A stretch of 64,000 nucleotides of DNA. Origin: an uncultured Elusimicrobia bacterium (lineage in GTDB: Bacteria > Elusimicrobiota > Elusimicrobia > UBA1565 > UBA9628). The stretch is taken from positions 2,115-66,114 of the forward strand of contig CAZIBN010000004.1 of assembly GCA_964537395.1 (NCBI GenBank). The letters run 5' to 3'. The stretch's first letter is position 1. Each line of letters opens with the position of its first letter. Below are positions 1 to 64,000 of this stretch, piece by piece. The notes below the pieces were generated by a model, which searched no databases, was not told the origin of the DNA, and worked only from the letters and a program-made list of their open reading frames with translations. The position numbers were made by a program, and so were the translations under genes.

Positions 1-545
1 CCGCCGCCGCCTTCCGCGAGGACCCCGGCTTCGCGCACATACTCCCCGACGACGCGCTTCGCCGCACGCGCCTTCCGTCCTTGTTCGAAGCGATGCTCCG
101 CGTCGATGCGCTGGCCGGCGGCCGCGTGTCGGGCGCCTTCGACGACGGAGCGTTGGTCGGCATGTCCTCCGTCATCCCGGCGAGGATCGAGAATCCGGGC
201 CTGCCGGAATGGATCAGGCATCTGCCGACGCTGGCCTGGTTCCTCGTCGAACCGGCGGCGCTGCTGCGCGCGCTGTCCCTGATCCACGCGATCGAGGAAC
301 GCCGCACTCAGGACTCGGACTATCTCCACCTTCTCGCCGTCCATCCCGCGACGCAGGGACGAGGCATCGGCGCCGCGCTGATCAACGAGGCGATCAAAGG
401 AGCCGGGCACTCGCTCTATCTTGAAACATTCACTGAGGCGAATCGTTCCTGGTATGAGGCCCGAGGTTTTAAATTTTTGATGGAAGTCGGCTCGCCCGTA
501 CGTCCGACGTTCTGGACCCTGCGCCGAGCTGAACGAAGTCATTAA
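1..545 (+). CDS. GNAT family N-acetyltransferase, 5' end outside window
   Basis: The frame is open from position 3 (AAAFREDPGFAHILPDD...) into the listed 81..545 ORF, so the gene begins upstream of the window. It carries the acetyl-CoA-site-like motif HLLAVHPATQGRGIGAALI and a C-terminal YEARGF. Stop TAA at 543-545. Confidence 0.8.
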   Translation, partial: AAAFREDPGFAHILPDDALRRTRLPSLFEAMLRVDALAGGRVSGAFDDGALVGMSSVIPARIENPGLPEWIRHLPTLAWFLVEPAALLRALSLIHAIEERRTQDSDYLHLLAVHPATQGRGIGAALINEAIKGAGHSLYLETFTEANRSWYEARGFKFLMEVGSPVRPTFWTLRRAERSH

Positions 546-587
546 GTTATCCCCAATACTTTCAACGTTGGAAACGCTGGGGACAAC
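546..587. repeat. Palindromic element copy 1 (hairpin or bidirectional terminator candidate)
   Basis: GTTATCCCCAATACTTTCAACGTTGGAAACGCTGGGGACAAC starts immediately after the TAA stop and fills the gap between convergent genes. A near-identical copy lies at 58745..58785. Confidence 0.75.
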
Positions 588-588
588 T

Positions 589-2025
589 TTAGATGTTCGA
601 GATGAAGACGTTCTTGACCTCGGAATAGAGGTCGAGCGCCTTCAGGCCGAGCTCGCGGCCGAGGCCGGAGCCCTTGTAGCCGCCGAACGGCGCCTCGAGG
701 TGGACGCTCGAGCTGGTGTTCACCGAGATGACGCCGCTTTGCACGGCGCGGGTCACGCGCAGAACGCGGCCGACGTCGCGCGTCCAAAGGCTCGCGGACA
801 GGCCGTAGGCCGAATCATTGGCGAGCCGGATCGCCTCAGCCTCGTCCTTGAACGGGATGACGGCGAGCACCGGTCCGAATATCTCTTCCCTGACGATGGA
901 CATGTTGTCGTCGGTCCCGGCAAAGACGGCGGGAGTGAGATAATGCCCCTTCGGCGGTACGCCCTTGGGGCGAGCGCCGCCGCACAGGAGCTTCGCGCCT
1001 TCGGCCTTGCCCGCGGCGATATATCCCGCGATCTTCTCGTACTGCCGCAGGGAGATGATCGGCCCGATCTGAGTTCCCTTTTTCTCGGGATGTCCTACGA
1101 CGAACTTCTTCGTCCGCGCGACGAGCTGCTCGACAAATTTGTCGTGGATCTTCCGGTGGACCAGAATTCTGGAACGAGCGCAGCAGTCCTGCCCGGCATT
1201 GTAAAAGACGGACCAGACGGATTTTTCGACGCACAGCTCGAGATCCGCGTCGTCAAAGACGATGTTCGGGGATTTCCCCCCCAGCTCGAGCGAGACGCGC
1301 TTGATCCCGTCGGCCGCCGCCTTCATGATGCCCGTGCCGGTCGCCGTCGAGCCGGTGAACGAGATCTTCCGCACGAGAGGATGAGCGACGAGCGCGTCGC
1401 CGCAGCCGGGTCCCGGGCCGGGGACCACGTTGAGCACGCCGTCGGGAAGCCCCGCCTCGGCGGCGAGCTTCGCGAGCGCCAGCGCGGTCAGCGGGGTCTC
1501 GGGAGAGGGCTTCAAAACCACGGTGTTGCCGCAGGCCAGCGCCGGGCCCAGCTTCCAGGCCGCGATCACGAGCGGGAAGTTCCACGGCACGATGAGCCCG
1601 CACACCCCGACCGGCTCGCGCAAGGTGTAGTCGAGGCCCGCTCCCGCGACCGGGATCGTCTCGCCGAAATGCTTGTTGGCGGCGCCGCCGTAGTACTCGA
1701 AGGTGTCGGCGGCCAGGCCCATCTCGTCCTTCGCGTCGCCGAGGGGCTTGCCTGCGTTCCGGCACTCGAGCAAAGCCAGGGAATCGAGGTTCTCGCGGAT
1801 CAATACGGCGATCTTAAGCAGGATCTTGCCGCGCTCGCGGGCATGCATCTTCGACCATGCTCCGTTCGAGGCCTTGATCGCGGCATCCACGGCGTCGTTG
1901 ATGTCCTCCGCCCCTCCTTCCGCGACGCGCGCCAGGAGGGATCCGTCAGCCGGGTTGACGACGGGAAACGTTCTGCCTGACCGAGCAGCGACGAATCTCC
2001 CGTCGATCCACAGCTTGTTCAACAT
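589..2025 (-). CDS. NAD(P)+-dependent aldehyde dehydrogenase
   Basis: 478 aa. Carries ALDH family hallmarks ELGGKSPNIVF and FYNAGQDCCARSR (catalytic Cys) and the N-terminal pattern WIDGRFV...NPADG. Confidence 0.93.
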   Translation of the reverse strand: MLNKLWIDGRFVAARSGRTFPVVNPADGSLLARVAEGGAEDINDAVDAAIKASNGAWSKMHARERGKILLKIAVLIRENLDSLALLECRNAGKPLGDAKDEMGLAADTFEYYGGAANKHFGETIPVAGAGLDYTLREPVGVCGLIVPWNFPLVIAAWKLGPALACGNTVVLKPSPETPLTALALAKLAAEAGLPDGVLNVVPGPGPGCGDALVAHPLVRKISFTGSTATGTGIMKAAADGIKRVSLELGGKSPNIVFDDADLELCVEKSVWSVFYNAGQDCCARSRILVHRKIHDKFVEQLVARTKKFVVGHPEKKGTQIGPIISLRQYEKIAGYIAAGKAEGAKLLCGGARPKGVPPKGHYLTPAVFAGTDDNMSIVREEIFGPVLAVIPFKDEAEAIRLANDSAYGLSASLWTRDVGRVLRVTRAVQSGVISVNTSSSVHLEAPFGGYKGSGLGRELGLKALDLYSEVKNVFISNI

Positions 2026-2026
2026 G

Positions 2027-2803
2027 CTAGAAATAATTAGACGTGATGCCGCCGTCGACGACCATGGCCGCGCCGTTGGTCCAGCGCGACTCGTCGCTCG
2101 CGAGATACAGCGCCATGTTCACGATGTCCTCGGACTTGCCGAAGCGGCCCATGGGAATGCGATTGAGCCGCTTGGCTTTTTCGGCGGGCTCCTTAAAAAG
2201 CCACGCCGTGAGCAGGGGCGTCTCGATCGGGCCAGGGCAGATCGCGTTGGTGCGGATGCCCTTGGGCCCGTACTGCACCGCGAGGGACTTCGAGAGCGCG
2301 AGCACAGCGCCCTTTGAGGCGGTGTAGGCGTCCTGGGGGACGGAGCAGCCCACGAGCGCTACGAACGAGGCCACGTTGATGATCGAGCCGCCGCCGTTGG
2401 CCAAAAGCTCCGGGATGCCGTGCTTGCAGACCAGATAAACGCCTTTGACGTTGACGGCCAACACCGTGTCCCAGACTTTTTCTTCCGTATTCGTGACCGA
2501 GTTGTCGTCGTTGGGGAAGATCCCCGCGTTGTTGTACAAAACGTCGAGCTTGCCGTAAGCCTTGATCGCCGTGGCGATCCCGGCCTTCACCTCGGCTTCC
2601 TTGGCGACGTTCATCGCGACCGCGGTCGCCTTGCCGCCGGCGACGATCGCCGTCTGCACGACGCGCTGGACGGCCTCAAGGTTCATGTCGCAAGCGACGA
2701 CGCTCGCGCCCTCTCGGGAAAAGCGAACCGTCGCCTCCGCGCCCATCCCCGAACCGGCGCCGGTGATCAGAACGACCTTGCCCGCGAGCCGTCCGGCGCT
2801 CAT
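2027..2803 (-). CDS. SDR family oxidoreductase
   Basis: 258 aa. Rossmann motif TGAGSGMG, NNAG, and catalytic YTASKGAV (YxxxK). Its stop lies 1 nt before the start of the downstream aldehyde dehydrogenase gene. Confidence 0.9.
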   Translation of the reverse strand: MSAGRLAGKVVLITGAGSGMGAEATVRFSREGASVVACDMNLEAVQRVVQTAIVAGGKATAVAMNVAKEAEVKAGIATAIKAYGKLDVLYNNAGIFPNDDNSVTNTEEKVWDTVLAVNVKGVYLVCKHGIPELLANGGGSIINVASFVALVGCSVPQDAYTASKGAVLALSKSLAVQYGPKGIRTNAICPGPIETPLLTAWLFKEPAEKAKRLNRIPMGRFGKSEDIVNMALYLASDESRWTNGAAMVVDGGITSNYF

Positions 2804-3102
2804 GAGATGACGAGGAAGCCGGCCTTCTTCACGGCTTCGCGCAGGCGCGTCTTACCAAGATCGGTATCGAGCCCCTTATCCGTCGTCACGGTCAAGTTGC
2901 GGACGACTCGGCCACGGCCGCGCAGCTTACCGACGAGCGTCGAGATGTCCTTCGCCGCCTGACGGACGTTGGTCACCCCTTCCTTCGCGAACCAGCGGAT
3001 CGTGACGGTGCCGCTTTTACGGCTGGGCATCAGCTTGAGGGTGAGGGCGGTTTCGGTGACGAAAAGGTCACCGACCTCTTCCTGTGAATTTCGATCGATC
3101 AT
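2800..3102 (-). CDS. hypothetical protein (100 aa)
   Basis: AGGAGA Shine-Dalgarno 4 nt before the ATG. A 4-nt ATGA overlap with the SDR gene implies translational coupling. I do not recognise any family. Confidence 0.55.
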   Translation of the reverse strand: MIDRNSQEEVGDLFVTETALTLKLMPSRKSGTVTIRWFAKEGVTNVRQAAKDISTLVGKLRGRGRVVRNLTVTTDKGLDTDLGKTRLREAVKKAGFLVIS

Positions 3103-3225
3103 GGCGTCTCCTGCTCGGCGAGGAGTTCACTGTAGCGCAACGGCAACAGGCCTGTCAACGACTGGGGCACCGGCGACGCATTTCGTTAACAGCAGGAGAA
3201 TCGCAAGATCGGAAAGCCTGACCCC

Positions 3226-4320
3226 TTAATGGGCGAGGGACGGCTGGATCAGCCAGCCTTTTTCCTTGGCCTTGGCTTCGAGCTCCTTGTCGCCGGCGAG
3301 GATGATCCGCAGGCCGCCGCCGTAGGACATCAGGTCGGCGTCGGCGATGTCGCGGCCGAGCGCGAGGTCCGGAGGACGCCCCACTGAGGCCTTGACGATC
3401 TCCGCCTTGCCGCTGCGCGTCGGCACCGGCTTAAGCACCGAGGCCGAGTAGCGGTTCCCATCGGGCCCGGCGCGGATTCCGACGATGCGGCTCGGATCGA
3501 TGCCGTAGTCCGGTGCGGCCGCGCTCAGCGCTGGTTGGGGCACATCATCGACGACCCACACGTCCACGCCGGCGGCGCGAAGCTTCTGGGCGAGATCTCG
3601 CATCTCCGGAATAAGCCGCAGACCGCGGCGTACGCGCAAGGGCGACTTGTCGCCCTCCTCGGCGGAAATGAGCTCCACACCCGAGGGGCGAGACTTCTCC
3701 TCGGACAGGTTCTGCCGGGCATACTCGATAGCGTCGCTCTCCTTCCAGCCGGACCACAGCCGCATCAGGTACTGACGGCATTCGCGGCGGCCGACCTCAC
3801 GGCAAAGACCCACATAGCTTTCCATGATCGTCTTGCGGTAGCGGTGATAGTCGGGCTGGGACTGCCACACCGAGCTCGACAGCGAGATGAAGTGATTGTA
3901 AGCCGCGCGTGCTGGCTGGCGCCCCGAGGCGACCGGGATGATCTCCCACCACGCGTCGTCGAACTTGTAGTCGACCCTCGTCGTCAGGCGCAGGAATACC
4001 AGCTCAGCCGGGTCGCCGGCGACCAAGGCGTCGCTCCAGGGGAGGACGGCGACCGGAGGCATGGCCGCGTCGTAGCCCGGAGCGCTCTTGCCGCGCTCCG
4101 CGAGAAACTTGTCGAGGGCGGCGCGCACCTCGGGCGTCCAGCGGCCGGACATCATGCGCTGAGGTCCGCGGGCCGCGGCGGTCGATTCTTCGACCTCCTC
4201 CGTGACGGCGGCCTTCTTCCACATCAACCGGAAATTCTTCGGCCTCTTGGCCTCGGCGGGAGCGGCCGCGAGGACCAGGAGCGCGAACAAAGCCGCGTTT
4301 AGGAGCAAGTATTTCTTCAT
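3226..4320 (-). CDS. exported hypothetical protein, C-terminal part weakly HAD-hydrolase-like
   Basis: 364 aa with signal peptide MKKYLLLNAALFALLVLAAAPAEA. The function is not recognisable with confidence. Confidence 0.6.
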   Translation of the reverse strand: MKKYLLLNAALFALLVLAAAPAEAKRPKNFRLMWKKAAVTEEVEESTAAARGPQRMMSGRWTPEVRAALDKFLAERGKSAPGYDAAMPPVAVLPWSDALVAGDPAELVFLRLTTRVDYKFDDAWWEIIPVASGRQPARAAYNHFISLSSSVWQSQPDYHRYRKTIMESYVGLCREVGRRECRQYLMRLWSGWKESDAIEYARQNLSEEKSRPSGVELISAEEGDKSPLRVRRGLRLIPEMRDLAQKLRAAGVDVWVVDDVPQPALSAAAPDYGIDPSRIVGIRAGPDGNRYSASVLKPVPTRSGKAEIVKASVGRPPDLALGRDIADADLMSYGGGLRIILAGDKELEAKAKEKGWLIQPSLAH

Positions 4321-4387
4321 CGTCGTCGAGCAATGTTATAAAATAAACGCGCCTTACATTCTCGACGGAGGATCACCCAAGCCCAAC

Positions 4388-5446
4388 ATGGCGAACATCA
4401 AGAAGTCGGACCTGCTCAAGGAAGAGATCGAACATATCGACATCACCAAGCACGACATGCGTCCTCTCGTCGAGTCCTTCTCGAAGATGTCCTTCTCCGC
4501 CCGCGACCTCGCGCGCGCGAGCACCATCTACGACAAGATGCTCGCCGACAAGGAATGCGGGGTGATCCTCTGCCTTGCCGGTTCCCTGTTCTCCGCCGGG
4601 CTCAAGAAGATCGTCTGGCAGATGGTCGAGAGCAACATGGTGGACGCGATCGTCTCCACCGGCGCGAACATCGTCGACCAGGATTTCTTCGAGGCCCTCG
4701 GCTACAAGCACTACCGCGGCTCGAAGTGGGAAGACGACATGGCCCTTCGCGGCGCGCGCATCGACCGCATCTACGACACCTTCATCGACGAGGACCAGCT
4801 CGGCGCCTGCGACAACGTCATCTCCGACCTCATCGGGACGCTGAAGCCGAAGCCGTACTCCTCGCGCGAGATCGTCGAAGAGATGGGCAAGTATCTCGTG
4901 AAGAAGTGCAAGGTCAAGGACTCGATCGTGCTGTCCGCGTACAAGAAGGGCGTTCCGATCTTCATCCCCGCCCTCTCGGACTGCTCGGCCGGCTTCGGCT
5001 TCCTGCACCACCAGTGGCACAATCCCGACAGCCACGCCTCGATCGACTCCGCCAAGGACTTCCGCGAGCTGGTTCGCGTGAAGCTCGCCTGCGGCGACAC
5101 CGGCCTCCTGATGATCGGCGGCGGCGTCCCGAAGAACTTCGCCCAGGATGTGACGGTCGGCGCCGAGATGATCGGCCTCGACCCCATCATGCACAAGTAC
5201 GCGGTGCAGATCACCGTGGCCGACGAGCGCGACGGCGCGCTCTCCGGCTCGACTCTGCGCGAGGCGTGCTCGTGGGGCAAGGTCGCGGTCACCGACGAGC
5301 AGATGGTGTTCTCCGAGGCCACCTTGGCCCTCCCCATCCTCGCGGGCTACGGCTGGCACAAGGGCAACTGGAAGAAGCGCCGCGAGCGCCGCTTCAACGC
5401 GTTGCTCAACGACGAGAAGGCGAAGATCCCCGCCGCCCTCCGCTAA
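4388..5446 (+). CDS. deoxyhypusine synthase-like protein (DHS/homospermidine-synthase-type fold)
   Basis: I trimmed the ORF to MANIKKSDLL because the upstream part of the 4202 ORF is AT-rich and does not look coding. It shows DHS family features: STGANIVDQDFFEA, GGGVPKNF, and the catalytic-lysine motif REACSWGKV (eukaryotic EAVSWGK). Confidence 0.85.
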   Translation: MANIKKSDLLKEEIEHIDITKHDMRPLVESFSKMSFSARDLARASTIYDKMLADKECGVILCLAGSLFSAGLKKIVWQMVESNMVDAIVSTGANIVDQDFFEALGYKHYRGSKWEDDMALRGARIDRIYDTFIDEDQLGACDNVISDLIGTLKPKPYSSREIVEEMGKYLVKKCKVKDSIVLSAYKKGVPIFIPALSDCSAGFGFLHHQWHNPDSHASIDSAKDFRELVRVKLACGDTGLLMIGGGVPKNFAQDVTVGAEMIGLDPIMHKYAVQITVADERDGALSGSTLREACSWGKVAVTDEQMVFSEATLALPILAGYGWHKGNWKKRRERRFNALLNDEKAKIPAALR

Positions 5447-5452
5447 AATCAC

Positions 5453-6307
5453 ATGGGTCGGGTCTATTCCGACCTCAAGACCGCCGAATACGGCGCCTCG
5501 GGACACCCCGAGGCGCCGTTTCGCATCAGGAAGACCTTCGACCGCCTCCAATCCGCCGGGCATGTATTGTTACCGCCGAAGGCGAAGGCCGTCGATACGG
5601 ACGTTATTCTTCTTCACGGCACGAACCACCTCGATTCAATCCGTTTGGGGACGTTCCAGGACGCGGACACGCCGTTCTTCCCGAACATCGCCGACATAAG
5701 CATGATCAGCCTGTCCGGCGCGCTCTCAGCCGCTGACGCGGCGCTCGCCGGAGAGCCGTCGTTCTCCCTGATGCGCCCGCCCGGCCATCACGCCGGCAAG
5801 GACAAGGTCGCCGGCTTCTGCTACCTGAATAATCTGGCCCTCGCCGTAGCGCGGCTTCAAAAAACAAAACCCGGACTGAAGGTCGGCATAATCGATTTTG
5901 ATGTCCACCACGGCGACGGCACCCAGGAGCTCGTGCTCGGCCGCGAGAACACGACCTTTCTCTCCCTCCACCAATACCCGCTTTATCCAGGAACGGGGCT
6001 CGACACCCGGGGCAACTGCTGGAACATCCCGCTCGAGGCGGGGACCTCCGGGGACTCCTGGCTTGAGGCTTTTGAACCCGCTTTCGGGCTCCTCCTCGAC
6101 ACGAAGCCCGATGTGCTCGCCGTGTCCGCCGGCTTCGACGCCTACAAAGGCGACCCGATCGCCGGGCTCAAGCTCGACCGCGGCACCTTCAAGCGCATCG
6201 GCTCTTTGCTCGCACAAACGAAGCTCCCGCGCTTCGCGACGCTCGAGGGCGGCTACTCCGAAGACCTCCCCCTTCTCGTCGAAAGCTTCCTGGATGGGTT
6301 CTTTTAG
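5453..6307 (+). CDS. histone deacetylase / acetylpolyamine amidohydrolase family protein
   Basis: 284 aa. Carries RPPGHHAG, DFDVHHGDGTQE and LEGGYS, the zinc-deacetylase family motifs. It starts 6 nt after the DHS-like gene. Confidence 0.85.
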   Translation: MGRVYSDLKTAEYGASGHPEAPFRIRKTFDRLQSAGHVLLPPKAKAVDTDVILLHGTNHLDSIRLGTFQDADTPFFPNIADISMISLSGALSAADAALAGEPSFSLMRPPGHHAGKDKVAGFCYLNNLALAVARLQKTKPGLKVGIIDFDVHHGDGTQELVLGRENTTFLSLHQYPLYPGTGLDTRGNCWNIPLEAGTSGDSWLEAFEPAFGLLLDTKPDVLAVSAGFDAYKGDPIAGLKLDRGTFKRIGSLLAQTKLPRFATLEGGYSEDLPLLVESFLDGFF

Positions 6308-6319
6308 CTAGAATCACTC

Positions 6320-7372
6320 ATGCTCGATTTCGACCCCAATTCCGCGCCCGGCGAAGACACCGGAGTCTTCGGACTCCCCCATAAAGAAAAGGATTCCGCG
6401 CTGGTCCTCGTTCCTGTGCCGTGGGAGGCGACCACCTCTTACGGCGGCGGCACTTCCAAGGGCCCCGCGGCGATCCTCGCGGCCAGCGGCCAGGTCGACC
6501 TGTTCGACGGCGAGGTGCATCGGCCGTACGAACCGGGGATCTTCATGAGGCCCGAATCCAGGGAGGTGCGGGCCTGGAACAAAACGGCGAAGGCCGCGGC
6601 GCAGAAGATCATCAAGGAAGGCGGGCGCATCGACGGGAATAAGAAGCTTCAGAAAGCGCTTCAGGTCGCGAATGACCTCGGCAGCAAGCTGAACGAATGG
6701 GTGTACCGCGAAACGAAGGGTCTCATGGACGCCGGAAAGATCGTGGGCATCGTCGGCGGGGACCACAGCGTGCCTTACGGCGCGTTCCGCGCCGCGGCGG
6801 AGCACCACGGCGATTTCGGATTGCTTCACTTCGACGCTCACTCCGACACGCGCGTCGCCTACGAGGGCTTCACCTGGTCGCACGCGTCCATCATGTACAA
6901 CGCGATGGAGAACATCCCTCAGATCTCCCGGATCGTCCAGGTCGGCATCCGCGACTTCTGCGAGCAGGAGCACGAGTTCACGCGCGCGCTGGGCGCACGC
7001 GCGAAAATCTTCCATGACCGCGACCTGGCCAAACGCCGTTTCGCCGGCGAGCCGTGGACGAAGACCGCAGGCGAGATCGTCGCCGCCCTGCCGCAGCAGG
7101 TCTGGATCACCTTCGACATCGACGGACTGGACCCGAAGCTATGCCCTCATACGGGCACGCCCGTCCCCGGCGGCCTCGAGCTGGCGGAGGCCGTGCACCT
7201 GATCGGGCTCGTCGCGCGCTCCGGGCGCAAAATCATCGGCTTCGACCTCAATGAGGTCTCCCCCGCGCCCGACGGCCGCGACGAGTGGGACGCCAACGTC
7301 GGCATGCGGCTGCTGTACAAGCTCATCGCCTGGACCTTCGTCAGCCGCGGCCTGCGCAAAGCCCGCGAATGA
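6320..7372 (+). CDS. ureohydrolase (agmatinase/arginase/formimidoylglutamase family)
   Basis: 350 aa. Carries the Mn-binding motifs GGDHSVPYG, HFDAHSDTR and TFDIDGLDP. Confidence 0.85.
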   Translation: MLDFDPNSAPGEDTGVFGLPHKEKDSALVLVPVPWEATTSYGGGTSKGPAAILAASGQVDLFDGEVHRPYEPGIFMRPESREVRAWNKTAKAAAQKIIKEGGRIDGNKKLQKALQVANDLGSKLNEWVYRETKGLMDAGKIVGIVGGDHSVPYGAFRAAAEHHGDFGLLHFDAHSDTRVAYEGFTWSHASIMYNAMENIPQISRIVQVGIRDFCEQEHEFTRALGARAKIFHDRDLAKRRFAGEPWTKTAGEIVAALPQQVWITFDIDGLDPKLCPHTGTPVPGGLELAEAVHLIGLVARSGRKIIGFDLNEVSPAPDGRDEWDANVGMRLLYKLIAWTFVSRGLRKARE

Positions 7373-8478
7373 AGATACTCGTGGTCATGGGCACGCGGCC
7401 CGAGGCCATCAAGCTCGCGCCGGTGATTCACGCCTTACGACGGCGCAGAGGCTTAAAAACGTTCGTGTGCGCGACGGCCCAGCACCGTGATTTGCTCGAT
7501 CAGGCGCTCCGTCTTTTTCGTCTGAAACCGGATTTCGATCTGAATCTGATGCGTACGGGACAAACCCCGAACGCGGTCGCCAAGCGAGTCATGAAGTCCC
7601 TCCCCCCCCTGCTCGCGCGCCTCAAGCCGGATATGGTGATCGTCCAGGGCGACACCACCACCGCCGCCGCGGCGGCGGTCTGCGCCGCGAAGCGGCGCAT
7701 TCCGGTCGCTCACGTGGAGGCCGGCCTTCGCTCGTTTGATTTCAAGGACCCGTATCCCGAGGAGCTCAATCGTGTCCTGATCGACTCGATCTCTTCTCTC
7801 GTTTTCCCCCCGACGTCCGCCGCACGCGCCAATCTCGTAAAAGAAAAATTAAATTGCCGGTCGATAATATTGACGGGGAACACCGTGGTCGACGCATTAA
7901 ATTCCGCCGCAGGCGGAAAAGCTCCAGGTCGCCATACCCCGCGCGAGGTGTTGGTGACCCTACACCGCCGCGAGATCCAAGGCGCGCCGTTAAAAAGAAT
8001 TTACACGTGTCTTCTCAAGCTCGTCAACCAACACGAAAATCTGTTGTTCGTCTATCCTGTACACCCCAATCCGTTGATCTTAAAAACCGCGAAGCGGATG
8101 CTCCAGCACCCGCGCATCCGTCTTCTCGACCCGCAGACGTATCCTGCGATGCTCGCTCTCCTCAAGCGCGCCCCGTTCGTCATCACCGATTCCGGCGGCC
8201 TACAAGAGGAGGCGGTCTGCCTCAGGACCCCCGTCCTCGTCGTACGCAATAAGACCGAGCGCCCCGAAGTCATCAAAAGCGGCGCGGGCCGTCTCGTCGG
8301 CCTCGATCCCAAGAAATTGGCCTTCTGGGTCGGGAAGCTCCTCAAGGATCCCGCGCTCCTTCGCCGCATGAGCCACACCCCAAACCCCTACGGCGACGGC
8401 CACGCCTCCGAACGCATCGCCGCCGGCGTCGCCCACTGGTTCGCGTTAGCCCCAAAGCCCAAGGACTGGAAACCATGA
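7369..8478 (+). CDS. wecB: UDP-N-acetylglucosamine 2-epimerase (non-hydrolysing type)
   Basis: Trimmed to MKILVVMGTRPEAIKLAPV, the hallmark N-terminus. ATGA overlap with the ureohydrolase stop. Later motifs HVEAGLRS and DSGGLQEEA are present. Confidence 0.88.
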   Translation: MKILVVMGTRPEAIKLAPVIHALRRRRGLKTFVCATAQHRDLLDQALRLFRLKPDFDLNLMRTGQTPNAVAKRVMKSLPPLLARLKPDMVIVQGDTTTAAAAAVCAAKRRIPVAHVEAGLRSFDFKDPYPEELNRVLIDSISSLVFPPTSAARANLVKEKLNCRSIILTGNTVVDALNSAAGGKAPGRHTPREVLVTLHRREIQGAPLKRIYTCLLKLVNQHENLLFVYPVHPNPLILKTAKRMLQHPRIRLLDPQTYPAMLALLKRAPFVITDSGGLQEEAVCLRTPVLVVRNKTERPEVIKSGAGRLVGLDPKKLAFWVGKLLKDPALLRRMSHTPNPYGDGHASERIAAGVAHWFALAPKPKDWKP

Positions 8479-9515
8479 CCTCTATCATCAAGGCCGTTTA
8501 CCGTCGCCTCTTCCCAGTAGCCCTGCGAGAAAGAATCTCCTATCTCCGCGAGTGGGGCGCTGTCGTCGTCAACTACGCTCTGATGCGCTCGACCATCATG
8601 AATCTGTTCCATTCCTTCGGCGCCTGGCCGCACGCCCTCTACATCGAAGGCACCAATATCTGCAACGCCGCCTGCGTCTTTTGTGCCTACCCGCAGATGG
8701 AGCGCCCCAAGGTCACCATGCCGATGAAGACGTTCCAGAAGGCGATCGACGAGTACCTCGCCTTAGGTCCGGCAGAGGTGGATCTCACCCCCATCGTCGG
8801 CGACCCCTTCGCCGATAAGCACCTCTTCGAGCGCCTGGACGATCTTTCCGCGCGGCCGGGCGTCAAAAAATTCCATTTCTACACCAACGCGATCCTGATG
8901 AAGCCGTCCCAGATCGAGAGGCTCATGCCCTATGGGGAGCGCTTCCGTATTTTCTGCTCGTTCGGCGGCTTCACCCCGGAGGTCTATCACCGGATCATGG
9001 GCGTCGATAAATTCCACGAGGCCGTGGCCGGCATCCGCGCCCTCATCGAGGCGAAGATCCGCACCGGATCTAAAATCCAGATCCAGGTCAACCTCCGCGT
9101 GCCCAAGGGCGACGAGGGCGGCGAGTTCTGGGACTACCTCCAACTCCGAAAAAAGGAAGGCGCCATCACCCTCGACGGCGTGGCCGACTACGACAACTGG
9201 GGCGGGAAGATCCTCAATGAGACGCTGAACGCGGCCGGCTTGATCCCCAAGCCTCCCCCCGTGCACCAGGGCGCATGCCGCCGACTCCTCACCGGCCCGG
9301 TCATCCTCTCCGACGGGCGGGTCAACGCCTGCTGCTGCCGGGACGTGGAGGCCACGCTCATCATCGGGGACATCAACAAGGAGCCTCTGAAAGAAATCCT
9401 CTCCGGGCCGGGCCTCAAGGATCTGTTGAGGCGTCACGCGCAGGGGGATTTCCCCGAGATCTGCAAAACCTGCACGAAATACCAGTCCGTGTGGGCCGGG
9501 GTCAGGGACGAGTAG
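8475..9515 (+). CDS. radical SAM protein with Cys-rich C-terminal (SPASM/twitch-like) region
   Basis: 346 aa. CNAACVFC is a CX3CX2C cluster motif. The C-terminus has ACRRL...NACCCRD...CKTCTKY. ATGA overlap with the wecB stop. Confidence 0.8.
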   Translation: MTSIIKAVYRRLFPVALRERISYLREWGAVVVNYALMRSTIMNLFHSFGAWPHALYIEGTNICNAACVFCAYPQMERPKVTMPMKTFQKAIDEYLALGPAEVDLTPIVGDPFADKHLFERLDDLSARPGVKKFHFYTNAILMKPSQIERLMPYGERFRIFCSFGGFTPEVYHRIMGVDKFHEAVAGIRALIEAKIRTGSKIQIQVNLRVPKGDEGGEFWDYLQLRKKEGAITLDGVADYDNWGGKILNETLNAAGLIPKPPPVHQGACRRLLTGPVILSDGRVNACCCRDVEATLIIGDINKEPLKEILSGPGLKDLLRRHAQGDFPEICKTCTKYQSVWAGVRDE

Positions 9516-10557
9516 CGGGCTTACGGGCCACCAGGCACAGGCAGTCGCCTTTACGATCGGGCATCAGAAGGCAAACCGCCAAGGCCACCGGGATCAGGAA
9601 CGGGAACATCACGACCTTGAAGGCGTCCCGGAGCACGACCTCGATCCGGCGCCGGCTCGCCTTGTCCGCGATCCGGGATTTCACGCCCGTCAGGGACTTC
9701 CCCTCCGCGCCGGCGTCCTCGGCCAGCAGGTCGGTCAAGGTCTTCTTCGCGCCCGCCTTTCCTCCGTACAGCAGACGCTTGACCCCCGACAGGGCGATCG
9801 GGAACAGCTTGTAGAAAAGCTGATCCGAGTAGGACTGGAAGGTGAAGTCGCTCACCCGGACCTCCAGGACCTCCAGGCCGTGGCGCTTCGCCAGGTCCGA
9901 CAGGGCTGACGCGGTCCAGCGTGTGTTATGGTTGGGCGGGAAATCCCAGGCCTCGCGCTCGAGAACGCGTATCCGATCATTGTTGGGGACCGTGACGACA
10001 AGAGCCCCCCCAGGCTGGATAAGCCGGACGATATGCCCGAACGAGCGCCCGGGCTCCGACAGGTGCTCGAGCACGTCGAAAATGGTGACGACATCGTAAG
10101 GCTGAAGCCCGGGCCGTTCGACCAGCTCCTGGATCTCGCCGATCTCGACGGTGTAGTTGCCCTTCCGCCGGCGCGCCATGTCGGGGTTTCCCTCCAGCCC
10201 GGACAAGGCCCCCCGCCAGCCTTCCTCGCCGGCTCGCACGAGGAAGCGCCCGTCCCCGCTGCCGATGTCCAGGAGGCGTCCATGAAGATCGAGCTCGCGC
10301 GCCTTGGAGAAGAAGAAATTGAAGCGCCAGTCTTTTTTTGGCGACGGGTGGATGATCCACTCCGCTTCGGAGTAGAGATGGGCGGCCTTCGTGTACCACT
10401 CCCGGAGCGGGAACTCCGGCGGTATGACGGAAAACGTCACGCCGCACCGGCCGCAGACATGGATGTCGAAATCCTGACCGAAGAGCGGCTCCCGGAAGGT
10501 CTCGCGCGGAAGGCTCTCGGCGGGCGCGGCGCAGGCGGTGCAATTCATCGGCGGCAT
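9502..10557 (-). CDS. class I SAM-dependent methyltransferase with N-terminal Cys4 zinc ribbon and C-terminal TM helix
   Basis: Trimmed to MPPMNCTACAA, 1 nt after the upstream stop. Carries CxxC...CxxC, the SAM motif LLDIGSGDGRF, DVLEHL, and the hydrophobic tail VVMFPFLIPVALAVCLL. Confidence 0.8.
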   Translation of the reverse strand: MPPMNCTACAAPAESLPRETFREPLFGQDFDIHVCGRCGVTFSVIPPEFPLREWYTKAAHLYSEAEWIIHPSPKKDWRFNFFFSKARELDLHGRLLDIGSGDGRFLVRAGEEGWRGALSGLEGNPDMARRRKGNYTVEIGEIQELVERPGLQPYDVVTIFDVLEHLSEPGRSFGHIVRLIQPGGALVVTVPNNDRIRVLEREAWDFPPNHNTRWTASALSDLAKRHGLEVLEVRVSDFTFQSYSDQLFYKLFPIALSGVKRLLYGGKAGAKKTLTDLLAEDAGAEGKSLTGVKSRIADKASRRRIEVVLRDAFKVVMFPFLIPVALAVCLLMPDRKGDCLCLVARKPATRP

Positions 10558-10558
10558 T

Positions 10559-11749
10559 CTAGCAAGAACGGTCCGACCAGGCGCCGATCTTACGGCGCAA
10601 GATGTCCAGGCCCCGACCGACCCCGCCCGCGACGCCGGCCAGCAAGGCCGCGGGCCCGTGCTGGAACAGCTCGGACGCCATCGCGCCGCAAGCCCCGAGG
10701 CGTCCGTGCAAAAGAAGGGACAGAGCGTGTACGAAAAGATCGGCGATCTGGCGCGCTTTGAATTCCGGGCTGATCTGGAACGCGGCCGGCCGCCGCGCCC
10801 CGGCAAAAGCCACGTTCAGCCCGCTCATAACCGCATCGAAGGAAGGCCCTTCCTCGTACTCCCGAAGCGCCCGCGCATAAGCGGAAGCCGCGACCCTCTC
10901 CCTTTCCTCATCGTGGGACAGGTAATAGCGCACCTTCTCAAGCAGGGTCTGTCGGTCGGTGAAGCAGTCGAGCTCCTTGCCGATCTCGAAGATATGAGGC
11001 AGGGCGGGGTAGTATTCGCTCAGGCAGAAGGAGCGCGTCATGGCGACCTCGATCGTCCGCCCCTTGTGCCCCATGGTTTTATCGGCCGTGGGATTTTCAA
11101 GCCGGCTGAAGCTGAGGTTGATCTTGCTGCGATTGAATATCTTCGGCACCTCGGAATTAGGGATAAAGCCGTTGCTTGAGCCGAAGCCATAGCTTTCGAC
11201 CTTGATCCCGCTGGCGAAAAGGAAATCCACATACTCCTTTCGATCTGTCTTCCCGCAATTACCCACGAAGGAAACATCGATATCCTTGGGCAGGTCGAGC
11301 ACGGGGAACAGCTCACGCGAAACGCTGTTCAGGCAAAGGATCGCAGGGACTCCGAGCGCCTGGTAGGCGGCGACGGAGAAATAATCGGTCGTCACGACGG
11401 CGTCCGCCGCCTGAGCGTAGTATTTGGAATGGAGATCGAAGGCGCTCTCGTCGTCATAGCACGCAAGCACGATCTTGACGCTCTTTTTGAGCTCGATGAG
11501 GAATTCGACCGGCACCAGATAGCTGTCGGCGTAAAAGGTCACGAAGAAAACGTCGATCTTCTTCTCCGCGATGATCCGGGAGATCGAGCGCCTGGTTTCG
11601 ACGATTCCCAGCCGTTTATACATCTCGATGAAGTTGAATTCGACGAGGCTGTCGCAACGCTTACGCAGGGCGCGGGTGTGGATATACCCGTCGCAACCCT
11701 CCGGGGTCATCACCAGGACGTTCTTGAACCGCGCGTGGATTAGGGGCAT
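10559..11749 (-). CDS. CgeB-like (DUF3880-type) glycosyltransferase family protein
   Basis: 396 aa. Its overall pattern resembles spore-maturation CgeB-type glycosyltransferases (DVSFVGN..., KINLSFSR, YYLSHDEERERVA). The family assignment is from memory only. Confidence 0.6.
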   Translation of the reverse strand: MPLIHARFKNVLVMTPEGCDGYIHTRALRKRCDSLVEFNFIEMYKRLGIVETRRSISRIIAEKKIDVFFVTFYADSYLVPVEFLIELKKSVKIVLACYDDESAFDLHSKYYAQAADAVVTTDYFSVAAYQALGVPAILCLNSVSRELFPVLDLPKDIDVSFVGNCGKTDRKEYVDFLFASGIKVESYGFGSSNGFIPNSEVPKIFNRSKINLSFSRLENPTADKTMGHKGRTIEVAMTRSFCLSEYYPALPHIFEIGKELDCFTDRQTLLEKVRYYLSHDEERERVAASAYARALREYEEGPSFDAVMSGLNVAFAGARRPAAFQISPEFKARQIADLFVHALSLLLHGRLGACGAMASELFQHGPAALLAGVAGGVGRGLDILRRKIGAWSDRSC

Positions 11750-13293
11750 CAGATCGCGCGGGAGGAAAGCTTCGACTCCACCAAGGTCTTGATGAATTCA
11801 CGATCTTCGTCGTACAAACCCACCCACATCGCCGCGGCATAGAGCAACCCGCCGCCCGCGCTCAGCAGGAGCAGGCGCGGCCACGTCTGCGCCAGCGCAT
11901 GCAACGGGAACACGACCGCCAGAAGCAGGCTCGCGCTCAAGACCGGCCTATGAAGGACATCCGTGAAATAATCCTTCCAGGACAGCGCCAAAAACCTGCG
12001 ATGGACCAGCCACACATTCACCACGGTCACCACTGCCTGGCTCAGGCACGCCCCCATGGCCGCCCCCAGGATGTGATAGCGGGGGATCAGCCAGAGCCAG
12101 GCCAGGATGTTGAGCATGGCCTGCGCCCAGGAGCCCGCGGAGTAGTATTCCGGATGATCACGGCTGGTCGAGATGTTGTTCGGGATGAAGTTGATCGCCG
12201 CGAACGCCTGCGTCAAGACGAGGAATCTCGCGGGCCACACGCTGCGCCCGACGAATTCCGGGCCCAGCCATAGCGTCAGGAACTGGGGCATCAAAGAGAA
12301 GAGCATCACCAGAAACGGCAGCACGATCCAGAGCAGGAACCGGGACGATTTGAGATACATCCGGACCAGCCGCTCACGGGCGTCCGGCCCGTGGATCTCA
12401 CTCATCATGGGCAGGAGCACGGACGCGATCGTGGCGGGCAAGGTCTGCAGCCTCTGCAGCAGGCCCGCCGGCACGGAGTAAAGCGTCAGGTCGATCAAGG
12501 ACACCGTGCGGACGATCAAGGTCTTATCCAGCTGGGAGTTCGCGATGGACGCGACGGGAACGAGCCAGGAGCTGATGCTGAACGCGGCGAATTTTTTGAA
12601 CGATAGAGCCTCGCCGTTCTTGAAATCGCGCGCGGGCCGAAGGAGCTTCCACAGAACGGCGAAGAAGATCAGGCAGATTCCCGCCTGGAGCAGGACGTAC
12701 CATGCGGCAACCCCCCCCAAGCCCAAGCCCTGCGAGATCAAAGCGGCGGCGCCCAGGGGCATGAGGCCGTTTAGAAGCAAGGAGAGGCCGGCCTGCCAGT
12801 CGAAGCGGTGAAGCCCCTGGAGGACGGCGCTCGAGAACTGGATCAGCGCGGAGAAGACCGCGCCCAGCGCGGCGGCGCAAAGAACCCAGGATGCCAGATC
12901 GAGCAACGGCGGCGGAACGTGAAACAGGCGAAAGGCCCAAAAACGGGCTCCGCCGGCGACCACGGCTGCGCCGAGCAGGGCTCCCAGGAGATGCGTCGAT
13001 CCCGCGTAAAAGAGGATGTCCCGCAGGCCGCCGCGATTGCGTGAGGCGTGGAACTGGGCCGTGTACTTGATCGTCGCCGCGCTGGCCCCGAACGAGAGCA
13101 AAGACAGGTAGCCCGCCGTCGCGTAAAGGAGCACGTACAGGGCGTAAGTCTCGATGCCCATACGATGGACCAGGTAGGGGGTCACGAAGAAGCCGATCAC
13201 GGCGACGCCGAGCTGGCCGAGCAGGTTGAATCCGGTATTGCGCACGAACTGCCTGGCTTTGCTCATTTTTGTATCCACATGATACCACGGCAA
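11749..13293 (-). CDS. MOP/Wzx-type polysaccharide (oligosaccharide) flippase
   Basis: 514 aa, polytopic membrane protein. N-terminus SKARQFVRNTGFNLLGQLGVAVIGFFVTPYL is typical of Wzx/PST flippases. TTG start preceded by GGGGGAGG; the alternative ATG is at 13266. Confidence 0.8.
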   Translation of the reverse strand: MPWYHVDTKMSKARQFVRNTGFNLLGQLGVAVIGFFVTPYLVHRMGIETYALYVLLYATAGYLSLLSFGASAATIKYTAQFHASRNRGGLRDILFYAGSTHLLGALLGAAVVAGGARFWAFRLFHVPPPLLDLASWVLCAAALGAVFSALIQFSSAVLQGLHRFDWQAGLSLLLNGLMPLGAAALISQGLGLGGVAAWYVLLQAGICLIFFAVLWKLLRPARDFKNGEALSFKKFAAFSISSWLVPVASIANSQLDKTLIVRTVSLIDLTLYSVPAGLLQRLQTLPATIASVLLPMMSEIHGPDARERLVRMYLKSSRFLLWIVLPFLVMLFSLMPQFLTLWLGPEFVGRSVWPARFLVLTQAFAAINFIPNNISTSRDHPEYYSAGSWAQAMLNILAWLWLIPRYHILGAAMGACLSQAVVTVVNVWLVHRRFLALSWKDYFTDVLHRPVLSASLLLAVVFPLHALAQTWPRLLLLSAGGGLLYAAAMWVGLYDEDREFIKTLVESKLSSRAI

Positions 13294-13325
13294 GGGCGCC
13301 TCCCCCTTATATAGGGAAGGCGCCC
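13294..13325 (-). terminator. GC-rich hairpin downstream of the GER-repeat gene
   Basis: GGGCGCCTCCC..GGGAAGGCGCCC imperfect stem around a TTATATA loop. There is no U-tract. It overlaps the putative Shine-Dalgarno of the flippase TTG start. Confidence 0.4.
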
Positions 13326-13344
13326 CATTCGTGATCCGTGCGAT

Positions 13345-13899
13345 CTAGCGGCGGCCGCGGCGCTGAATGTTCTCTCCGCGCTTCTCACGGCGCTCGCCCC
13401 GGCGCTCCATGCGCTCGCCCCGCTTTTCACGACGTTCGCCCTGCTTTTCCATGCGCTCGCCGCGCTTCTCACGGCGCTCGCCCTGGTTCTCGAGCCTCTC
13501 CCCCTTATTTTCCATACGCTCGGCGGCCTTGTCCTTGCCTTCAGCCTCAAACTTTTCGGATTTTTCCTGGAACTTCTCGCCGCGCTCCTGCATGCGCTCG
13601 CCCTGCTCGTCCAGCTTCTCTCCGCGTTCCTCGCGGCGTTCGCCCTGGCGCTGCATGCGTTCGCCTTTCTTTTGCTTGCGCTCGCCCTGCTTCTCGAGAC
13701 GCGCACCGCGGTTCCCGAGCGCGGGGCTGGCGGGGATCGCGCCGCCGCCCGGGGCTCCGGGCTGGGCCGGCGTCACGCCGGACGGCGTCTGCTGGACGCC
13801 GTCGCCGCTCGTCTCATCGGTCGCGGCATCCCCGGCGCGAGCTGAAACTGAAACCATTAAAACGATCGCAAGCAACGCCCAAGTCATCTTATTCATCAT
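13345..13899 (-). CDS. secreted, highly charged GER-heptad repeat protein
   Basis: AGGGGGA Shine-Dalgarno and signal peptide MMNKMTWALLAIVLMVSVSARA, then a Pro/Gly linker, then about 17 heptads of type GER(R/M)E(K/R)x. It is the only one of four overlapping ORFs here with a start context and a signal peptide. Confidence 0.65.
   Translation of the reverse strand: MMNKMTWALLAIVLMVSVSARAGDAATDETSGDGVQQTPSGVTPAQPGAPGGGAIPASPALGNRGARLEKQGERKQKKGERMQRQGERREERGEKLDEQGERMQERGEKFQEKSEKFEAEGKDKAAERMENKGERLENQGERREKRGERMEKQGERREKRGERMERRGERREKRGENIQRRGRR
13348..13707. repeat. 21-bp periodic tandem repeat (coding)
   Basis: The repeat is visible as reiterated gcgctc[g/a]cc..cgcttctc units. It keeps four frames open on both strands. 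Confidence 0.8.
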
Positions 13900-13910
13900 T
13901 CCCCCTTTGA

Positions 13911-15260
13911 TCACACCCGTTCGAAATAACGGCCGCGCTCCCAGTCGGTGACGGCCCGGTCGGAAGCCGCCTGCTCGGCCTTGGCCGCATGCAGATAATG
14001 AGCGTGCACCTCGTCGCCGAAGGCCGCCCGCGCGGCGGCCGACTTCTCAAAGAGTCCGATCGCCTCGGTCAAGGTCTTGGGCACCGGAGAGACCTTCGCC
14101 TTGTAGGCGTCGCCCGCGAGCTCCGCCGGCGGGTCGATCTTCTTTTCGATGCCGTAAAGGCCCGCGGCGATGGTGGCAGCCAGCGCGAGATAAGGATTGG
14201 CGTCCGCGCCGGGGATGCGGTTCTCGATGCGCAGAGAGTCCCCCTCCCCCACGACCCGGTAGCCGCAGGTCCGGTTGTCCCGCGCCCAGGCGATGCGCGT
14301 CGGCGCGAAGGTCGCGGCCTGGTACCTCTTATAGGAGTTGACCGTTGGTGCGAAGCACAAGGAAAACTCTCGCGCGAGCGCCATCGCTCCGCCGAGGAAC
14401 CAGCGGAATTCCTTGGTAGGCTTGCCGCCGGACGAGAACATCGAGCGTCGGCCGGCTTTATCCCACAAGCTCGCGTGAATATGGCACGAGGAGCCGGCGA
14501 GCTTGTCGCTGTATTTCGCCATAAAGGTCAGCGACGCCCCCTTCTGCATCGCGATCTCCTTGGCGCCGTGCTTGTACACGGTGTGGAGGTCGGCCATCTG
14601 GACCGGGTCGGAGTACTCGAGGTTGATCTCGTGCTGCCCGGGGCCCCACTCGCCCTTCGAGTTCTCGATCGGCACGCCGGAGGCTTCCATCAGGTTGCGG
14701 ATCTCCCCCACCACCGGCTCCTCGCGAGTGCCCTGGAGGATGTGGTAGTCCTCGATGTAGGTTCCATAATGCTCCAACCCCGTCCAATTCTTCTTCTGGG
14801 CGGTTTCATAAGTCTCGCGAAGCAGATAGAACTCGAGCTCGGTCGCCATCTTGAGCGACCAGCCTTTCGCCGCCGCGCGCGCGACCTGGTCCTTCAATAT
14901 CTGGCGCGGGGAGACTTTGATCGGATTCTCGTGCGCCGAATCCATCACGTCGGCGATGACGAGCGCCGTGCCGGGCTGCCAGGCCAGCGCCCGCCACGTC
15001 GAGAAATCGGGCATGAGAGCGAAGTCCTGATAGCCTTTGTCCCAGCTCGTCAGCGCGAAGCCGGGCACCGGATCCATCTCCATGTCGACGGTGAGCAGAT
15101 AGGCGCAGGCGTGCGTGCCGTGGGCCGCGACCGACTTCGCGAAATGACGGGCGGTGAAGCGCTTACCGATCCAGCGGCCCTGCATGTCGGGCATCGCGAG
15201 GATCACCGTGTGGAACTTTCCCTTCTTGATGGCGGCCAACAAGGACGCGGCATTGTTCAT
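13911..15260 (-). CDS. glutamine synthetase family protein (GlnA-like; possible gamma-glutamyl-amine ligase)
   Basis: Trimmed to MNNAASLL because the upstream codons are AT-rich. Carries GS catalytic-domain motifs GSSCHIHASLWD, NSYKRY and RIENRIPGADANPYLALAA. Confidence 0.85.
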   Translation of the reverse strand: MNNAASLLAAIKKGKFHTVILAMPDMQGRWIGKRFTARHFAKSVAAHGTHACAYLLTVDMEMDPVPGFALTSWDKGYQDFALMPDFSTWRALAWQPGTALVIADVMDSAHENPIKVSPRQILKDQVARAAAKGWSLKMATELEFYLLRETYETAQKKNWTGLEHYGTYIEDYHILQGTREEPVVGEIRNLMEASGVPIENSKGEWGPGQHEINLEYSDPVQMADLHTVYKHGAKEIAMQKGASLTFMAKYSDKLAGSSCHIHASLWDKAGRRSMFSSGGKPTKEFRWFLGGAMALAREFSLCFAPTVNSYKRYQAATFAPTRIAWARDNRTCGYRVVGEGDSLRIENRIPGADANPYLALAATIAAGLYGIEKKIDPPAELAGDAYKAKVSPVPKTLTEAIGLFEKSAAARAAFGDEVHAHYLHAAKAEQAASDRAVTDWERGRYFERV

Positions 15261-15387
15261 GGGCTGAGTGTAAGATAAAAGCCCAAAGCTGTCCAGTCCA
15301 CCCCCTAAAAATAACAACATATCAACAAACAGCACTTATCGACACTGAACAATCTCTAAAGACGTTAATTAGCAATATGATGAGGTC

Positions 15388-15416
15388 TTGACAACTTTAT
15401 AACCACATGCTAAGAT
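15388..15416 (+). promoter_or_regulatory. sigma70-type promoter of parAB
   Basis: TTGACA (15388-15393), 17-nt spacer, TAAGAT (15411-15416). Confidence 0.6.
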
Positions 15417-15435
15417 AGTTTTCACGAGTAAACAC
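15417..15435. repeat. 19-bp direct repeat copy 1 (parS-like core)
   Basis: AGTTTTCACGAGTAAACAC lies immediately after the -10 box. An identical copy is at 15459..15477. Confidence 0.85.
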
Positions 15436-15458
15436 CCGTTTTCGATGTCAGGAAAATG

Positions 15459-15477
15459 AGTTTTCACGAGTAAACAC
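15459..15477. repeat. 19-bp direct repeat copy 2
   Basis: AGTTTTCACGAGTAAACAC ends 3 nt before the parA ATG. Confidence 0.85.
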
Positions 15478-15480
15478 AAC

Positions 15481-16296
15481 ATGGCTGAAATAATCGCGAT
15501 TGCAAATCAGAAGGGAGGGGTGGGGAAAACCACCACTGCTGTCAATCTGGCCTCGGCTTTGGCCGTCCTGGGCCACGAAACCCTCTTAATCGACATGGAC
15601 CCCCAAGGCAACGCCACATCCGGGGTAGGCTTCAACAAGCACGAATTCGACCCGAACATGTACGATGTCCTTGTGGATCTCCACCCGCTGGAAAAGACCA
15701 TCAAGCAGTCACCGCTGCCGAAACTATCCGCGGCGGGGGCAAACAACGATCTGGCGGGGGCCGAAATCGAACTCGTTTCGGCCCTAGCGCGCGAAAGCCG
15801 GCTCAAAGGGGCCCTTTCGGCGGTCAAGAACAGGTTTTCATTCGTGGTCATCGATTGCCCGCCGTCCTTGGGCCTTTTGACGGTCAATGCCCTGAATGCG
15901 GCCGACAAGATCATCATCCCCATCCAGGGAGAATACTACTCCATGGAGGGTTTAGCACAATTCACAGGGGCTGTGGATAGAGTGAAAAGTGCCTTGAACC
16001 CAAAACTCGAAACGGAGGGGGGGGTCCTGACCATGTTCGACTCCCGCATGACCCTCTCAAACCAGGTCAAGGACGAGGTTCAGAAGTTCTTCGGCCCCAA
16101 GATGTTCCAGTCCATCATACCCCGCAACATCCGCTTGGCCGAGGCCCCCGGGTTCGGCCAAAGCATTTTCCAGTACGACGCCAAGTCCAAGGGGGCCGAG
16201 GCCTACATGGCCTTCGCCCGGGAGTTCCTATCCCGACGGGGCCTGTCAACGCCACCCGCCCCAGTCGCCACAGAAACCACGGAGAATCCAGCATGA
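15481..16296 (+). CDS. parA: chromosome partitioning ATPase ParA/Soj
   Basis: 271 aa with deviant Walker A NQKGGVGKTTTAVNLA and the typical ParA/Soj layout. Confidence 0.95.
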   Translation: MAEIIAIANQKGGVGKTTTAVNLASALAVLGHETLLIDMDPQGNATSGVGFNKHEFDPNMYDVLVDLHPLEKTIKQSPLPKLSAAGANNDLAGAEIELVSALARESRLKGALSAVKNRFSFVVIDCPPSLGLLTVNALNAADKIIIPIQGEYYSMEGLAQFTGAVDRVKSALNPKLETEGGVLTMFDSRMTLSNQVKDEVQKFFGPKMFQSIIPRNIRLAEAPGFGQSIFQYDAKSKGAEAYMAFAREFLSRRGLSTPPAPVATETTENPA

Positions 16297-17195
16297 CCCG
16301 CAAAGCTCTCGGCCGCGGCCTTTCAGCCCTCATTCCCGCCTCCGCCACACCACTCCCTGCACCCTCGGCGGGAACGAATTCCGTTATTGAGGGGGGCGTC
16401 CTTAAGATCCCCGTCGAGAAGATCCGCCCCAACCATCTCCAACCCCGGCGCCACTTCGAACCTGAGGCCTTGGCCGCTCTCGCGAAAACGATCAGCCAGC
16501 ATGGTCTTGGACAACCCATCCTTGTGTCTTACGATTTGGCGACACGATCCTATGAGTTGATCGCCGGCGAACGCCGCTGGCGCGCAACCCAGCTCGCCGG
16601 TTTTAAGGAAATAGAGGTCATCGTCCGCGAGCCCAGGGACGAGAAGCACCGCATGGCCATGACCCTCATCGAGAACCTGCAGCGCGAAGAGCTCAATCCG
16701 ATCGAGGTCGCGCTCGGCTACCTGAGACTGATGAAGGAGTTCGGCATCAACCAGACCGCGCTCGCCGAAGAGGTGGGAAAGTCCAAGGCAACGATATCGA
16801 ACACCCTCCGTTTGCTGGAGCTCTCGGATGAAATCCAGAAAGCCCTGCAGTACGGCCAGGTCAGCGAGGGCCACGGCCGCGCGTTGCTGACGATCACCGA
16901 TCCTAACCTCCGCCACGCCGTATTCCAAAAGCTGGTCGCCAATAAATTATCCGTCCGGGAAACCGAGGCGCTGGCACGTGAGATGGAGGCCGGCCCTGCC
17001 TCCGATCAGGAGCCCGTCAAAAACAAAACGGAAGCCAAATCAGCCGACCTGCGCTCGCTCGAGGACTCTCTCCAGCAGATCCTCGGCACCAAGGTCGTCA
17101 TCCGCACCAAGAAGGTTGCCTCGAAAGGCTCCATCCAGATCTCATTCTTCTCCTTTGAAGACTTCGACCGCATAGTAAAAGTGCTTAATAAATAA
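16293..17195 (+). CDS. parB: chromosome partitioning protein ParB/Spo0J
   Basis: 300 aa. Carries the ParB box GERRWRA, ENLQREELNPIE, and HTH QTALAEEVGKSKATISNTLRLL. ATGA overlap with parA. Confidence 0.95.
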   Translation: MTRKALGRGLSALIPASATPLPAPSAGTNSVIEGGVLKIPVEKIRPNHLQPRRHFEPEALAALAKTISQHGLGQPILVSYDLATRSYELIAGERRWRATQLAGFKEIEVIVREPRDEKHRMAMTLIENLQREELNPIEVALGYLRLMKEFGINQTALAEEVGKSKATISNTLRLLELSDEIQKALQYGQVSEGHGRALLTITDPNLRHAVFQKLVANKLSVRETEALAREMEAGPASDQEPVKNKTEAKSADLRSLEDSLQQILGTKVVIRTKKVASKGSIQISFFSFEDFDRIVKVLNK

Positions 17196-18199
17196 TGATA
17201 ATTTCATATTTAGGCGTCCTCCTCTCCGTGGCTGCCGCTGCGGCTGCGGCGGACGGCCTACCAGCCTCGCTGTCAACGAGCTCGATCGTTCCGACGATCG
17301 TGACTCTTGCGCCGAGCCTGCACGAGTACACCCGGTTCGCGGACGGGGGGCCTGACGCGAACTGGTACGTCGGATTCAATAACGCGTGGATCATCAAGCT
17401 CCCGCCAGCGCCGGCGGGAGAATTCGCGCACGCCTTCATCGGCGCAAAGCTCGGGCGTGCCAAGACGCGCCCCGTTCCTGGTAAGCCTTGGCTGCGCGAA
17501 ACGATTCCCGGGAAGGTCTACGCGGGAATCTCCTCCTCGCCCTCCTGGAGCTCGGAGCAGAGCTTTTTTATCGCCGAAACCCGCGACATTCCCGCCGAGG
17601 CCGATCCCCAGGCGCGCGTCGACGGCGTAGGGGCCGGTGAATGGTTCTGGGCCGAGGTGCCGCTGACGCAGGTGAGCTTCACCGCTCCGAACTACCTCAT
17701 CGTCTGGTCGCCGACGAATTATTTCACGAAAGCTTCGAGCGCGCCGATCCTAGCCGCCACCGATCTCGACGAGCCGGGCGGGGAAACCCGCGCGTGGCTC
17801 AATCGCTCGATCCAAGGCGTGCCTCCGCGCTCCCGGGGCGCCTCCCTGGAGACGCCGCTCAACACCTTGGCACCCGCCATCGCGATCAAGCTCGTGCCTC
17901 CCGGCCCCGACGAGCCCGCCGTGTCCGTCGCCGACTTCAGCGTGGCGCGCGCGGGCAAGCGCGTGATCGTGCGCTTCTCCGCCGCGGGCGAGGACGTGGC
18001 CGAGGCCTGGGTGGAAGCGTCCCGCGACCAGCTGGAATGGCAGCGAGTCTCGCGCATCCAACGCAAGCCGCCCTACATATTCTCCCTTTCCCCTGAAAAG
18101 ACGCCTGCCCCCGGCTCGTACCTGCGCGGCCTGGCCCGTGACATCTCCGGAGCGACCGGAGCCTCCGAAGGCTTCATGATTCCCTATGCGCCGCGCTGA
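17195..18199 (+). CDS. hypothetical exported protein (334 aa)
   Basis: TAATG overlap with the parB stop. Hydrophobic N-terminus ISYLGVLLSVAAAAAAA. No recognisable family. Confidence 0.6.
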   Translation: MIISYLGVLLSVAAAAAAADGLPASLSTSSIVPTIVTLAPSLHEYTRFADGGPDANWYVGFNNAWIIKLPPAPAGEFAHAFIGAKLGRAKTRPVPGKPWLRETIPGKVYAGISSSPSWSSEQSFFIAETRDIPAEADPQARVDGVGAGEWFWAEVPLTQVSFTAPNYLIVWSPTNYFTKASSAPILAATDLDEPGGETRAWLNRSIQGVPPRSRGASLETPLNTLAPAIAIKLVPPGPDEPAVSVADFSVARAGKRVIVRFSAAGEDVAEAWVEASRDQLEWQRVSRIQRKPPYIFSLSPEKTPAPGSYLRGLARDISGATGASEGFMIPYAPR

Positions 18200-19238
18200 C
18201 GGCCTGCGCGTCGGCGTCGTCGGGGCGACCGGGATGGTCGGCCGCGAGCTCGTGGCACTCCTCGAGTCCCGCCGTTTTCCCGTCGGCGAGCTTCTCCCGT
18301 TCTCCTCGGGGCGAGCCGCGTCCTCGGTTCGCTTCAGGAATCGCAGGCTCACAGCGCCGGGCGTCTCGAGATCCGCACTGAGATCCTGCGACGTCGTGTT
18401 TCTCGTCAGCTCCGATGAGGTCGCGCTTGAGCTCGCCCCCGCGCTCGCCGCGCTCGGCGTCTGGACCATCGATGACAGCGCGGCGTTTCGGTTAAACAAA
18501 AACACGCCGTTGGTGATCCCTGAGGTGAATAGCTCGGCCCTCAGGAAGGACCGCCGTTTGATCGCCGGCCCCAACTGCACGATGACGGGGCTTGCCGTCG
18601 CTGGGGCTCTTCTCCATCGAACGGTCGGCGTGCGAGAGGTTCGCCTGGCATCCTACCAGGCCGTCTCCGGCGCCGGCAAGGCCGCGCTGGCCGAGCTGTT
18701 CTCTCAATATTCCTCTCTCTCCGGGCTCGGACCGAAACCCGACGGTCGCGCGCCGGTGCTCGCCGCTGGCTCCTCCACCGTCCTCCCGCGCGCGATCGCC
18801 TACAACGCGATCCCCCAGGTCGGTCGCTTCGGCACCGACGGCTACTCGGGCGAGGAGGCCAAGGTCGCCGCCGAGCTGCGCAAGATCTGGTCGGCGCCGG
18901 GGCTTAAGGTCTCCGTGACCGCCGTGCGCGTGCCGACGATCCGCGGCCACGCCTTGGCCGCGTGGCTGACATTAACGCGTCCTCTCTCTTTATCCCGCGC
19001 CCGCGCGCTCCTCGCGAAGACTCCGGGACTGGTTCTCTCTCCGGAAGGCGACTATCCCACGCCGCGTTCGGCGGGGGGGAAAGGGCCCGTATACGCCGGC
19101 CGCCTTCGCCAGGGGACTACGCCGAGGGAGTTAGCACTTTGGATCGTAGCCGACAACCTCCTTAAGGGCGCCGCGCTGAACTCCGTGCAGGTCGCCGAGG
19201 AGCTTCTCCGCCGCGGCTGGCTCAAGCGCCGGAAATGA
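18186..19238 (+). CDS. asd: aspartate-semialdehyde dehydrogenase
   Basis: 350 aa. Carries VGVVGATGMVGRE, the active-site GPNCTMTG, and SYQAVSGAG. Confidence 0.9.
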   Translation: MRRADGLRVGVVGATGMVGRELVALLESRRFPVGELLPFSSGRAASSVRFRNRRLTAPGVSRSALRSCDVVFLVSSDEVALELAPALAALGVWTIDDSAAFRLNKNTPLVIPEVNSSALRKDRRLIAGPNCTMTGLAVAGALLHRTVGVREVRLASYQAVSGAGKAALAELFSQYSSLSGLGPKPDGRAPVLAAGSSTVLPRAIAYNAIPQVGRFGTDGYSGEEAKVAAELRKIWSAPGLKVSVTAVRVPTIRGHALAAWLTLTRPLSLSRARALLAKTPGLVLSPEGDYPTPRSAGGKGPVYAGRLRQGTTPRELALWIVADNLLKGAALNSVQVAEELLRRGWLKRRK

Positions 19239-20089
19239 AGTTCGCGCTCGCGCTGCTGCTCGCGACCTCCGCCGCCGCGCAGGCAGGCCCATTTGACGCC
19301 GCCGACGAGGCCTGGCGCACGAAGGGCTTCGCCGTAAAAGAGCGCGTCTCCGACACGAATGGCGACCTCTCGGTCTCCGCCGTCATTTATAGCCCGACAG
19401 CCGGCGGCGGCGACCGCCTCGAAGTCTATGTCGTCGCCAAGGGCAGAGCCTATCTGGGCTTCACCCATCCGTCGACGGTCGAACGGCTCGAGCTTGACCC
19501 GTCGCCCGCCGGACGTTTCGCCGACATGTTCCACGACGGCTCGCTGGCCGTGGCCTACCGCGCGACCCGCGCCTCCCTGGGCGCGACCGAGCTCAACATC
19601 CTGCGATGGAAGCGCTTCAAGATCGAGCGGGTCGCGGTATTCCCCGAAGGCCGATTTCATCGCCTCGAGAGCGGAGCCGTGGTGGCGGCGCGCGAGCTTC
19701 CGCTCGGACGATATCTCTCGATGGGCTGCGAGGACTTCGGCACGATCTCGCGCTCCGCCTTCAAGACCACTTTGAACGCGCCCCGCATCGGCGGCTTTGT
19801 GGACGCCTCCTCCGAGAACCCCGGCTACTACAAGGCCGAGATCGCCCGCAAAGAGAAGGCGATGGCCCGGCTTAAAGGCGAGCTCGAGAAGAACGCGGGG
19901 GAATACCTCGGCCTCGCGATCTCGACTTATTACGACTACGCGGCCCTCGGCCGCGCGCGGGAAGGCTGGACGCGCCTGCGGGAGTTCTTCACGATCCCGG
20001 CCTTGGCGCCCGCCGCGGTGAAAACCTGCATGTCCTCGATGGAAAAGGATCTGCGGGGCAAGCTCAAGGTTCCCGCCGGCTGGCCCTAG
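19235..20089 (+). CDS. hypothetical exported protein (284 aa)
   Basis: ATGA overlap with the asd stop and signal peptide MKFALALLLATSAAAQA. No recognisable family. Confidence 0.6.
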   Translation: MKFALALLLATSAAAQAGPFDAADEAWRTKGFAVKERVSDTNGDLSVSAVIYSPTAGGGDRLEVYVVAKGRAYLGFTHPSTVERLELDPSPAGRFADMFHDGSLAVAYRATRASLGATELNILRWKRFKIERVAVFPEGRFHRLESGAVVAARELPLGRYLSMGCEDFGTISRSAFKTTLNAPRIGGFVDASSENPGYYKAEIARKEKAMARLKGELEKNAGEYLGLAISTYYDYAALGRAREGWTRLREFFTIPALAPAAVKTCMSSMEKDLRGKLKVPAGWP

Positions 20090-20116
20090 ACGCGCGCCGG
20101 GCCTTTCGGGTAGAAT
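20087..20116 (+). promoter_or_regulatory. promoter with -10 TAGAAT 6 nt before the ATG (leaderless candidate)
   Basis: TAGACG (20087-20092), 18-nt spacer, TAGAAT (20111-20116), ATG at 20123. Confidence 0.5.
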
Positions 20117-20122
20117 CGGCGC

Positions 20123-20620
20123 ATGACCAACATCCTCGCCGTCGCCGCGCTGATCGCCTCTCAGATGGGAGCGCCGCTCCCCGCCGACACCCCCGCCGTC
20201 GTCGTGCCGGTCGCGACGGCGAAAGCCGCTGCAGCGCCCAGCGCCGCCCTGAGCTCCGGATACATCTCGGCCTCGGGCAACCTGACCGGCTCCGGCTATC
20301 TGCAGTGCCATTCGGGCTGGATGAACGGATCGATCAATCTCAGCGCCCAGATGTCGGTCAACGGCCCTGACGGCGTACACGGGACTGTTCCTGTCTCAGG
20401 CTATGTCCACCTGAGCGGCTCATGCCAGAACGGGTCAGGCTTTGTGAACGGATCCGCGTCGGTGAACGGCTATGGCACCCTCTATACGCGTGAAGGCAAG
20501 CGCGCCGGAACGGTCAACCTCAACGGTTCGGTGTTCGTCAACCAGTACGCCTCCGGCTACCTGTGGGTCAACCAGTACGCGAACGTGAGCGGCTACTTCA
20601 CCGCCGATCCCGCGAACTAG
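20123..20620 (+). CDS. hypothetical secreted Gly/Ser/Asn-repeat protein (165 aa)
   Basis: Hydrophobic N-terminus followed by reiterated (S/N)G(S/Y)..VNG units (SGYISASGNLTGSGYL, NGSGFVNGSASVNGYG, NLNGSVFVNQYASGYLWVNQYANVSGY). Confidence 0.6.
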   Translation: MTNILAVAALIASQMGAPLPADTPAVVVPVATAKAAAAPSAALSSGYISASGNLTGSGYLQCHSGWMNGSINLSAQMSVNGPDGVHGTVPVSGYVHLSGSCQNGSGFVNGSASVNGYGTLYTREGKRAGTVNLNGSVFVNQYASGYLWVNQYANVSGYFTADPAN

Positions 20621-21465
20621 CGTCCGATCGCCGTCTTGAGGAAGTTCGGGAGAGCGAAGCAGGCGGCGTGTATCTCGGCGTTATACCACCGAAGCTTCAG
20701 CTTCGAAGCCTTGACGCGCGCCGGGCGGAAGTCCTTCAACGGATGAAGACCCTTCGTCGCGAAGGTGAACGCCCACAGACCACCGGGATAGGTCAGGTTG
20801 TTGAACAGGCAGACCTCGACGACAGGAAATATTTTTTTGGTGATTCTAAACAGATTTTTGATCGTCGAGATCTCATAGAACGGTGACCCCGCCTGGCTGG
20901 CCACGACGCCGTCCTCGGTCAGAATCCTCTTCACGTTCATGTAGAACGAGGGCCCGAACAGCTCCGCGGCCGGCCCGAAGGGCTCCGTCGAGTCCACGAT
21001 CACGACGTCGAACTTCTCGTTCGTCTCCGCAACGAACTTCACGCCATCGTCGATAAGCACTGTTGCCCGTCTATCGGAGAGAGCTCCCGCCGTCTGCGGA
21101 ATGTGCTTTCGCGAGGCGGAAACCACGAGGCCATCGATCTCGACCAAGGTGCAGCTCTCCACCGTCTTATGCCGCAGCACCTCTCGCACGGTGCCGCCGT
21201 CGCCGCCCCCGATGACGAGCACGCGGCGGGGCTTGGGGTGCAGGAACAAGGCGGGGTGCGCGATCATCTCGTGATAGACGAACTCGTCGCGCTCGGAGAC
21301 CATCGTCATGCCGTCGATAAGCAAAAGCTTTCCGTGGCCGGCGGTCTCCACAACCTCGACGGTCTGAAACGGGCTCTTGCCCTTAAAAAGACGCTTCTTG
21401 AGCTTAAAGCTCGTCCGCACGATGCCCTGGTAGACCTCGTCCACCCAGACGGTCTTTTTGCTCAC
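20617..21465 (-). CDS. speE: spermidine synthase / polyamine aminopropyltransferase
   Basis: 282 aa. Carries FQTVEVVETAGHGKLLLIDG, VLVIGGGDGGTVREV and VIVDSTEPFGPA. Confidence 0.92.
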   Translation of the reverse strand: MSKKTVWVDEVYQGIVRTSFKLKKRLFKGKSPFQTVEVVETAGHGKLLLIDGMTMVSERDEFVYHEMIAHPALFLHPKPRRVLVIGGGDGGTVREVLRHKTVESCTLVEIDGLVVSASRKHIPQTAGALSDRRATVLIDDGVKFVAETNEKFDVVIVDSTEPFGPAAELFGPSFYMNVKRILTEDGVVASQAGSPFYEISTIKNLFRITKKIFPVVEVCLFNNLTYPGGLWAFTFATKGLHPLKDFRPARVKASKLKLRWYNAEIHAACFALPNFLKTAIGR

Positions 21466-22400
21466 AGGACGATCTCGACGGCGGGGGCCGCCCCTTCGAC
21501 CGGCTTGAAGTGATGGTCGAAGGTCACGCGATAGCCGCAGGACAGGTTTTGGCGCACCGCGCGCTTGATCGGATAGTAGCAGCGGATCTTCTGCCGCGAC
21601 GCCTGCGGCTGGAAGAGGATGACATCGCAGGACTGCGGCTTGAACAGGTCGAGCACGCGCGTGATGGTCTCGTTGGCGTCGCCCTCGACCGCGTTCGTCT
21701 CGAAGCTCACGTACGAGCCGATCTTCTGCGGCGTCACATGGATGGTGTAGTACTTGGAGCCGCGGATCGCATTGAGCGAATAGCCCATCGGCTCGAACAG
21801 GTAGTCGTCCACCTGGAATCCCGGGAGGATCGACCAGACGCCGGACTTTTCCTTGATGAAATCCTTCTTGCGGGCAGGGCCGCTCATGAAGACCCGGGAG
21901 GCCTGAGGATCGATGCCATGCATCAGGATCTCGAGCGTCAGGTCCTCAGCCGCCGGCGCATACACCTTGTCCAGATGGAAAAGAAACACGTGGTGGTCGT
22001 CCCCGTCGCCGAAACGATAGGACTTCGCCGGCATGCGGTCGGTCAGGCGGCGGCAGTCGTCGAAGAAGTTCGAGGGCTGATATTCCTGGTGATGCGCGTT
22101 CTTGCGCTCGTAGACAAGATACTGGAACGCGTCCGTGCCGAAATCATCCACCAGCGCGATGACCGCGGCGACGAGGTCCGTACGGCCGCAGGTGATCATC
22201 GTCAGCCAGGTGTCGGTGACGAACAGGCTTGATTCGGACAGCAGGTACGCATCCATGGATTCATTCGAGATCGTCGACAGAACCTGCGCGTTAGCCTTCG
22301 CGACGATGCCTTTCCAATAGTCGTGACCGCGGGCCCGCAATGAGGGCAGCCCCGGCACCATGGCGAGCTCTACTTTCTTTTCTGGTCCTTCGAAAAACAT
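21462..22400 (-). CDS. speD: S-adenosylmethionine decarboxylase proenzyme, eukaryote-like (class 2) type
   Basis: 312 aa. Carries FEGPEKK, the autoprocessing motif YLLSESSLFV (human YVLSESSMFV), TCGRT (human TCGTT) and YVSFETN. ATGA-type overlap with speE. Confidence 0.85.
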   Translation of the reverse strand: MFFEGPEKKVELAMVPGLPSLRARGHDYWKGIVAKANAQVLSTISNESMDAYLLSESSLFVTDTWLTMITCGRTDLVAAVIALVDDFGTDAFQYLVYERKNAHHQEYQPSNFFDDCRRLTDRMPAKSYRFGDGDDHHVFLFHLDKVYAPAAEDLTLEILMHGIDPQASRVFMSGPARKKDFIKEKSGVWSILPGFQVDDYLFEPMGYSLNAIRGSKYYTIHVTPQKIGSYVSFETNAVEGDANETITRVLDLFKPQSCDVILFQPQASRQKIRCYYPIKRAVRQNLSCGYRVTFDHHFKPVEGAAPAVEIVL

Positions 22401-22814
22401 CTAACGTGTCCTCTTATTACGTGCGGCCACTTCCTTCTCGCGCAATGCTCGCTCGCCGGCCTTGATCGACTTCCAGTTCGCCAGAACTTCCTTCGAGTTC
22501 TTGAAGGTCCGCGTGCGGCCGAAAACATGAGGGTGGCGGCGAATGAGCTTCTTAGCCTGGCTCTCGGCCACCGTGTCGAGATCGAAGCGCTTCTTTCCCA
22601 GACGCGCGAGAAAGAGGACGTGGAAAAGGATGTCGCCCAGCTCGTCCTCGATCTCATGCCAGCGCCCACCCGCGAGCGCGTCGGCCAGCTCAGCCGACTC
22701 CTCGCGAAGGAAGGGGATCAAGGTCTTGTGCGTCTGCTCCCGGTCCCAAGGGCAGCCTTTCGGGCCCAGAAGCTTGGCCACGACGGCGTCGAGCCTTCGG
22801 ATTCCCTTGGCCAT
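22401..22814 (-). CDS. mazG: MazG-type nucleoside triphosphate pyrophosphohydrolase (small form)
   Basis: Trimmed to MAKGIRRLD, 2 nt after the serS stop. Carries CPWDREQTHKTL, EESAELADA, EDELGDILFHVLF and IRRHPHVF. Confidence 0.85.
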   Translation of the reverse strand: MAKGIRRLDAVVAKLLGPKGCPWDREQTHKTLIPFLREESAELADALAGGRWHEIEDELGDILFHVLFLARLGKKRFDLDTVAESQAKKLIRRHPHVFGRTRTFKNSKEVLANWKSIKAGERALREKEVAARNKRTR

Positions 22815-22816
22815 GG

Positions 22817-24118
22817 TCAGGGAACCGCGATGCGCTCTGCGCCGAAGTAGGGCACCAGCGCCCGGGGGATGACAACGGAGCCGTCGGCTTGCTGGTTGTT
22901 CTCGAGGATCGAGGCCGCGAGGCGTCCGACGGCTACGCCCGAGCCGTTCAAGGTGTGGACGAGCTCGGCGGGAGCCTTCGCGTCGCGGCGGAAGCGCGCC
23001 GCCATGCGCCGCGCCTGAAAATCCGAGCAGTCGGAGCACGATGAGATCTCCCGGTATTTATTCTCCGACGGCATCCAGACCTCGATGTCGTAGGTTTTCT
23101 GGGAGGCGAAGCCCATGTCGCCGGTGCACAGATGTATCACCCGGTGAGGCAGCTCAAGGGCTTCAAGCGTTGCGGCGGCGTCCTTCGTCAGCTGCTCGAG
23201 CGCCGCGAGCGAGTCCTCCGGCTTCGTGATCCAGACCAGCTCGACCTTGTCGAACTGGTGGTTGCGGATGACGCCGCGCACATCCTTGCCGTAGGTGCCG
23301 GCCTCCTGACGGAAGCACGCGGTCAGAGCCGTCAGCTTCATCGGGAGCTTCTCGGCGGAGAGTATCTCCTCGCGCACCATGTTCGTCAGGACGATCTCTG
23401 AGGTGGAGATCAGGTAAAGCGTGCTGGTCTTTTCGCCTTCGACATTGACCGTCTTGTACATGTCGGCTTCGAACTTGGGAAGCTGGCTCGTGCCCTCGAG
23501 TATTTCCGGCAGGGCGAGATAAGGGGGGTGCACCTCGAGATAGCCGCTCTTTTCATGGCGATCGAGAAGGAAGTTGCCGAGCGCGCGGATGAGCCTGGCC
23601 CCCGGCCCCTGCCACAGAGCGAAGCGCGAGCCCGCGAGCTTGACGCCCGTCTTCATGTCGAGCGCCCCTATCTTTTCGCCGACGGTCTGATGGTCGAGCG
23701 GCTTGAACTCGAACTTCCGGGGCTCGCCAAAGGTCCTGACGAGAGGATTCTCCGTCTCGTCCTTGCCGACAGGGACGGATGAGTGGGGGATGTTGGGAAT
23801 ACTCATCGCTGCGTCCCGTATGAGCTTCTCAGAGGCCAGCAGCGCCGCTTCTTTATCGGTCATGCGGCTCTTGAGCTCTGACACCTCGGCCTTGAGCTTG
23901 TCGGCGGTCGCCGTATCCTTGGCGGCCATAGCCTTGCCGATCGACTGGGAAGCGGCGTTGCGCTGAGCGCGCATGGCCTCCACTTCGATCATGATCGCCC
24001 GATGCGCTTCATCGAGCTTCATCAGCTCGTCGAAAGCCGTTCCAAGCTTCGGATTGCGAGACGACAGCGCCTGGCGGACCTGATCTGTATTTTTGCGAGC
24101 GCCGCCGAGATCGATCAC
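22817..24118 (-). CDS. serS: seryl-tRNA synthetase
   Basis: 433 aa with an N-terminal coiled-coil arm and class II motifs (TSEIVLTNM, FRQEAGTYGKDVRG, GSGVAVGRLAASILENN). GTG start overlaps the upstream stop. Confidence 0.95.
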   Translation of the reverse strand: MIDLGGARKNTDQVRQALSSRNPKLGTAFDELMKLDEAHRAIMIEVEAMRAQRNAASQSIGKAMAAKDTATADKLKAEVSELKSRMTDKEAALLASEKLIRDAAMSIPNIPHSSVPVGKDETENPLVRTFGEPRKFEFKPLDHQTVGEKIGALDMKTGVKLAGSRFALWQGPGARLIRALGNFLLDRHEKSGYLEVHPPYLALPEILEGTSQLPKFEADMYKTVNVEGEKTSTLYLISTSEIVLTNMVREEILSAEKLPMKLTALTACFRQEAGTYGKDVRGVIRNHQFDKVELVWITKPEDSLAALEQLTKDAAATLEALELPHRVIHLCTGDMGFASQKTYDIEVWMPSENKYREISSCSDCSDFQARRMAARFRRDAKAPAELVHTLNGSGVAVGRLAASILENNQQADGSVVIPRALVPYFGAERIAVP

Positions 24119-24627
24119 TTCGCCACCTCCAAAATGCTCTCAAGAGACTGCACCGCGGCGTCGCCCTGGTGAGGCTCGATCATGACCTGGAGCTTCACGC
24201 GGTCCGGCCACCAACCGGCGCGGGCCAGCTTCGCCAGATACAGCTCCAGCGCGGGGGAGGTCGTCAGATAAACATCGAGAGTCTTGTTCGGGCCGACCTT
24301 CGGCACGCGCCTTTCATCCACCATGAACGGCACTCCCCAGGAGCCTTCGGGAGCGGCGCCTGCGATAGGCACGAGGCGAGCGATCATACTGTAGCGAAGC
24401 AGGATCCCCTCAGCCGCCTTCGGGCCCCGGTTCTTGAGCGTCAGGCGCGCGCGCAAACGCGTATCAAGCTTCGGCGGGCCGTCGAGCAACTGCCCGACGT
24501 CCTCCCAAACGGCAACGCGAGGCTTCTCCACGCGCGCGCGCTGCCAGGAGACGCTGTCCAGAAAAAGCTCGGCCCTGGCGCCCGCGGCCGTAAAGGCCGC
24601 GAACGCCAGGACCGCGATGAGACGCAT
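24115..24627 (-). CDS. hypothetical exported protein (170 aa)
   Basis: Trimmed to MRLIAVLAFAAFTAAGARA (signal peptide), which begins 13 nt after the gyrA stop. No recognisable family. Confidence 0.6.
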   Translation of the reverse strand: MRLIAVLAFAAFTAAGARAELFLDSVSWQRARVEKPRVAVWEDVGQLLDGPPKLDTRLRARLTLKNRGPKAAEGILLRYSMIARLVPIAGAAPEGSWGVPFMVDERRVPKVGPNKTLDVYLTTSPALELYLAKLARAGWWPDRVKLQVMIEPHQGDAAVQSLESILEVAK

Positions 24628-24640
24628 CAACGTCCGCGCC

Positions 24641-27160
<2,520 letters not shown>

Positions 27161-27194
27161 GGTCTTTGCTCTCTCGTTAAATTAAATTGACTTT

Positions 27195-27272
27195 GGTGTC
27201 AGGCCTACCGGTATTTGCAGTATTTTCATCATCGCACTCTTGAATACTGCAATTACCGGTAGGCCTGACACC
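27195..27272. repeat. 78-bp hairpin (30-bp arms, 29/30 paired, 18-nt loop) between gyrB and gyrA
   Basis: GGTGTCAGGCCTACCGGTATTTGCAGTATT (27195-27224) pairs with AATACTGCAATTACCGGTAGGCCTGACACC (27243-27272). Confidence 0.9.
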
Positions 27273-27279
27273 TTTCTCA

Positions 27280-29889
<2,610 letters not shown>

Positions 29890-29917
29890 CTAAAGTTTTT
29901 TCCTCAACGGCATCTGT

Positions 29918-29939
29918 GTCGGGCCGCTTGCGGCCCGAC
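29918..29939 (-). terminator. GC hairpin after the DUF721 gene
   Basis: GTCGGGCCGC-TT-GCGGCCCGAC, a perfect 10-bp stem with no U-tract. Confidence 0.4.
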
Positions 29940-29949
29940 CTAATTCAAC

Positions 29950-30255
29950 TCAACGGTAAGTCGTTTTGACGGCGATGATCCACGGACGGCTAAAATATTT
30001 ATTAAGGGCTTTAAGTAAAACCCCAGACCTCATCTGCAGTTCCTGCGCCGCCGCCGCGCTCTTCGGACGCACGAACAACGTTCCCTTCTTGACGGCCACC
30101 AGCGCCCAGTGCTTCGAGTAGGCGCCGCACTCCTTATCCCAGACAGCGTTCAGCAGCGCCAATTTATCATTGACGGTCCCAGCACGGTACGCAAAGCTCT
30201 TTATCAGGTCGCCGGAGGTGGACCAACGGCCGGGCTTTTCCTTTTCCGTGATCAC
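29950..30255 (-). CDS. DUF721 (DciA-like) domain protein
   Basis: 101 aa. Both its position between dnaN and gyrB and the pattern AVWDKECG...HWALVAVKKGTLFVRPKSAAAAQELQ...LLKALN are typical of DUF721. Confidence 0.75.
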   Translation of the reverse strand: MITEKEKPGRWSTSGDLIKSFAYRAGTVNDKLALLNAVWDKECGAYSKHWALVAVKKGTLFVRPKSAAAAQELQMRSGVLLKALNKYFSRPWIIAVKTTYR

Positions 30256-31370
30256 AATCTCATCGGCATGACGACGAATTTATACTCACCGTCTCCGCCA
30301 ACCGGCTCGAACAACGCAGGGTTGACAGGGCTCGTCATCGCCACCGTCACTGTATCTGTATCAACATGCTTTAGAGCATCAACCACGAACTGAGGATTGA
30401 ATGCCACAGAGAAATCAGCTCCGCTGTAATCGACAGAGAGATCCTCATTGAATTCATTGTTCTGGCTTGAGGAGGTCACATGCAACGCTCCCTTCTTAAG
30501 CGCGTATTTAACCGAGCCTCCGCGGTCCACAGCGCATAAGGACGCGCGCTTGGTCACGGCAAGAAGGTCCTTCGTCGAGGCCGTGAAGATGACCTCTCGC
30601 TTCGTCGGGATGACTTGATCGTAGTTAGGGAACGCGCCTCCCACGAGACGGGAGAGGATGGTCGTTTCTTTGAGTTGGAATGTGATCTGGTTGTCGGTCA
30701 CCGCGACGAGTATCTTCTCCTCATCATTCGCCTCGATCTCAAGCAAGGTCACAAGCCTCAGAAGCTCGGACAGCACCTTCGTCGGCACGATGACGGAGAA
30801 TTCCTTGTCTTTCGGTAGTATTTTCTTCGCGCAGACAGCGAGACGGCGCCCATCCGTCGAGACCATCTCAAGAGTTCCCTTCTTACCGGACCAGAAGACT
30901 CCGTTAAGAACATGACGAGTCTCATCGGAAGAAGCCGCGAAGATGGTCTTCTTGATCATCCCCGCCACGACTCCGGCGGGAAGCTCAAACGAAGAGGCTT
31001 TGTTGAATTCAGGGAGAACAGGATATTCAGACTTAGGAGAACCCACGATACCGAACCGCGACCGTCCGCACTTTAATGATATTTTTCCGCCCGCATCCAC
31101 GGTCAGTTCTATATCCTGGGCTTCGGGCAGGCTGTGGAGTATGTCCGCGAACTTCTTTGCGGGAATTGTGATGGAGCCGTCCGTTTCGATCTCCGCCTTG
31201 ATGTAATGCTTGACTCCCATCTCCAGGTCGGTCGAAATAACCTTCACCTTCTTGTTCTCGGTTTCCATTAAGAAGTTTAAAAGGATGGGAAGCGTGGTCC
31301 GGCTTGATAGCGCGGACTGTATGGTTTGAACTCCCCGTGCCAGTTCTTCCTTGCTGATGGTTATTTTCAT
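30252..31370 (-). CDS. dnaN: DNA polymerase III beta sliding clamp
   Basis: 372 aa. N-terminus MKITISKEEL...LSSRTTLPIL and C-terminus VVMPMRL are typical of DnaN. Confidence 0.96.
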   Translation of the reverse strand: MKITISKEELARGVQTIQSALSSRTTLPILLNFLMETENKKVKVISTDLEMGVKHYIKAEIETDGSITIPAKKFADILHSLPEAQDIELTVDAGGKISLKCGRSRFGIVGSPKSEYPVLPEFNKASSFELPAGVVAGMIKKTIFAASSDETRHVLNGVFWSGKKGTLEMVSTDGRRLAVCAKKILPKDKEFSVIVPTKVLSELLRLVTLLEIEANDEEKILVAVTDNQITFQLKETTILSRLVGGAFPNYDQVIPTKREVIFTASTKDLLAVTKRASLCAVDRGGSVKYALKKGALHVTSSSQNNEFNEDLSVDYSGADFSVAFNPQFVVDALKHVDTDTVTVAMTSPVNPALFEPVGGDGEYKFVVMPMRL

Positions 31371-31448
31371 TTAAATCATCCTCTCCTTCATCAAGCGGGG
31401 GATACGGTGGACAACCCTGTTTCCCCAAGAGAAATAAAGACCGGATGG

Positions 31449-31486
31449 TGTGGATAACTATGAGGAGTTATCAACACTGTCCACAA
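31449..31486. promoter_or_regulatory. DnaA box cluster in the dnaA-dnaN spacer
   Basis: TGTGGATAA (31449-31457, perfect), TTATCAACA (31468-31476, 8/9), and TGTCCACAA (31478-31486, degenerate). Confidence 0.7.
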
Positions 31487-31542
31487 CGTTGGGCGCTGTC
31501 CCCAATTATTAGAAGGCGCGCACAGGTTGTTCACAAGCTTCA

Positions 31543-32892
31543 TTATCGTTCAGCCGCTTTTATGTCGGCTTGGAGCTTATTTATGAGTTCCAGAAAAAAA
31601 GGGTCTTCCTCGATCTTTTTTTCTATTTTCTTGCGTGCGTGAAGGACCGTAGAGTGGTCCTTGCCGCCGAAGGCCCGACCGATGTCGGTTGAGGAGAGTT
31701 CCGTCATCTGGCAGGACAGGTACATCGCGACCTGGCGGGGCATGGAGATGGAGACCGTACGCTGATGTCCTTTCAGGTCCTTAACGTCGACGGAATATTT
31801 AAGAGAGACGACCCGTTGGATCGTTTCGACCCGTACTGGAGAGGAATCGTCCACGGTGATAGAGTCTTTTAGAATGTCCCGTGCGTCATCAACGGACAAA
31901 GGGGCGCCGGTCATGGCCTGAAAGGCCTTCAGCCGGATCAGGCAGCCTTCCAGCGCGCGGACGTTGGTCTTGACCGAGGAGGCGATGAAGAGGATGACGT
32001 CGTCGGGCGTGGTAAAGCCTTCATGAGCGGCTTTCTTGCGCAGGATCGCGATCCGGGTCTCGAGGTCCGGTGGCTTGATGTCGGCGACGAAGCCCCATTC
32101 CAGGCGTGAGATCAGGCGCTGCTCGAGGGGGGTCATCTCCTTTGGTGAGCGGTCGGAGCTGACGACGATCTGCTTTCGTGAATCAAAGAGGGCGTTGAAA
32201 GTGTGAAAAAACTCCTGCTCGGAGCGGTCCTTGGCGATCAAAAATTGGATGTCGTCGATGAGAAGGCAGTCGAGCGAGCGGTAGCGGGAGCGGAAGGCGT
32301 CGATCTGGTTGTTCTGTAGGGCGGCGATATACTCATTGACGAATTGTTCGCTGGTGGTGTAGAGAACGCGCGAGCGCGGGTGATGCCTGCGGATCGAGTT
32401 CCCTATAGCGTGCATCAAATGGGTCTTGCCGAGGCCGACGCCGCCGTAGATCACGTATGGATTGTACTGCGTTCCCGGGCTCTTTGAGATCGACTCGGCC
32501 GTCGCGCGCGCGAGGCGGTTTGATTCACCGATGACGAACGAGTCGAACGTGTAGCGGGGGTTGAGCTCTGAGAGGGGAAAGTCGGATTGAGGGGAGGCCT
32601 CGGGCACAGGATCTGATGGAGGAAGCACGCGCGTCAGATCGCGCTCAACGCGGAAGTCGATGCCGATCTCAGTGCCGGATATATCGCGAAGCACGGACAG
32701 CAGACGCTTCTGGTAGCGCTCCTTTATACCGTCGGAAAAAAACTTATTGGGGACCTTCAGCATCAGGACCCCGTCTTCTAATGAGGCGGCTTCCACGGGC
32801 TTGAGCCAAAGCTCGGCATTTTCTTCACCGATCTCCGAACGCAGCCGTTCCACGGTCTGTGTCCAGAGTTCGACTTCGTCGACTTTCTTCAC
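31543..32892 (-). CDS. dnaA: chromosomal replication initiator protein DnaA
   Basis: 449 aa. Carries Walker A GGVGLGKTHL, LLIDDIQF, and the domain IV segment RQVAMYLSCQMTELSSTDIGRAFGGKDHSTVLHA. The GTG start is uncertain because a DnaA box lies 3 nt upstream. Confidence 0.96.
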   Translation of the reverse strand: MKKVDEVELWTQTVERLRSEIGEENAELWLKPVEAASLEDGVLMLKVPNKFFSDGIKERYQKRLLSVLRDISGTEIGIDFRVERDLTRVLPPSDPVPEASPQSDFPLSELNPRYTFDSFVIGESNRLARATAESISKSPGTQYNPYVIYGGVGLGKTHLMHAIGNSIRRHHPRSRVLYTTSEQFVNEYIAALQNNQIDAFRSRYRSLDCLLIDDIQFLIAKDRSEQEFFHTFNALFDSRKQIVVSSDRSPKEMTPLEQRLISRLEWGFVADIKPPDLETRIAILRKKAAHEGFTTPDDVILFIASSVKTNVRALEGCLIRLKAFQAMTGAPLSVDDARDILKDSITVDDSSPVRVETIQRVVSLKYSVDVKDLKGHQRTVSISMPRQVAMYLSCQMTELSSTDIGRAFGGKDHSTVLHARKKIEKKIEEDPFFLELINKLQADIKAAER

Positions 32893-32895
32893 AGG

Positions 32896-32929
32896 TTATC
32901 CACAGATGTGGATAACTAAGTTATCCACA
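32896..32929. promoter_or_regulatory. three perfect DnaA boxes upstream of dnaA (oriC candidate)
   Basis: TTATCCACA (32896-32904), TGTGGATAA (32907-32915), TTATCCACA (32921-32929). Confidence 0.85.
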
Positions 32930-32936
32930 GGATAAG

Positions 32937-32984
32937 AGTTTGTTTTATATGAGTTTATTAACATTATTACATGCAAAAAAATAG
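32937..32984. other. AT-rich stretch (DNA unwinding element candidate)
   Basis: AGTTTGTTTTATATGAGTTTATTAACATTATTACATGCAAAAAAATAG stands out in an otherwise GC-rich genome and is adjacent to the DnaA boxes. Confidence 0.6.
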
Positions 32985-33098
32985 ACCCGAAACGCATGCG
33001 ACCGCGCGCCCTGGAAATCGACCCAGAATCAGACCGCATATTACCAGTTTCGATTCCTTAGAGTCAACCTGTGGCGGTGGAGGATGGCGTCGCATTCG

Positions 33099-33127
33099 TT
33101 GACAGGTCGAGGCCCAAGCGCTAGAAT
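33099..33127 (+). promoter_or_regulatory. consensus sigma70 promoter of hpf, 9 nt from the ATG
   Basis: TTGACA (33099-33104), 17-nt spacer, TAGAAT (33122-33127), ATG at 33137. Confidence 0.7.
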
Positions 33128-33136
33128 CTCACACCT

Positions 33137-33661
33137 ATGGAGATTCAATTAACGGCCAAGCAGCTCAAGATCACCCCCGCTCTGCGCGAGTACGTGCAGC
33201 AGAAGATGGGAAAGACGCAAAAGTATTTTGACCACATCGTTTGGGGCCAGGCTTTTCTTTTCGTGGAGAAGCGCGCTCACAAAGCGGAGATGATCGTACA
33301 CGCTCCGGGGCAGACGTTCAGCGCCGAGGCAACGGCCGCCGACCTCTACTCTGCCATCGACCTCGCGTCCGACAAGATCGACGCGCAGCTCAAGAAGCAT
33401 AAGGAGCGCATCAAGAGCCGCCACAAACCCAAGACCTCCGACACGATGGCTGAAGCTGTGCCTCCCGTCGAGACGTCCTTCGCGGTATCGCGCCAGCCGG
33501 TCTATCCCATGACGCCGGAGCAGGCGTCGTCGGAATTCAACTCTTCCGAACGAGTGTTCCTCGTCTACCTCGACAAGGATACCGACCAGGTTCACGTTCT
33601 CTATCGTCGCGAGGACGAGAGCTTCGGGATCATCCAGCCCGTTCGCAGAATCAAGCGCTAG
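33137..33661 (+). CDS. hpf: ribosome hibernation promoting factor, long form
   Basis: 174 aa. N-terminal RaiA/HPF domain (ITPALREYVQQKMGK...KAEM) plus a C-terminal dimerisation domain (VFLVYLDKDTDQVHVLYRREDESFGIIQP). Confidence 0.9.
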   Translation: MEIQLTAKQLKITPALREYVQQKMGKTQKYFDHIVWGQAFLFVEKRAHKAEMIVHAPGQTFSAEATAADLYSAIDLASDKIDAQLKKHKERIKSRHKPKTSDTMAEAVPPVETSFAVSRQPVYPMTPEQASSEFNSSERVFLVYLDKDTDQVHVLYRREDESFGIIQPVRRIKR

Positions 33662-33665
33662 CCCC

Positions 33666-34616
33666 GTGCACGCCGCGGAACTGACCGTCGGCGAACTCCT
33701 CAAGGAGCAGGGCGAGGGGCTTCGCCTTGAGTTGCTCTGCGGGGAGAAATCCCTCGGCCGCCGGATCACGGTGGCCGATCTCAACCGTCCCGGCCTTGCG
33801 CTCTCCGGATTCCTCGACCGTTTCCGCGCGGAGAGGGTGCAGATCTTCGGCAACGGGGAGCAGGCCTACTGCCAGAAGTCTGACGCCAAGAAGCTCGCCG
33901 ATGCGCTGTCGGCGATGCTGGCCGTCCCCGAGCTTCCGTGCGTGATCGTCACGCATAATGCGCCGGTTCCGCCTTCGCTCGCGCAGGCATGCAAGAAGCA
34001 CGGCGTGCCGCTGATGCGCTCCGCCTATGACACGACGACCTTGACCGGAGAGCTGTCCGAGGCGCTCGAAGCACGCCTGGCGCCGTCGACGACCGTGCAT
34101 GGCGTGCTCGTCGACGTCTACGGGCTCGGCGTCATCATCCAGGGCGATTCGGGCATCGGGAAATCCGAGTGCGCGCTCGAGCTTCTCAAGCGCGGCCATA
34201 TCCTCATCGCCGACGACGCGGTTCAGATACAGCACCGGCGCGGCTCCTATCTGCGCGGCTTTTGCCCTGAGCCGCTCAAGAATCACATGGAGATCCGCGG
34301 CCTTGGTGTCATCGACGTCAAGCTCCTCTTCGGCATCGGCGCGATCCGCGAACGAACGCGCATCGAGCTGGCGATCAAGCTCGAGACGTGGAACGCTGGA
34401 ACGGTGTACGATCGGACCGGCCTCGACGCCAGGAAGCTCTCCATTCTCGACGTGGAGATCCCGCTCATCCGTATACCCGTCAGCCCCGGCCGCAACCTCG
34501 CGGTGCTCATCGAGGTCGCGGCCCTCAATCAGCGCCTGCGCTCACAGGGCTACTTCTCGGCGGAGAATTTCAACCAGCGTCTCATCGAGCGCATGAAGAC
34601 GAAGGAGCGCGGCTGA
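33666..34616 (+). CDS. hprK: HPr kinase/phosphorylase
   Basis: 316 aa. Carries HGVLVDVYGLGVIIQGDSGIGKSECALELLKRGHILIADD and EIRGLGVIDV. Confidence 0.93.
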   Translation: MHAAELTVGELLKEQGEGLRLELLCGEKSLGRRITVADLNRPGLALSGFLDRFRAERVQIFGNGEQAYCQKSDAKKLADALSAMLAVPELPCVIVTHNAPVPPSLAQACKKHGVPLMRSAYDTTTLTGELSEALEARLAPSTTVHGVLVDVYGLGVIIQGDSGIGKSECALELLKRGHILIADDAVQIQHRRGSYLRGFCPEPLKNHMEIRGLGVIDVKLLFGIGAIRERTRIELAIKLETWNAGTVYDRTGLDARKLSILDVEIPLIRIPVSPGRNLAVLIEVAALNQRLRSQGYFSAENFNQRLIERMKTKERG

Positions 34617-35473
34617 TGGCGTCCGCGCCGAAAAAGATCTTCGTCATCACGGGCGTCTCGGGCGCGGGCAAAAGCCAGGCGCTGAAGGTTTTCGAGGACT
34701 TCGGGTGGTTTTGCGTCGACAACCTCCCGATCGCGCTGCTCGACGAGTTCGCGGCCTTCGTGCAGAAGTCGCCGGCGATGACGCGCGTCGCCCTCGGCAT
34801 GGATGTCCGCGAGGGCAAGGTCCTCGGCGCGCTCCCGCCGCTCCTGCGTCGCCTCAAGCTCCAGGGCCTCGACATCAACGTCCTGTTCATCGACGCGGCG
34901 GACGCGACCGTTATCCACCGCTTCTCCGAGACGCGCCACCGCCATCCGCTCGGCGGCAAGATCGCCGATGCGGTCAAGCAGGAGCGTAAGCTTCTCGCTC
35001 CGATCAAGGGCGCGGCCGATAAGGTCATCGACACGACGCGCCTGACCCTTGGCGAGCTCAAGGAGAAGATATCCGAGACGCTCGGCCTGACGCTGACACG
35101 GGAAATGACCTTGCAGGTCGTCAGCTTCGGCTACAAGCACGGCATGCCGATCGACGCCGACATCGTCATGGACGTCCGCTTCCTGCCGAACCCGCATTAT
35201 CTGGCCGCGTTGCGCAAGAAGAGCGGCCTCGACGAGCCCGTCCAGAAATACATCCTCAGCCAGCCTGTGGCGAGAAAATTTCTGAACGATTGGTACAAGC
35301 TGGTCGCGACCTTGCTGCCGCACTATGTGCGCGAGGGGAAATCCTATCTGACCATCGCTATCGGCTGCACCGGGGGCCGCCATCGCAGCGTGTTCTGCAC
35401 CCGCTGGCTTGCGCAAAAGCTGCGCGCGACAGGGCATCCGGTCCAGGAATTCCATCGGGACATCTCGTTGTGA
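34616..35473 (+). CDS. rapZ: RNase adapter / nucleotide-binding protein RapZ (YvcJ family)
   Basis: Trimmed to MASAPKKIFVITGVSGAGKSQALKVFEDFGWFCVDNLP. TGATG overlap with hprK. C-terminal CTGGRHRSV is present. Confidence 0.9.
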   Translation: MASAPKKIFVITGVSGAGKSQALKVFEDFGWFCVDNLPIALLDEFAAFVQKSPAMTRVALGMDVREGKVLGALPPLLRRLKLQGLDINVLFIDAADATVIHRFSETRHRHPLGGKIADAVKQERKLLAPIKGAADKVIDTTRLTLGELKEKISETLGLTLTREMTLQVVSFGYKHGMPIDADIVMDVRFLPNPHYLAALRKKSGLDEPVQKYILSQPVARKFLNDWYKLVATLLPHYVREGKSYLTIAIGCTGGRHRSVFCTRWLAQKLRATGHPVQEFHRDISL

Positions 35474-35479
35474 TCAACC

Positions 35480-35899
35480 TTGATTAATCTCATCGTCGTG
35501 ACCCATGGAGAGTTCGGCGCGTACCTCGTTGAGGCCGCGGAAGGCATCGTCGGACGCCAGACGCAGGGCGTGCGCGTCGTCGCGACCTCTTCGCGGCAGT
35601 CGGTCGCTGAGATCAAGAGGCGCATCGAGCGTGCTCTGGCCGAGCTCGCCAACCCCGACGGTGTTATTCTGTTCACCGATATGCCCGGCGGCACCCCTAA
35701 CAATCTGTCCTTCCCGTTGATCCGCGACGAGAAGCACGTCGAAATGATCAGCGGCGTGAACCTGTACATGCTCGTCTCTGCCTTCAGCTACCGCGGCCAG
35801 CTACCGTTGAATAAACTGGTGGAGAAAGTCGTCGCCGACGGTCAGAAGTCGATCCGCGACATCCGCTCGATGTTCGTCGCCGCGATGGGGACCCGGTAA
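35480..35899 (+). CDS. PTS mannose-family EIIA component
   Basis: 139 aa with TTG start. LIVVTHGEFG contains the phosphorylatable His. Also carries TDMPGGTP. Confidence 0.85.
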   Translation: MINLIVVTHGEFGAYLVEAAEGIVGRQTQGVRVVATSSRQSVAEIKRRIERALAELANPDGVILFTDMPGGTPNNLSFPLIRDEKHVEMISGVNLYMLVSAFSYRGQLPLNKLVEKVVADGQKSIRDIRSMFVAAMGTR

Positions 35900-36381
35900 T
35901 GGGAGTCACCTTGCTGCGCGTCGACGACCGGCTCATCCATGGCCAGGTGGTCGAGGGCTGGGTGCCTTACCTCAAGGTCGACCTCGTCATCGTGGTCTCC
36001 GACACGGCGGCCTCCGATGAGATACAGACCGCGCTGATGAAGATGGCTCTTCCTTCGTCGGTCGGCCTGCTCGTGCTGCCGGTCGTCGAAGCGGCGGCTG
36101 CGTTGAAATCGCCGCAGATCGCGGCGCGGTCCGCGCTCGTGCTTGTTCCCGGACCCGCCGAGGCGTTGGCCCTTGTCGAGAAGGGCGTCGTCGTCGACCG
36201 GATCAACGTCGGCGGCCTTCACTACACGGTCGGCAAGGTGCAGCTCGGCCGCGCGCTTTTCCTTGATGAGAAGGACCGCTTGGCGCTGCGGGCGCTTGCC
36301 GCAAAAGGCGTGCGTCTCGAAGGGCGGGCCCTTCCCGCTGATGCCGAGGAAGATCTGACGGCCGCGCTGGAGGGAAATTGA
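35899..36381 (+). CDS. PTS mannose/sorbose-family EIIB component
   Basis: 160 aa. Carries LLRVDDRLIHGQVV (active His). TAATG overlap with EIIA. Confidence 0.85.
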   Translation: MGVTLLRVDDRLIHGQVVEGWVPYLKVDLVIVVSDTAASDEIQTALMKMALPSSVGLLVLPVVEAAAALKSPQIAARSALVLVPGPAEALALVEKGVVVDRINVGGLHYTVGKVQLGRALFLDEKDRLALRALAAKGVRLEGRALPADAEEDLTAALEGN

Positions 36382-36974
36382 CCACGGCCACCGCCTGCGC
36401 CGTGCTGGCCCTCCTCGAGCTCGATGCGGTGCTCATCGCGCAGACCTTGGTGTCGCGGCCGCTAGTCGTGGGCGCGGTGCTCGGCGCGTTGACCGGCAAC
36501 ACTTTGGCCGGCACGCTGTTCGGCGCGGTCTTCGAGCTGCTGAGCTTGTGCGATCTTCCCGTCGGCGGCTGCCTGACCTGGTCGGCCACGGTCGCGGCCG
36601 GCACGGCGACCTTGCTCGCGGGCCGGGGTACGTCCGTGGCGCTTTGCTTCATCGGGGGCGTCGTTGCCGGGGTCCTTCATTCCCGGGTCGAGGCTCTCGA
36701 GAGGGCGCGCCGTGCGGCGACCGGCGACGCGCTCGTCCTGCGCGCCGAGGCCGGGGACTGGACGCTGGGCCGGGCGCTGGGTCTTTCGATCGCGGCGCAT
36801 GCGGCCATGACTTTCGCTGTGGCCGGCTCCGTCGTTTCGCTCGTCGGCTTCCTGGACGGGCGCTGGTGGGCGGGCGCGCCTGAGTTCATCCGGGGCGGAG
36901 CGGCGCTCGTGTCCTCAAGCGCGCCGTGGATCGGCCTCTCGGGCGTCGTGGCCTGGGGTCTGAGGCGCTCATGA
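36378..36974 (+). CDS. PTS mannose-family EIIC-like membrane protein (short)
   Basis: 198 aa, fully hydrophobic and Gly/Ala-rich. Assigned by its position between EIIB and EIID. It is shorter than typical ManY-type EIIC proteins. Confidence 0.65.
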   Translation: MTTATACAVLALLELDAVLIAQTLVSRPLVVGAVLGALTGNTLAGTLFGAVFELLSLCDLPVGGCLTWSATVAAGTATLLAGRGTSVALCFIGGVVAGVLHSRVEALERARRAATGDALVLRAEAGDWTLGRALGLSIAAHAAMTFAVAGSVVSLVGFLDGRWWAGAPEFIRGGAALVSSSAPWIGLSGVVAWGLRRS

Positions 36975-37759
36975 GCGAGCGGATGATGACGCCTTGGATG
37001 AAGGCCTGCATCGGCGCGCGCCTGCTCCTTCTTCAGGCGCGGTGGGATCCGGCTCGGATGCAGGGCCCGGGCTTCGCCTTCGCGCTCGAGCCGTGGCTCG
37101 CGGACTGCTGGGCCGCGGAGCCCGAGGCGCTGCTCTCCGCGCGCCGGCGTCATCTCGAGTATTTCAACACGCACCCGATCGCGGCGTGGCTCGTGGCGGG
37201 CATCGTCTGCCGGCAGGAAGCCGCCGCGGCGGCGCTGACGGGTGCGGCTCGCGAGGCGGCGATCGTCAAGATCAGGTCCCTGAAAACGGGGCTAGGCGCC
37301 TCGCTTGCCGGCCTATACGATTCGTTTTTCTGGGGCGCTTTGCGTCCCGTGAGCGCGCTGTCGGGTATTCTCGCCGCCCAGGCGGCCTATCGCCTCGGCT
37401 TGCCGCACGCGCCGGCCTGGGCGGCGGCGACGGCCCTTTTCGTTTATAACATCCCGGCTGTCGCCGCGCGCGCTATCGGCTTGCTGCGCGGAATCTCCGA
37501 AGGGGAGCGCGCCGTGGCGGCGTTGATCAAGCTTCCCGTCCAGCCGTGGATCATCGGGCTTCGCCGGGCGACCGTCGGCGGAGCCCTGGCGGCGTTCGCG
37601 GTCGGCGCGGGACTGCTCGGCGGCGGCGACCGCTTGCCGGTGGCGCTCACCTTCGCGGCGGGCCTGATCCTGACCTGGCGGGGCATTCCGCCGTTCGCGC
37701 AGCTCGGCTTCGCGGGGCTTGGCGGCATCGTCGCGGCGGCCGTCGGGCTGTGGCCGTGA
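36971..37759 (+). CDS. PTS mannose-family EIID-like membrane protein
   Basis: Trimmed to MSERMM (ATGA overlap). The segment LLLQARWDPARMQGPGFAFALEPWL resembles the EIID N-terminal signature (FxLQ..N.ERMQ..G). Confidence 0.7.
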   Translation: MSERMMTPWMKACIGARLLLLQARWDPARMQGPGFAFALEPWLADCWAAEPEALLSARRRHLEYFNTHPIAAWLVAGIVCRQEAAAAALTGAAREAAIVKIRSLKTGLGASLAGLYDSFFWGALRPVSALSGILAAQAAYRLGLPHAPAWAAATALFVYNIPAVAARAIGLLRGISEGERAVAALIKLPVQPWIIGLRRATVGGALAAFAVGAGLLGGGDRLPVALTFAAGLILTWRGIPPFAQLGFAGLGGIVAAAVGLWP

Positions 37760-38022
37760 TGGAAAAAATCATGACGATCAAGAACCGCATGGGCCTGCAC
37801 GCCCGCCCTGCGGCGATGTTCGTCCAGGAAGCGGGCAAGTTCAAGAGCCAGATCTTCGTCGTCAAGGACGGTCTGCAGGTCAACGGAAAGAGCGTCATGG
37901 GCCTCATGCTCCTCGCAGCCGAGAGCGGCTCCAAGCTCACGATCAAGGCCGACGGCCCCGATGAGGCGAAAGCAATCGAGGCCCTGGAGAAATTGTTCGA
38001 GCGCAGGTTCGACGAGCAATGA
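37759..38022 (+). CDS. ptsH: phosphocarrier protein HPr
   Basis: 87 aa. Carries GLHARPA (His15 site) and NGKSVMGLM (Ser46 site). Confidence 0.92.
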   Translation: MEKIMTIKNRMGLHARPAAMFVQEAGKFKSQIFVVKDGLQVNGKSVMGLMLLAAESGSKLTIKADGPDEAKAIEALEKLFERRFDEQ

Positions 38023-39740
38023 TCGTCATAAAAGGGATAGCCGCCAGCCCCGGCATCGCGATCGGCAAGGCCTATGTCGTCGAGGACGAGGACATCGTCG
38101 TCGAGCGCATCGAGATCCCGCGCGACAAGATCAAGCAGGAGGTCCGCCGCTTCAAGGTCGCGCAGAAGGCGACGCACCGCGACCTCGATGCCGCCGAGCA
38201 GAAGGTGCTCAAGGTCCTCGGCAAGCACCATGCCAAGCTCATCGACGCCCATCGCCTCATCCTGAAGGATTCGCTGATCACGCAGGACGTGCCCAAGCGC
38301 ATCCTTGAGGAAGGCGTCAACGCCGAGTTCGCCCTGTCCGAGGCCCTCGAGCAGGTCAACCGCCAGTTCGAGCGCATGGAGGATGAATTCTTCCGCGAGC
38401 GCAGGCATGACCTGTTCGACGTCGGCAAGCGATTGCTCCTGCATCTGATGAAGCGCCAAAAGCGCTCGCTCGCCGACATCGACGAGGAGTGTATCCTCAT
38501 CTCGCGCAATCTTCTGCCCTCCGACACGATGGGGCTCAAGGAGACCAAGATCATCGGGTTCGCCACCGACCTCGGCGGCAAGACGAGCCACACGGCCATA
38601 CTCGCGCAGAGCCTCGAGATCACCGCCGTCGTTGGGCTCTCCGACGTCAGCCGCCGGGTCAAGACCGGCGACACGGTCATCCTCGACGGCGAGCAGGGCC
38701 TCGTCATCATCAATCCCGGTCCCGAGACCGTCGCGAAGTATGAGAAGGTCCAGCAGCGCTCCGTCGCCGAAGAGCGCTCGCTTGAGTCTCTCAAGGGCCT
38801 GCCGACCGTCACTCTCGATGGGCGAGCGTTCAGGCTCGAGGCCAACCTCGATTCGCCCGAGGAGCTCAAGAACGTCGTCGCTCTCGAGGTGGACGGAGTC
38901 GGCCTTTTCCGCACCGAGTATCTTTTCCTTAACCGGACCGAGGCGCCCACCGAGGAGGAGCAGACCAAGGCGTACTGCGCTGCGGTCAAGGCGCTAGGGG
39001 ACCGGGAGGTCATCATCCGCACCGCCGACATCGGCGGGGATCGCCTCTCGATGCTCGGCATCGAGGGGCCGAAGAACGAGACGAACCCGTTCATGGGCCT
39101 GCGCGGCGTGCGGCTCTTCCTGCGCCATCTCGACCTGTTCAAGACGCAGCTGCGCGCCATCCTGCGCGCGTCGCTCAAGGGCAAGGTGCGCGTGATGATC
39201 CCGATGGTCTCCGCCGTCGGCGAGGTTCTCGCCGCGCGACGCCTGCTCGATCAGGCGCGCGCCGAGCTCGCGGCGGAAGGCGTGACCTTTAAGGAAGACC
39301 TCGAGCTCGGCATCATGGTCGAGATCCCCTCGACGGCGATCCTCCTCGACGCGTTCCTGCCCCACGTGGATTTCGTTTCTATCGGAACGAACGACCTGAT
39401 CCAATATACGCTCGCCGTCGACCGCATCAACGAGAACGTCACTCATCTCTACGATCCCTACCACCCGGCCGTCATCCACCTGCTGGATTCGGTCGTGCGT
39501 TCGGCCCATGCGAAAGGCAAGTGGGTCGGCGTGTGCGGCGAGATGACCTCAGACCCGCGCGCGGTGCCGCTGCTCGTCGGCCTGGGAGTCGACGCGATGA
39601 GCATATCGCCCCGGATGTTCCTCAGAGTCAAGCAGACGATCCGCGGCCTGAAGCACGAGTCCATGAAGAAGCTCGTCGCGAAGGCTCTGCTCTGCTCTGA
39701 GTCCGACGAAGTGCGGCGCCTTCTCGAGCAGAACCCCTAG
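38019..39740 (+). CDS. ptsI: phosphoenolpyruvate-protein phosphotransferase (Enzyme I)
   Basis: 573 aa. Carries GGKTSHTAILA (active His), GLFRTEYLF, IGTNDLIQYTLA and CGEM. Confidence 0.95.
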   Translation: MIVIKGIAASPGIAIGKAYVVEDEDIVVERIEIPRDKIKQEVRRFKVAQKATHRDLDAAEQKVLKVLGKHHAKLIDAHRLILKDSLITQDVPKRILEEGVNAEFALSEALEQVNRQFERMEDEFFRERRHDLFDVGKRLLLHLMKRQKRSLADIDEECILISRNLLPSDTMGLKETKIIGFATDLGGKTSHTAILAQSLEITAVVGLSDVSRRVKTGDTVILDGEQGLVIINPGPETVAKYEKVQQRSVAEERSLESLKGLPTVTLDGRAFRLEANLDSPEELKNVVALEVDGVGLFRTEYLFLNRTEAPTEEEQTKAYCAAVKALGDREVIIRTADIGGDRLSMLGIEGPKNETNPFMGLRGVRLFLRHLDLFKTQLRAILRASLKGKVRVMIPMVSAVGEVLAARRLLDQARAELAAEGVTFKEDLELGIMVEIPSTAILLDAFLPHVDFVSIGTNDLIQYTLAVDRINENVTHLYDPYHPAVIHLLDSVVRSAHAKGKWVGVCGEMTSDPRAVPLLVGLGVDAMSISPRMFLRVKQTIRGLKHESMKKLVAKALLCSESDEVRRLLEQNP

Positions 39741-39746
39741 GAAACC

Positions 39747-41555
<1,809 letters not shown>

Positions 41556-41562
41556 AAAATCT

Positions 41563-42564
41563 ATGGAAGAAAGACTTCTGTTCGTCGGTGTCTCCCTCGG
41601 GCTTTTCGCCTGGTACTCCCGCCGCTGGAAGGACCGCGGCGGGCCCGTCTCGCCGTTACAGTCGGCGGCCTGGCACGCGGTGTTCTACGCGATCGCGGCC
41701 TTCTCCATCGTCATGATCCTCACCATGGTGTTCGAGGGCCGCACGAAGGTGATCGCTCTCTGGGCCCGCGCCCTGCGCGTGGGCGACATCATCCCCGCGC
41801 TCACGGCCGCGGCCTTCTTCGCCGTCATCGGCTTCTGGCGCGCGTGGTCCAAGGGCGAGAGCGTGGAAAGCCGCCGATTTTACTTAGATGACGACCTGGA
41901 ATGGGCGGACACCGTGTTCTCCTCGGCCCTGCTCGCCTGGGTCCTCATGACCTTCCTGATCCAGGCGTTCAAGATCCCGTCCGGCTCGATGGAGAAGACG
42001 CTCCTCATCGGCGATCATCTGTTCGTCAACAAGTTCATCTACGGTCTGCGCGTCCCTATCTGGGGCAAGCGCCTACTGTCCCTGCGCTCCGTGCAGCGCG
42101 GCGACGTCATGGTCTTCGAGTTCCCGGTCACGGACCCGCGCGACACGCATTGCGGCAAGATCAACGCGGGTGAGAACTTCATCAAGCGCGCCATCGGCCT
42201 GCCCGGCGAGACGGTCACCGTCAGCAACGGCCGCGTCTTCATCGACGGCAAGCTCATGTCGGACGAGATCTACGCGCAGTGGAATGACTCCTACCGCCAG
42301 CCCGAGTCCGTGCACGCGAAGGAGATCGCTCCGGAGCGCTACCAGCAGCTGTGGCAGGAGCATAAGCTCGATCGCGAGCTCGGCGACATCCAGCGCGACT
42401 TCTTCGGGCCGGTCAAGGTCCCCGCGGGCTCCTACTTCATGATGGGCGACAACCGCGACCACTCCTGCGACTCGCGCTACTGGGGCCCCGTGGACAACCG
42501 CTTCATCAAGGGCAAGGCCTGGTTCATCTACTGGCCGCCGTCCCGCATGAAGGTCGTGCGCTAG
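41563..42564 (+). CDS. lepB: signal peptidase I with extended N-terminal membrane region
   Basis: 333 aa. Carries IPSGSMEKTL (catalytic Ser), KRAIGLPGE and GDNRDHSCDSRYWG. Confidence 0.92.
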   Translation: MEERLLFVGVSLGLFAWYSRRWKDRGGPVSPLQSAAWHAVFYAIAAFSIVMILTMVFEGRTKVIALWARALRVGDIIPALTAAAFFAVIGFWRAWSKGESVESRRFYLDDDLEWADTVFSSALLAWVLMTFLIQAFKIPSGSMEKTLLIGDHLFVNKFIYGLRVPIWGKRLLSLRSVQRGDVMVFEFPVTDPRDTHCGKINAGENFIKRAIGLPGETVTVSNGRVFIDGKLMSDEIYAQWNDSYRQPESVHAKEIAPERYQQLWQEHKLDRELGDIQRDFFGPVKVPAGSYFMMGDNRDHSCDSRYWGPVDNRFIKGKAWFIYWPPSRMKVVR

Positions 42565-43577
42565 GACGCGGCGGCGTAGCCTTCGGGGTTGCCGCTCTGC
42601 CAGCGCCAGGCGTCGGCGCACATGGCGTCCAGGTCGCGCGTGACGGCCCAGCCGAGCTTCTTCTTGGCCAGCGCGGCGTCGGCCCAGATGGCGGCGGAGT
42701 CGCCCGGGCGGCGCGGCATGATCTTGTGCGGGATCGCCTTGCCGGCGGCCTTCGCGGAGGCGGCGATGAGCTCGAGCACGGAGTAGCCGCGGCCGGCGCC
42801 GAGGTTGACGGCCTGAGCGCCCTTAAAAGAGTCGATCTTGTCTAACGCGGCAACGTGGCCGAGTGCGAGATCGACGACATGGATGTAGTCGCGTACGCCG
42901 GTCCCGTCGTGCGTCGGATAGTCCCCGCCCCAGACGTTGACGAATTCGCGGCGGCCGACGGCGGTCTGCATCACGAACGGCATCAGGTTGTTGGGGATGC
43001 CGCGCGGGTCCTCGCCGATACGACCGCTCTCGTGGGCGCCCACGGGATTGAAGTAGCGCAGCAGCGCCATCTTCCAGCGCTTGTCCTCGCTGGCGAGCTC
43101 GTAGCACATATCTTCGATATCGAGCTTTGTCTTGCCGTACGGATTGACGGCCGAGCGCGGGTGGCGCTCGTCGACGGGGTTCTTCTCCACGGCGCCGTAG
43201 ACGGTGCAGGACGACGAAAAAACGAGACGCCGGCAGTCAGTCTTTTCCATCGCGGCCAGCAGGTGATGAGTGCCCAGGACGTTGTTATCAATGTAGAGCT
43301 GCGGCTTCTCGACGGATTCGCCGACGGCCTTGAGGCCGGCGAAGTGCATCACGGCGTCGAATCCCTCGCTCACGAGGGCGTCGAGCCCGTCGGGGTCGCG
43401 CAGGTCTAGCTTCTCCAGGCGCATGGGCTTGCCCGCGAGCGCTTTGACGCGTTCGATCGACTCCGGCGACGAGTTGCTGAAGTTGTCGAAGCCGACGACC
43501 TCGTGGCCCGCCTTCAGCAGCTCGAGGCAGGTGTGGCTGCCGATGTATCCTGATGCGCCGGTGACGAGGACTTTCAT
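42561..43577 (-). CDS. galE: UDP-glucose 4-epimerase
   Basis: Trimmed to MKVLVTGASGYIGSH. YGKTK is the YxxxK motif. ATGA overlap with the upstream ATP-grasp gene. Confidence 0.92.
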   Translation of the reverse strand: MKVLVTGASGYIGSHTCLELLKAGHEVVGFDNFSNSSPESIERVKALAGKPMRLEKLDLRDPDGLDALVSEGFDAVMHFAGLKAVGESVEKPQLYIDNNVLGTHHLLAAMEKTDCRRLVFSSSCTVYGAVEKNPVDERHPRSAVNPYGKTKLDIEDMCYELASEDKRWKMALLRYFNPVGAHESGRIGEDPRGIPNNLMPFVMQTAVGRREFVNVWGGDYPTHDGTGVRDYIHVVDLALGHVAALDKIDSFKGAQAVNLGAGRGYSVLELIAASAKAAGKAIPHKIMPRRPGDSAAIWADAALAKKKLGWAVTRDLDAMCADAWRWQSGNPEGYAAAS

Positions 43578-46042
43578 CAGAACGGGGTCATCGCGCTCTG
43601 CAGGTGATAATAAGGAGGGCGCGCGCGGTACCGCGAGATGCACTCCTTCATGATCTCCTCGATGAAGTCGGCGTAGTTGTGGCCGATCACCTCGGCGCAG
43701 GCGGGCACGCAGTCGCCGTCGGAGATCGACGGGTTGGGGTTGATCTCGAGGATGTACGGGTTGCCCGAGCGGTCGATGCGGACCTCGATGCGCGCGTAGT
43801 CGTGGCAGTCGAAGATGCGGTAGGCGTCGAGGCAGATCTCCGAGATCAGCGCGGAGAGCTTCAGCGAGTACTTCGCCGGGCGCTCGACGCGGATCTTCGA
43901 ATAAACGGAATTGTCTTCCCACTTCGCCTGGTAGGGGTAGATGCCCCAGGTGCCCTTGGGCAGCTCGTCGAAGATGGAGCGCGACAGCGGCAGGACCTTC
44001 ACGCGCTCCTCGTTGCCCATGATCGAGACGTCCACCTCATCGCCCTCGATGAACTCCTCGATGAGGACGGGGCGGTTGTACTTCTCGAGCAGCATCGCGA
44101 CCTGATCCTTGAGCGCCTTGAGGCTCGTGACGACGCTGTTGTTGCTGATGCCGATCGAGTTGTCCATGTTCGCCAGCTTGACCATCAACGGATAGCGGAG
44201 GTCCTCGCGGATGGGCTCGTTCTTCTCGAACACATAGTCGAACTTGGGGGTGGGGAGGCCGTGCTGCTCCAGGATCTTCTTCACCTTGATCTTGTCGATG
44301 CACAGCGCCAAGGTCAGGGGATTGGAGCCCGTGTACGGGATCCCGAGGCAGTCCAGGATGGCGGCGGCGTGGGGTTCCAGCAAGGATGAGTTGTTGATGC
44401 GTTCGCAGACGTTGAAGATCATGTCCACGTTGGCGTTGGCGATCTTCTCGAACGGCAGCGGAGTCTCGTTCATATCGAAGAACGTGACCTTATGGCCCTT
44501 GGACTCGACGGCCTTCTGGATGTTGCGGCCGACCGAGGTCAGGTCGGAATGCACCGCGCCTTCTTCGCCGCCTTCGGGGTCGTAGATGTTGCAGAGGATA
44601 CCGACGTGAAGGGATTTCTTGTCGAAACCGGTCCCGCGCACCTTTTCGATCCGCGCGGATTGAAGGATGCGGCGGCGGGAGACCTGTGCCGCGCCGAAGC
44701 GGTTCTTGCGCCGGGTCTTTCCCAATGACGAGGTGGAATCGAATCTCACGATGTTGACGGACACCCCGTGGATCGCTTCGTCGAGGTTCTCCTCGGCTTC
44801 GGCGTAGGTGTCGCCGCGGCCGACGACCCAGCCGATCGTCTCGAAGCCTTCCGGCGGCACGAGCACGGCGTCGCCGGGCTCCTTCTGCACGGCGATCTCG
44901 AGGACCCTGAGCGGATCGGGCTTCTCCTGCGGGAGCGTGACGCCGGTGACGACGCCGGAGTACTCCGGGATCAGGTACCTGCCGACGAGGTGGCATCGAG
45001 GGTCCTTGAGGCGCTTGGGGTGGCAGGGCTGGCCGATGGCGATGCGCGCGGCCTCCTCGATGACGTCCACCTCCCAGATGGTCTTGATCCAGTCGTAGAG
45101 GTAGTCGCCGCCCATGCGCGCGTTGATCTCGACGAGCTTGGGGCCGGCGGACGTGATCTTAGCCTCGAGGTGCAGAGCGCCGTTGGTGAGGCCCAGGGCC
45201 TTGACGACCTCCTTGGCCATCTTCAGCACATCGGAGAGGTCCTTGTCCTCATGGCGCGACGGCATCGCGTCGCCGGTCTCGACGAAGAAGGGCTCCTTGG
45301 TGGGGAAGTTGTCGTTGAAGGCATGGAACTTGATCTCGCCGTTCTGGACCAGGAGGTCGGCGTCGATCTCGGCCCCGTCCATGAATTCTTCGGCCAAAAT
45401 ATCCGTGCCGTATTTATAAATAGGGTCGAACGCGGGCGTCATGTTGGTCTTGATGTAGTCGAGAGCCTTCTTCGCCTCGTCGAGGGTGTCGAGCTTGACG
45501 ACGAACTGCGACTTCACGCCCCACGCCGGCTTGAGCACCAGCGGGAATCCGATGCGCGCCGCGGCCTTCTCGAGGTCGGTGTGGCTCTTGATGAGCGCCC
45601 AGGCGGGCTGATACTTGCCGAGCTTGGCGTTCTCGAGCGTCTGGCGCGTCAGATATTTGTTCCGGGCGTTGAGGGCGGCCTGAGGCGTGTGGCCGATCCA
45701 GCCGAAGCGCTGGGCGAGCGTGGCGCACAGGGGCACCGCGTTCTCCCAGAAGGTGATGACGCCGTCGATCTTCTCGGTTTTGACGAGCTCCTCGATCTTG
45801 GCCATGCACGCGACCTCGTCGAGCGGGTCGCATTCGACGAAGCCGTCGGTGATCTTGCTGACCCAGTTCGCCTCGGAGGACATCAGGATCATCTTGGAGA
45901 AGCCCAACTCCTTGAGGCGCTGGTAGATGAACTTTTTCTTCGGGTTCGGAGAAGAGATGACGAGGAGGGTCTTGTCCTTGAGATCGGAGGCGGGCTCGGC
46001 GATGGCGGGCTCGGCGTGGTTCATGAAGATAGTGTATGGCAT
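43577..46042 (-). CDS. fusion protein with two ATP-grasp ligase modules (N-terminal L-amino-acid-ligase/carnosine-synthase-like, C-terminal D-Ala-D-Ala-ligase-like)
   Basis: 821 aa. N-terminal half: FPLVLKPAWGVKSQFV, EEFMDGAEIDADLLV, HLEAKITSAGPKLVEINARMGGD. C-terminal half: YPLMVKLANMDNSIGIS, LIEEFIEGDEVDVSIMG, ARIEVRIDRSGNPYILEINPNPSIS. The start is uncertain (46042 or 46024). Confidence 0.8.
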   Translation of the reverse strand: MPYTIFMNHAEPAIAEPASDLKDKTLLVISSPNPKKKFIYQRLKELGFSKMILMSSEANWVSKITDGFVECDPLDEVACMAKIEELVKTEKIDGVITFWENAVPLCATLAQRFGWIGHTPQAALNARNKYLTRQTLENAKLGKYQPAWALIKSHTDLEKAAARIGFPLVLKPAWGVKSQFVVKLDTLDEAKKALDYIKTNMTPAFDPIYKYGTDILAEEFMDGAEIDADLLVQNGEIKFHAFNDNFPTKEPFFVETGDAMPSRHEDKDLSDVLKMAKEVVKALGLTNGALHLEAKITSAGPKLVEINARMGGDYLYDWIKTIWEVDVIEEAARIAIGQPCHPKRLKDPRCHLVGRYLIPEYSGVVTGVTLPQEKPDPLRVLEIAVQKEPGDAVLVPPEGFETIGWVVGRGDTYAEAEENLDEAIHGVSVNIVRFDSTSSLGKTRRKNRFGAAQVSRRRILQSARIEKVRGTGFDKKSLHVGILCNIYDPEGGEEGAVHSDLTSVGRNIQKAVESKGHKVTFFDMNETPLPFEKIANANVDMIFNVCERINNSSLLEPHAAAILDCLGIPYTGSNPLTLALCIDKIKVKKILEQHGLPTPKFDYVFEKNEPIREDLRYPLMVKLANMDNSIGISNNSVVTSLKALKDQVAMLLEKYNRPVLIEEFIEGDEVDVSIMGNEERVKVLPLSRSIFDELPKGTWGIYPYQAKWEDNSVYSKIRVERPAKYSLKLSALISEICLDAYRIFDCHDYARIEVRIDRSGNPYILEINPNPSISDGDCVPACAEVIGHNYADFIEEIMKECISRYRARPPYYHLQSAMTPF

Positions 46043-46116
46043 TCTCCGTCGAGAATCAAACCGCCGCGCCCGTCCCCATTCGTAAAGGCGCGCGAATCGG
46101 CTACAATGTGGGAATC

Positions 46117-46581
46117 ATGGCTCCGGATTTGAATCTCGTCGGCCTCTCCGCACCGGTGCGGCACGCTCTGCAGGCGCTCGCGGTCGTGGCCGCGCGCCCC
46201 GGAATGGCGCTGGAGCTGACGGGTATCGCGCGCCGCTTCGACCTTCCGGAATCCGCGCTTGCCAAAAGTTTTCAGATGCTCGTCCGGGAGGGCGTGCTGA
46301 ATTCCCGGCGCGGCCCGAACGGAGGCTATCGCCTGGACCGTCCGGCGAGCGAGGTCACGCTTGCGGAGGTGATCTCAGCGCTCGGCGGCAACGATCGCCG
46401 GCATGGGCGCTGCCTGCTCGAGGAGCGTGCGTGCTCCGCCGGCGGCGCTTGCGCCCTTCACGCCGCCGCCGTTGAGGCCGACGAGCGGATGCGTTTGGCC
46501 CTGCGCGCGTTGACCTTGGCCGATCTTAAAATACCGCGGCGCGCGAGTCGGCCCTCGAAGGCCGGTCCGCGCGCCGCGTAG
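46117..46581 (+). CDS. Rrf2 family transcriptional regulator (NsrR-like candidate)
   Basis: Trimmed to MAPDLN. wHTH segment IARRFDLPESALAKSFQMLVREGVLNSRRGPNGGYRL, and three Cys in RCLLEERACSAGGAC. TACAAT (46102-46107) lies 9 nt before the ATG. Confidence 0.8.
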   Translation: MAPDLNLVGLSAPVRHALQALAVVAARPGMALELTGIARRFDLPESALAKSFQMLVREGVLNSRRGPNGGYRLDRPASEVTLAEVISALGGNDRRHGRCLLEERACSAGGACALHAAAVEADERMRLALRALTLADLKIPRRASRPSKAGPRAA

Positions 46582-46584
46582 ATC

Positions 46585-48849
46585 TTAAACGAGCTCGGGC
46601 ACGCGCTCGGGAAGCGGCTCCGGCTTGCGCTCCTCGGCGAACGAGTGCCCGGTGGCCAGCCCGATCATGAAGAGGATCAGCGCGACGGCCCCGAGAGCGA
46701 ACACGGTGTCTCCCGGCGCGCGCATCCAGCGCAGGTTTGCCATCAGCGGCGTCTGCAGGAACTCCGGGCTGCGGGCGTACCAGTAGCCCGTGTCGATCGA
46801 CGCGACGGTCTGCAGAAGCCCGATGGGCAGCAGGCTCATCAGGCACATCGCCATCAGCCCGCCGTTGAGGCCCCAGAACGCGAACTTGATCAGGCCGTCC
46901 TTCCAGCGCCGTCCCGCCGTCGCCAGGCGCAGGCAGAACAGCATCAGGCCGATGCCGAGCATGCCGTACACGCCGAACAGCGCCGCGTGGCCGTGCAGGG
47001 GCGTCGTGTTGAGCCCCTGCATGTAATAGAGCGCGGCCGGCGGGTTGATCATGAAGCCGAACAGTCCCGCGCCGACCATGTTCCAGAACGCGACGGCGAC
47101 GAAGAACATCAGCGGCCAGCGGTAGTCTCGCACCCACGGCGCGGCCTTCGAGATGCGCAAGGTGTCCCACGCCTCATAGCCGATCAGGACCAGCGGCACG
47201 ACCTCGAGCGCGCTGAACACCGAGCCCAGCGCCAGCGCCACCGTCGGCGTGCCCGAGAAATACAGGTGGTGCAAGGTCCCGATGATGCCGCCCGCGAGGT
47301 AGATCGTCGCGGCGAGCAAGGTCGCCGAGGCGGCCTTGGCGTCGTCGACGAGCCCCATCTTGGAGAACAGAAAGGCGATGATGACGGTCGCGAACACCTC
47401 GAAGAAGCCCTCGACCCACAGATGCACGACCCACCAGCGCCAGTACTCGACCATGGTCAGGTGCGTGTGCTGGCCCCAGGAGAGGCCCGCCCCGTAGAAG
47501 CCCGCGATCGCGACCGCGGAGACGAGGAACAAGCCGAGAAGCTTCGACGTGCCGGGCTTGGCCTCGATCATCGCCGGGATCACGCAACGCCCGACGAGCG
47601 CGAGCCAGATCAGCAGGCCCGCGAACAGCCCGGCCTGCCACACGCGCCCCAGCTCGACGTACTCGTAGCCCTGGTGGCCCCACCAGAACCAGTTGGTCCC
47701 GGAGAACTTGTGGAACACGCTCATCCACTCGCCGGCGAGCGAGCCGACGACGATGACGACGAGCGCGAAAAGCAACACCCCGACGCCCAGACCCTGATAC
47801 TTGGGCTCGCGGCCGAGTATGATCGGCGCGATGAACAGCCCCGCGGCGAGCCAGCTCGTCGCGATCCAGAACAGCCCGAGCTGTATGTGCCAGGTGCGGG
47901 TCACGACGTACGGGAGCCAGCGGTCCAGCGGCATGCCGAAGAAGCCGTCGCCCTCGACGCCGTAATGGGCCGTGACGATGCCGACGCCGATCTGCGCGAG
48001 TATGAGGCCGGCGACGGTGATGAAGTACGGAATCGTCATCTTCTGCGACGCCGTCAACTTGAGGCCGAGCAGCGGGTCGCGAGCCGGCACGTCCTTCTTG
48101 GCGTGCTCGCCGCCGGCGCCCGCGTAATACCAGACCATCGCGCTGATGCCGCCGAGGAGCATGAGGATGCTGATGCCGGTCCAGAACAGCGCGGCGCCGG
48201 TGGGGCGGTTGCCGATCAAGGGCTCGTGCGGCCAGTTGTTCGTGTAGGTGTGGCTGCTGCCCGGCCGGTTCGTCGACGCGGCCCAGGAGGTCCAGAAGAA
48301 GAACGCGGACAGCTTCAGCGCCTTGTCGGGGTCGCTCACGGCGCCCTTGGGCATCGCGTAGGCCTTTCGGCCGTTGGAGAACACGTCGCTGTAGTGCTTG
48401 AGATTGGAACGAAACGCCGCCGCGCGGGCGGAAGAAACCGTCAGGCGCCCGGTCGCCGCGTCGTAGCCGCTGCTGCGGAACATCGTCTCCAGGCGCTGTC
48501 GCAGGGCCGCTTGGCGCTCGGCCGGAAGGGCCGCGTAGGACCCGGCCTTTTCCGCCTTGGCCCAGCCGTCGAGCACGACGATGAGCTCGCGGTGCAGCCA
48601 GTCGGCCGTCCAGTCGGGGGCGACGTAGGCGCCGTGGCCCCACACCGAGCCGACCTGCATGCCGCCCAGCGCGCGCCACACCTTCTGGCCTTCGGCGATC
48701 GCTCCTTCGGGGAAAAGGGCCGCGCCGGTCTCATCGACGACCTCAAGCGGGATCGGCGGCTTGTGGTTGTTCATCTCCACGCCGACCCAGCCCAGGACGG
48801 CGAACGACCCGACGATCACGACGGTGAAGGCGGCCCATAGCTTTCTCAT
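46585..48849 (-). CDS. norB: nitric oxide reductase, single-subunit quinol-type (qNOR/NorZ-like)
   Basis: Trimmed to MRKLWAAF (AGGAGC Shine-Dalgarno 6 nt upstream), 754 aa. N-terminal TM plus periplasmic domain, then a 12-TM heme-copper-oxidase-like core (WGHQGYEYVELG, HHLYFSG, HGHAALFGVYG). Confidence 0.88.
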   Translation of the reverse strand: MRKLWAAFTVVIVGSFAVLGWVGVEMNNHKPPIPLEVVDETGAALFPEGAIAEGQKVWRALGGMQVGSVWGHGAYVAPDWTADWLHRELIVVLDGWAKAEKAGSYAALPAERQAALRQRLETMFRSSGYDAATGRLTVSSARAAAFRSNLKHYSDVFSNGRKAYAMPKGAVSDPDKALKLSAFFFWTSWAASTNRPGSSHTYTNNWPHEPLIGNRPTGAALFWTGISILMLLGGISAMVWYYAGAGGEHAKKDVPARDPLLGLKLTASQKMTIPYFITVAGLILAQIGVGIVTAHYGVEGDGFFGMPLDRWLPYVVTRTWHIQLGLFWIATSWLAAGLFIAPIILGREPKYQGLGVGVLLFALVVIVVGSLAGEWMSVFHKFSGTNWFWWGHQGYEYVELGRVWQAGLFAGLLIWLALVGRCVIPAMIEAKPGTSKLLGLFLVSAVAIAGFYGAGLSWGQHTHLTMVEYWRWWVVHLWVEGFFEVFATVIIAFLFSKMGLVDDAKAASATLLAATIYLAGGIIGTLHHLYFSGTPTVALALGSVFSALEVVPLVLIGYEAWDTLRISKAAPWVRDYRWPLMFFVAVAFWNMVGAGLFGFMINPPAALYYMQGLNTTPLHGHAALFGVYGMLGIGLMLFCLRLATAGRRWKDGLIKFAFWGLNGGLMAMCLMSLLPIGLLQTVASIDTGYWYARSPEFLQTPLMANLRWMRAPGDTVFALGAVALILFMIGLATGHSFAEERKPEPLPERVPELV

Positions 48850-48880
48850 GTGTATGCTCCTCATAAACGGCTTGTGAATT

Positions 48881-48925
48881 ATTTGTATGCAACATAAATG
48901 CCAGATATAAATATCCGGAATTATA
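48881..48925 (-). promoter_or_regulatory. qNOR promoter region with AT-rich imperfect palindromes
   Basis: On the minus strand there is TATAAT (48920-48925), followed by CCGGATATTTATATCTGG (48901-48918, 7/8 arms) and ATTTATGTTGCATACAAAT (48881-48899). Confidence 0.45.
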
Positions 48926-48988
48926 CGAGGAGGGCCCACGCCTTTAGGACCAAAGGCCCTTTCGGCGAGCGGTGATTTACGCCACTCT

Positions 48989-49339
48989 ATGGGTATGGAG
49001 AACGCCCGCGCCGGTCGTGCCTGGACCTTGATCGGAGCCGCCGTTTTGGCGCTCAGCGTCGGCGCCATGGCCCGCCGCTCGATCAATGCCGCCAAGGCCG
49101 CTCCCGAGGACATGCGTGACGCCGTTGCCGCGCCGATCTCCCCGGCGATGCTCGGGGCTGCGCACGCGGCGCAGCCGAACGCGAGCTATTTTTCCGGTCC
49201 CGCCGGCCGTCGTGCCGAGGCCGAGCGTGCGTTGCTGTCTTCGCGGATGACGAAGGTGTCGAAGGCGACGAAGGCGCGCGCCGCCAGGCTGCGCCGCGAA
49301 GCCGCGCGCGAGCGCGCGCTGGCCGTTACCGCCCAATAA
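48989..49339 (+). CDS. hypothetical small membrane-anchored or secreted protein (116 aa)
   Basis: Third codon positions are GC-rich throughout. Hydrophobic N-terminus WTLIGAAVLALSVGAMA and a basic C-terminus. Its stop abuts the stop of the convergent aminotransferase gene. Confidence 0.5.
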   Translation: MGMENARAGRAWTLIGAAVLALSVGAMARRSINAAKAAPEDMRDAVAAPISPAMLGAAHAAQPNASYFSGPAGRRAEAERALLSSRMTKVSKATKARAARLRREAARERALAVTAQ

Positions 49340-50599
49340 TCAGTAGGCCGGCTTGATCTTCGCGAGCCCGGCCTCGAGGCGTTCCTGGAACTTCTTGTCG
49401 AGGACGTCGGCGCAGACGGCGTAGCGGATCAGGGGTTCCGGATGCCCGAGCTCGCTGGTCGAGGAAAAATGGACGCCCACGATCCCGGTCTCGGCGATCA
49501 CGGCGCGGTTGAAGGCCTCGGCGCGCCCTTCGAGGGGAAGCTCTTTTCCGAAGGCGGACTCGGGAACGTGCCACAGCGTGAAGAATCCCGCCTCGGTGGT
49601 GCAGGCGGGCTTGAGGCCCGCGCTCTTCAGCGTCGGGATCAGGTAGGCGAGGCGTCTCTCATAAAGGCCGCGGATCTCGTCGAGGGCCAGGCGCCCCGCG
49701 CCGGGTCCGTTCAGAAACTCTCCGTACGCGGCCATGACGCCCGGGACGGGGCCGGAGTCGGTGTTGCCTTTGACCAGAGCGAAATCCTCGACGAAGTCCT
49801 TGGAGCCGACGAGCGCGCCGAGGCGGGCGCCCGGGTCGTTGTAGGACTTGCTCACCGAGTACAGCTCGAGCCATTCGAGCTCGTGGTAGTCCTTGGCCAC
49901 CGACGCCAGGCTGACGTGAGTGCCGGCCGCGGCGAGCCCGGCGTAGGCGCCGTCGTTGACGAGGCGCATGCCCTTCTCAATGCAGAACGTGATCAGCTCC
50001 TTCCAGTCGGCCGCTGACGCCCCGACCGCCGCGGGATTTCCCGGCCGGATGATGAAGACGAGGTCGGCGCGGTCGGTGGCGTCGCTGCGCAATGCCGCTT
50101 TTAAGCGCGCGACGCTGAGGCGCATGTTGTCTGACGTCGACAGAGGCCACACCGTGCGCTTGGCGCCGAGGTAGGAGCCGCTCCAGGTTCCGATGACGTC
50201 GTAGGCGGGGAGGTTCGAGGCGACGCGAAACGTGTCGCGCCGGGCCTGGTCCGGGAGATGGAGACCGCAGGCGAGCGGGATCAAGGCGCTGGCGGTCTTG
50301 ATCCCCGCGATGGGCAGGGCGCGCAACCCCGGGTGCTTCTCGACGTCGATTCCGCCATGAAGAGCGACCATGGCCTCGACGAAGCGGTTTAGATTCTTGT
50401 CCTCGGCGTAGGTGTGGAAATCGTAGCCCGGGTCGGAGGCGTACTTGGCCTTGAGCGCGCGGATCGCGGCGGGGGGGACGCCGTCGGGGTTTCCGAGCGA
50501 CAGGTTCATCGGCTCCAGCCCCGTCCGCTTCTTGTAGTCGCGGATCAGGACATAGATGAGCTGAAAAAGATTGATTCCCGCAGGCGGTATGAGCCGCAT
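49340..50599 (-). CDS. PLP-dependent aminotransferase (class I/II fold)
   Basis: 419 aa. Carries LSLGNPD and the PLP-lysine motif YSVSKSYNDPGARLG. TATGAT (50606-50611) lies 6 nt before the ATG. Confidence 0.85.
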   Translation of the reverse strand: MRLIPPAGINLFQLIYVLIRDYKKRTGLEPMNLSLGNPDGVPPAAIRALKAKYASDPGYDFHTYAEDKNLNRFVEAMVALHGGIDVEKHPGLRALPIAGIKTASALIPLACGLHLPDQARRDTFRVASNLPAYDVIGTWSGSYLGAKRTVWPLSTSDNMRLSVARLKAALRSDATDRADLVFIIRPGNPAAVGASAADWKELITFCIEKGMRLVNDGAYAGLAAAGTHVSLASVAKDYHELEWLELYSVSKSYNDPGARLGALVGSKDFVEDFALVKGNTDSGPVPGVMAAYGEFLNGPGAGRLALDEIRGLYERRLAYLIPTLKSAGLKPACTTEAGFFTLWHVPESAFGKELPLEGRAEAFNRAVIAETGIVGVHFSSTSELGHPEPLIRYAVCADVLDKKFQERLEAGLAKIKPAY

Positions 50600-50617
50600 G
50601 CGGGAATCATAGCGGAT

Positions 50618-51361
50618 TCAGAACGCGTCGCTGAAGCTCGTCGTCATGGCCTTGTCGCCGCCATGGCCGTCGTCGTCATCGCCGGGCATATCCTTGCCAT
50701 TATTGCCGCTGCCGTTGTTGTTGCCGCCGCCAGAGTTTCCGGAGCCGCTTGAGCCGGGGGCGGAGTTGGCCGCCGCGCCACCGGTGCCGGTGGTCGTCCG
50801 GGTGAACGTATCGGGGTTCGGCGGAGGAGGGGTATCCTTGGGGCCCTGCTGGACGCTGGGCGCGCGCCCCACATCGAACGCCTTGCGCTTGTTCATCGCG
50901 ATCTCGCCGGCGTCCGTCGTATGGGTGCGGGTTTCCGCCTTCTCGTAGACGGGTTGCTGGCCCGTCGTGCGGATCAGGGCGCCGGGCTTGCTGAAATTAG
51001 GCGGCGCCTCCTCGGTGCTGGGTGTAGGGCCGCCGTCGAGTTTGCGTCCGCCGCTCCAGAACGCTTTGCCGCCGCGGTGCACCGCGCGGCCCGTTGTGCT
51101 GCGGGAGACGACTTGGCGTCCCCCATAGAAGGTCTGATTGCCGGCGCCGGTGTAGCCGCCGCCCGAGGATGTCGCCTGCGGCGCGCCGGCGTTCGCCGAA
51201 GCGCCGCCTCCGGGGGTGTTCACGGTGAAGACGCGCGGCGCGGCCGGGGCCGCGGTCGAGGTGCGGCCGTTGACCGTGTTGAAAGGCTTGTTCGCCCGTT
51301 GCTCAGCCATGGCCGTTTGCGCGGCAAGAACGGCGATGACGGCGGAAATGAGGACTGTCAT
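50618..51361 (-). CDS. secreted low-complexity Gly/Thr/Pro/Asn-rich protein
   Basis: Trimmed to MTVLISAVIAVLAAQTAMA (signal peptide). The remainder is low complexity (GSSGSGNSGGGNNNGSGNNG, TPPPPNP) with an acidic tail. Confidence 0.6.
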   Translation of the reverse strand: MTVLISAVIAVLAAQTAMAEQRANKPFNTVNGRTSTAAPAAPRVFTVNTPGGGASANAGAPQATSSGGGYTGAGNQTFYGGRQVVSRSTTGRAVHRGGKAFWSGGRKLDGGPTPSTEEAPPNFSKPGALIRTTGQQPVYEKAETRTHTTDAGEIAMNKRKAFDVGRAPSVQQGPKDTPPPPNPDTFTRTTTGTGGAAANSAPGSSGSGNSGGGNNNGSGNNGKDMPGDDDDGHGGDKAMTTSFSDAF

Positions 51362-51561
51362 GGATCCCCCCAAAGCCCTAGGAGTATAGCCCCGGAACCT
51401 CAAAAAGTCATTACACGATGCTAAAAAATCGGTAAAGAACTGGACCCCCCCAAAATATGTAGAATGGCCGTTAGCCGGGGGCCCTCTCCCGTCTCATAAT
51501 CGTAATATGAGGGTGTCATACTCTGTGCTCAAGCCGCACTAATAAAGGGAAGGAGAATTTT

Positions 51562-54054
51562 ATGTCGAACCGATTCACGGAACGGGCCCAGCGCGTCATC
51601 TTGATCGCCCAGGAAGAGGCCAAGCGCCTCAATCACGATTACGTCGGCACCGAGCACATCCTGCTCGGCCTGATCGCTTTGGGTGAAGGCGTCGCCGCCC
51701 AGGTCCTCGCCAATCTCGGCGTCGATCTGCGCCGCGTGCGCTCCGAGATCGAGAAGATCGTCGGCACGGGCGACAACGTCATGCTGCTGGGCGAGATCCC
51801 CTTCACGCCCCGCGCCAAGAAAGTCCTCGAGTACGCCGTCGAGGAAGCCCAGCACATGGGCCACTCCTATGTCGGCACCGAGCACCTGCTTCTCGGCTTG
51901 ATCCGCGAGGAAGAGGGCGTGGCCGCACGCGTGCTTGAGAACCTCGGCCTGCGGCTCGACGTGGTCCGTGAGGAAGTCCTCAACCTCCTCGGCGAAGGCC
52001 AGGCCCAGCAGCAGGGTGCCGCCGGCGCCGCCGCGCAAGGCTCAGGCTCGCCGACGCGCACCAAGTCCAAGACCCCGACGCTCGATGAGTTCGGCCGGGA
52101 CCTGACCGCGATGGCCCGCGAGGGCAAGCTCGATCCCGTGATCGGCCGCGAGGATGAGATCGAACGGATGATCCAGATTCTCGCCCGCAGAACAAAAAAT
52201 AATCCGGTGCTTATCGGCGATCCCGGCGTGGGTAAGACCGCGATCGTCGAAGGGCTTGCCACCAAGATATCAACCGCGGACGTGCCCGAGATTCTTCTCA
52301 ACAAGCGGCTTTTAACGCTCGACTTGGCGCTTGTTGTCGCGGGAACGAAGTACCGTGGCGAGTTCGAACAAAGATTAAAAAATATTATCGAAGAGGTCCG
52401 CCGCTCCAAGGGCGCGGTCGTCCTCTTCATCGACGAGCTTCACACCGTCATCGGGGCGGGCGCCGCCGAGGGCGCCATCGACGCGTCCAACATGATCAAG
52501 CCCGCGCTGTCCCGCGGCGAGCTTCAGACGATCGGCGCCACCACGCTCGACGAGTACCGTAAATATATTGAGCGAGATGCGGCGCTTGAGCGCCGCTTCC
52601 AGCCCATCATCGTGGACCCGCCCTCCGTCGAGGAGACCTTCACGATCCTGCAGGGCCTCAAGGACAAGTACGAGGCGCACCACAAGATCAAGTACGACGA
52701 CAGCGCGCTGCGCGCCGCCGCCGAGCTGTCCGACCGCTACATCTCCGAGCGCTTCCTGCCCGACAAGGCCATCGACCTCATCGACGAGGCCGGCTCCCGC
52801 GCGCGCCTGCAGTCCTCGGCGACGCCGCCCGAGTTCAAGGACAAGGAGGTCGAGATCGAGAAGGTGGTCAAGGAAAAGTCCGCCTCCATCTCCGGCCAGG
52901 AGTACGAGAAGGCCGCCCGCCTGCGCGACAAGGAGAAGGAGCTGCGCAAGGCTCTCGAGGAGAACAAGAAGAAGTGGCGCGAGAAGCGCGACCAGTCTAC
53001 CCCTACGATTACAGGAGAAGACATCGCGGCTGTCGTGTCCAAGTGGACGGGCGTCCCCGTCACCGCGCTGACCGAGACCGAGACCGAGAAGCTCGTGCAC
53101 ATGGAAGCCAATCTCCATAAGCGCGTCATCGGCCAGGAAGAGGCGATCAAGACCTTGTCGCAGGCCATTCGAAGAAGCCGAGCGGGTCTTAAAGATATCA
53201 AGAAGCCGATCGGCTCCTTCATGTTCCTCGGACCGACGGGCGTGGGCAAGACCGAGCTCGCCCGGGCCCTCTCCGAATTCATGTTCGGCAACGAGGATTC
53301 CATGGTCCGCATCGACATGTCGGAATACATGGAAAAGTTCGCGGTCAGCCGCCTGATCGGAGCGCCTCCCGGCTACGTCGGCTACGAAGAGGGCGGTCAG
53401 CTCACCGAGGCGGTTCGCCGCAAGCCCTATTCCGTCGTGCTTCTCGATGAGATCGAAAAGGCGCACCCCGACATCTTCAACATCCTGCTCCAGGTGATGG
53501 ACGACGGCGTGCTCAACGACAACCTCGGTCACAAGGTGTCGTTTAAGAACACCATCGTGCTGATGACCTCGAACGTGGGCGCTCGCCTGATCTCCAAGGG
53601 GAAATCCCTGGGCTTCGCCGCGGCCGACACGGCCGACCAGGAAGTGCGCGACTACAAGAAGATGAAGGAGACGGTCATGGATGAGGTCAAGCGGGTCTTC
53701 TCGCCTGAGTTCATCAACCGGCTCAGCGACATCATCGTCTTCCACCCGCTCAATGAGAAGGAGATGACCGAGATCCTCGTGATGATGCTCGCCAAGGTCC
53801 GTGCGAAGATCGAGGCTCAGGGCTATAAGATCGAGTTCAGCGCCGAGACCGACAAGTTCCTCATCAAGAACGGCTTCGACGTGAACTACGGGGCCCGCCC
53901 GCTCGGCCGCACGATCCAGCGCTCGGTCGAGGATCCCCTGTCCGAGGACATCCTGCTCAAGAAGTTCGACCGCGGCGACACCATCTACGTCGAGGTCGAC
54001 ACGGCCAACGACAAGCTGGCGTTCTCCAAGAACCCGGCCGTCAAAGCTGCTTAG
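51562..54054 (+). CDS. clpC: ATP-dependent Clp protease ATP-binding subunit ClpC
   Basis: 830 aa with AAGGGAAGGAG Shine-Dalgarno. N-terminal Clp repeats, Walker A motifs GDPGVGKT and GPTGVGKT, and a UVR-like segment QEYEKAARLRDKEKEL. Confidence 0.94.
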   Translation: MSNRFTERAQRVILIAQEEAKRLNHDYVGTEHILLGLIALGEGVAAQVLANLGVDLRRVRSEIEKIVGTGDNVMLLGEIPFTPRAKKVLEYAVEEAQHMGHSYVGTEHLLLGLIREEEGVAARVLENLGLRLDVVREEVLNLLGEGQAQQQGAAGAAAQGSGSPTRTKSKTPTLDEFGRDLTAMAREGKLDPVIGREDEIERMIQILARRTKNNPVLIGDPGVGKTAIVEGLATKISTADVPEILLNKRLLTLDLALVVAGTKYRGEFEQRLKNIIEEVRRSKGAVVLFIDELHTVIGAGAAEGAIDASNMIKPALSRGELQTIGATTLDEYRKYIERDAALERRFQPIIVDPPSVEETFTILQGLKDKYEAHHKIKYDDSALRAAAELSDRYISERFLPDKAIDLIDEAGSRARLQSSATPPEFKDKEVEIEKVVKEKSASISGQEYEKAARLRDKEKELRKALEENKKKWREKRDQSTPTITGEDIAAVVSKWTGVPVTALTETETEKLVHMEANLHKRVIGQEEAIKTLSQAIRRSRAGLKDIKKPIGSFMFLGPTGVGKTELARALSEFMFGNEDSMVRIDMSEYMEKFAVSRLIGAPPGYVGYEEGGQLTEAVRRKPYSVVLLDEIEKAHPDIFNILLQVMDDGVLNDNLGHKVSFKNTIVLMTSNVGARLISKGKSLGFAAADTADQEVRDYKKMKETVMDEVKRVFSPEFINRLSDIIVFHPLNEKEMTEILVMMLAKVRAKIEAQGYKIEFSAETDKFLIKNGFDVNYGARPLGRTIQRSVEDPLSEDILLKKFDRGDTIYVEVDTANDKLAFSKNPAVKAA

Positions 54055-54069
54055 TCGTAGGTCGTTGCG

Positions 54070-54098
54070 GGGCGTCTTCGCCGGTGGCGAAGACGCCC
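54070..54098 (+). terminator. 13-bp perfect hairpin after clpC
   Basis: GGGCGTCTTCGCC-GGT-GGCGAAGACGCCC with no U-tract. It lies inside the spurious 5' extension of the 54084 ORF. Confidence 0.5.
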
Positions 54099-54125
54099 TG
54101 CACCTGCTATCCTAAGACCACAGGT

Positions 54126-55286
54126 ATGAGCCGAATCCTCGTCGACAGGCGCATCCGTTGGGACACCTTGCGCGCGCAGGGCACCGATCTTCTGCTCGTT
54201 TCGGCGATCGCCGTCATCGGCCTGTCCTACGGCCTTGGCTACCGTCTCGACTGGAGCGAGGAGAACGGCCGCCCCGAGGAGGACCAGGAGGTGGCCGAGA
54301 TCGCCGCTCCCGCGGCCTTGGGCACGGTCCCCGTGGCCCCGGTCGCGCCGGCGACCGAGCCCTTCATGACGGCCGCCGCTCCCACCCCGGCAGCGCCGAC
54401 GATCGGGCCCGCTCCGTCGCCCACGCTCTCTCCCAATCCGCGCGACGCGCAATGGGAGCTGATGACGGTCGAGCTCTCCAAGATGGCCGAAAAATATCCC
54501 GGCCGCGTCTCGATCTACCTCAAGGACCTCAAGTCCGGAAGGACCTGGATGCATCACCCCGACGATCTGTTCCCGGCGGCGAGCCTGATCAAGGTCCCCG
54601 TCATGATCGCGGCGTTCTACAAGATCCGCGACGGCCAATTGGCTCTCGATGAGCGCATGGTGATCACGCGGCGCAACCGCGTCGGCGGCTCGGGCTCGCT
54701 GAAGTGGCGCCCCGACGGCACCAAGCTCACCGTTCGCGAGTTGCTCGTCCACATGATCAACGAGTCGGACAACACGGCGACCAAGATGGTCCTCGATCGC
54801 CTCGGCATCGGCTACGTCCAACAGCAGTTTCCGCGCATGGGTCTCCTTTATACGGGTATTTATGAGGAGGGAATGAGCATCAAGGGCGGGCGCGTCATGC
54901 ATGAGAACTACACGACCGCGCGTGAGATGGCTTCGCTCATGGACAAGATCTACATGGGCGAGGCCGTCGACAAGGTGTCGAGCGAGGTCATGCTCGAGAT
55001 TCTGAAAAAGCCCAAGGCCGTCGCCTCGCGCCTGGCCAAGGGAATGCCCGCGGGCTGGGAGATCGCGCACAAGACCGGCCTTTTGCGCCAGGCCTGCCAT
55101 GACTCGGCGATCTTCCTGACGCCTCACGGTGACTACGCGATCACCGTCCTCACCGGTCAGAATCGCGCCTACTCGACGGCCAAGGACTTCATCACCAAGG
55201 TCGCCAAGGTGACCTTCAAGCACTACGCCGGCCCCCAGTACTACGCGAAGGCCGGCGCGCGCCGCAGGGCGCGGGCGGCGCGGTGA
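54126..55286 (+). CDS. membrane-anchored class A beta-lactamase-related serine hydrolase
   Basis: Start set at MSRILV, after the clpC hairpin. TM segment LLLVSAIAVIGLSYGL, then a Pro/Ala-rich linker, then SLIK (SxxK), NESDN (SDN) and HKTG (KTG). Confidence 0.8.
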   Translation: MSRILVDRRIRWDTLRAQGTDLLLVSAIAVIGLSYGLGYRLDWSEENGRPEEDQEVAEIAAPAALGTVPVAPVAPATEPFMTAAAPTPAAPTIGPAPSPTLSPNPRDAQWELMTVELSKMAEKYPGRVSIYLKDLKSGRTWMHHPDDLFPAASLIKVPVMIAAFYKIRDGQLALDERMVITRRNRVGGSGSLKWRPDGTKLTVRELLVHMINESDNTATKMVLDRLGIGYVQQQFPRMGLLYTGIYEEGMSIKGGRVMHENYTTAREMASLMDKIYMGEAVDKVSSEVMLEILKKPKAVASRLAKGMPAGWEIAHKTGLLRQACHDSAIFLTPHGDYAITVLTGQNRAYSTAKDFITKVAKVTFKHYAGPQYYAKAGARRRARAAR

Positions 55287-55810
55287 TGCGCGTTCTGCTT
55301 CTGCTCGGCCTTCTCGCGGTCCCGGCGTTCGCCGGCGACGACGGCTATGAAGACCCGCCCGCGATCCAGCGCTACCTGGCCGAGCTTCAGCTCGGCGACA
55401 GCCTCGAGGACGTGCAGCGCATCTACCGGCCGGCCCAGGACTGGCCGTCGTACATCGACCCGCGCGGGCGCGTGACGCGCTACCGGGTCGAGCGGGCGTA
55501 CGCGAAAAGCTTCCCGCTGTGGACGCAGGCGTTGTTGCTCGGCTTTAAGAGGGGAAAGCTCGTCGACATCCAGGTGGTCTACAACGCCAAGCGCTCCGGC
55601 GAGAAAACCGCCGAGGAATTGGCGCGCGATCTGTCGCTGACCTACGGCGAGGGCGACCGCTCCGGCGACAAGTTCTGGTGGACCGACAGCCGCACCGTCA
55701 TGCGCGTGTTCCCTGTCGAGGTCCCGACGTTCACGGACGGAACGCGCGGCGTTGCGTGGCACACCTCCATCCAGGTCCTCGAAAAAAACCTCTATCTGCG
55801 CACGGATTAG
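55283..55810 (+). CDS. hypothetical exported protein (175 aa)
   Basis: GTGATG start overlaps the upstream stop. Signal peptide MRVLLLLGLLAVPAFA. Confidence 0.6.
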   Translation: MMRVLLLLGLLAVPAFAGDDGYEDPPAIQRYLAELQLGDSLEDVQRIYRPAQDWPSYIDPRGRVTRYRVERAYAKSFPLWTQALLLGFKRGKLVDIQVVYNAKRSGEKTAEELARDLSLTYGEGDRSGDKFWWTDSRTVMRVFPVEVPTFTDGTRGVAWHTSIQVLEKNLYLRTD

Positions 55811-55863
55811 CGCGCGGCGAGGGAACTTTTTACCCCCCTCAATCGTATGGTAGGGCAGGGTAC

Positions 55864-55911
55864 TCGAACATGTTCGAACAGTTATCGAACAAAAATCGAA
55901 CTTGTGTTCGA
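55864..55911. promoter_or_regulatory. phased TCGAAC array / LexA (SOS) box candidates upstream of recA
   Basis: TCGAACATGTTCGA (55864-55877) is a perfect palindrome. GAAC-N7-GAAC-N7-GAAC follows (55876-55901). CGAACTTGTGTTCG (55897-55910) is GAAC-N4-GTTC. Confidence 0.7.
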
Positions 55912-55930
55912 GAAAGACTTCTGCTATACT
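55902..55930 (+). promoter_or_regulatory. recA promoter
   Basis: TTGTGT (55902-55907), 17-nt spacer, TATACT (55925-55930). The -35 element lies inside the GAAC-N4-GTTC box. Confidence 0.55.
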
Positions 55931-55985
55931 AATTCCCTTGGGCCCCCGAAGCGATGGGGAGTCCCGAGGAGGGAGAAATCACTCA

Positions 55986-57071
55986 ATGGATAACAAAGAC
56001 ACGGGCAAGTCGAAGGCGCTGGAGCTGGCGATGGCTCAGATCGAAAAGGCATACGGAAAAGAAGCGGTCATGATGCTGGGTGACCGGGCGGCCAAGATCA
56101 AGATCGATGCGATTTCGACTGGCGTTTTATCCCTAGATTTGGCGCTCGGCGTGGGCGGCTTCCCGCGCGGACGCATCATCGAGATCTACGGGCCCGAGTC
56201 CTCGGGCAAGACCACCTTGGCGTTGATGGCCGTCGCCCAGGCTCAGAAGCTCGGGGGTGCCGCCGCCTACATCGACGCGGAGCACGCCATGGACCCGGCA
56301 TACGCCAAGGCGCTCGGCGTCGACATCGACGGCCTGCTCATCGCCCAGCCCAACTGCGGCGAAGAGGCCCTTGAGATCACCGAGAAGCTCGTGCGCTCCT
56401 CGGCCATCGACGTGATCGTCATCGACTCCGTCGCGGCTCTCGTTCCCCGCGCCGAGATCGAAGGCGAGATGGGCGACAGCCACATGGGCCTGCAGGCGCG
56501 CCTGATGTCTCAGGCGCTGCGCAAGCTCACCGCGGTCGTGGCTCAGAGCAAGACCACCATCATCTTCATCAACCAGATCCGCAACAAGATTGGCGTCATG
56601 TTCGGCAACCCCGAGACGACGACCGGCGGCCTGGCGCTGAAGTTCTACTCAACCATGCGCCTTGAGATCCGGCGCATCGAGAACATCAAGGAAGGCGACA
56701 TCGTCGTCGGCGCGCGCGCCCGGGTCAAGGTCGTCAAGAACAAGGTCGCCCCGCCCTACCGCACCGCGGAGTTCGAGATGATCCACGGCTTCGGCGTGTC
56801 CCGCGAAGGCTGCTTGGTCGACCTCGGTGTCGAGGCCGCGATCGTCGAGAAGTCCGGCTCGTGGTACGTCTACGAGGGCGAACGTCTCGGCCAGGGCCGC
56901 GAGAACGCGAAGGCCTACCTCAAGCACCACACGGCCGTCGGCGAGAAGCTCGAGAAGGCGCTGCGCGACAAGTACCTCGTCGCCCCCGTCGACTCCAAGC
57001 CGGAGGCCGAAGCGGAAGCCCCGGTCGCCGCGAAGCCCGAGCCCAGGACGCCCGCGAAGTCGAAAGCTTAA
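55986..57071 (+). CDS. recA: recombinase RecA
   Basis: Trimmed to [13 protein letters not shown] (GAGGAGGGAG upstream). Carries [12 protein letters not shown] and [22 protein letters not shown]. Confidence 0.97.
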
Positions 57072-57088
57072 GCCCAGACGCGAAAAGA

Positions 57089-57122
57089 GCCGCCGCTCCC
57101 GAAAGGGGGCGGCGGTTTTTTT
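57089..57122 (+). terminator. canonical intrinsic terminator of recA
   Basis: CCGCCGCTCCC-GAAA-GGGGGCGGCGG, an 11-bp stem with one G-U pair, followed by T7 (57116-57122). Confidence 0.85.
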
Positions 57123-57177
57123 ATAAACAGACCATTACTCGTCCCGGGGCGGGCGATGATGTCGTTAAAGACATAAG

Positions 57178-57197
57178 AACTCGCACCGGTGCGAGTT
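57178..57197. repeat. 20-bp perfect palindrome upstream of xerD
   Basis: AACTCGCACCGGTGCGAGTT ends 16 nt before TAGAAT (57214-57219). Confidence 0.8.
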
Positions 57198-57225
57198 ATC
57201 CTCCGAAAGGCGATAGAATAGACGC

Positions 57226-58119
57226 GTGATCGACAAGGACGCAGCCGCGCGCCTCGAGGAGTACGCCCGCTACCTGAGCTTGGAGCGCGGGCTTTCCCCG
57301 CGCACGGTGTCAGCGTACCGCTCCGACATCGCCGTCTTCTTCGCCTGGGCGGGGGAGCGGAAGCTGGACACCCGCAAGGCGCAGCGGACCGATCTCGACG
57401 ACTTCTTGTGGACACAGCGCGAAAGAGGCTTGAAGCCGGCGTCTTTGTTCCGTAAGGTCGAATCGCTTAAATCATATTTCGCCTTCGAGACGCTCGAGGA
57501 GCGCCTGCCCGAAAGCCCGGCGGAGACCTTGCGCACGCCGCGCATCCCCGCGCGACTTCCTAAGTACTTAACTAAAGAAGAAGCGGCGCGTCTGCTTGCT
57601 GCGCCCAACACGGCGGACTACGAGGACGTTCGTGATCGCGCCATGCTCGAGCTTCTGTATGCCTCTGGCCTGCGCATCTCGGAGCTGGTGTCGCTGAAGC
57701 CTGAGTCGGCCAACCTGCAGGATGGCTGGGTGAAGGTGCTGGGAAAGGGGAACAAGGAGCGCATGGTCCCCGTTCATCCGCGCGCGCTCGCGGCCGTGCG
57801 CCTCTATCTCGCTGAGCGCGAGCGGCGCTTCAAGAGCCCGCCGGCGGAACTGTTCCTGGGCCGCACGGGGAAAAAATTGTCGCGGACTCAGTTTTGGCGC
57901 CGCCTCCGGGATCTCGGCGTTCGGGCCGGCATAAAACAGAAGCTGCATCCCCATCTTCTGCGCCACACCTTCGCGACCCATCTTCTGCAGGGCGGTGCGG
58001 ACCTGCGTTCCGTGCAGGAGATGCTCGGCCACGCCGACCTGGCCACGACGCAGATTTACACCCACCTTGACGCGTCGGCCCTCAAGGCCGCGCACGCCAA
58101 ACATCACCCTCGCGGATAA
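57226..58119 (+). CDS. xerD: tyrosine site-specific recombinase XerD/XerC
   Basis: 297 aa with GTG start. Carries YLSLERGLSPRTVSAYRSDI, ELLYASGLRISE and HLLRHTFATHLLQGGADLRSVQEMLGHADLATTQIYTH. Confidence 0.9.
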   Translation: MIDKDAAARLEEYARYLSLERGLSPRTVSAYRSDIAVFFAWAGERKLDTRKAQRTDLDDFLWTQRERGLKPASLFRKVESLKSYFAFETLEERLPESPAETLRTPRIPARLPKYLTKEEAARLLAAPNTADYEDVRDRAMLELLYASGLRISELVSLKPESANLQDGWVKVLGKGNKERMVPVHPRALAAVRLYLAERERRFKSPPAELFLGRTGKKLSRTQFWRRLRDLGVRAGIKQKLHPHLLRHTFATHLLQGGADLRSVQEMLGHADLATTQIYTHLDASALKAAHAKHHPRG

Positions 58120-58138
58120 GGGAAACTCAGGCTACACT

Positions 58139-58744
58139 ATGCCGATGAAGATTCTCGTCCTGATCCTGTGCTTGGCCGGCGTCGCGGCCGCAGCGGACTC
58201 CTCCGGCCCCGACGAGGCGACGCGCATCAAGATGGCCGAATACATGCTCAAGACGCCGATGAACGAGGCCGATCCCACCTTGGTCTCCGGATTCATGAAG
58301 CTCGATCCGGAGACCCTGCCCAAGAAGCTCCGCGACAAGGTGCGCGGCAAGCAGATGGAGATCGACGCGATCGTCAAGATCCACAACGGTAAGAAGAAGG
58401 GGCCGTTCCGGTTTCCTGCCGCCTGCGAGATCAAGCGCTATGAGGGTCCCGATGGAATCCGGATCATGGGGATGATCATGGGCAATGTGGAGATCTTGCC
58501 GGAGGAAGAGGAGTATCTCGAGCGGAAGGGCAACTGCACTGAGGAGCAACTGATCTGCGAGTTCTCGCTCAACATCGTCCTCATGAAGCGCCCCGGCAAG
58601 CCGCCTCTGAAGCGCTACTTCATGATGGAACTGGACCCGCTCATGGCCTGGGTGGCGGAGAAGCGCGGCGGCGGCGCCAGCGCCGGCAACCAATACTTCC
58701 AGGCGCTCAAGCCTTCCTGCCAGAAGCCCGCCGGCTCGCCTTAA
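58139..58744 (+). CDS. hypothetical exported protein (201 aa)
   Basis: Trimmed to MPMKILVLILCLAGVAAA (signal peptide). No recognisable family. Confidence 0.6.
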   Translation: MPMKILVLILCLAGVAAAADSSGPDEATRIKMAEYMLKTPMNEADPTLVSGFMKLDPETLPKKLRDKVRGKQMEIDAIVKIHNGKKKGPFRFPAACEIKRYEGPDGIRIMGMIMGNVEILPEEEEYLERKGNCTEEQLICEFSLNIVLMKRPGKPPLKRYFMMELDPLMAWVAEKRGGGASAGNQYFQALKPSCQKPAGSP

Positions 58745-58785
58745 GTTATCCCCCGACTTTCAACGTTGAAAGTCCTGGGGATAAC
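58745..58785. repeat. Palindromic element copy 2
   Basis: GTTATCCCCCGACTTTCAACGTTGAAAGTCCTGGGGATAAC starts immediately after the TAA stop, between convergent genes. Confidence 0.8.
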
Positions 58786-58799
58786 TTCCGCGACCGATC

Positions 58800-60149
58800 T
58801 CAGCTGACTTTGGAGACGACCATCGCTCCGCCCATGCCGCCGCCCGCGCACGCCGCGAGCATCCCATTGCGGCCCTTCGGGTTGTTCTTGAGCGCGTGCA
58901 CGAGGTTGAGCATGAGCCGCGCGCCGGTGGCGCCGAGGGGATGTCCGACCGCGAGCGAGCCGCCGTTGGGGTTCATCGCGCCGGACTTGTTCTTGGCGTC
59001 CCAGTCGTGGCCGAACTTGGACTTGCCGAGCTTGAAGATGGAGAGGACGGTCGCGGCGAAAGGCTCGTGCAGCTCGATCTGGTCGAGGTCCTCGAACTTG
59101 ATGCCGGCGCGCTTGAGCGCCGTCGGGGCGGCCAGCGCGGGAGAGACTCCCATGTGCGCCGGGTTGTTGCCCTCGAAGCCCCAGCCCTTGATCTCAGCGA
59201 GCACCTCGAGGCCGAGCTCCTTGGCCTTGCTCGCGGTGGTGACGATCACGGCGGCCGCGCCGTCGGAGCGGCCGCAGGAGTTGAACAAGGTGACCGTTCC
59301 CGTCACGCCCTCCTGATACTTCTTGCCGTCGAGGAATTGGCCGTAATCCTCGTAGAACTTCGAGATCGGGTAGCTGGAGTTGTCGAACGCGGCGGGCGCC
59401 TTGGCGAACATCTTCGGCTTGTCGACGAGGTCCTCGCGCAGGAACGGGTACTCGTCCTTTTCGAGGATCGTCACGCCGTCGCGCACGACGGGCACGACGC
59501 TCGAATCGAAGAAGCCGGCCTTCCAGCCGGCCAAAGTGCGGCGGAAGCTCTCGCGCGCGTACTCATCCTGCTCGGCGCGGCTGACGCCGTAGATCTGAGC
59601 GCAGACCTCCGCGGTGGCGGCCATGTTGATGTGCTTGACGGGATCGGTCAGGCCCTGCTCCATCGCGTCGCAGATCGACACTTCCGGCGAGGTCGGCAGC
59701 TCGGCCCACTTCTCCTTGACGACCGTCAGCGAGCGCAGGGGCTTGGCGGCGCGGCTGCCGTCGATCGAGTAGGGAATGCGCGACATGACCTCGACGCCGC
59801 CCGCGAGATACACTTCGCCTTCGCCGGCCATGATCATCCGGCAGGCCGAGGCGATGGCCTCGATGGAGGAAACGCAGTTGTTCTGCACGGTCACGGCCTG
59901 GACCGTCTCGGGCAGGCCGGCGTTCAGCGCGGCGACGCGCGCGATGTTCGGCGCGGAGAAGGCCTGGCCGACCCAGCCGACGAGGACGCCGTCGACCTTG
60001 TCCTTGGAGAGCTTGGCGCGGGAGAGCGTGGCGGTGATCGCGTCGACCATGAGGTCTTCGGGTTTGATCCCCGCCAAGGATCGGGAGAAGTGCCCGATTA
60101 CCGTGCGGGCTCCGCCGGCGATGACGATGGTCTCTGATTTCGCGTTCAT
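58800..60149 (-). CDS. thiolase family protein (acetyl-CoA C-acyltransferase-like, 449 aa)
   Basis: Trimmed to MNAKSETIVIAGGART (GGAGGG Shine-Dalgarno 7 nt upstream). Carries VQNNCVSSIEA (Cys), GHPLGATGARL and CAGGGMGGAMVV. The rest of the 850-aa ORF is antisense to the glycosyltransferase gene. Confidence 0.88.
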   Translation of the reverse strand: MNAKSETIVIAGGARTVIGHFSRSLAGIKPEDLMVDAITATLSRAKLSKDKVDGVLVGWVGQAFSAPNIARVAALNAGLPETVQAVTVQNNCVSSIEAIASACRMIMAGEGEVYLAGGVEVMSRIPYSIDGSRAAKPLRSLTVVKEKWAELPTSPEVSICDAMEQGLTDPVKHINMAATAEVCAQIYGVSRAEQDEYARESFRRTLAGWKAGFFDSSVVPVVRDGVTILEKDEYPFLREDLVDKPKMFAKAPAAFDNSSYPISKFYEDYGQFLDGKKYQEGVTGTVTLFNSCGRSDGAAAVIVTTASKAKELGLEVLAEIKGWGFEGNNPAHMGVSPALAAPTALKRAGIKFEDLDQIELHEPFAATVLSIFKLGKSKFGHDWDAKNKSGAMNPNGGSLAVGHPLGATGARLMLNLVHALKNNPKGRNGMLAACAGGGMGGAMVVSKVS

Positions 60150-60170
60150 GATTACACCCTCCAAGGCAAA

Positions 60171-61526
60171 ATGGCTTGTCGCGAACATCATATAATAACG
60201 GCTGTGAAGCGGCTCGTATTCGTCGCCAGCCATGTCGGCTATCCTATGGACCGCACTCCCCTGGGCGGCGGCGCCATGGTGGGTCTGCAGCTCGTGCGCC
60301 ACTGGCAGACCGACGCGTCCTGGTCCCTGACGGTGCTCGGCTCCGGGCCCGAGGCGCCCAGCGGCGGCTGCGACTACCACCGCCTGGCCGAGCGCCCCGA
60401 GGGGCTCGTGGACCTGGGCGAGCTCGACTACGCGCGCTTCTGCCGTGACTTTGAGGCGGAAACCACGGAGTGGATCCTCGAGCGTGCGCGCGAGTACCCG
60501 CCGAAGGACACCGTGATCGTCGTCAACGACGTGTCCGAGGGGCCGACGCTCAAGAAGCTGGCCGCGGCGGGTTATCCAATCTTGTCGATCTGGCATGTCG
60601 ACGTCGTGGACTATTTCAACAAGCTCTATCTGCGCCGCATCGTGGCTCCGGAGAAGCTCACGAAGCTGCATGAGCGCATGCGCTCGTTCGGCTTCGACTG
60701 GATCCTGCCCGATGTCCTCAATCTTGTCTTCGAGAAGCAGCGGGAGACCGTCTTCCATTCGAAGCGGATGATCGTGCCCTCGCGCGCGATGGCGGACACC
60801 TTGATGCGTTGCTACGGCGATCTCATCGGCTATGAGGAGCTTTCCCGGCGGATCACGGTCGTGCCTTGGGGCGTGTGGTCGGACCCGGCGGGGGCGGCCG
60901 ACGAGAACCGGGCGGCCGAGCTTCGCGAGTACCACGAGATAGGGCCCGATTCGATGGTCCTGATGACGCTGTCGCGGATCTCTCCGGAGAAGGGCGTGCA
61001 TCTGCTCCTGGAGGCGCTGCGGCTTCTGGAGATGAACGGCCGGATCGCCGGCAAGGATATCCACATGTTCATCTGCGGGGAGCCGGCGTTCATGATGGGG
61101 CAGGCCTACGGACGAAAGGTCCGCGCCGCGGCGGCGAAGCTCAAGCAGGTCAAGGTCATCTTCCCCGGTTATCTCGATGCCGCCGCCAAACGCGCGTACT
61201 TCCAACTGGGAAACTTGTTCGTATCCCCGTCGATCCATGAAAGCTATGGATTGAATGTCGTCGAGGCCATGCACGCGGGCCTGCCGGTGCTCGCGAGCGA
61301 TCACTACGGTGTGCGCGATACCGTGCCGTCCGACGCGGGGCGGCTCGTCCATTATCCGACGCCGAAGAAGGCCCCGCCTCTGCTGGCCGCCGCACTTCTG
61401 GACATGATGGGTGACCCCGGCAAGCTCAAGAGGATGGGGGAGGCCGCGCGTGTCGCCGCGTCGGCGATGCCGTTCTCCTCGGCCGCCGACGCCGTGCGCC
61501 TGGCCGCGCTGGGGCTGATCCGATGA
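60171..61526 (+). CDS. GT4-type (family 1 fold) glycosyltransferase
   Basis: Carries the C-terminal ESYGLNVVEAMHAGLPVLAS (EX7E) motif. The start is uncertain: ATG at 60171, or GTG at 60204 lying 7 nt after TATAAT (60191-60196). Confidence 0.8.
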   Translation: MACREHHIITAVKRLVFVASHVGYPMDRTPLGGGAMVGLQLVRHWQTDASWSLTVLGSGPEAPSGGCDYHRLAERPEGLVDLGELDYARFCRDFEAETTEWILERAREYPPKDTVIVVNDVSEGPTLKKLAAAGYPILSIWHVDVVDYFNKLYLRRIVAPEKLTKLHERMRSFGFDWILPDVLNLVFEKQRETVFHSKRMIVPSRAMADTLMRCYGDLIGYEELSRRITVVPWGVWSDPAGAADENRAAELREYHEIGPDSMVLMTLSRISPEKGVHLLLEALRLLEMNGRIAGKDIHMFICGEPAFMMGQAYGRKVRAAAAKLKQVKVIFPGYLDAAAKRAYFQLGNLFVSPSIHESYGLNVVEAMHAGLPVLASDHYGVRDTVPSDAGRLVHYPTPKKAPPLLAAALLDMMGDPGKLKRMGEAARVAASAMPFSSAADAVRLAALGLIR

Positions 61527-61915
61527 AGCCCGGCCTGCGCGTCGGCATCACCGTGGATCTTCCCGCCCGCGTCGAGAAGCACATGCGGCCGCATCTCGAG
61601 GGGCTCGTGCGCCACCCGCTGTACGCGACCTGGGCCATGGTCTACCACATGGAGACCGCGGCACGCATGCTCCTGGCTCCCTATCTCGACGACGACGAGG
61701 AAGCCGTCGGAGGCGCGGTGCTCGTCAAGCACCTGCGCCCGGCCCGCATCGGCGCGCCGCTCCATATTTTTGCCAAGCTGGTGCGCATCCGGGGAAGCCG
61801 CGTCTTCGCGCGCACGGAGGTCCACAGCCGAGGGCGGAAGATCGGCGAGGGCTCGGTGCTTCAGGTCGTGATGCCGCGGACCCGATTCGCCAAGCTTCTT
61901 CTGGAGGCGCGCTGA
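61523..61915 (+). CDS. hotdog-fold thioesterase-like protein
   Basis: 130 aa. The pattern HPLYATWAMVYHMETAARML...VKHLRPARIGAPL resembles the fluoroacetyl-CoA-thioesterase-like hotdog subfamily. ATGA overlap with the glycosyltransferase gene. Confidence 0.65.
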   Translation: MKPGLRVGITVDLPARVEKHMRPHLEGLVRHPLYATWAMVYHMETAARMLLAPYLDDDEEAVGGAVLVKHLRPARIGAPLHIFAKLVRIRGSRVFARTEVHSRGRKIGEGSVLQVVMPRTRFAKLLLEAR

Positions 61916-62328
61916 TGGAAGGCTATAAGCTCGTCAGCGAGGTCCCGATCCGCTTCTCGGACACGGACGGCCTCGGGCATGTGAACAACGCGAACTACCT
62001 GAGCTTCCTCGAGGTCGCCCGCGTCGACTACCTTCACAAGGTCCTCGGCTGCGTCAACATCGCCGAGTTCGGGGTGATCATCGCCCGCATCGAGATCGAT
62101 TACAAGAGCCCCGCCCTTCATCACGAGAAGCTCCTCGTGGGCTGCCGCGTCTCGGAGATCGGCGGCGCCAGCATCACGATGGACTATCGCATCGAGGATA
62201 AGGTCTCAGGCCGCCTGGTGGCGCTGGCGAAGTCGGTGACGGTGTCCTTCGACTATGGTTTGAACAAGCCGGTTCGCGTGAGCGACGAATGGCGCAAGAA
62301 GATGGAGGATTTCGATGGCATCTCGTGA
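61915..62328 (+). CDS. acyl-CoA thioesterase, YbgC/4HBT family
   Basis: 137 aa. Carries [29 protein letters not shown]. Confidence 0.85.
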
Positions 62329-63520
62329 CGTCGTCGCCGTGGCGGCCGTTCGGTCGGCCGTGGGCCGTTTGGGCGGAGGGCTGGCTGGGGTCAGGCCCGA
62401 CGACCTCGCCGGGAATGTGATCGCCGCGCTGATCAAAAAAGTCCCGGAGCTCGATCCCTCCGAGATCGCGGATGTTTATCTGGGCTGCGCCAATCAGGCC
62501 GGCGAGGACAACCGGAATATCGCGCGCATGGCCGCCTTGCTCGCGGGCCTGCCGTTCTCGGTGCCGGGTGCGACGGTCAACCGCCTGTGCGCCTCCGGCC
62601 TCGAGGCCATCAATACCGCCGCGCGCGCCATCCTGGCGGGCGAGGGGGACATCTATATCGCCGGCGGTGTGGAGAGCATGAGCCGCGCGCCCTACTCCCT
62701 GCCTAAGGCCGAGGCCGGCTACGCGTTCGGCAACCTGACGGCCTACGACACGGCTTTGGGCTGGCGCTATCCGAACAAGCGCCTGGCCGAGCTGTTCCCG
62801 CTCGAGGGCATGGGGGAGACCGCCGATAATGTCGCGGCGAAGTACGGCATCTCTCGCGGCGATCAGGATGCGTACGCTCTTGAGAGCCATCGTCGCGCGG
62901 CGAAGGCCCGCGACCTGGTGTTCTTCGAGGAGATCGTGCCTATTCCGGTGCCGCAGAAAAAAGGGCCGCACCTCGATTACGCCCGCGACGAGACCGTGCG
63001 CGAGGACACGACTCTCGAAAAGTTATCCAGCCTGAAGCCGGCGTTCCGCAAGGATGGGTCGGTGACCGCCGGGAACAGCTCCACCTTGAACGACGGGGCT
63101 TCCGCGATACTGTTGATGGACGCCAAAAAAGCGGCGTCGCTTGATCTTAAGCCGTTCGCGCGCTGGGTGGGCTCCGCGTCGGCGGGCGTCGAGCCTTCGT
63201 ACATGGGCATTGGTCCCGTGGCGGCGATCAATAAATTAACGGCACGCATCGGGTGGAAGATCGGGGAAGTGGATCTCGTGGAGATCAACGAGGCGTTCGC
63301 GGCGCAGGCACTCGCGTGTCAGAGAGAGCTCTCTATCGACGGCCTTAGATTAAATGTCAACGGCGGCGGCATCGCGCTCGGGCACCCTCTCGGGTCGTCG
63401 GGGTGCCGCATCGTCGTGACCTTGCTTCATGAGATGCGGCGTCGAAAGGCGAAGCGAGGCGTGGCCTCGTTGTGCATCGGCGTCGGCCAAGGCCTGGCGA
63501 CGGCCTGGGAAGCGGTCTAG
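62315..63520 (+). CDS. acetyl-CoA C-acetyltransferase / 3-ketoacyl-CoA thiolase
   Basis: 401 aa. Carries [30 protein letters not shown] and [10 protein letters not shown]. Confidence 0.92.
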
Positions 63521-63524
63521 ACCT

Positions 63525-64000
63525 ATGCTCGTGCTGTCGCGCGACGTCGCCTGGCTGACACGTCTGGAGCGTCTGGCGCTGCTCGGCGGTTGGCCGTTCG
63601 CGTCGCGTCCCGCGATGCCCGGCCCCGGGCTCACGCCGCCGCCGGAGCGCGCGCTCGCCGTGCTCGACCGCGCTCTCGCGGGGGCGGTTCCCAAAAAAGC
63701 CGTGTCGGCCTTGCGCGCGCTGTATCCGGGCGTGACGATCGTGCTCGCCTTCGACGCGAGCGAGATGGACCACGACGGGGTCACGGTCGCCGTTTCCTGC
63801 GGCGCGGACGAGGTGCTGGGAAAGTCCTGGCCCGATGGGAAGATCTCTCCGAAGCTCGCCGCCTTGCGTGACCGCGCTCTCGCCGCGCAGTCGCGGCTCA
63901 GCGCCGACGGCGCGCTCAAGGCGGAGTTGCGCGCGCATCGCGTCCACATCAAGACGCGGGGACGCTGGAAGGAGCTCCGGCTCGACGCGGGAGGATTTGC
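63525..64000 (+). CDS. hypothetical protein, 3' end outside window (weakly receiver-domain-like)
   Basis: The frame is open from ATG 63525 to the window end and is not in the ORF track because no stop is reached. Third codon positions are GC-rich. MLVLSRD...AVLDRAL...IVLAFDAS loosely resembles a degenerate response-regulator receiver. Confidence 0.5.
   Translation, partial: MLVLSRDVAWLTRLERLALLGGWPFASRPAMPGPGLTPPPERALAVLDRALAGAVPKKAVSALRALYPGVTIVLAFDASEMDHDGVTVAVSCGADEVLGKSWPDGKISPKLAALRDRALAAQSRLSADGALKAELRAHRVHIKTRGRWKELRLDAGGF

Follow-up and report, generated by a model that had tools for sequence, protein, structure and literature searches.

Organization of the locus

The window considered here is the whole 64-kb stretch of DNA that was analysed, from an uncultured Elusimicrobia bacterium. 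Within it, a deoxyhypusine synthase (DHS)-like gene, referred to below as speY, opens a run of five co-directional genes bordered by genes of the opposite orientation:

3226-4320, minus strand: secreted HAD-like gene, divergent from speY
4321-4387: 67-nt intergenic region between the HAD-like gene and speY, presumed to hold the operon promoter
4388-5446, plus strand: speY (DHS-like), 352 aa; Pfam DS, 5.8e-91
5453-6307, plus strand: HDAC-like gene, 284 aa; Pfam Hist_deacetyl, 1.2e-57
6320-7372, plus strand: arginase-family ureohydrolase gene (ARG; putative duh), 350 aa; Pfam Arginase, 7.6e-54
7369-8478, plus strand: wecB (non-hydrolysing UDP-GlcNAc 2-epimerase); Pfam Epimerase_2, 1.8e-98; TIGR00236, 407 bits against a cutoff of 210
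8475-9515, plus strand: radical SAM/SPASM gene (Pfam Radical_SAM and SPASM), the last co-directional gene of the run
9502-13293, minus strand: methyltransferase, glycosyltransferase and flippase genes, convergent, after the radical SAM gene

The ATG at 4388 agrees as a start with the 350-352-aa lengths of speY homologues. Read directly, the junctions consist of a 6-nt gap between speY and the HDAC-like gene (TAA, AATCAC, ATG), a 12-nt gap between the HDAC-like gene and ARG (TAG, CTAGAATCACTC, ATG), and ATGA overlaps at 7369-7372 (ARG/wecB) and 8475-8478 (wecB/radical SAM), the first of which couples wecB translationally to ARG. The tight three-gene operon described in the initial annotation, with its overlaps into wecB and the radical SAM gene, is thereby confirmed, as are the three family assignments, by the profile-HMM matches listed above. 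No plausible plus-strand terminator was found between the operon genes, and the 4321-4387 intergenic region holds no plus-strand match to the sigma-70 consensus. The divergent order upstream (HAD-like gene, a gene of ~100 aa, SDR and ALDH genes, then speY) is kept in relatives.

A predicted SpeY-type enzyme

The product of 4388-5446 is, judged by its sequence, a SpeY-type DHS homologue and no hypusination enzyme. It scores 554.3 bits (8e-167) with the NCBIfam SpeY equivalog NF002699, for which the cutoff is 500, residues 8-340 of 352 aligning with positions 2-337 of the 338 in the model. The same model is passed by Trichormus SpeY (592) and Sphingomonas SpeY (564), to which the window protein is 60% and 54% identical, respectively; the sphingomonad speY adjoins a gene for an ODC-like PLP decarboxylase, an arrangement shared with R. 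wittichii, which has been tested experimentally. Each of the seven residues highlighted in Thermus CdmS has a counterpart: S66, E135, D142, F203, L285, E292 and K298 correspond to S67, E136, D143, F204, L286, E293 and K299 of CdmS, among which S67, E293, E136 and D143 bind the guanidino group. The partner ureohydrolase expected of a SpeY is represented by the arginase-family gene in the same operon.

Human DHS (PDB 6XXJ/1RLZ) and archaeal DHS (7CMC, 8PUT) have in common with the window protein the fold, the GGG NAD-binding motif and the catalytic lysine in SWGK. The initial annotation had pointed out this lysine motif, and correctly so: K298, within TLREACSWGKV, aligns with catalytic K329 of human DHS and is invariant in five SpeYs from three phyla. 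D198, equivalent to human D238, is likewise common to both. However, the best match to a DHS structure reaches only 3.8e-32, and assignment as a true DHS was rejected on two grounds. First, all five DHS equivalog models remain below their cutoffs (NF002006, 301 against 434; NF002630, 224 against 364; TIGR00321, 212 against 304; NF002294, 163 against 350; NF003052, 142 against 380). Second, the spermidine-binding D243 and catalytic H288 of human DHS are replaced by F203 and N250, both invariant in SpeYs of three phyla; at D316 there is L285, which, like F203, is non-acidic. Whereas DHS takes spermidine as donor and eIF5A as acceptor, the window enzyme would be expected to use one agmatine as donor and a second as acceptor.

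SpeY-type homologues use neither spermidine nor putrescine but couple two agmatines to N1,N9-bis(guanidino)homospermidine (diagmatine, G44G), from which a ureohydrolase encoded nearby cleaves the two guanidino groups, releasing urea and homospermidine (PMC10981699; PMC13625781). The initial annotation regarded a bacterial DHS homologue as an anomaly, a view that is now outdated, since SpeY is described as occurring more widely than bacterial HSS (Li et al. 2026 JBC, PMC13625781). Its suggestion of a homospermidine or other aminobutyl-transfer route was essentially right as to the route; the chemistry is instead that of agmatine homocoupling.

Conservation of gene order

The gap between speY and the HDAC-like gene is 3-10 nt in 23 of 23 loci that have an HDAC orthologue of 70-100% identity, a count that includes one shorter assembly identical to the window, and also in one further locus where the orthologue is 58% identical (L172). 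Because this spacing recurs across related loci, the speY-HDAC arrangement is not due to chance. ARG lies downstream of the HDAC-like gene in 19 of the 20 loci among the 23 with enough flanking sequence, and in L172 as well, whose contig ends within ARG. Every HDAC orthologue found at 58% identity or above adjoins either speY or an agmatinase-family gene; in one locus (L175) it follows a different agmatinase-family gene. In five lineages the HDAC-like gene and ARG are separated by insertions of ~1 kb, yet the 3-10-nt spacing between speY and the HDAC-like gene is never broken.

Beyond these loci the picture changes. The HDAC-like gene is absent from the speY loci of more distant Elusimicrobiota, where speY is directly followed by the ureohydrolase gene; the ureohydrolase orthologues there are 57-63% identical to that of the window, and in the HDAC-less relatives L006-L009 they lie 3-27 nt after speY. 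In ~140 loci of other phyla, where identity to the HDAC-like protein does not exceed 49%, no homologue lies beside speY or ARG or has polyamine-gene neighbours. The HDAC-like gene is thus a clade-specific insertion, kept by one uncultured Elusimicrobiota lineage. The initial annotation had named two observations that together would speak against its reading, namely clustering of the DHS-like protein with characterised homospermidine synthases and a trio not conserved as a neighbourhood. The first was borne out, in that the protein groups with characterised homospermidine-pathway enzymes; the second was not, although the neighbourhood is kept within one Elusimicrobiota lineage only. Gene-order conservation within a single lineage could reflect inheritance instead of selection.

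A proposed route to homospermidine

We consider it probable, from homology and gene order, that the locus is an agmatine-dependent homospermidine module consisting of speY and duh, to which an HDAC-fold accessory gene and downstream passengers have been added. The proposed pathway has two steps: (i) from family membership and conserved residues, NAD+ bound to SpeY would oxidise the primary amine of one agmatine, the 4-guanidinobutyl group would be carried as an imine on K298 and then passed to a second agmatine at its amine, and reduction would yield G44G; and (ii) the binuclear-Mn ureohydrolase encoded at 6320-7372 would cleave off the two guanidino groups by hydrolysis, leaving sym-homospermidine plus two urea. 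Homocoupling of agmatine by SpeY, followed by stripping of the guanidino groups by the ureohydrolase, would explain why a DHS homologue is paired with a guanidino-hydrolase. Genes for an aminopropyltransferase and an AdoMetDC, 13 kb away, add a polyamine context. In this scheme the HDAC-like gene would be dispensable to the core chemistry, given that duh comes directly after speY in sister lineages. It was probably acquired by one sub-lineage and then kept translationally close to speY, and a block of glycan genes was probably inserted at a variable site 3' of duh.

The locus resembles the characterised SpeY/CdmS and DUH (diagmatine ureohydrolase) systems (Kobayashi et al. 2024 Sci Rep; Li et al. 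2026 JBC) in passing NF002699, in the seven residues, and in having an arginase-family ureohydrolase in the same operon; speY and duh have been proposed to be transferred jointly as a module (PMC13625781). It differs from those systems in that no arginine decarboxylase gene lies in the cluster or among the genes scanned in the 64-kb window, in a helical insert of ~65 aa in the ureohydrolase, and in the HDAC-family gene between speY and duh, which is mentioned in neither PMC10981699 nor PMC13625781. Elusimicrobiota are mentioned in neither paper. The two-enzyme diagmatine route is already known, and what is new is the HDAC-type gene between speY and the ureohydrolase gene in one lineage. Since the route was defined only in 2024-2026, the locus would extend it to uncultured Elusimicrobiota, and it illustrates how to interpret "deoxyhypusine synthase" annotations in bacteria.

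The HDAC-like protein

The product of 5453-6307 is predicted to be a short Zn amidohydrolase of the HDAC/arginase-deacetylase fold. No NCBIfam model matches it, but the catalytic set of acetylpolyamine amidohydrolases (APAHs) is present, with tandem histidines (H112, H113), Asp/His/Asp metal ligands (among D148, D150, H152 and D229) and Tyr (Y268), all of these residues being invariant in 37 orthologues. These features and the fold are common to APAH (Mycoplana ramosa 3Q9B; Marinobacter 6PHR) and HDAC10. A close relationship to characterised APAHs was nevertheless rejected. The AF2 model (pLDDT 87) has as its best PDB match the lysine deacylase 5zmp (TMq 0.91, 32% identity), which also ranks first by sequence among single-domain PDB chains (1.6e-40), ahead of APAH 3q9b (9e-32, TMq 0.85, 26-28% identity in structural alignments) in all three measures; APAH is, moreover, 341 aa long, so that the window protein is ~57 residues shorter. 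From its entry title and residue numbering, we infer that 5zmp is CddA of Synechococcus sp. PCC 7002 (PMC12224894), a short lysine deacylase of similar size (~305 aa). An offset-based mapping suggests plausible counterparts for most CddA pocket residues, including the catalytic His-His and Tyr: H112, H113, F122, Y178, Y268, and I236 in place of Leu.

There is accordingly a real, if less than even, chance that the protein is a CddA-like lysine deacetylase or deacylase with no role in polyamine metabolism, acting either as a regulator, for instance by removing acyl groups from SpeY, from the ureohydrolase or from other proteins, or being carried along as a neutral inherited passenger. Such a function fits the ranking of 5zmp and the pocket residues, the homologues in other phyla that lack polyamine neighbours, and the sister lineages whose core pathway has no HDAC gene. 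It also fits the lack of a polyamine N-acetyltransferase gene consistently nearby; a GNAT gene present in two loci (L002 and L003) is absent in the others. Against it stand the adjacency of all orthologues of at least 58% identity to speY or an agmatinase-family gene and the unbroken speY-HDAC spacing. In addition, identity to CddA, a protein not reported from any polyamine operon, is no higher than 32%, and the scores of APAH and HDAC6 are nearly as good, so that similarity does not reveal the substrate class. If the protein does act on proteins, it would be an unusual lysine deacylase embedded in a polyamine operon.

Our best guess for a polyamine-related role is that the enzyme deacetylates acetyl-homospermidine, acetyl-spermidine, acetyl-putrescine or acetyl-agmatine, which would couple the expression of polyamine salvage to that of synthesis. 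The case for acetylpolyamine substrates is weak, the nearest solved relative being 5zmp and not APAH or HDAC10. There is a precedent in giant viruses, in which homospermidine synthesis is co-encoded with an acetylpolyamine amidohydrolase (PMC9992855). A stronger version, which we regard as possible but doubtful, counts the HDAC-fold protein as a true third enzyme, so that this lineage would have a variant route to homospermidine. The substrate of the third enzyme might then be N-acetylagmatine, feeding SpeY, or N-acetyl-homospermidine or an N-acetylated intermediate, and synthesis would be gated by an acetyl protection and deprotection step. Activity on polyamines would tie acetylation and deacetylation to homospermidine synthesis and supply a function for the large group of bacterial HDAC-like proteins of ~285 aa, so far uncharacterised; a third-enzyme role would add a new class to the substrates of minimal HDAC-like enzymes in bacteria.

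The arginase-family ureohydrolase

The product of 6320-7372 is a putative DUH that would release homospermidine and two urea, an assignment that draws on the fold, the metal-binding residues and the recurrent position next to speY. [quoted passage not shown] E. coli agmatinase is the top structural match of the AF2 model (pLDDT 91); identity to any solved agmatinase-family structure is only 20-25%, and the insert noted above forms two helices.

It is unlikely that the protein, instead of being a DUH, is a canonical agmatinase, an N1-aminopropylagmatine ureohydrolase that serves the spermidine genes nearby, or a guanidinobutyrase that acts with the upstream ALDH in agmatine catabolism. Its score is below but near the agmatinase equivalog cutoff (161.9 against 174.3), guanidinobutyrase and guanidinopropionase are among the PDB matches at similar scores, aminopropyltransferase and AdoMetDC genes lie 13 kb from the operon, and the conserved upstream ALDH resembles aminobutyraldehyde and betaine-aldehyde dehydrogenases. 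However, direct adjacency to speY is kept across Elusimicrobiota lineages, a canonical agmatinase has been argued to starve SpeY of its substrate, and SpeY-linked homologues were reported to be G44G-specific (PMC13625781). In Thermus, SpeB accepts aminopropylagmatine as well as G44G (PMC10981699), and a dual use of this kind would be compatible with the homospermidine module.

Glycans and proteins as acceptors

The co-transcribed genes downstream led the initial annotation to suggest aminobutylation of an amino sugar or glycan. In such a scheme the five co-directional genes would form one functional unit that decorates an amino sugar or a surface glycan with a polyamine or with an aminobutyl or guanidinobutyl group, with wecB supplying UDP-ManNAc and the radical SAM enzyme tailoring the product. 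The ATGA overlaps joining ARG, wecB and the radical SAM gene would fit, as would the glycosyltransferase, methyltransferase and flippase genes that come next and the recurrence of the 4-nt ARG/wecB overlap in six related loci. Those six, however, are the closest ones: wecB does not follow ARG in the remaining 13 HDAC-bearing loci that are informative, nor in any HDAC-less relative, and the radical SAM gene has no tblastn match in any related locus, being present only in this window. Elsewhere ARG is followed by a glnA-like gene, by GNAT or Fic genes or by others, and the glycan-gene block of the window replaces a short interval between ARG and the glnA-like gene of relatives. The stretch that follows ARG is a site of variable insertions, and wecB is probably a passenger outside the polyamine pathway, sharing a transcript with the radical SAM gene and the operon because the block was inserted downstream of duh. 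Since, in addition, every SpeY that has been tested releases its product as a free polyamine, we find a role in glycan modification highly improbable.

That the DHS-like enzyme instead adds an aminobutyl group to a lysine of EF-P or another bacterial protein, its donor or adduct being processed by the deacetylase and ureohydrolase, can scarcely be upheld against the failed DHS models, the F203 and N250 replacements, the formation of free G44G by every tested SpeY in E. coli with no protein acceptor (PMC13625781), and the lack of an EF-P gene among the window genes scanned, even though the DS fold and catalytic lysine are present. The link between DHS and agmatinase in haloarchaea that the initial annotation mentioned does match an agmatine-dependent aIF5A route with an agmatinase-like step proposed in Haloferax (PMC5178350).

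Gene organization of the operon

The initial annotation described five co-directional genes headed by a deoxyhypusine synthase (DHS)-like gene, with gaps of 6 and 12 nt, ATGA overlaps and a REACSWGKV motif in the DHS-like protein, and all of these are confirmed in the sequence. ORF listing and translation define the genes as follows, and a profile search matched the DS, Hist_deacetyl and Arginase families of Pfam, which bears out the families named for the first three:

4388-5446 (+), DHS-like gene (speY), 352 aa; Pfam DS, 5.8e-91
5453-6307 (+), HDAC-like gene, 284 aa; Pfam Hist_deacetyl, 1.2e-57
6320-7372 (+), arginase-family ureohydrolase gene (ARG), 350 aa; Pfam Arginase, 7.6e-54
7369-8478 (+), wecB; Pfam Epimerase_2
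8475-9515 (+), radical SAM/SPASM gene; Pfam Radical_SAM and SPASM

The DHS-like/HDAC-like junction reads TAA-AATCAC-ATG (6 nt), the HDAC-like/ARG junction reads TAG-CTAGAATCACTC-ATG (12 nt), and ATGA occurs at 7369 (ARG/wecB) and 8475 (wecB/radical SAM). We place the start of the DHS-like gene at the ATG at 4388 rather than the upstream GTG at 4202, because homologues of 350-352 aa align with full coverage and a divergent gene fills the region upstream of 4321.

AATCAC is common to both short spacers, the one at 5447-5452 before the HDAC-like start (taaAATCACatg) and the one at 6308-6319 before the ureohydrolase start (tagctagAATCACtcatg), and GGAGGATCAC is found at 4365-4374, 13 nt ahead of the speY start. 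There is no canonical Shine-Dalgarno sequence ahead of the HDAC-like or ureohydrolase genes, a promoter and terminator scan of the + strand gave nothing convincing, and an Rfam scan of the whole window matched no riboswitch, leader or other family.

A predicted SpeY and its ureohydrolase

We assign the DHS-like gene as a predicted speY with high confidence and reject a true DHS, based on HMM results, the residues of CdmS, the relatives of the protein in Trichormus and Sphingomonas, and the Sphingomonas gene context. The protein is below cutoff in all five DHS equivalogs of NCBIfam and also falls below a separate "homospermidine biosynthesis protein" model (185 vs 450). The DHS homologue of Thermus thermophilus, CdmS, converts two agmatines to diamidino-homospermidine (caldomycin), from which a ureohydrolase produces homospermidine (Kobayashi et al. 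2024, PMC10981699). The CdmS residues named in that study (S67, E136, D143, F204, L286, E293 and K299) correspond to S66, E135, D142, F203, L285, E292 and K298 of the window protein, with a uniform offset of -1. In an alignment to human DHS, K298 falls at K329, F203 at D243, L285 at D316 and N250 at H288; the failed equivalogs and the substitutions at D243 and H288 are what speak against a true DHS. Because N250 (in GGGVPKNF) is invariant across SpeYs of Elusimicrobiota, a cyanobacterium and a sphingomonad, it is a family trait rather than a defect.

SpeY homologues of diverse phyla all make G44G (N1,N9-bis(guanidino)homospermidine, or "diagmatine"), which is not made by human DHS, plant DHS or bacterial HSS (Li et al. 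2026, PMC13625781). Two plasmid-borne SpeY sequences used for comparison, from Trichormus and Sphingomonas, share 60% and 54% identity with the window protein, and both pass the same SpeY HMM as it does. An ODC-like PLP decarboxylase gene adjoins the Sphingomonas speY, an arrangement also reported in Rhizorhabdus wittichii, which has been tested by experiment (PMC13625781). Within the limits of sequence evidence, modification of EF-P, which had been raised as a possible function, is excluded, since the protein fails the DHS models and lacks the counterparts of D243 and H288, and the SpeYs that have been tested yield a free small molecule.

The arginase-family protein retains a complete set of binuclear-metal ligands (GGDHS, FDAHSDT and FDIDGLD), which are invariant among homologues, and it scores slightly under the agmatinase equivalog cutoff of NCBIfam (161.9 vs 174.3). 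The closest structures to its confident AlphaFold model (pLDDT 91) are those of E. coli agmatinase and of proclavaminate amidinohydrolase, which lack the extra pair of long helices that it has at residues ~81-137. In Caldilinea and Winogradskyella, the agmatinase homologues associated with SpeY hydrolyse G44G and not agmatine (diagmatine ureohydrolases, DUH; PMC13625781); speY and duh have been proposed to move together as a unit (Li et al. 2026, PMC13625781). Among related loci from other contigs, four of Elusimicrobiota (L006-L009, with SpeY 71-74% identical) have a ureohydrolase orthologue (59-61%) directly after speY and no HDAC gene, and L005 has one 5 kb from speY. From fold, ligands and conserved linkage, we infer that the arginase-family protein is a diagmatine ureohydrolase, and that the window carries a speY and duh module. 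With spermidine genes nearby, the enzyme may also have a second role, acting on N1-aminopropylagmatine as happens in Thermus.

As judged from its genes, the core of the operon encodes a pathway already known from recent work, here in a phylum without an earlier report of it; literature searches for Elusimicrobia and homospermidine gave no match. The core pathway would be ordinary to a specialist familiar with the work of 2024-2026. What is new is the conserved HDAC-family insertion, which offers a clean target for experiments.

The HDAC-like gene

The HDAC-like gene is the part left unexplained by the known pathway, and a deacetylase is mentioned in neither PMC10981699 nor PMC13625781. Its product has a minimal HDAC fold in which the catalytic residues H112, H113, D148, D150, H152, D229 and Y268 are all present and invariant in 37 orthologues. 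Scanning metagenomes and looking up contigs yielded 23 loci whose HDAC orthologue is 70-100% identical, counting L004, a shorter assembly that matches the window exactly across speY and the HDAC gene; the same identity is seen for a 3.3-kb contig in a public run. The HDAC gene follows speY by 3-10 nt in 23 of 23 loci, and in no locus was an insertion seen between the two. Twenty loci have sufficient flank to look for ARG, and 19 of these carry it downstream of the HDAC gene, at a distance of 13-163 nt in 14 and of ~1-1.4 kb in 5; L106 has no ARG within 6 kb. A more divergent HDAC orthologue (58%) keeps the order speY, HDAC, ARG, with SpeY 77% and ARG 63% identical to those of the window. The loci with the longer HDAC-ARG interval are L001, L094, L099, L101 and L103, and in L001 the ~1-kb interval is filled by a HATPase_c/DUF4325 gene on the opposite strand, at 8852-9940 (-).

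HDAC homologues at 31-49% identity have a different setting. They were drawn from 80 GTDB-genome loci of many phyla, ~60 metagenome loci and one 644-kb contig; the GTDB loci (31-46% identity) came from a scan of genome contigs with a profile built from 19 aligned short HDAC homologues, and speY and ARG were looked for around them by tblastn. None of these homologues is near speY or ARG, apart from one on a Bathyarchaeia contig with an archaeal DHS 6 kb away, which we take as coincidence. Clustering of their neighbours returned only lineage-specific synteny (e.g. Pelagibacter fmt/truA/def) and nothing related to polyamines. On a low-coverage, frameshifted contig (L175, 46-1852), a 59%-identical HDAC lies directly after another, shorter agmatinase-family gene (27% to that of the window) and is followed by parA; the contig ends just upstream of the shorter gene.

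The trio of genes is thus conserved as a neighbourhood within one Elusimicrobiota lineage, from which all of the synteny evidence for the HDAC link comes, and was not found in the loci of other phyla. Given the constant 3-10-nt spacing from speY in the orthologues and the location of distant homologues away from speY and ARG, we conclude that the HDAC gene was gained once, between speY and duh, in a single Elusimicrobiota sub-lineage. Within the same loci, identity to the window is 70-83% for HDAC, 81-97% for SpeY and 76-92% for ARG; the HDAC gene evolves faster than its neighbours and has stayed translationally close to speY.

Similarity leaves the substrate of the HDAC-like protein unsettled. 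Among solved structures the best match is 5zmp, titled "a lysine deacylase" (32% identity, TMq 0.91, 1.6e-40); after it come a Burkholderia protein that is uncharacterised, catalytic domains of HDAC6 and, at TMq ~0.85, acetylpolyamine amidohydrolases. Literature searches for 5ZMP gave no match; to judge from the entry title and residue numbering, it is probably the protein deacetylase/depropionylase CddA from Synechococcus 7002 (PMC12224894). Two readings carry roughly comparable weight. The protein may be an acetylpolyamine (or acetylagmatine) amidohydrolase, as the operon context favours and as the co-encoding of homospermidine synthesis and acetylpolyamine amidohydrolase (APAH) in giant viruses would suggest (PMC9992855); however, a protein deacylase is the better match, and no polyamine acetyltransferase is conserved nearby. 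An Acetyltransf_3 gene beside ARG in L002 and L003, considered as a polyamine-type GNAT companion, has no counterpart in the window or the other loci. Alternatively, the HDAC-like protein may be a protein deacylase or a passenger of the operon. We do not claim APAH membership for it.

Genomic setting

The closest homologues of the SpeY, HDAC-like and ureohydrolase proteins are all from uncultured Elusimicrobiota MAGs and metagenomes. The window spans a chromosomal origin region, so the polyamine genes lie close to oriC, and it includes further genes of polyamine metabolism:

15481-17195 (+), parA/parB; replication-origin neighbourhood
20617-21465 (-), polyamine aminopropyltransferase; NF002010 350 bits, cutoff 260
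21462-22400 (-), eukaryote-type AdoMetDC; Pfam PF01536 1.4e-63; TIGR00535 162 vs 233, below cutoff
24641-32892 (-), dnaA, dnaN, gyrB, gyrA; replication-origin neighbourhood

The aminopropyltransferase and AdoMetDC genes overlap by 4 nt, and with their presence spermidine-type and homospermidine routes are seemingly both encoded within 17 kb. This class-2 SpeD homologue may be a genuine AdoMetDC or a neofunctionalised enzyme, for example an arginine decarboxylase (ADC). Pfam and NCBIfam scans of about 45 ORFs of the window otherwise revealed no ADC.

Most relatives have a convergent glnA-like gene after ARG, with parAB next; in the window, the glnA-like gene and parAB occupy 13911-17195. The ~6.5 kb between ARG and the glnA-like gene of the window holds wecB, the radical SAM gene, a methyltransferase, a glycosyltransferase, a flippase and a repeat protein. 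The 4-nt overlap of wecB with the ARG stop is found only in the six closest loci, the radical SAM gene has no counterpart in any other locus compared, and other lineages have different insertions after ARG, such as GNAT or Fic/HTH genes; wecB and the sugar-nucleotide genes are therefore best regarded as co-transcribed passengers at a variable site. Aminobutylation of a glycan had been proposed from these same genes; as passengers, they provide no evidence for it.

At the position of the L002/L003 GNAT, a window ORF (13345-13914, -) encodes a signal peptide and highly charged GERREKRGER-type repeats with no family match; it could specify a genuine secreted protein or be spurious. The Gln-synt_C protein (13911-15335, -; 474 aa), whose gene comes shortly after that of the ureohydrolase in most relatives, falls under every glutamine synthetase equivalog (GS-III 231 vs 470, GlnA 203 vs 429, gamma-glutamylputrescine synthetase 185 vs 650) and may be a gamma-glutamyl-polyamine synthetase-like enzyme.

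Beside speY is a divergent block (589-4320, -) whose products are a secreted HAD-like protein of 364 aa, a protein of ~100 aa, an SDR and an aldehyde dehydrogenase. Elusimicrobiota conserve this block even in lineages that lack the HDAC gene, and it is also beside speY in L001-L003, L005, L095, L098, L100, L101, L103, L105-L107 and L114. The window copy of the HAD-like protein has a signal peptide and no Pfam match; it was considered as a novel ADC and rejected because of the signal peptide and weak HAD-family matches in its orthologues. The aldehyde dehydrogenase resembles betaine-aldehyde and aminobutyraldehyde dehydrogenases, scoring under their cutoffs, and its substrates might be amino- or guanidino-aldehydes from polyamine metabolism. 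Elsewhere in the window, an 821-aa protein (43577-46042, -) is an unusual fusion of two ATP-grasp modules: the N-terminal half resembles L-amino-acid ligases, and the C-terminal half resembles D-Ala-D-Ala ligases but scores under the Ddl cutoffs.

Follow-up and report, generated by a model that had tools for sequence, protein, structure and literature searches.

A eukaryote-type (class 2) S-adenosylmethionine decarboxylase gene in a speD-speE module beside core genes of an Elusimicrobia bacterium

The window analysed here, a stretch of 64,000 nucleotides from an uncultured Elusimicrobia bacterium, carries next to core genes an open reading frame that the initial annotation read as a eukaryote-type (class 2) S-adenosylmethionine decarboxylase (AdoMetDC) in a bacterial speD-speE operon. 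The locus raises the questions of whether this gene is a true class 2 member, what its product does, and whether it reached its place by old acquisition or is an ancestral long form. With a probability of about 0.88, it is a functional class 2 AdoMetDC gene whose product feeds the coupled SpeE, and speD-speE is a mobile module that was inserted after mazG and has been inherited vertically in the genus. The features of the locus are listed in Table 1.

Table 1. Features at the speD-speE locus (positions numbered from the first nucleotide of the window)
Feature	Position	Strand	Remarks
DNA present in the genus; sister genera lack it between mazG and orf284/asd	~20090..22400		holds speD and speE as well as the small repeat-protein gene
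Small repeat-protein gene	20123-20620		within the genus-specific DNA between mazG and orf284/asd
speE, spermidine synthase / polyamine aminopropyltransferase	20617..21465	-	282 aa; PF01564 (206 bits) and PF17284
GTGA overlap, 4 nt	21462..21465	-	speE GTG start on speD TGA stop; read in the sequence
speD, eukaryote-type class 2 AdoMetDC proenzyme gene	21462..22400	-	312 aa, ATG start
Glu56-Ser57 codons, predicted self-cleavage site	22230..22235	-	aligns with human Glu67/Ser68; coordinates computed from the ORF start
mazG-family NTP pyrophosphohydrolase gene	22401..22814	-	PF03819 (83 bits); TAG stop abuts the speD ATG
AAGAGGA, Shine-Dalgarno-like site	22409..22415	-	8 nt upstream of the speD ATG, within the mazG 3' end; read in the sequence
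serS, seryl-tRNA synthetase	22817..24118	-	core gene directly upstream of mazG; PF00587 and PF02403

Family assignment, processing site and predicted fold

In a Pfam search, the SpeD protein matched PF01536 (SAM_decarbox) with 215.5 bits (E-value 1.4e-63, cut-off 22.2), the alignment spanning residues 2-290 and profile positions 3-322 of 343; it was the sole Pfam family matched. The class 1 family PF02675 (AdoMet_dc) gave no match to SpeD at E<=0.01 and none in the whole genome at E<=0.1, where the controls were detected, and the match to PF01536 was the only one in the genome, which makes speD its sole AdoMetDC gene. In a phmmer search against the PDB, the human proenzyme (1msv/1jl0) was matched at an E-value of 3e-36, with SpeD residues 2-298 against human residues 6-320 and the LSESS of SpeD aligned on the human LSESS. 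The four motifs quoted in the initial annotation were all found, at residues 3 (FEGPEKK), 52 (YLLSESSLFV), 70 (TCGRT) and 230 (YVSFETN), and its placing of the gene and the length that it gave were borne out, as was its class 2 assignment, the matching profile being PF01536 and not PF02675. The score for the NCBIfam model TIGR00535 (SAM_DCase), an equivalog model made from eukaryotic enzymes, was 162.2 bits and thus below the cut-off of 233.15, the bacterial clade being too divergent for this model. Near homologues in Elusimicrobia, Bdellovibrionota and Myxococcota are named 'adenosylmethionine decarboxylase' in NCBI records. Contamination with eukaryotic DNA was ruled out, since the same gene order was present in more than 30 independent assemblies, complete chromosomes included. 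By family, as judged from its sequence, the ORF is confirmed as a class 2 AdoMetDC far beyond chance.

The Glu-Ser processing site was aligned with the eukaryotic one, as had been proposed, with E56/S57 on human Glu67/Ser68, and this pair was found without exception in 118 bacterial homologues, as well as in each of the 117 sequences in an alignment of bacteria and eukaryotes. The equivalents of human F7, E8, E11, E15, E67, S68, C82, D174, T176, E178, F223, S229, H243 and E256 were likewise invariant across the 118 bacterial homologues; among them, E4, E7, C71, S208 and H221 of SpeD correspond to human E8, E11, C82, S229 and H243, and F3 and F202 to the adenine-stacking pair F7 and F223. The position of human Glu247, a ribose-binding residue, is Gln225 in SpeD. 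It was Gln in 86 and Glu in 30 sequences of the bacterial clade, and in the alignment of bacteria and eukaryotes it was Q30/E26 in the other bacteria and E36/Q6 in the eukaryotes; since both residues occur in both groups, this position appears to lack strict conservation within the class 2 family. The position of the buried human Lys80 (KTCG motif), which is Ile69 in SpeD, was Ile or Leu in 75/75 bacterial sequences and Lys in 39/42 eukaryotic ones, and that of human Leu13 is K9 in SpeD, an almost invariant Lys.

The AlphaFold (AF2) model of SpeD had a pLDDT of 91.6 and a pTM of 0.90, and its best Foldseek matches were chains of the human AdoMetDC proenzyme (1jl0/1msv) with a TM of 0.85-0.87. 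Alignments with class 1b structures took in no more than about one third of it (TMq 0.27), and each lobe resembled one class 1b protomer (E-value 7e-4, TMt 0.63). SpeD is therefore modelled as one chain with two class-1b-like lobes that form a four-layer alpha/beta sandwich.

Coupling to speE and the probable function

As the initial annotation had stated, speD overlaps speE and follows serS-mazG, both read directly in the sequence, and the overlap points to translational coupling of the two genes. SpeE also scored above the cut-offs of NF002010 (350 bits) and TIGR00417 (306 bits). The gene speE lay directly downstream of speD in 48/51 homologous loci, and at the three loci without a visible speE the available DNA stops within about 2 kb past speD. 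The same linkage held in the contexts found in other Elusimicrobiota, in Bdellovibrionota and in Desulfobacterales, and fusion proteins of class 2 AdoMetDC and SpeE were found (P0183, P0185 and six or more others), one of them in a genome of the same order. Since SpeD is the only AdoMetDC of the genome, its gene overlaps speE by four nucleotides and the two proteins are fused in relatives of the same order, SpeD is most likely a working AdoMetDC that supplies spermidine synthase.

On this reading, the SpeD proenzyme would cut itself between Glu56 and Ser57 into a beta chain of ~6 kDa and an alpha chain of ~28 kDa, and Ser57, the N-terminal residue of the alpha chain, would become the pyruvoyl cofactor. 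The processed enzyme would decarboxylate AdoMet to dcAdoMet, with which SpeE would aminopropylate putrescine (or agmatine) towards spermidine. Seven further SpdSyn-like domain matches were found in the genome besides SpeE, and SpeD, as sole AdoMetDC, may supply these proteins as well. SpeA (743 bits) and arginase (299 bits) are encoded elsewhere in the genome, and an agmatine-based homospermidine operon lies 14 kb away in the same organism. No stand-alone agmatinase above the curated cut-off was found in the genome, which counts against the proposed pathway at the step leading to putrescine. The gene content would give this genome a spermidine-type polyamine route in which a single class 2 AdoMetDC feeds SpeE.

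Homologues of SpeD have repeatedly turned into ornithine or arginine decarboxylases (Li et al. 2023, PMC10407285), and SpeD might accordingly have been neofunctionalised into a pyruvoyl decarboxylase for ornithine or arginine, as many class 1b homologues have; Gln225 at the Glu247 position and the missing clear agmatinase would agree with this. The known cases, however, are class 1b enzymes that have no speE partner or stand beside a second speD, whereas SpeD is the only AdoMetDC homologue of its genome, its gene is probably coupled in translation to speE and is fused to it in relatives, and both adenine-stacking Phe residues are kept together with the whole catalytic set. SpeA is already present in the genome, and the 247 position switches between Gln and Glu inside the speE-linked clade, so that a change to ornithine or arginine is very unlikely. 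An inactive regulatory paralogue, comparable to the prozyme of trypanosomatids, or a decaying relic of a transfer is less probable still: class 2 pseudoenzymes do exist in trypanosomatids, and chains E and F of 5tvf were among the fold matches, but SpeD has lost neither the processing Ser nor any catalytic residue, and over 100 homologues keep them unchanged; the genome has no second, active AdoMetDC to regulate, and the speD frame is open in all loci, with 63-98% identity over the genus and its closest relatives. A working AdoMetDC coupled to SpeE remains the preferred reading.

Distribution in Elusimicrobiota and the insertion site

In the phylum sample, the class 2 gene was found in 14/301 Elusimicrobiota genomes, belonging to 3/98 genera, and was absent from the other 95 genera. 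Seven genera of the order sample (61 genomes) carry it; there, class 2 was present in 26 genomes and class 1 in eight, never together, indicating that one class takes the place of the other from genome to genome within the order. In sister genera of the same family, gyrA-serS-mazG directly abuts orf284/asd without speD-speE, and serS stood beside gyrA in all 12 sister-genus loci examined. The extent of the DNA found at this site in the genus was taken from synteny, by setting the window and L002-L032 against L222, L224, L225, L226 and L228. As mazG abuts asd in the sister genera, speD-speE is an inserted module, and mazG is the final gene of an ancestral serS-mazG unit. Within the genus, synteny around speD-speE is conserved, and the GC3 of the module (0.84/0.82) is like that of neighbouring genes. 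We conclude that speD-speE was acquired as a module of two genes, which has become fixed in the genus and adapted to it in composition, and which is old at genus level only. The insertion after mazG probably took place near the base of this Elusimicrobiota genus, with vertical inheritance there since.

The initial annotation had left the choice between old acquisition and an ancestral long form. Acquisition is upheld by the empty site in the sister genera, with its age limited to that of the genus, and the other half of the proposal does not hold: because only 14/301 genomes have the gene, speD is not ancestral to the phylum, and surroundings of core genes do not make it so. An ancestral class 2 gene whose patchiness reflects many losses could account for a host-like composition inside a core-gene operon and for the presence of a class 2 gene in three of the genera sampled for the phylum and seven of those sampled for the order. 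It is nevertheless highly improbable in view of the absence from 95/98 genera, the intact mazG-asd junction in sister genera and the unrelated contexts of the more distant Elusimicrobiota copies, which are also scattered in the tree, with P0061 pairing with a Bdellovibrionota sequence and P0078 standing apart.

The one genome of the genus that lacks class 2, G287, has a class 1b speD; a natural swap was considered here and rejected, since its class 1b gene lies in an unrelated context beside a membrane SpdSyn-like gene. No serS match was found in this assembly, so the relevant region is simply missing there. The acquired module at the mazG-asd junction shows cleanly how one enzyme class can stand in for another when two genes are inserted in a core operon.

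Bacterial spread of class 2 and comparison with known systems

A census of species-representative genomes gave ~500 or more bacterial class 2 loci in at least six phyla; clustered at 50% identity, over 300 clusters scored at E<=1e-30. The bacterial class 2 enzymes studied by Li and co-workers in 2019 are said to be enzymatically active and were reportedly called phylogenetically limited. The family found here is much larger and deeper than that "phylogenetically limited" literature picture. The rarity implied by the initial annotation was overstated: bacterial class 2 genes had been described by 2019 and are present in hundreds of species of bacteria, which makes the find correct but fairly ordinary, and what is new against the published enzymes is scale and tree position.

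In an unrooted mixture-model ML tree, the SpeD query fell inside a bacterial clan (100/97), and the sampled eukaryotes formed one separate clan (100/100) that takes in no bacteria. The bacterial genes nearest to it were of the Desulfobacterales type, and no crown-eukaryote donor was seen among the eukaryotes sampled. These comprised Opisthokonta, Amoebozoa, a stramenopile, a red alga and a kinetoplastid, with no named land plant. Human AMD1 as query gave vertebrates only, and the 633-aa bacterial fusion P0183 was used instead and scored on residues 1-300; the length window of this search excludes most stand-alone bacterial proteins and admits diverse eukaryotes. Distant representatives were placed by gene context and named genome records. 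Under MAD (clock-like) rooting, a root inside the eukaryotes was disfavoured (0.246 against 0.185-0.189), and the diversity of class 2 in bacteria equals or exceeds that in eukaryotes.

We tentatively suggest that class 2, rather than a eukaryotic invention taken up by a few bacteria, may be a bacterial family of great age and diversity, which has its centre in the former Deltaproteobacteria (Desulfobacterales, Myxococcota, Bdellovibrionota) and has travelled as a speD-speE module, and from which eukaryotes might have obtained their gene before LECA through a Desulfobacterales-like lineage, a possibility held with less than even confidence. The unrooted tree fits equally well with bacteria having received the gene from a stem or unsampled eukaryote. 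The position of bacterial class 2 outside the sampled eukaryotes, with the Desulfobacterales type nearest, bears on the source of the eukaryotic polyamine pathway. PMC10407285 acknowledges bacterial class 2 AdoMetDCs, citing Li, Kurihara, Kim, Liang and Michael (2019, Biochem J 476:2579), and gives the view that they came from a eukaryote.

The bacterial class 2 AdoMetDCs of Li et al. (2019) reportedly represent the same single-chain PF01536 enzyme in a bacterium with an aminopropyltransferase partner, and the genus-level clade of Elusimicrobiota is not known to be among the characterised ones. With human AMD1 and other eukaryotic class 2 enzymes (1jl0, 1msv, 1i7b), SpeD shares the predicted fold (TM 0.87), the Glu-Ser site, the catalytic Cys/Ser/His and acidic residues, the adenine-stacking Phe pair and the acidic pocket (equivalents of D174, E178 and E256), whereas its identity to them is about 28-31%, the bacterial domain is ~45 residues shorter (median 313 aa, compared with 361 aa for the sampled eukaryotes), speD stands in an operon with speE, and Lys80, Leu13 and Glu247 of AMD1 are replaced by Ile69, K9 and Gln225. 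The class 1b/1a AdoMetDCs (SpeH/SpeD, PF02675; T. maritima 1tlu/1vr7) have the same pyruvoyl chemistry, Ser self-processing and SpeE partner, but they are only about 115-270 aa long, and SpeD has no class 1 profile match and is one chain in place of a dimer. The SpeD1-SpeD2 (SpeD-SpeDC) fusions of Desulfobacterales, Lentisphaerota and Omnitrophota likewise have two SpeD-like lobes per chain; in contrast to SpeD, a full class 2 protein with one site, they are recognisable class 1b proteins, some with two processing sites, and Li et al. (2023, PMC10407285) put them forward as a model of how class 2 arose.

Family assignment and arrangement of speD

The speD product was assigned to SAM_decarbox (PF01536, 215.5 bits, residues 2-290), the Pfam family built on eukaryotic AdoMetDC, and this was the only match in the Pfam scan; prokaryotic AdoMet_dc was not matched. 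In NCBIfam, TIGR00535 gave 162 bits, under its equivalog cut-off of 233. A phmmer search of PDB sequences matched the human proenzyme (1msv and 1jl0, E about 3e-36), with residues 2-298 aligned to human AMD1 6-320 and Glu56-Ser57 placed on the human processing site Glu67-Ser68. The profile result and this alignment, the two points on which the initial annotation had made its class 2 (eukaryote-type) observation depend, therefore both favour it, and the four motifs it had named were found at residues 3, 52, 70 and 230.

Across 118 bacterial homologues, residues corresponding to human F7, E8, E11, E15, E67, S68, C82, D174, T176, E178, F223, S229, H243 and E256 were invariant. Three positions set bacterial class 2 enzymes systematically apart from those of eukaryotes: human Lys80, replaced by Ile or Leu in 75/75 bacteria and kept as Lys in 39/42 eukaryotes (mixed alignment); human Leu13, occupied by Lys in 73/75 bacteria (mixed alignment); and human Glu247, which is Gln in the speD product and varies between Gln and Glu across the bacterial sequences. 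At the Leu13 position the potato enzyme reportedly carries an Arg that mimics bound putrescine, and Lys9 of the speD product might, by analogy, have a comparable role. In the Desulfobacterales-type class 2 sequences of the mixed alignment, Gln replaced human Glu178 in 11/17 and Thr replaced Phe285 in 15/17, so that their putrescine-pocket equivalents are unlike those of both eukaryotes and other bacteria.

The gene order described earlier, with speD after serS and mazG and overlapping speE, was confirmed: the mazG TAG stands immediately before the speD ATG, AAGAGGA lies 8 nt upstream of this ATG, and the GTG start of speE overlaps the TGA stop of speD in a shared GTGA. The 282-aa speE product matched PF01564, NF002010 (350 bits) and TIGR00417 (306 bits). 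A search of the minus strand from gyrA to speE gave no sigma-70-like promoter, a result that fits co-transcription without proving it. A 20-bp GC-rich hairpin with a T-run lies 27 nt past the gyrA stop, within the signal-peptide-coding start of a small ORF that precedes serS; it is a possible terminator or attenuator separating gyrA from serS-mazG-speD-speE.

Coordinates of features in the window, on other contigs of the same genome and in compared loci
Feature	Location	Coordinates	Strand	Remark
speD	window	21462-22400	minus	312 aa; ATG start, open frame
Hairpin and T-run	window	24570-24614	minus	
Second polyamine locus	window	4388-7372		
SpdSyn-like match	C13	11077-11607		
SpdSyn-like match	C90	4148-4609		
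SpdSyn-like match	C68	7140-7514		
SpdSyn-like match	C21	15820-16272		
SpdSyn-like match	C21	21057-21386		
SpdSyn-like match	C40	3109-3504		
SpdSyn-like match	C49	19253-19666		
Fusion gene of G144	L050	509-2310		
Class 1b speD of G287	L056	8194-8583		129 aa
Membrane SpdSyn-like gene of G287	L056	13691-15187		498 aa
Gene of P0412	L059	6001-8313		770 aa

Function of the speD product and its partnership with speE

In the genome searched (3.69 Mb, 95% complete), one PF01536 gene was present and no PF02675 gene was found by genome-wide profile search. SpeA (743 bits) and an arginase (299 bits, contig C95) were also found; the arginase is one of two PF00491 matches in the genome, the other being the arginase-fold gene of the window's second polyamine locus. 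This locus also comprises DHS-like and HDAC-like genes. Besides the speD-adjacent speE, seven other SpdSyn-like domain matches were observed, making eight in all. A PRK03612-type membrane aminopropyltransferase (675 bits) accounts for one. Five others fall in open frames of about 490-1140 aa, mostly membrane-fused, and the single one of these that was scanned passed the MFS_SpdSyn cut-off; the last is weak, in a 227-aa frame. All seven would rely on the lone class 2 AdoMetDC of the genome.

Directly downstream of speD, speE was found in 48/51 homologous loci, and in the remaining 3/51 the available DNA stops within about 2 kb past speD. The linkage is independent of the wider context, Bdellovibrionota and Desulfobacterales-type loci included. 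Class 2 AdoMetDC::SpeE fusions of about 590-640 aa (P0183, P0185, P0401, P0404, P0405, P0410, P0414 and P0417) combine PF01536, PF17284 and PF01564 with SpeE complete, and one fusion gene was found in the same order as the window genome (genome G144); the published AdoMetDC-aminopropyltransferase fusions met in citations carry class 1b domains. The complete set of catalytic and adenine-binding residues, the status as sole AdoMetDC homologue in a SpeE-bearing genome, the position of speE directly downstream across homologous loci and the single-chain fusions in bacteria point to a genuine AdoMetDC and away from both a dead paralogue and a decarboxylase that has been neofunctionalised, and this functional reading of the sequence is held with high confidence.

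Among 61 genomes of the order, class 2 was found in 26, class 1 in 8 and both in 0. Genome G287, considered as an in-genus exception to class 2, was uninformative, the serS region being missing from its assembly. On its contig C70, a class 1b SpeD homologue and a membrane SpdSyn-like gene are separated by about 5 kb, with a transposase-like ORF nearby, an arrangement resembling the 'polyamine-independent' gene clusters reported by Li et al. (2019); the contig may be mis-binned. Two Desulfobacterales-type class 2 proteins are extended: in P0412 a faint AAA_31 match falls in a long extension, and speE follows its gene at 300 nt downstream; P0436 (536 aa) has an HD domain.

Origin of the module and relation to eukaryotic enzymes

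The class 2 gene was carried by 14/301 sampled genomes of the phylum, in 3/98 genera. The order gyrA-serS-mazG-speD-speE was kept in 29 named assemblies of the window's genus, with protein identity down to 77%, and remoter Elusimicrobiota copies (72% identity or less) had different surroundings with speE retained. Sister genera within the family, twelve in all, lacked speD-speE at the mazG site; in five loci (L222, L224, L225, L226 and L228) orf284 or asd comes straight after mazG, leaving no space for speD-speE. GC3 was 0.84 for speD, 0.82 for speE and 0.79-0.87 for neighbouring genes. The rarity in the phylum, the empty sister-genus junctions and the host-like GC3 argue that, close to the base of the genus, speD-speE and a small repeat-protein gene became integrated at the 3' end of the serS-mazG unit, and that the module has since adapted in composition. 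Of the two origins first proposed, acquisition thus stands, and an ancestral long form is rejected for this phylum. Elusimicrobiota sequences were scattered within the bacterial clan (P0061 pairs with a Bdellovibrionota sequence, P0078 is separate), which agrees with several independent acquisitions. The same gyrA-serS-mazG-speD-speE block was present on CALRXP010000052.1 (L006/L066), titled 'Candidatus Endomicrobium trichonymphae', with 95% protein identity to the high-GC genus; this label looks wrong.

The phylogeny with eukaryotic sequences proposed in the initial annotation was built, and the query fell within the bacterial clan, apart from the eukaryote clan. The 117 sequences were 58 assorted bacteria (query included), 17 of Desulfobacterales type, 25 eukaryotes (named or from eukaryote-only sources) and 17 unnamed sequences clustering with eukaryotes. 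The eukaryotes included human and other vertebrates, Capitella, Oikopleura, three chytrids, Fonticula, Pelomyxa, Hondaea, Galdieria, a kinetoplastid-labelled transcript, MMETSP and EukProt entries and AdoMetDC-ODC fusions, with no named land plant, alveolate or dikaryan fungus. In the unrooted IQ-TREE tree (LG+C20+F+G4, PMSF; 312 columns), the eukaryote clan had support of 100/100 on a long stem (0.52), and the clan of other bacteria with the query 100/97, with a poorly supported internal backbone; Desulfobacterales-type sequences joined between the two. The same three blocks were observed in a FastTree of 269 sequences. When read starting from the bacteria, the eukaryote clan resembled a species tree, with the kinetoplastid outermost, animals, Fonticula and chytrids together and the amoebozoan Pelomyxa nearby; AdoMetDC-ODC fusions (PF01536 + PF02784; P0449, P0462, P0482, P0499, P0502, P0504 and P0505), including that of the red alga Galdieria (P0505) and several protist transcripts, grouped at 97/87 among eukaryotes.

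By MAD rooting, the eukaryote stem was the preferred root position (0.185), in a near-tie with the branch separating other bacteria from Desulfobacterales and eukaryotes (0.189), and the best root within eukaryotes was worse (0.246). Mean patristic distance was 2.15 within the other-bacteria clan, 2.00 within eukaryotes and 2.96 from the other-bacteria clan to the Desulfobacterales type. Within the sampled set, no crown eukaryote is the donor of the bacterial genes, and any inter-domain transfer is older than the split of the sampled supergroups; being unrooted, the tree gives no direction of transfer. The bacterial class 2 family is large and deep and moves as a speD-speE module, in some cases as a fusion. 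In the tree it falls outside every eukaryote sampled, the Desulfobacterales type being nearest to them, a pattern with which a bacterial origin of the "eukaryotic" enzyme would be compatible.

Breadth of the bacterial family and comparison with known enzymes

Bacterial class 2 enzymes were reportedly found by Li and co-workers in 2019 to be active and phylogenetically limited. Of 1.84 billion representatives of 50%-identity clusters, all searched with HMMER, 1812 matched at E<=1e-3, and 317 of them reached E<=1e-30; the top 150, mostly 300-340 aa, all scored at least 171 bits, against 128 bits for human AMD1. Ten representatives, mostly longer ones, were traced to metagenome or bacterial contigs of up to 2.5 Mb. 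Pattern scans with one genome per species gave at least 519 and at least 533 confirmed stretches, and named hosts among the matches listed were Elusimicrobiota, Bdellovibrionota, Myxococcota (Polyangiales, Sandaracinaceae and Bradymonadia), Phycisphaerales, Eiseniibacteriota, one acidobacterial family and a large Desulfobacterales group, including cultured Desulfonema magnum (complete chromosome) and assemblies labelled Desulfatirhabdium butyrativorans.

Public records for close homologues were already titled "adenosylmethionine decarboxylase", and bacterial class 2 AdoMetDC is mentioned in a passage of PMC10407285 citing Li et al. 2019 (Biochem J 476:2579), where the bacterial genes are taken to derive from a eukaryote; the speD of the window belongs to this published kind. 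No paper found in the literature search linked AdoMetDC to Elusimicrobia, and none of its top-ranked results linked it to Myxococcota, Desulfobacterales or Bdellovibrio.

An AlphaFold2 model of the speD product, with 34 bacterial homologues as input, reached a mean pLDDT of 91.6 and a pTM of 0.90. Its top Foldseek matches in the PDB were human AdoMetDC proenzyme chains (TM 0.85-0.87, about 30% identity); processed human chains ranked next, and the T. brucei and potato enzymes after them. The class 1b enzymes of T. maritima and A. aeolicus matched only one lobe of the model (TMq 0.27, TMt 0.63).

Follow-up and report, generated by a model that had tools for sequence, protein, structure and literature searches.

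The ligase described here joins two different ATP-dependent amide-bond ligases, which to judge from their sequences are apparently both active, in one polypeptide chain, and it belongs to a widespread, uncharacterized protein family. Its gene is located in a 64,000-nucleotide stretch of DNA from an uncultured Elusimicrobia bacterium, which was analyzed as a whole and is referred to as the window. Tripeptide or oligopeptide synthesis is the best reading of its function: We infer sequential action, a small-peptide product, and a corresponding physiological role, and assign a probability of roughly 45% to a two-site enzyme with a tripeptide-like product. No simpler makers of peptide bonds without a ribosome are known than ATP-grasp ligases, which are wanted as biocatalysts; a natural enzyme with two different ligase sites on one chain would be a compact means of producing defined tripeptide-like molecules. 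The gene is composed of the following parts:

43577..46042, minus strand: complete ORF of the fused double ATP-grasp ligase, 821 aa, stop codon included (ORF translation, Pfam)
44744..45985, minus strand: N-module, aa 20–433, L-amino-acid-ligase (LAL)-type ATP-grasp (ATPgrasp_N, ATP-grasp_4, LAL_C2)
44618..44743, minus strand: linker, aa 434–475 (family alignment, AF2)
43598..44617, minus strand: C-module, aa 476–815, Ddl-like ATP-grasp (Pfam, NCBIfam, PDB, family alignment)

The 821-aa frame and all motifs quoted in the initial annotation are present in the translation, and the ORF is confirmed by homologs of 805–830 aa that cover 97–100% of its length. Translation may start at M7 (46024), a methionine conserved among the homologs. 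Pfam locates ATPgrasp_N at aa 52–114, ATP-grasp_4 (PF13535) at aa 164–313 (80.4 bits, cut-off 27), LAL_C2 (PF18603) at aa 355–431 (42.3 bits, cut-off 29.4), and Dala_Dala_lig_C at aa 593–798 (121 bits, cut-off 24). The AF2 model has a pLDDT of 87.8 and a pTM of 0.63, the latter leaving the placement of the modules relative to each other uncertain. Sequence searches of the PDB and Foldseek searches with this model assign a LAL fold to the N-module and a Ddl fold to the C-module, which, together with the Pfam result, bears out the annotated presence of two distinct ATP-grasp ligase modules in one chain. Degeneration of one module, which had been considered at that stage, is not seen: Both modules are intact in the ligase and in its ~100 closest family members.

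Fourteen LALs have been characterized (PMC9486568). The N-module falls into this group by sequence and by fold: The ATP-grasp_4 core and the LAL C-terminal domain 2 both score above the Pfam cut-offs, and Foldseek aligns the module with 3vot at E = 2e-28 and a target-normalized TM of 0.86, RizA and BacD likewise being among the top matches. It has the domain set ATPgrasp_N, ATP-grasp_4, and LAL_C2 as well as the catalytic motif E..E.N.R in common with BL00235 (3vot), RizA (4wd3), BacD/YwfE (3vmm), and LdmS, but its identity to the LALs is only 19–22% and it is joined to a second ligase via a conserved basic linker. All 104 sequences of the family alignment retain K129, K171, E293, and R309; 99 of them have E305, 102 have D313, and at least 95% of the members have E218. 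E293, E305, and R309 align with E311, E324, and R328 of BacD. D313, the invariant Asp of the motif RMGGDY, occupies the position of BacD Trp332, the residue that restricts the size of the N-terminal substrate. To our knowledge, none of the 14 characterized LALs has the fused double-ligase architecture.

The C-module has its fold in common with DdlB (PDB 2dln) and VanA-type ligases (TM 0.85–0.87), and all ATP, Mg2+, and transition-state residues of Ddl are also present in it: K97, K144, E180, K215, R255, D257 (as E), E270, and N272, in E. coli DdlB numbering verified against PDB entries 1iov/2dln, are kept in 41/41 and 104/104 sequences. Invariant in the ligase's own numbering are K584, K622, S629, E662, K707, R751, E753, E766, and N768; the family motifs are FNVCERINNSSLLEPH, AKW, and NPNPSIxxGD, and a conserved tail reads R804-Y..PPYYHLQ. 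In contrast, the Ddl specificity residues are replaced family-wide (H63→N, S150→N, Y216→W, S281→D, L282→C), and the HGRGGEDG loop of Ddl becomes CERINNSSLLEPH. The NCBIfam Ddl models PRK01372 and TIGR01205 reach 180.2 and 153.7 bits against cut-offs of 243 and 245.65, and the ligase is therefore not a housekeeping Ddl. Assignment as D-alanine–D-alanine ligase (EC 6.3.2.4) was accordingly rejected, the scores lying below the curated cut-offs and the D-Ala-binding residues being mostly replaced; the C-module represents a separate subfamily with standalone members in Woesearchaeota. For Ddl Glu15, the local alignment leaves two possible equivalents, E494 (64/104 sequences) or A496, and the position is not invariant; because of this ambiguity the claim that the residue was lost was dropped.

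The two modules are connected by the basic linker already noted in the initial annotation, which proves to be conserved across the family. It carries the motif F434-x3-S438-S-[IL]-G441-K-T-R-R445-K-N-R-F, followed by a helix (residues 456–470); AF2 predicts residues 436–445 and 451–454 to be disordered (pLDDT < 50).

Two ligase sites in one chain have precedents in GshF and CphA1 (PMC9427784). GshF produces a tripeptide in two ATP-dependent steps at two ligase sites of one chain, and the ATP-grasp module at its C-terminal site elongates a dipeptide at the C-terminal carboxylate (PMC9427784). The fused ligase resembles GshF in having two sites per chain, but its first module is an ATP-grasp LAL and not a GshA-type glutamate–cysteine ligase (GCL): Neither Pfam nor NCBIfam detects a GCL domain in it, and GshF is not among its PDB sequence matches. 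In CphA1, two distinct sites of one polypeptide form amide bonds at the expense of ATP and take turns in doing so (PMC9427784). Here too the number of distinct sites per chain is the same, but the second site of CphA1 is a Mur-ligase-type domain and its N domain holds the polymer, both of which the fused ligase lacks; Pfam finds no Mur-ligase domain in it, and CphA is absent from the PDB matches. The large subunit of carbamoyl-phosphate synthetase (CPSase) is the only solved protein known to carry two ATP-grasp units per chain. Foldseek aligned it over both modules, at an rmsd of ~20 Å, a TM of 0.29, and 12–13% identity, and CPSase_L_D2 reaches only 20.3 bits in the ligase, too little for membership in the CPSases, which have two homologous CPSase_L_D2 units together with oligomerization and MGS-like domains. 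The two units of CPSase, moreover, are duplicates of each other and act on bicarbonate and carbamate, which they phosphorylate, whereas the modules of the ligase are two different amino-acid-ligase types. Domain content (Pfam/NCBIfam) and Foldseek thus agree with the earlier statement that GshF, cyanophycin synthetase, and CPSase are built differently. The same holds for the statement that no characterized enzyme is known to have this architecture: All scores against curated NCBIfam families are under the cut-off, sequence and Foldseek searches found no such architecture among solved PDB structures, and literature searches on the fused architecture, tandem ATP-grasp, Elusimicrobia with ATP-grasp, and DUF2156 with ATP-grasp gave nothing relevant.

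As a two-site peptide synthetase, the ligase would be bifunctional, forming amide bonds at two independent ATP-grasp sites of a single chain. With Mg-ATP bound, each site would phosphorylate the carboxylate of its substrate, and an amine would then attack the resulting acyl-phosphate; this route is the established ATP-grasp mechanism. On this reading, the C-module is a Ddl-derived ligase with rebuilt D-Ala pockets. The sites would act one after the other on small amino-acid-type substrates, yielding a tripeptide-like product from a dipeptide and a third amino acid or amine, a mode of action similar to that of GshF but with other modules. The ligase would thereby form a self-contained single-gene unit, with the galE overlap and the divergent Rrf2 gene discussed below as accidents of gene order local to one Elusimicrobiota lineage.

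Full-length fusions are found in at least 80 species-level genomes of several phyla, including Elusimicrobiota (the source lineage), CPR/Patescibacteria, DPANN archaea, Lysobacterales, and the cultured Elongatibacter sediminis, and in most of the best 120 of 181 matching 90%-identity clusters; across phyla, the N-modules share 38% identity and the C-modules 59%. Many lineages with ultra-small genomes (CPR, DPANN), in which nearly every retained gene counts, keep the family as a gene that stands alone, and a cultured carrier, E. sediminis CH-27, opens the function of the ligase to experiment. One apparent split homolog with separate N and C genes (P0116, locus L008) was discarded as a frameshift artefact, because Clp, aminotransferase, and epimerase genes are likewise broken on that nanopore-assembled contig.

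The distribution of the family also bears on the strongest competing explanation, which we regard as rather unlikely: The two sites could be independent, each producing its own dipeptide or amide with no feeding between them, so that the fusion would provide an intramolecular pseudo-heterodimer or co-regulation. This is what the reciprocal degeneration in more distant fused clusters suggests, in which the C-module residues are lost (P0133–P0139) or E305, N307, and R309 of the N-module are lost (P0130); with one site dead, two successive reactions are therefore not a strict requirement of the fusion, which may in part be a structural pseudo-dimer. Either module also occurs alone (N-like P0146, C-like P0150 family), and tandem proteins with two Ddl-like modules (~640–800 aa) are common. 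Against this, both sites are invariant in the ligase's own clade, which comprises ~100 sequences from several phyla, and a partner GNAT family is tied to both module types, which suggests one pathway: In the Rosetta-stone protein P0182, a LAL-like module with the RMGGDY motif is fused to Acetyltransf_6, and in Woesearchaeota operons a gene resembling LPG_synthase_C (the MprF C-domain) lies ~15–125 nt downstream of the standalone C-like ligase in 3/3 contexts examined. An HMM of the Acetyltransf_6-like family matched one of five Woesearchaeota LPG_synthase_C-like proteins, and that one weakly (13 bits); the two are treated as belonging to one superfamily rather than as orthologs.

The gene neighborhoods in other lineages point to short-peptide assembly. 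A Fem-like GNAT gene (Acetyltransf_6) lies directly downstream of the ligase in 19/80 loci, and a MurL-like gene adjoins it in nine of the ten loci that have one, eight of nine such members matching the MurL model (best E-value 6e-10). Further recurrent neighbors are a dipeptide-epimerase-like gene of the enolase superfamily, a third ATP-grasp gene, and a LysA-like decarboxylase. PDB sequence searches with the Acetyltransf_6-like and MurL-like families returned nothing useful. Homologs of these informative neighbor families were not found in the 64-kb window by tblastn, and the evidence from context therefore derives from homologs of 43–50% identity. In the pathway to N-acetylglutaminylglutamine amide (Ngg/AsnO), Ngg unites a GNAT and an ATP-grasp ligase and acts together with a PP-loop enzyme, and in mycosporine biosynthesis an ATP-grasp ligase (MysC) is followed by a Ddl-like ligase (MysD). 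As possible leads, both resemble these neighborhoods with their GNAT, MurL-like PP-loop protein, and extra ATP-grasp; none of the loci showed genes for 4-deoxygadusol or of the asparagine-synthetase type. That Fem/MprF-like transferases and peptide epimerases repeatedly accompany the ligase hints at an undescribed small-peptide or envelope pathway. It is a tentative and on balance unlikely extension of this hint that the ligase forms the core of an unrecognized route of peptide assembly without ribosome or NRPS, in which aminoacyl-tRNA-transferase-like GNATs of the Fem/MprF type together with MurL-like and dipeptide epimerases would be partners. Such a route would be common to CPR bacteria, DPANN archaea, Elusimicrobiota, and some Gammaproteobacteria, organisms whose envelope chemistry is mostly unexplored, and would supply a short peptide, possibly containing D-amino acids, as an envelope building block or protective solute.

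The same neighbors could be read differently, namely that the acceptor is large or tethered. It might be a protein, an envelope precursor (a UDP-MurNAc-peptide-like molecule, a lipid-linked amine, or an aminoacyl-lipid), or, as with cyanophycin synthetase, a poly-amino-acid chain under elongation. GNATs resembling Fem and the MprF C-domain, the MurL-like epimerase, and the L-Ala-D/L-Glu-epimerase-like and LysA-like neighbors are typical of peptidoglycan-peptide or aminoacyl-lipid chemistry, and the linker with its GK[TS] motif is basic and invariant yet predicted to be disordered; a phosphate-rich or acidic partner could thus bind to it. In addition, SET-domain and HU genes recur near the ligase in CPR loci, and one Elusimicrobia genome has a Peptidase_M14 gene as the immediate upstream neighbor. 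We nevertheless consider a tethered acceptor improbable: The closest characterized relatives (LALs, Ddl) take small free substrates, Pfam detects no carrier, Mur-ligase, primer-binding, or membrane domain in the ligase, the gene is present in DPANN archaea without murein, and the SET/HU synteny may stem from common ancestry of closely related CPR genomes. That one module of the window's ligase is a non-catalytic pseudo-enzyme serving as scaffold or regulator, leaving effectively a single ligase, is highly improbable: Although this state does occur in distant members of the fused family, all checked ATP, Mg2+, and transition-state residues are present in both modules here and invariant in the clade.

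The genes next to the ligase in the window itself are the following:

42561..43577, minus strand: galE, UDP-glucose 4-epimerase, 338 aa, directly downstream of the ligase gene (TIGR01179)
43575..43579, minus strand: TGATG junction of the ligase stop TGA and the galE ATG, one-base overlap (sequence)
46117..46581, plus strand: divergent Rrf2-family regulator (family match; start chosen to avoid overlap with the ligase)
46585..48852, minus strand: quinol-dependent NO reductase (qNOR) gene, tail-to-tail with the Rrf2 gene

The initial annotation had described a 4-nt ATGA overlap with galE and considered it compatible with an amino-acid-decorated sugar or nucleotide. The actual junction is TGATG, with the ligase stop at 43579–43577 and the galE ATG at 43577–43575, i.e., an overlap of 1 nt, and the suggestion finds no support, a GalE neighbor occurring in only 6/80 related loci (five close Elusimicrobiota and one CPR). 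It is accordingly very unlikely that the ligase and GalE, their genes translationally coupled for this purpose, attach amino acids to a UDP-sugar or glycan. The stop/start overlap and the GalE product, which is genuine (TIGR01179, 400 bits, cut-off 262), would fit such a role, as would the spacing to the ligase of −63 to +4 nt in four of the six loci; in the other two it is 231 or 348 nt. In the P0021 locus, an epimerase gene lies ~1 kb downstream. However, the epimerase is absent from 74/80 loci, and likewise from the Elusimicrobia loci L001 and L005, the Nanoarchaeota locus, and the Peregrinibacteria locus; Pfam detects no nucleotide-sugar-binding domain in the ligase; and GalE is a housekeeping enzyme whose gene sits in a conserved PtsI–LepA–LepB–…–ClpC backbone into which variable genes are inserted. 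With galE beside the ligase in so few loci and Rrf2 not recurrent, the idea of an amino-acid-decorated sugar is therefore unsupported; we judge galE to be a lineage-specific neighbor outside the function of the ligase, and the link between the two genes looks local and incidental.

Searches for promoter and terminator signals in 42300–46700 gave no more sites than the shuffled expectation, and no Rrf2 operator-like inverted repeat was found in the intergenic region 45980–46140. The divergent regulator probably starts at 46117 and not at 46036, since an ORF from the latter position would be longer and run into the start of the ligase. Its identity as an Rrf2 family member, as annotated, stands, but a functional link to the ligase is not supported: Rrf2 does not recur in those related loci that were examined, and the corresponding position in other Elusimicrobiota is taken by a CLC channel gene, a peptidase gene, or some other gene. 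We regard the Rrf2 gene as a probable local insertion that does not belong to the ligase system.

The fused ATP-grasp ligase gene was translated into an 821-residue protein, in which all motifs quoted in the initial annotation are present; its start may be Met7. The following features were assigned, each Pfam match lying well over its gathering score:

43577..46042, minus strand: fused ATP-grasp ligase ORF, 821 aa, translation
aa 52–114: ATPgrasp_N
aa 164–313: ATP-grasp_4
aa 355–431: LAL_C2
aa 593–798: Dala_Dala_lig_C

In PDB sequence searches, the N half finds its top solved relative in the L-amino-acid ligase (LAL) BL00235 (3vot, E = 2e-24), with RizA and BacD next, and the C half finds its own in D-Ala-D-Ala ligase (Ddl) entries (3r23, E = 3e-23). 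An AlphaFold2 model computed from 104 family sequences (mean pLDDT 87.8) was matched by Foldseek to 3vot for the N-module (TM 0.86) and to Ddl structures for the C-module (TM 0.85–0.87). The N-module passes the tests for the LAL group in sequence and in fold, and Pfam domains, solved relatives and folds together bear out the earlier view of two different ATP-grasp modules, an LAL-type N half and a Ddl-type C half. Carbamoyl-phosphate synthetase is the only structure that Foldseek aligned with both modules at once, yet at an rmsd of about 20 Å; the LAL-Ddl architecture was therefore not found among solved structures by PDB sequence searches and Foldseek, nor was a description of it found in the literature searched, in agreement with the initial annotation, to which no characterised enzyme of this build was known. 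GshF, cyanophycin synthetase and carbamoyl-phosphate synthetase, which had been set apart as differently built, were each rejected as the family of the fused ligase on their own defining domains. GshF produces a tripeptide through two ATP-dependent steps (PMC9427784), a manner that the fused ligase would share, but its modules differ and its defining domain is missing here. Fourteen LALs have been characterised (PMC9486568). The LAL-Ddl fusion is a new architecture, an uncharacterised and widely distributed family made from two known ligase types; its chemistry is the expected one.

A word-indexed search gave 181 clusters, and most of the best 120 of these 181 measure 805–830 aa at 97–100% query coverage. 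Identity to the window protein in the cluster search is 60–94% within Elusimicrobia and 44–53% in the other groups listed, and the database names are generic (“ATP-grasp domain-containing protein” or “D-alanine-D-alanine ligase”). When clusters are drawn at 50% identity, about 15–20 consist of colinear fusions. Scanning a single genome for each GTDB species yielded 518 matching stretches, a count that takes in standalone C-like genes besides the fusions, since both search patterns sit in the C-module, and at least 80 full-length fused loci. The search for the fused architecture across genomes, suggested at the outset, thus found it in at least 80 species genomes of several phyla, the carriers among those listed being Elusimicrobiota, Woesearchaeota, Diapherotrites, many CPR/Patescibacteria lineages, Lysobacterales and Longimicrobiales. 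The closest match among the loci listed is from Elusimicrobiota (97% identity), and a cultured carrier is Elongatibacter sediminis CH-27, whose homologue (43% identity) keeps all catalytic residues of both modules. Across phyla, identity is higher in the C-module (59%) than in the N-module (38%).

For the C-site, E. coli DdlB (sequence of PDB 1iov/2dln, identical over 306/306 residues) was aligned with C-modules from 41 diverse members of the family, and the columns were rechecked in a 104-sequence alignment. The DdlB residues K97, K144, E180, K215, R255, E270 and N272, which serve ATP, Mg2+ and the transition state, are kept in 41/41 C-modules, D257 (Mg2+) is replaced by Glu in all 41, and the matched columns are also invariant across the 104 sequences. 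The D-Ala pocket is altered: H63 and S150 become Asn, Y216 Trp, S281 Asp and L282 Cys in the fused family. The DdlB loop HGRGGEDG is an invariant CERINNSSLLEPH in the C-module, and the equivalent of E15 (D-Ala1 amino group) is ambiguous, with A496 as one candidate and E494, found in 64/104 sequences, as the other. Against the curated Ddl models the window protein reaches 180 and 154 bits, where the cut-offs are 243 and 246. The C-module passed the catalytic-residue test, fell short of the Ddl family cut-off and failed the test of the D-Ala pocket; judged by its kept catalytic residues, altered pocket and sub-cut-off scores, it is an active-looking Ddl-superfamily ligase, predicted not to be a D-Ala-D-Ala ligase. 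In DdlB, the incoming D-Ala presumably meets Ser281 through its carboxylate. The invariant Asp at this position hints, speculatively, at a C-site nucleophile other than an ordinary α-amino acid bound in the Ddl fashion, with an amine or basic side chain as equally speculative candidates. Of the N-module residues, K129, K171, E293 and R309 do not vary in the family, and E218, E305 and D313 hardly do. A HMMER alignment places E293, E305 and R309 against three BacD residues, which we take to be E311, E324 and R328, with D313 presumably opposite Trp332. Catalytic residues are present at both sites, and neither module of this protein shows the degeneration that would have refuted the initial reading.

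Recurrent same-strand neighbours were identified by clustering the flanking ORFs, called by a simple script, of the 80 listed loci, and this evidence is drawn from homologues at 43–50% identity:

Recurrent same-strand neighbours of the fused ligase
Acetyltransf_6 protein, ~300 aa (Fem-like double-GNAT clan): in 19 loci, 1–41 nt downstream in most of them, with three or more distinct kinds of surroundings
Third ATP-grasp protein: directly downstream in 4 loci
Enolase-superfamily protein: 3 loci, top family L-Ala-D/L-Glu epimerase (213 bits, under cut-off)
LysA-like PLP decarboxylase: 5 loci, 1.3–2.5 kb downstream
SET-domain proteins: 9 loci
Small GNAT: immediately upstream in 5 Gammaproteobacteria/Gemmatimonadota loci

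The SET-domain proteins may recur because the CPR genomes concerned are related by descent. The GNAT link is strengthened by two separate findings, independent of each other. In the homologous protein P0182, an LAL-like module with the same RMGGDY motif is fused to Acetyltransf_6. In Woesearchaeota, standalone C-like ligases carrying the shared motifs NVCER..EPH, AKW and NPNPGIS are followed, at ~15–125 nt, by LPG_synthase_C-like genes (MprF C-domain family), one or two in number and homologous to each other, in 3/3 contexts examined. This recurrent operon of an NVCER/AKW-subfamily ligase and paralogous LPG_synthase_C-like gene(s) lies in three related loci:

L091 6001–9113
L093 6001–9359
L089 6001–8117

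Homologues of the recurrent partner families were not found within the 64-kb window. In one Elusimicrobia locus, the ligase is preceded on its own strand, at 30 nt, by a Peptidase_M14 (carboxypeptidase) gene (L001 6751–7971); none was seen in other loci. The loci L030–L045, L056, L073–L075, L080, L081 and L087 are labelled “uncultured Gammaproteobacteria/Pseudomonadales” at 28–51% GC, several stemming from binchicken co-assemblies, and several of these contigs share the CPR gene order TPM-RlmH-AlkD-SIMPL-ligase-GNAT-SET-HU; some labels of low-GC contigs with CPR synteny are doubtful and may be wrong.

In ATP-grasp enzymes, Mg-ATP phosphorylates a carboxylate and an amine then attacks the acyl-phosphate. 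Both sites of the fused ligase would follow this established chemistry, and two such steps would lead to a tripeptide-like molecule in the manner of GshF, with different modules. We tentatively favour this product, at a probability of roughly 0.45, because both modules have, as their nearest characterised relatives, enzymes that join small amino-acid substrates, because the two sites are intact and the fusion is kept as a self-contained gene, and because the partners that recur elsewhere modify or extend peptides.

Fused clusters at 31–38% identity show reciprocal decay of sites (alignment A4): in P0133–P0139 the C-module counterparts of K215, R255, E270 and N272 are lost and the N-site is kept, and in P0130 E305, N307 and R309 of the N-module are lost and the C-site is kept. 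In all these distant clusters the linker residues F434, S438 and G441 are invariant, despite the predicted disorder of this segment in the AF2 model, and standalone N-like and C-like proteins are without the linker motif. This pattern suggests a structural interdependence of the two modules and a distinct function for the linker itself.

The alternatives to the tripeptide-like product are taken in order of our confidence, the last two ranking equal. Two independent ligase activities in a pseudo-heterodimer are rather unlikely. An acceptor that is large or tethered (envelope precursor, protein or polymer) is less likely again, set against the small substrates of the nearest relatives. That one site is silent, as in the distant clusters, is highly improbable for a protein with both sets of catalytic residues. 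With the tripeptide-like product still preferred, its identity, the CPR/DPANN distribution, the conserved partner set and the linker make the fused ligase a worthwhile and tractable target.

Just as improbable as a silent site is sugar decoration linked to galE, with which the initial annotation had called an ATGA overlap compatible. The neighbours had been named correctly, GalE being genuine and the divergent gene an Rrf2-family regulator (start more likely at 46117), but the junction is actually TGATG with a 1-nt overlap. GalE adjoins the ligase in only 6/80 loci listed (5 close Elusimicrobiota, 1 CPR), a CLC channel takes the position of Rrf2 and the quinol-dependent NO reductase (qNOR) in two close relatives, and variable genes are inserted on both sides of the ligase within the housekeeping backbone PtsI-LepA-LepB-...-ligase-...-aminotransferase-ClpC of the window lineage; there is therefore no support for a functional tie of the ligase to galE or the Rrf2 regulator. 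Further features of this region are:

46117–48852: Rrf2-family regulator (plus strand), tail-to-tail with a quinol-type NO reductase gene (minus strand; NorB cytochrome-c-like domain and COX1)
lepB (plus strand, end 42564) and galE (minus strand, end 42561): convergent, stop codons overlapping by 4 nt, no terminator space between
50618–51403, minus strand: 261-aa ORF of Gly-, Pro-, Thr- and Ala-rich composition, no Pfam match, between the aminotransferase and ClpC genes

The Rrf2 and NO reductase genes look like a pair inserted locally, and the regulator may belong functionally to the NO reductase, not to the ligase. A 261-aa gene also occupies the position equivalent to 50618–51403 in the locus of the homologue P0021. 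The GC content of the window is 0.53–0.58 at 28000–34000, 0.70 at 36000–38000 and ~0.62–0.65 elsewhere.

Related modules occur in other arrangements. On a Peregrinibacteria contig, two complete Ddl units (Dala_Dala_lig_N + C, twice) are joined in tandem in a 799-aa protein (L003 1800–4199), encoded 4 kb upstream of an LAL-Ddl-like fusion, and the representative search returned many proteins of 640–730 aa with two Ddl-like stretches (e.g., P0168, P0184, P0190). In the same search, LAL-like modules closely related to the N-module appeared in large proteins (P0147, P0154, P0155, P0158, P0162), at or near the C-terminus in those of 1100–1600 aa and internally in one of 5940 aa; in the four scanned, which leave out the 5940-aa protein, the remaining 650–1200 residues are mostly without a Pfam match.
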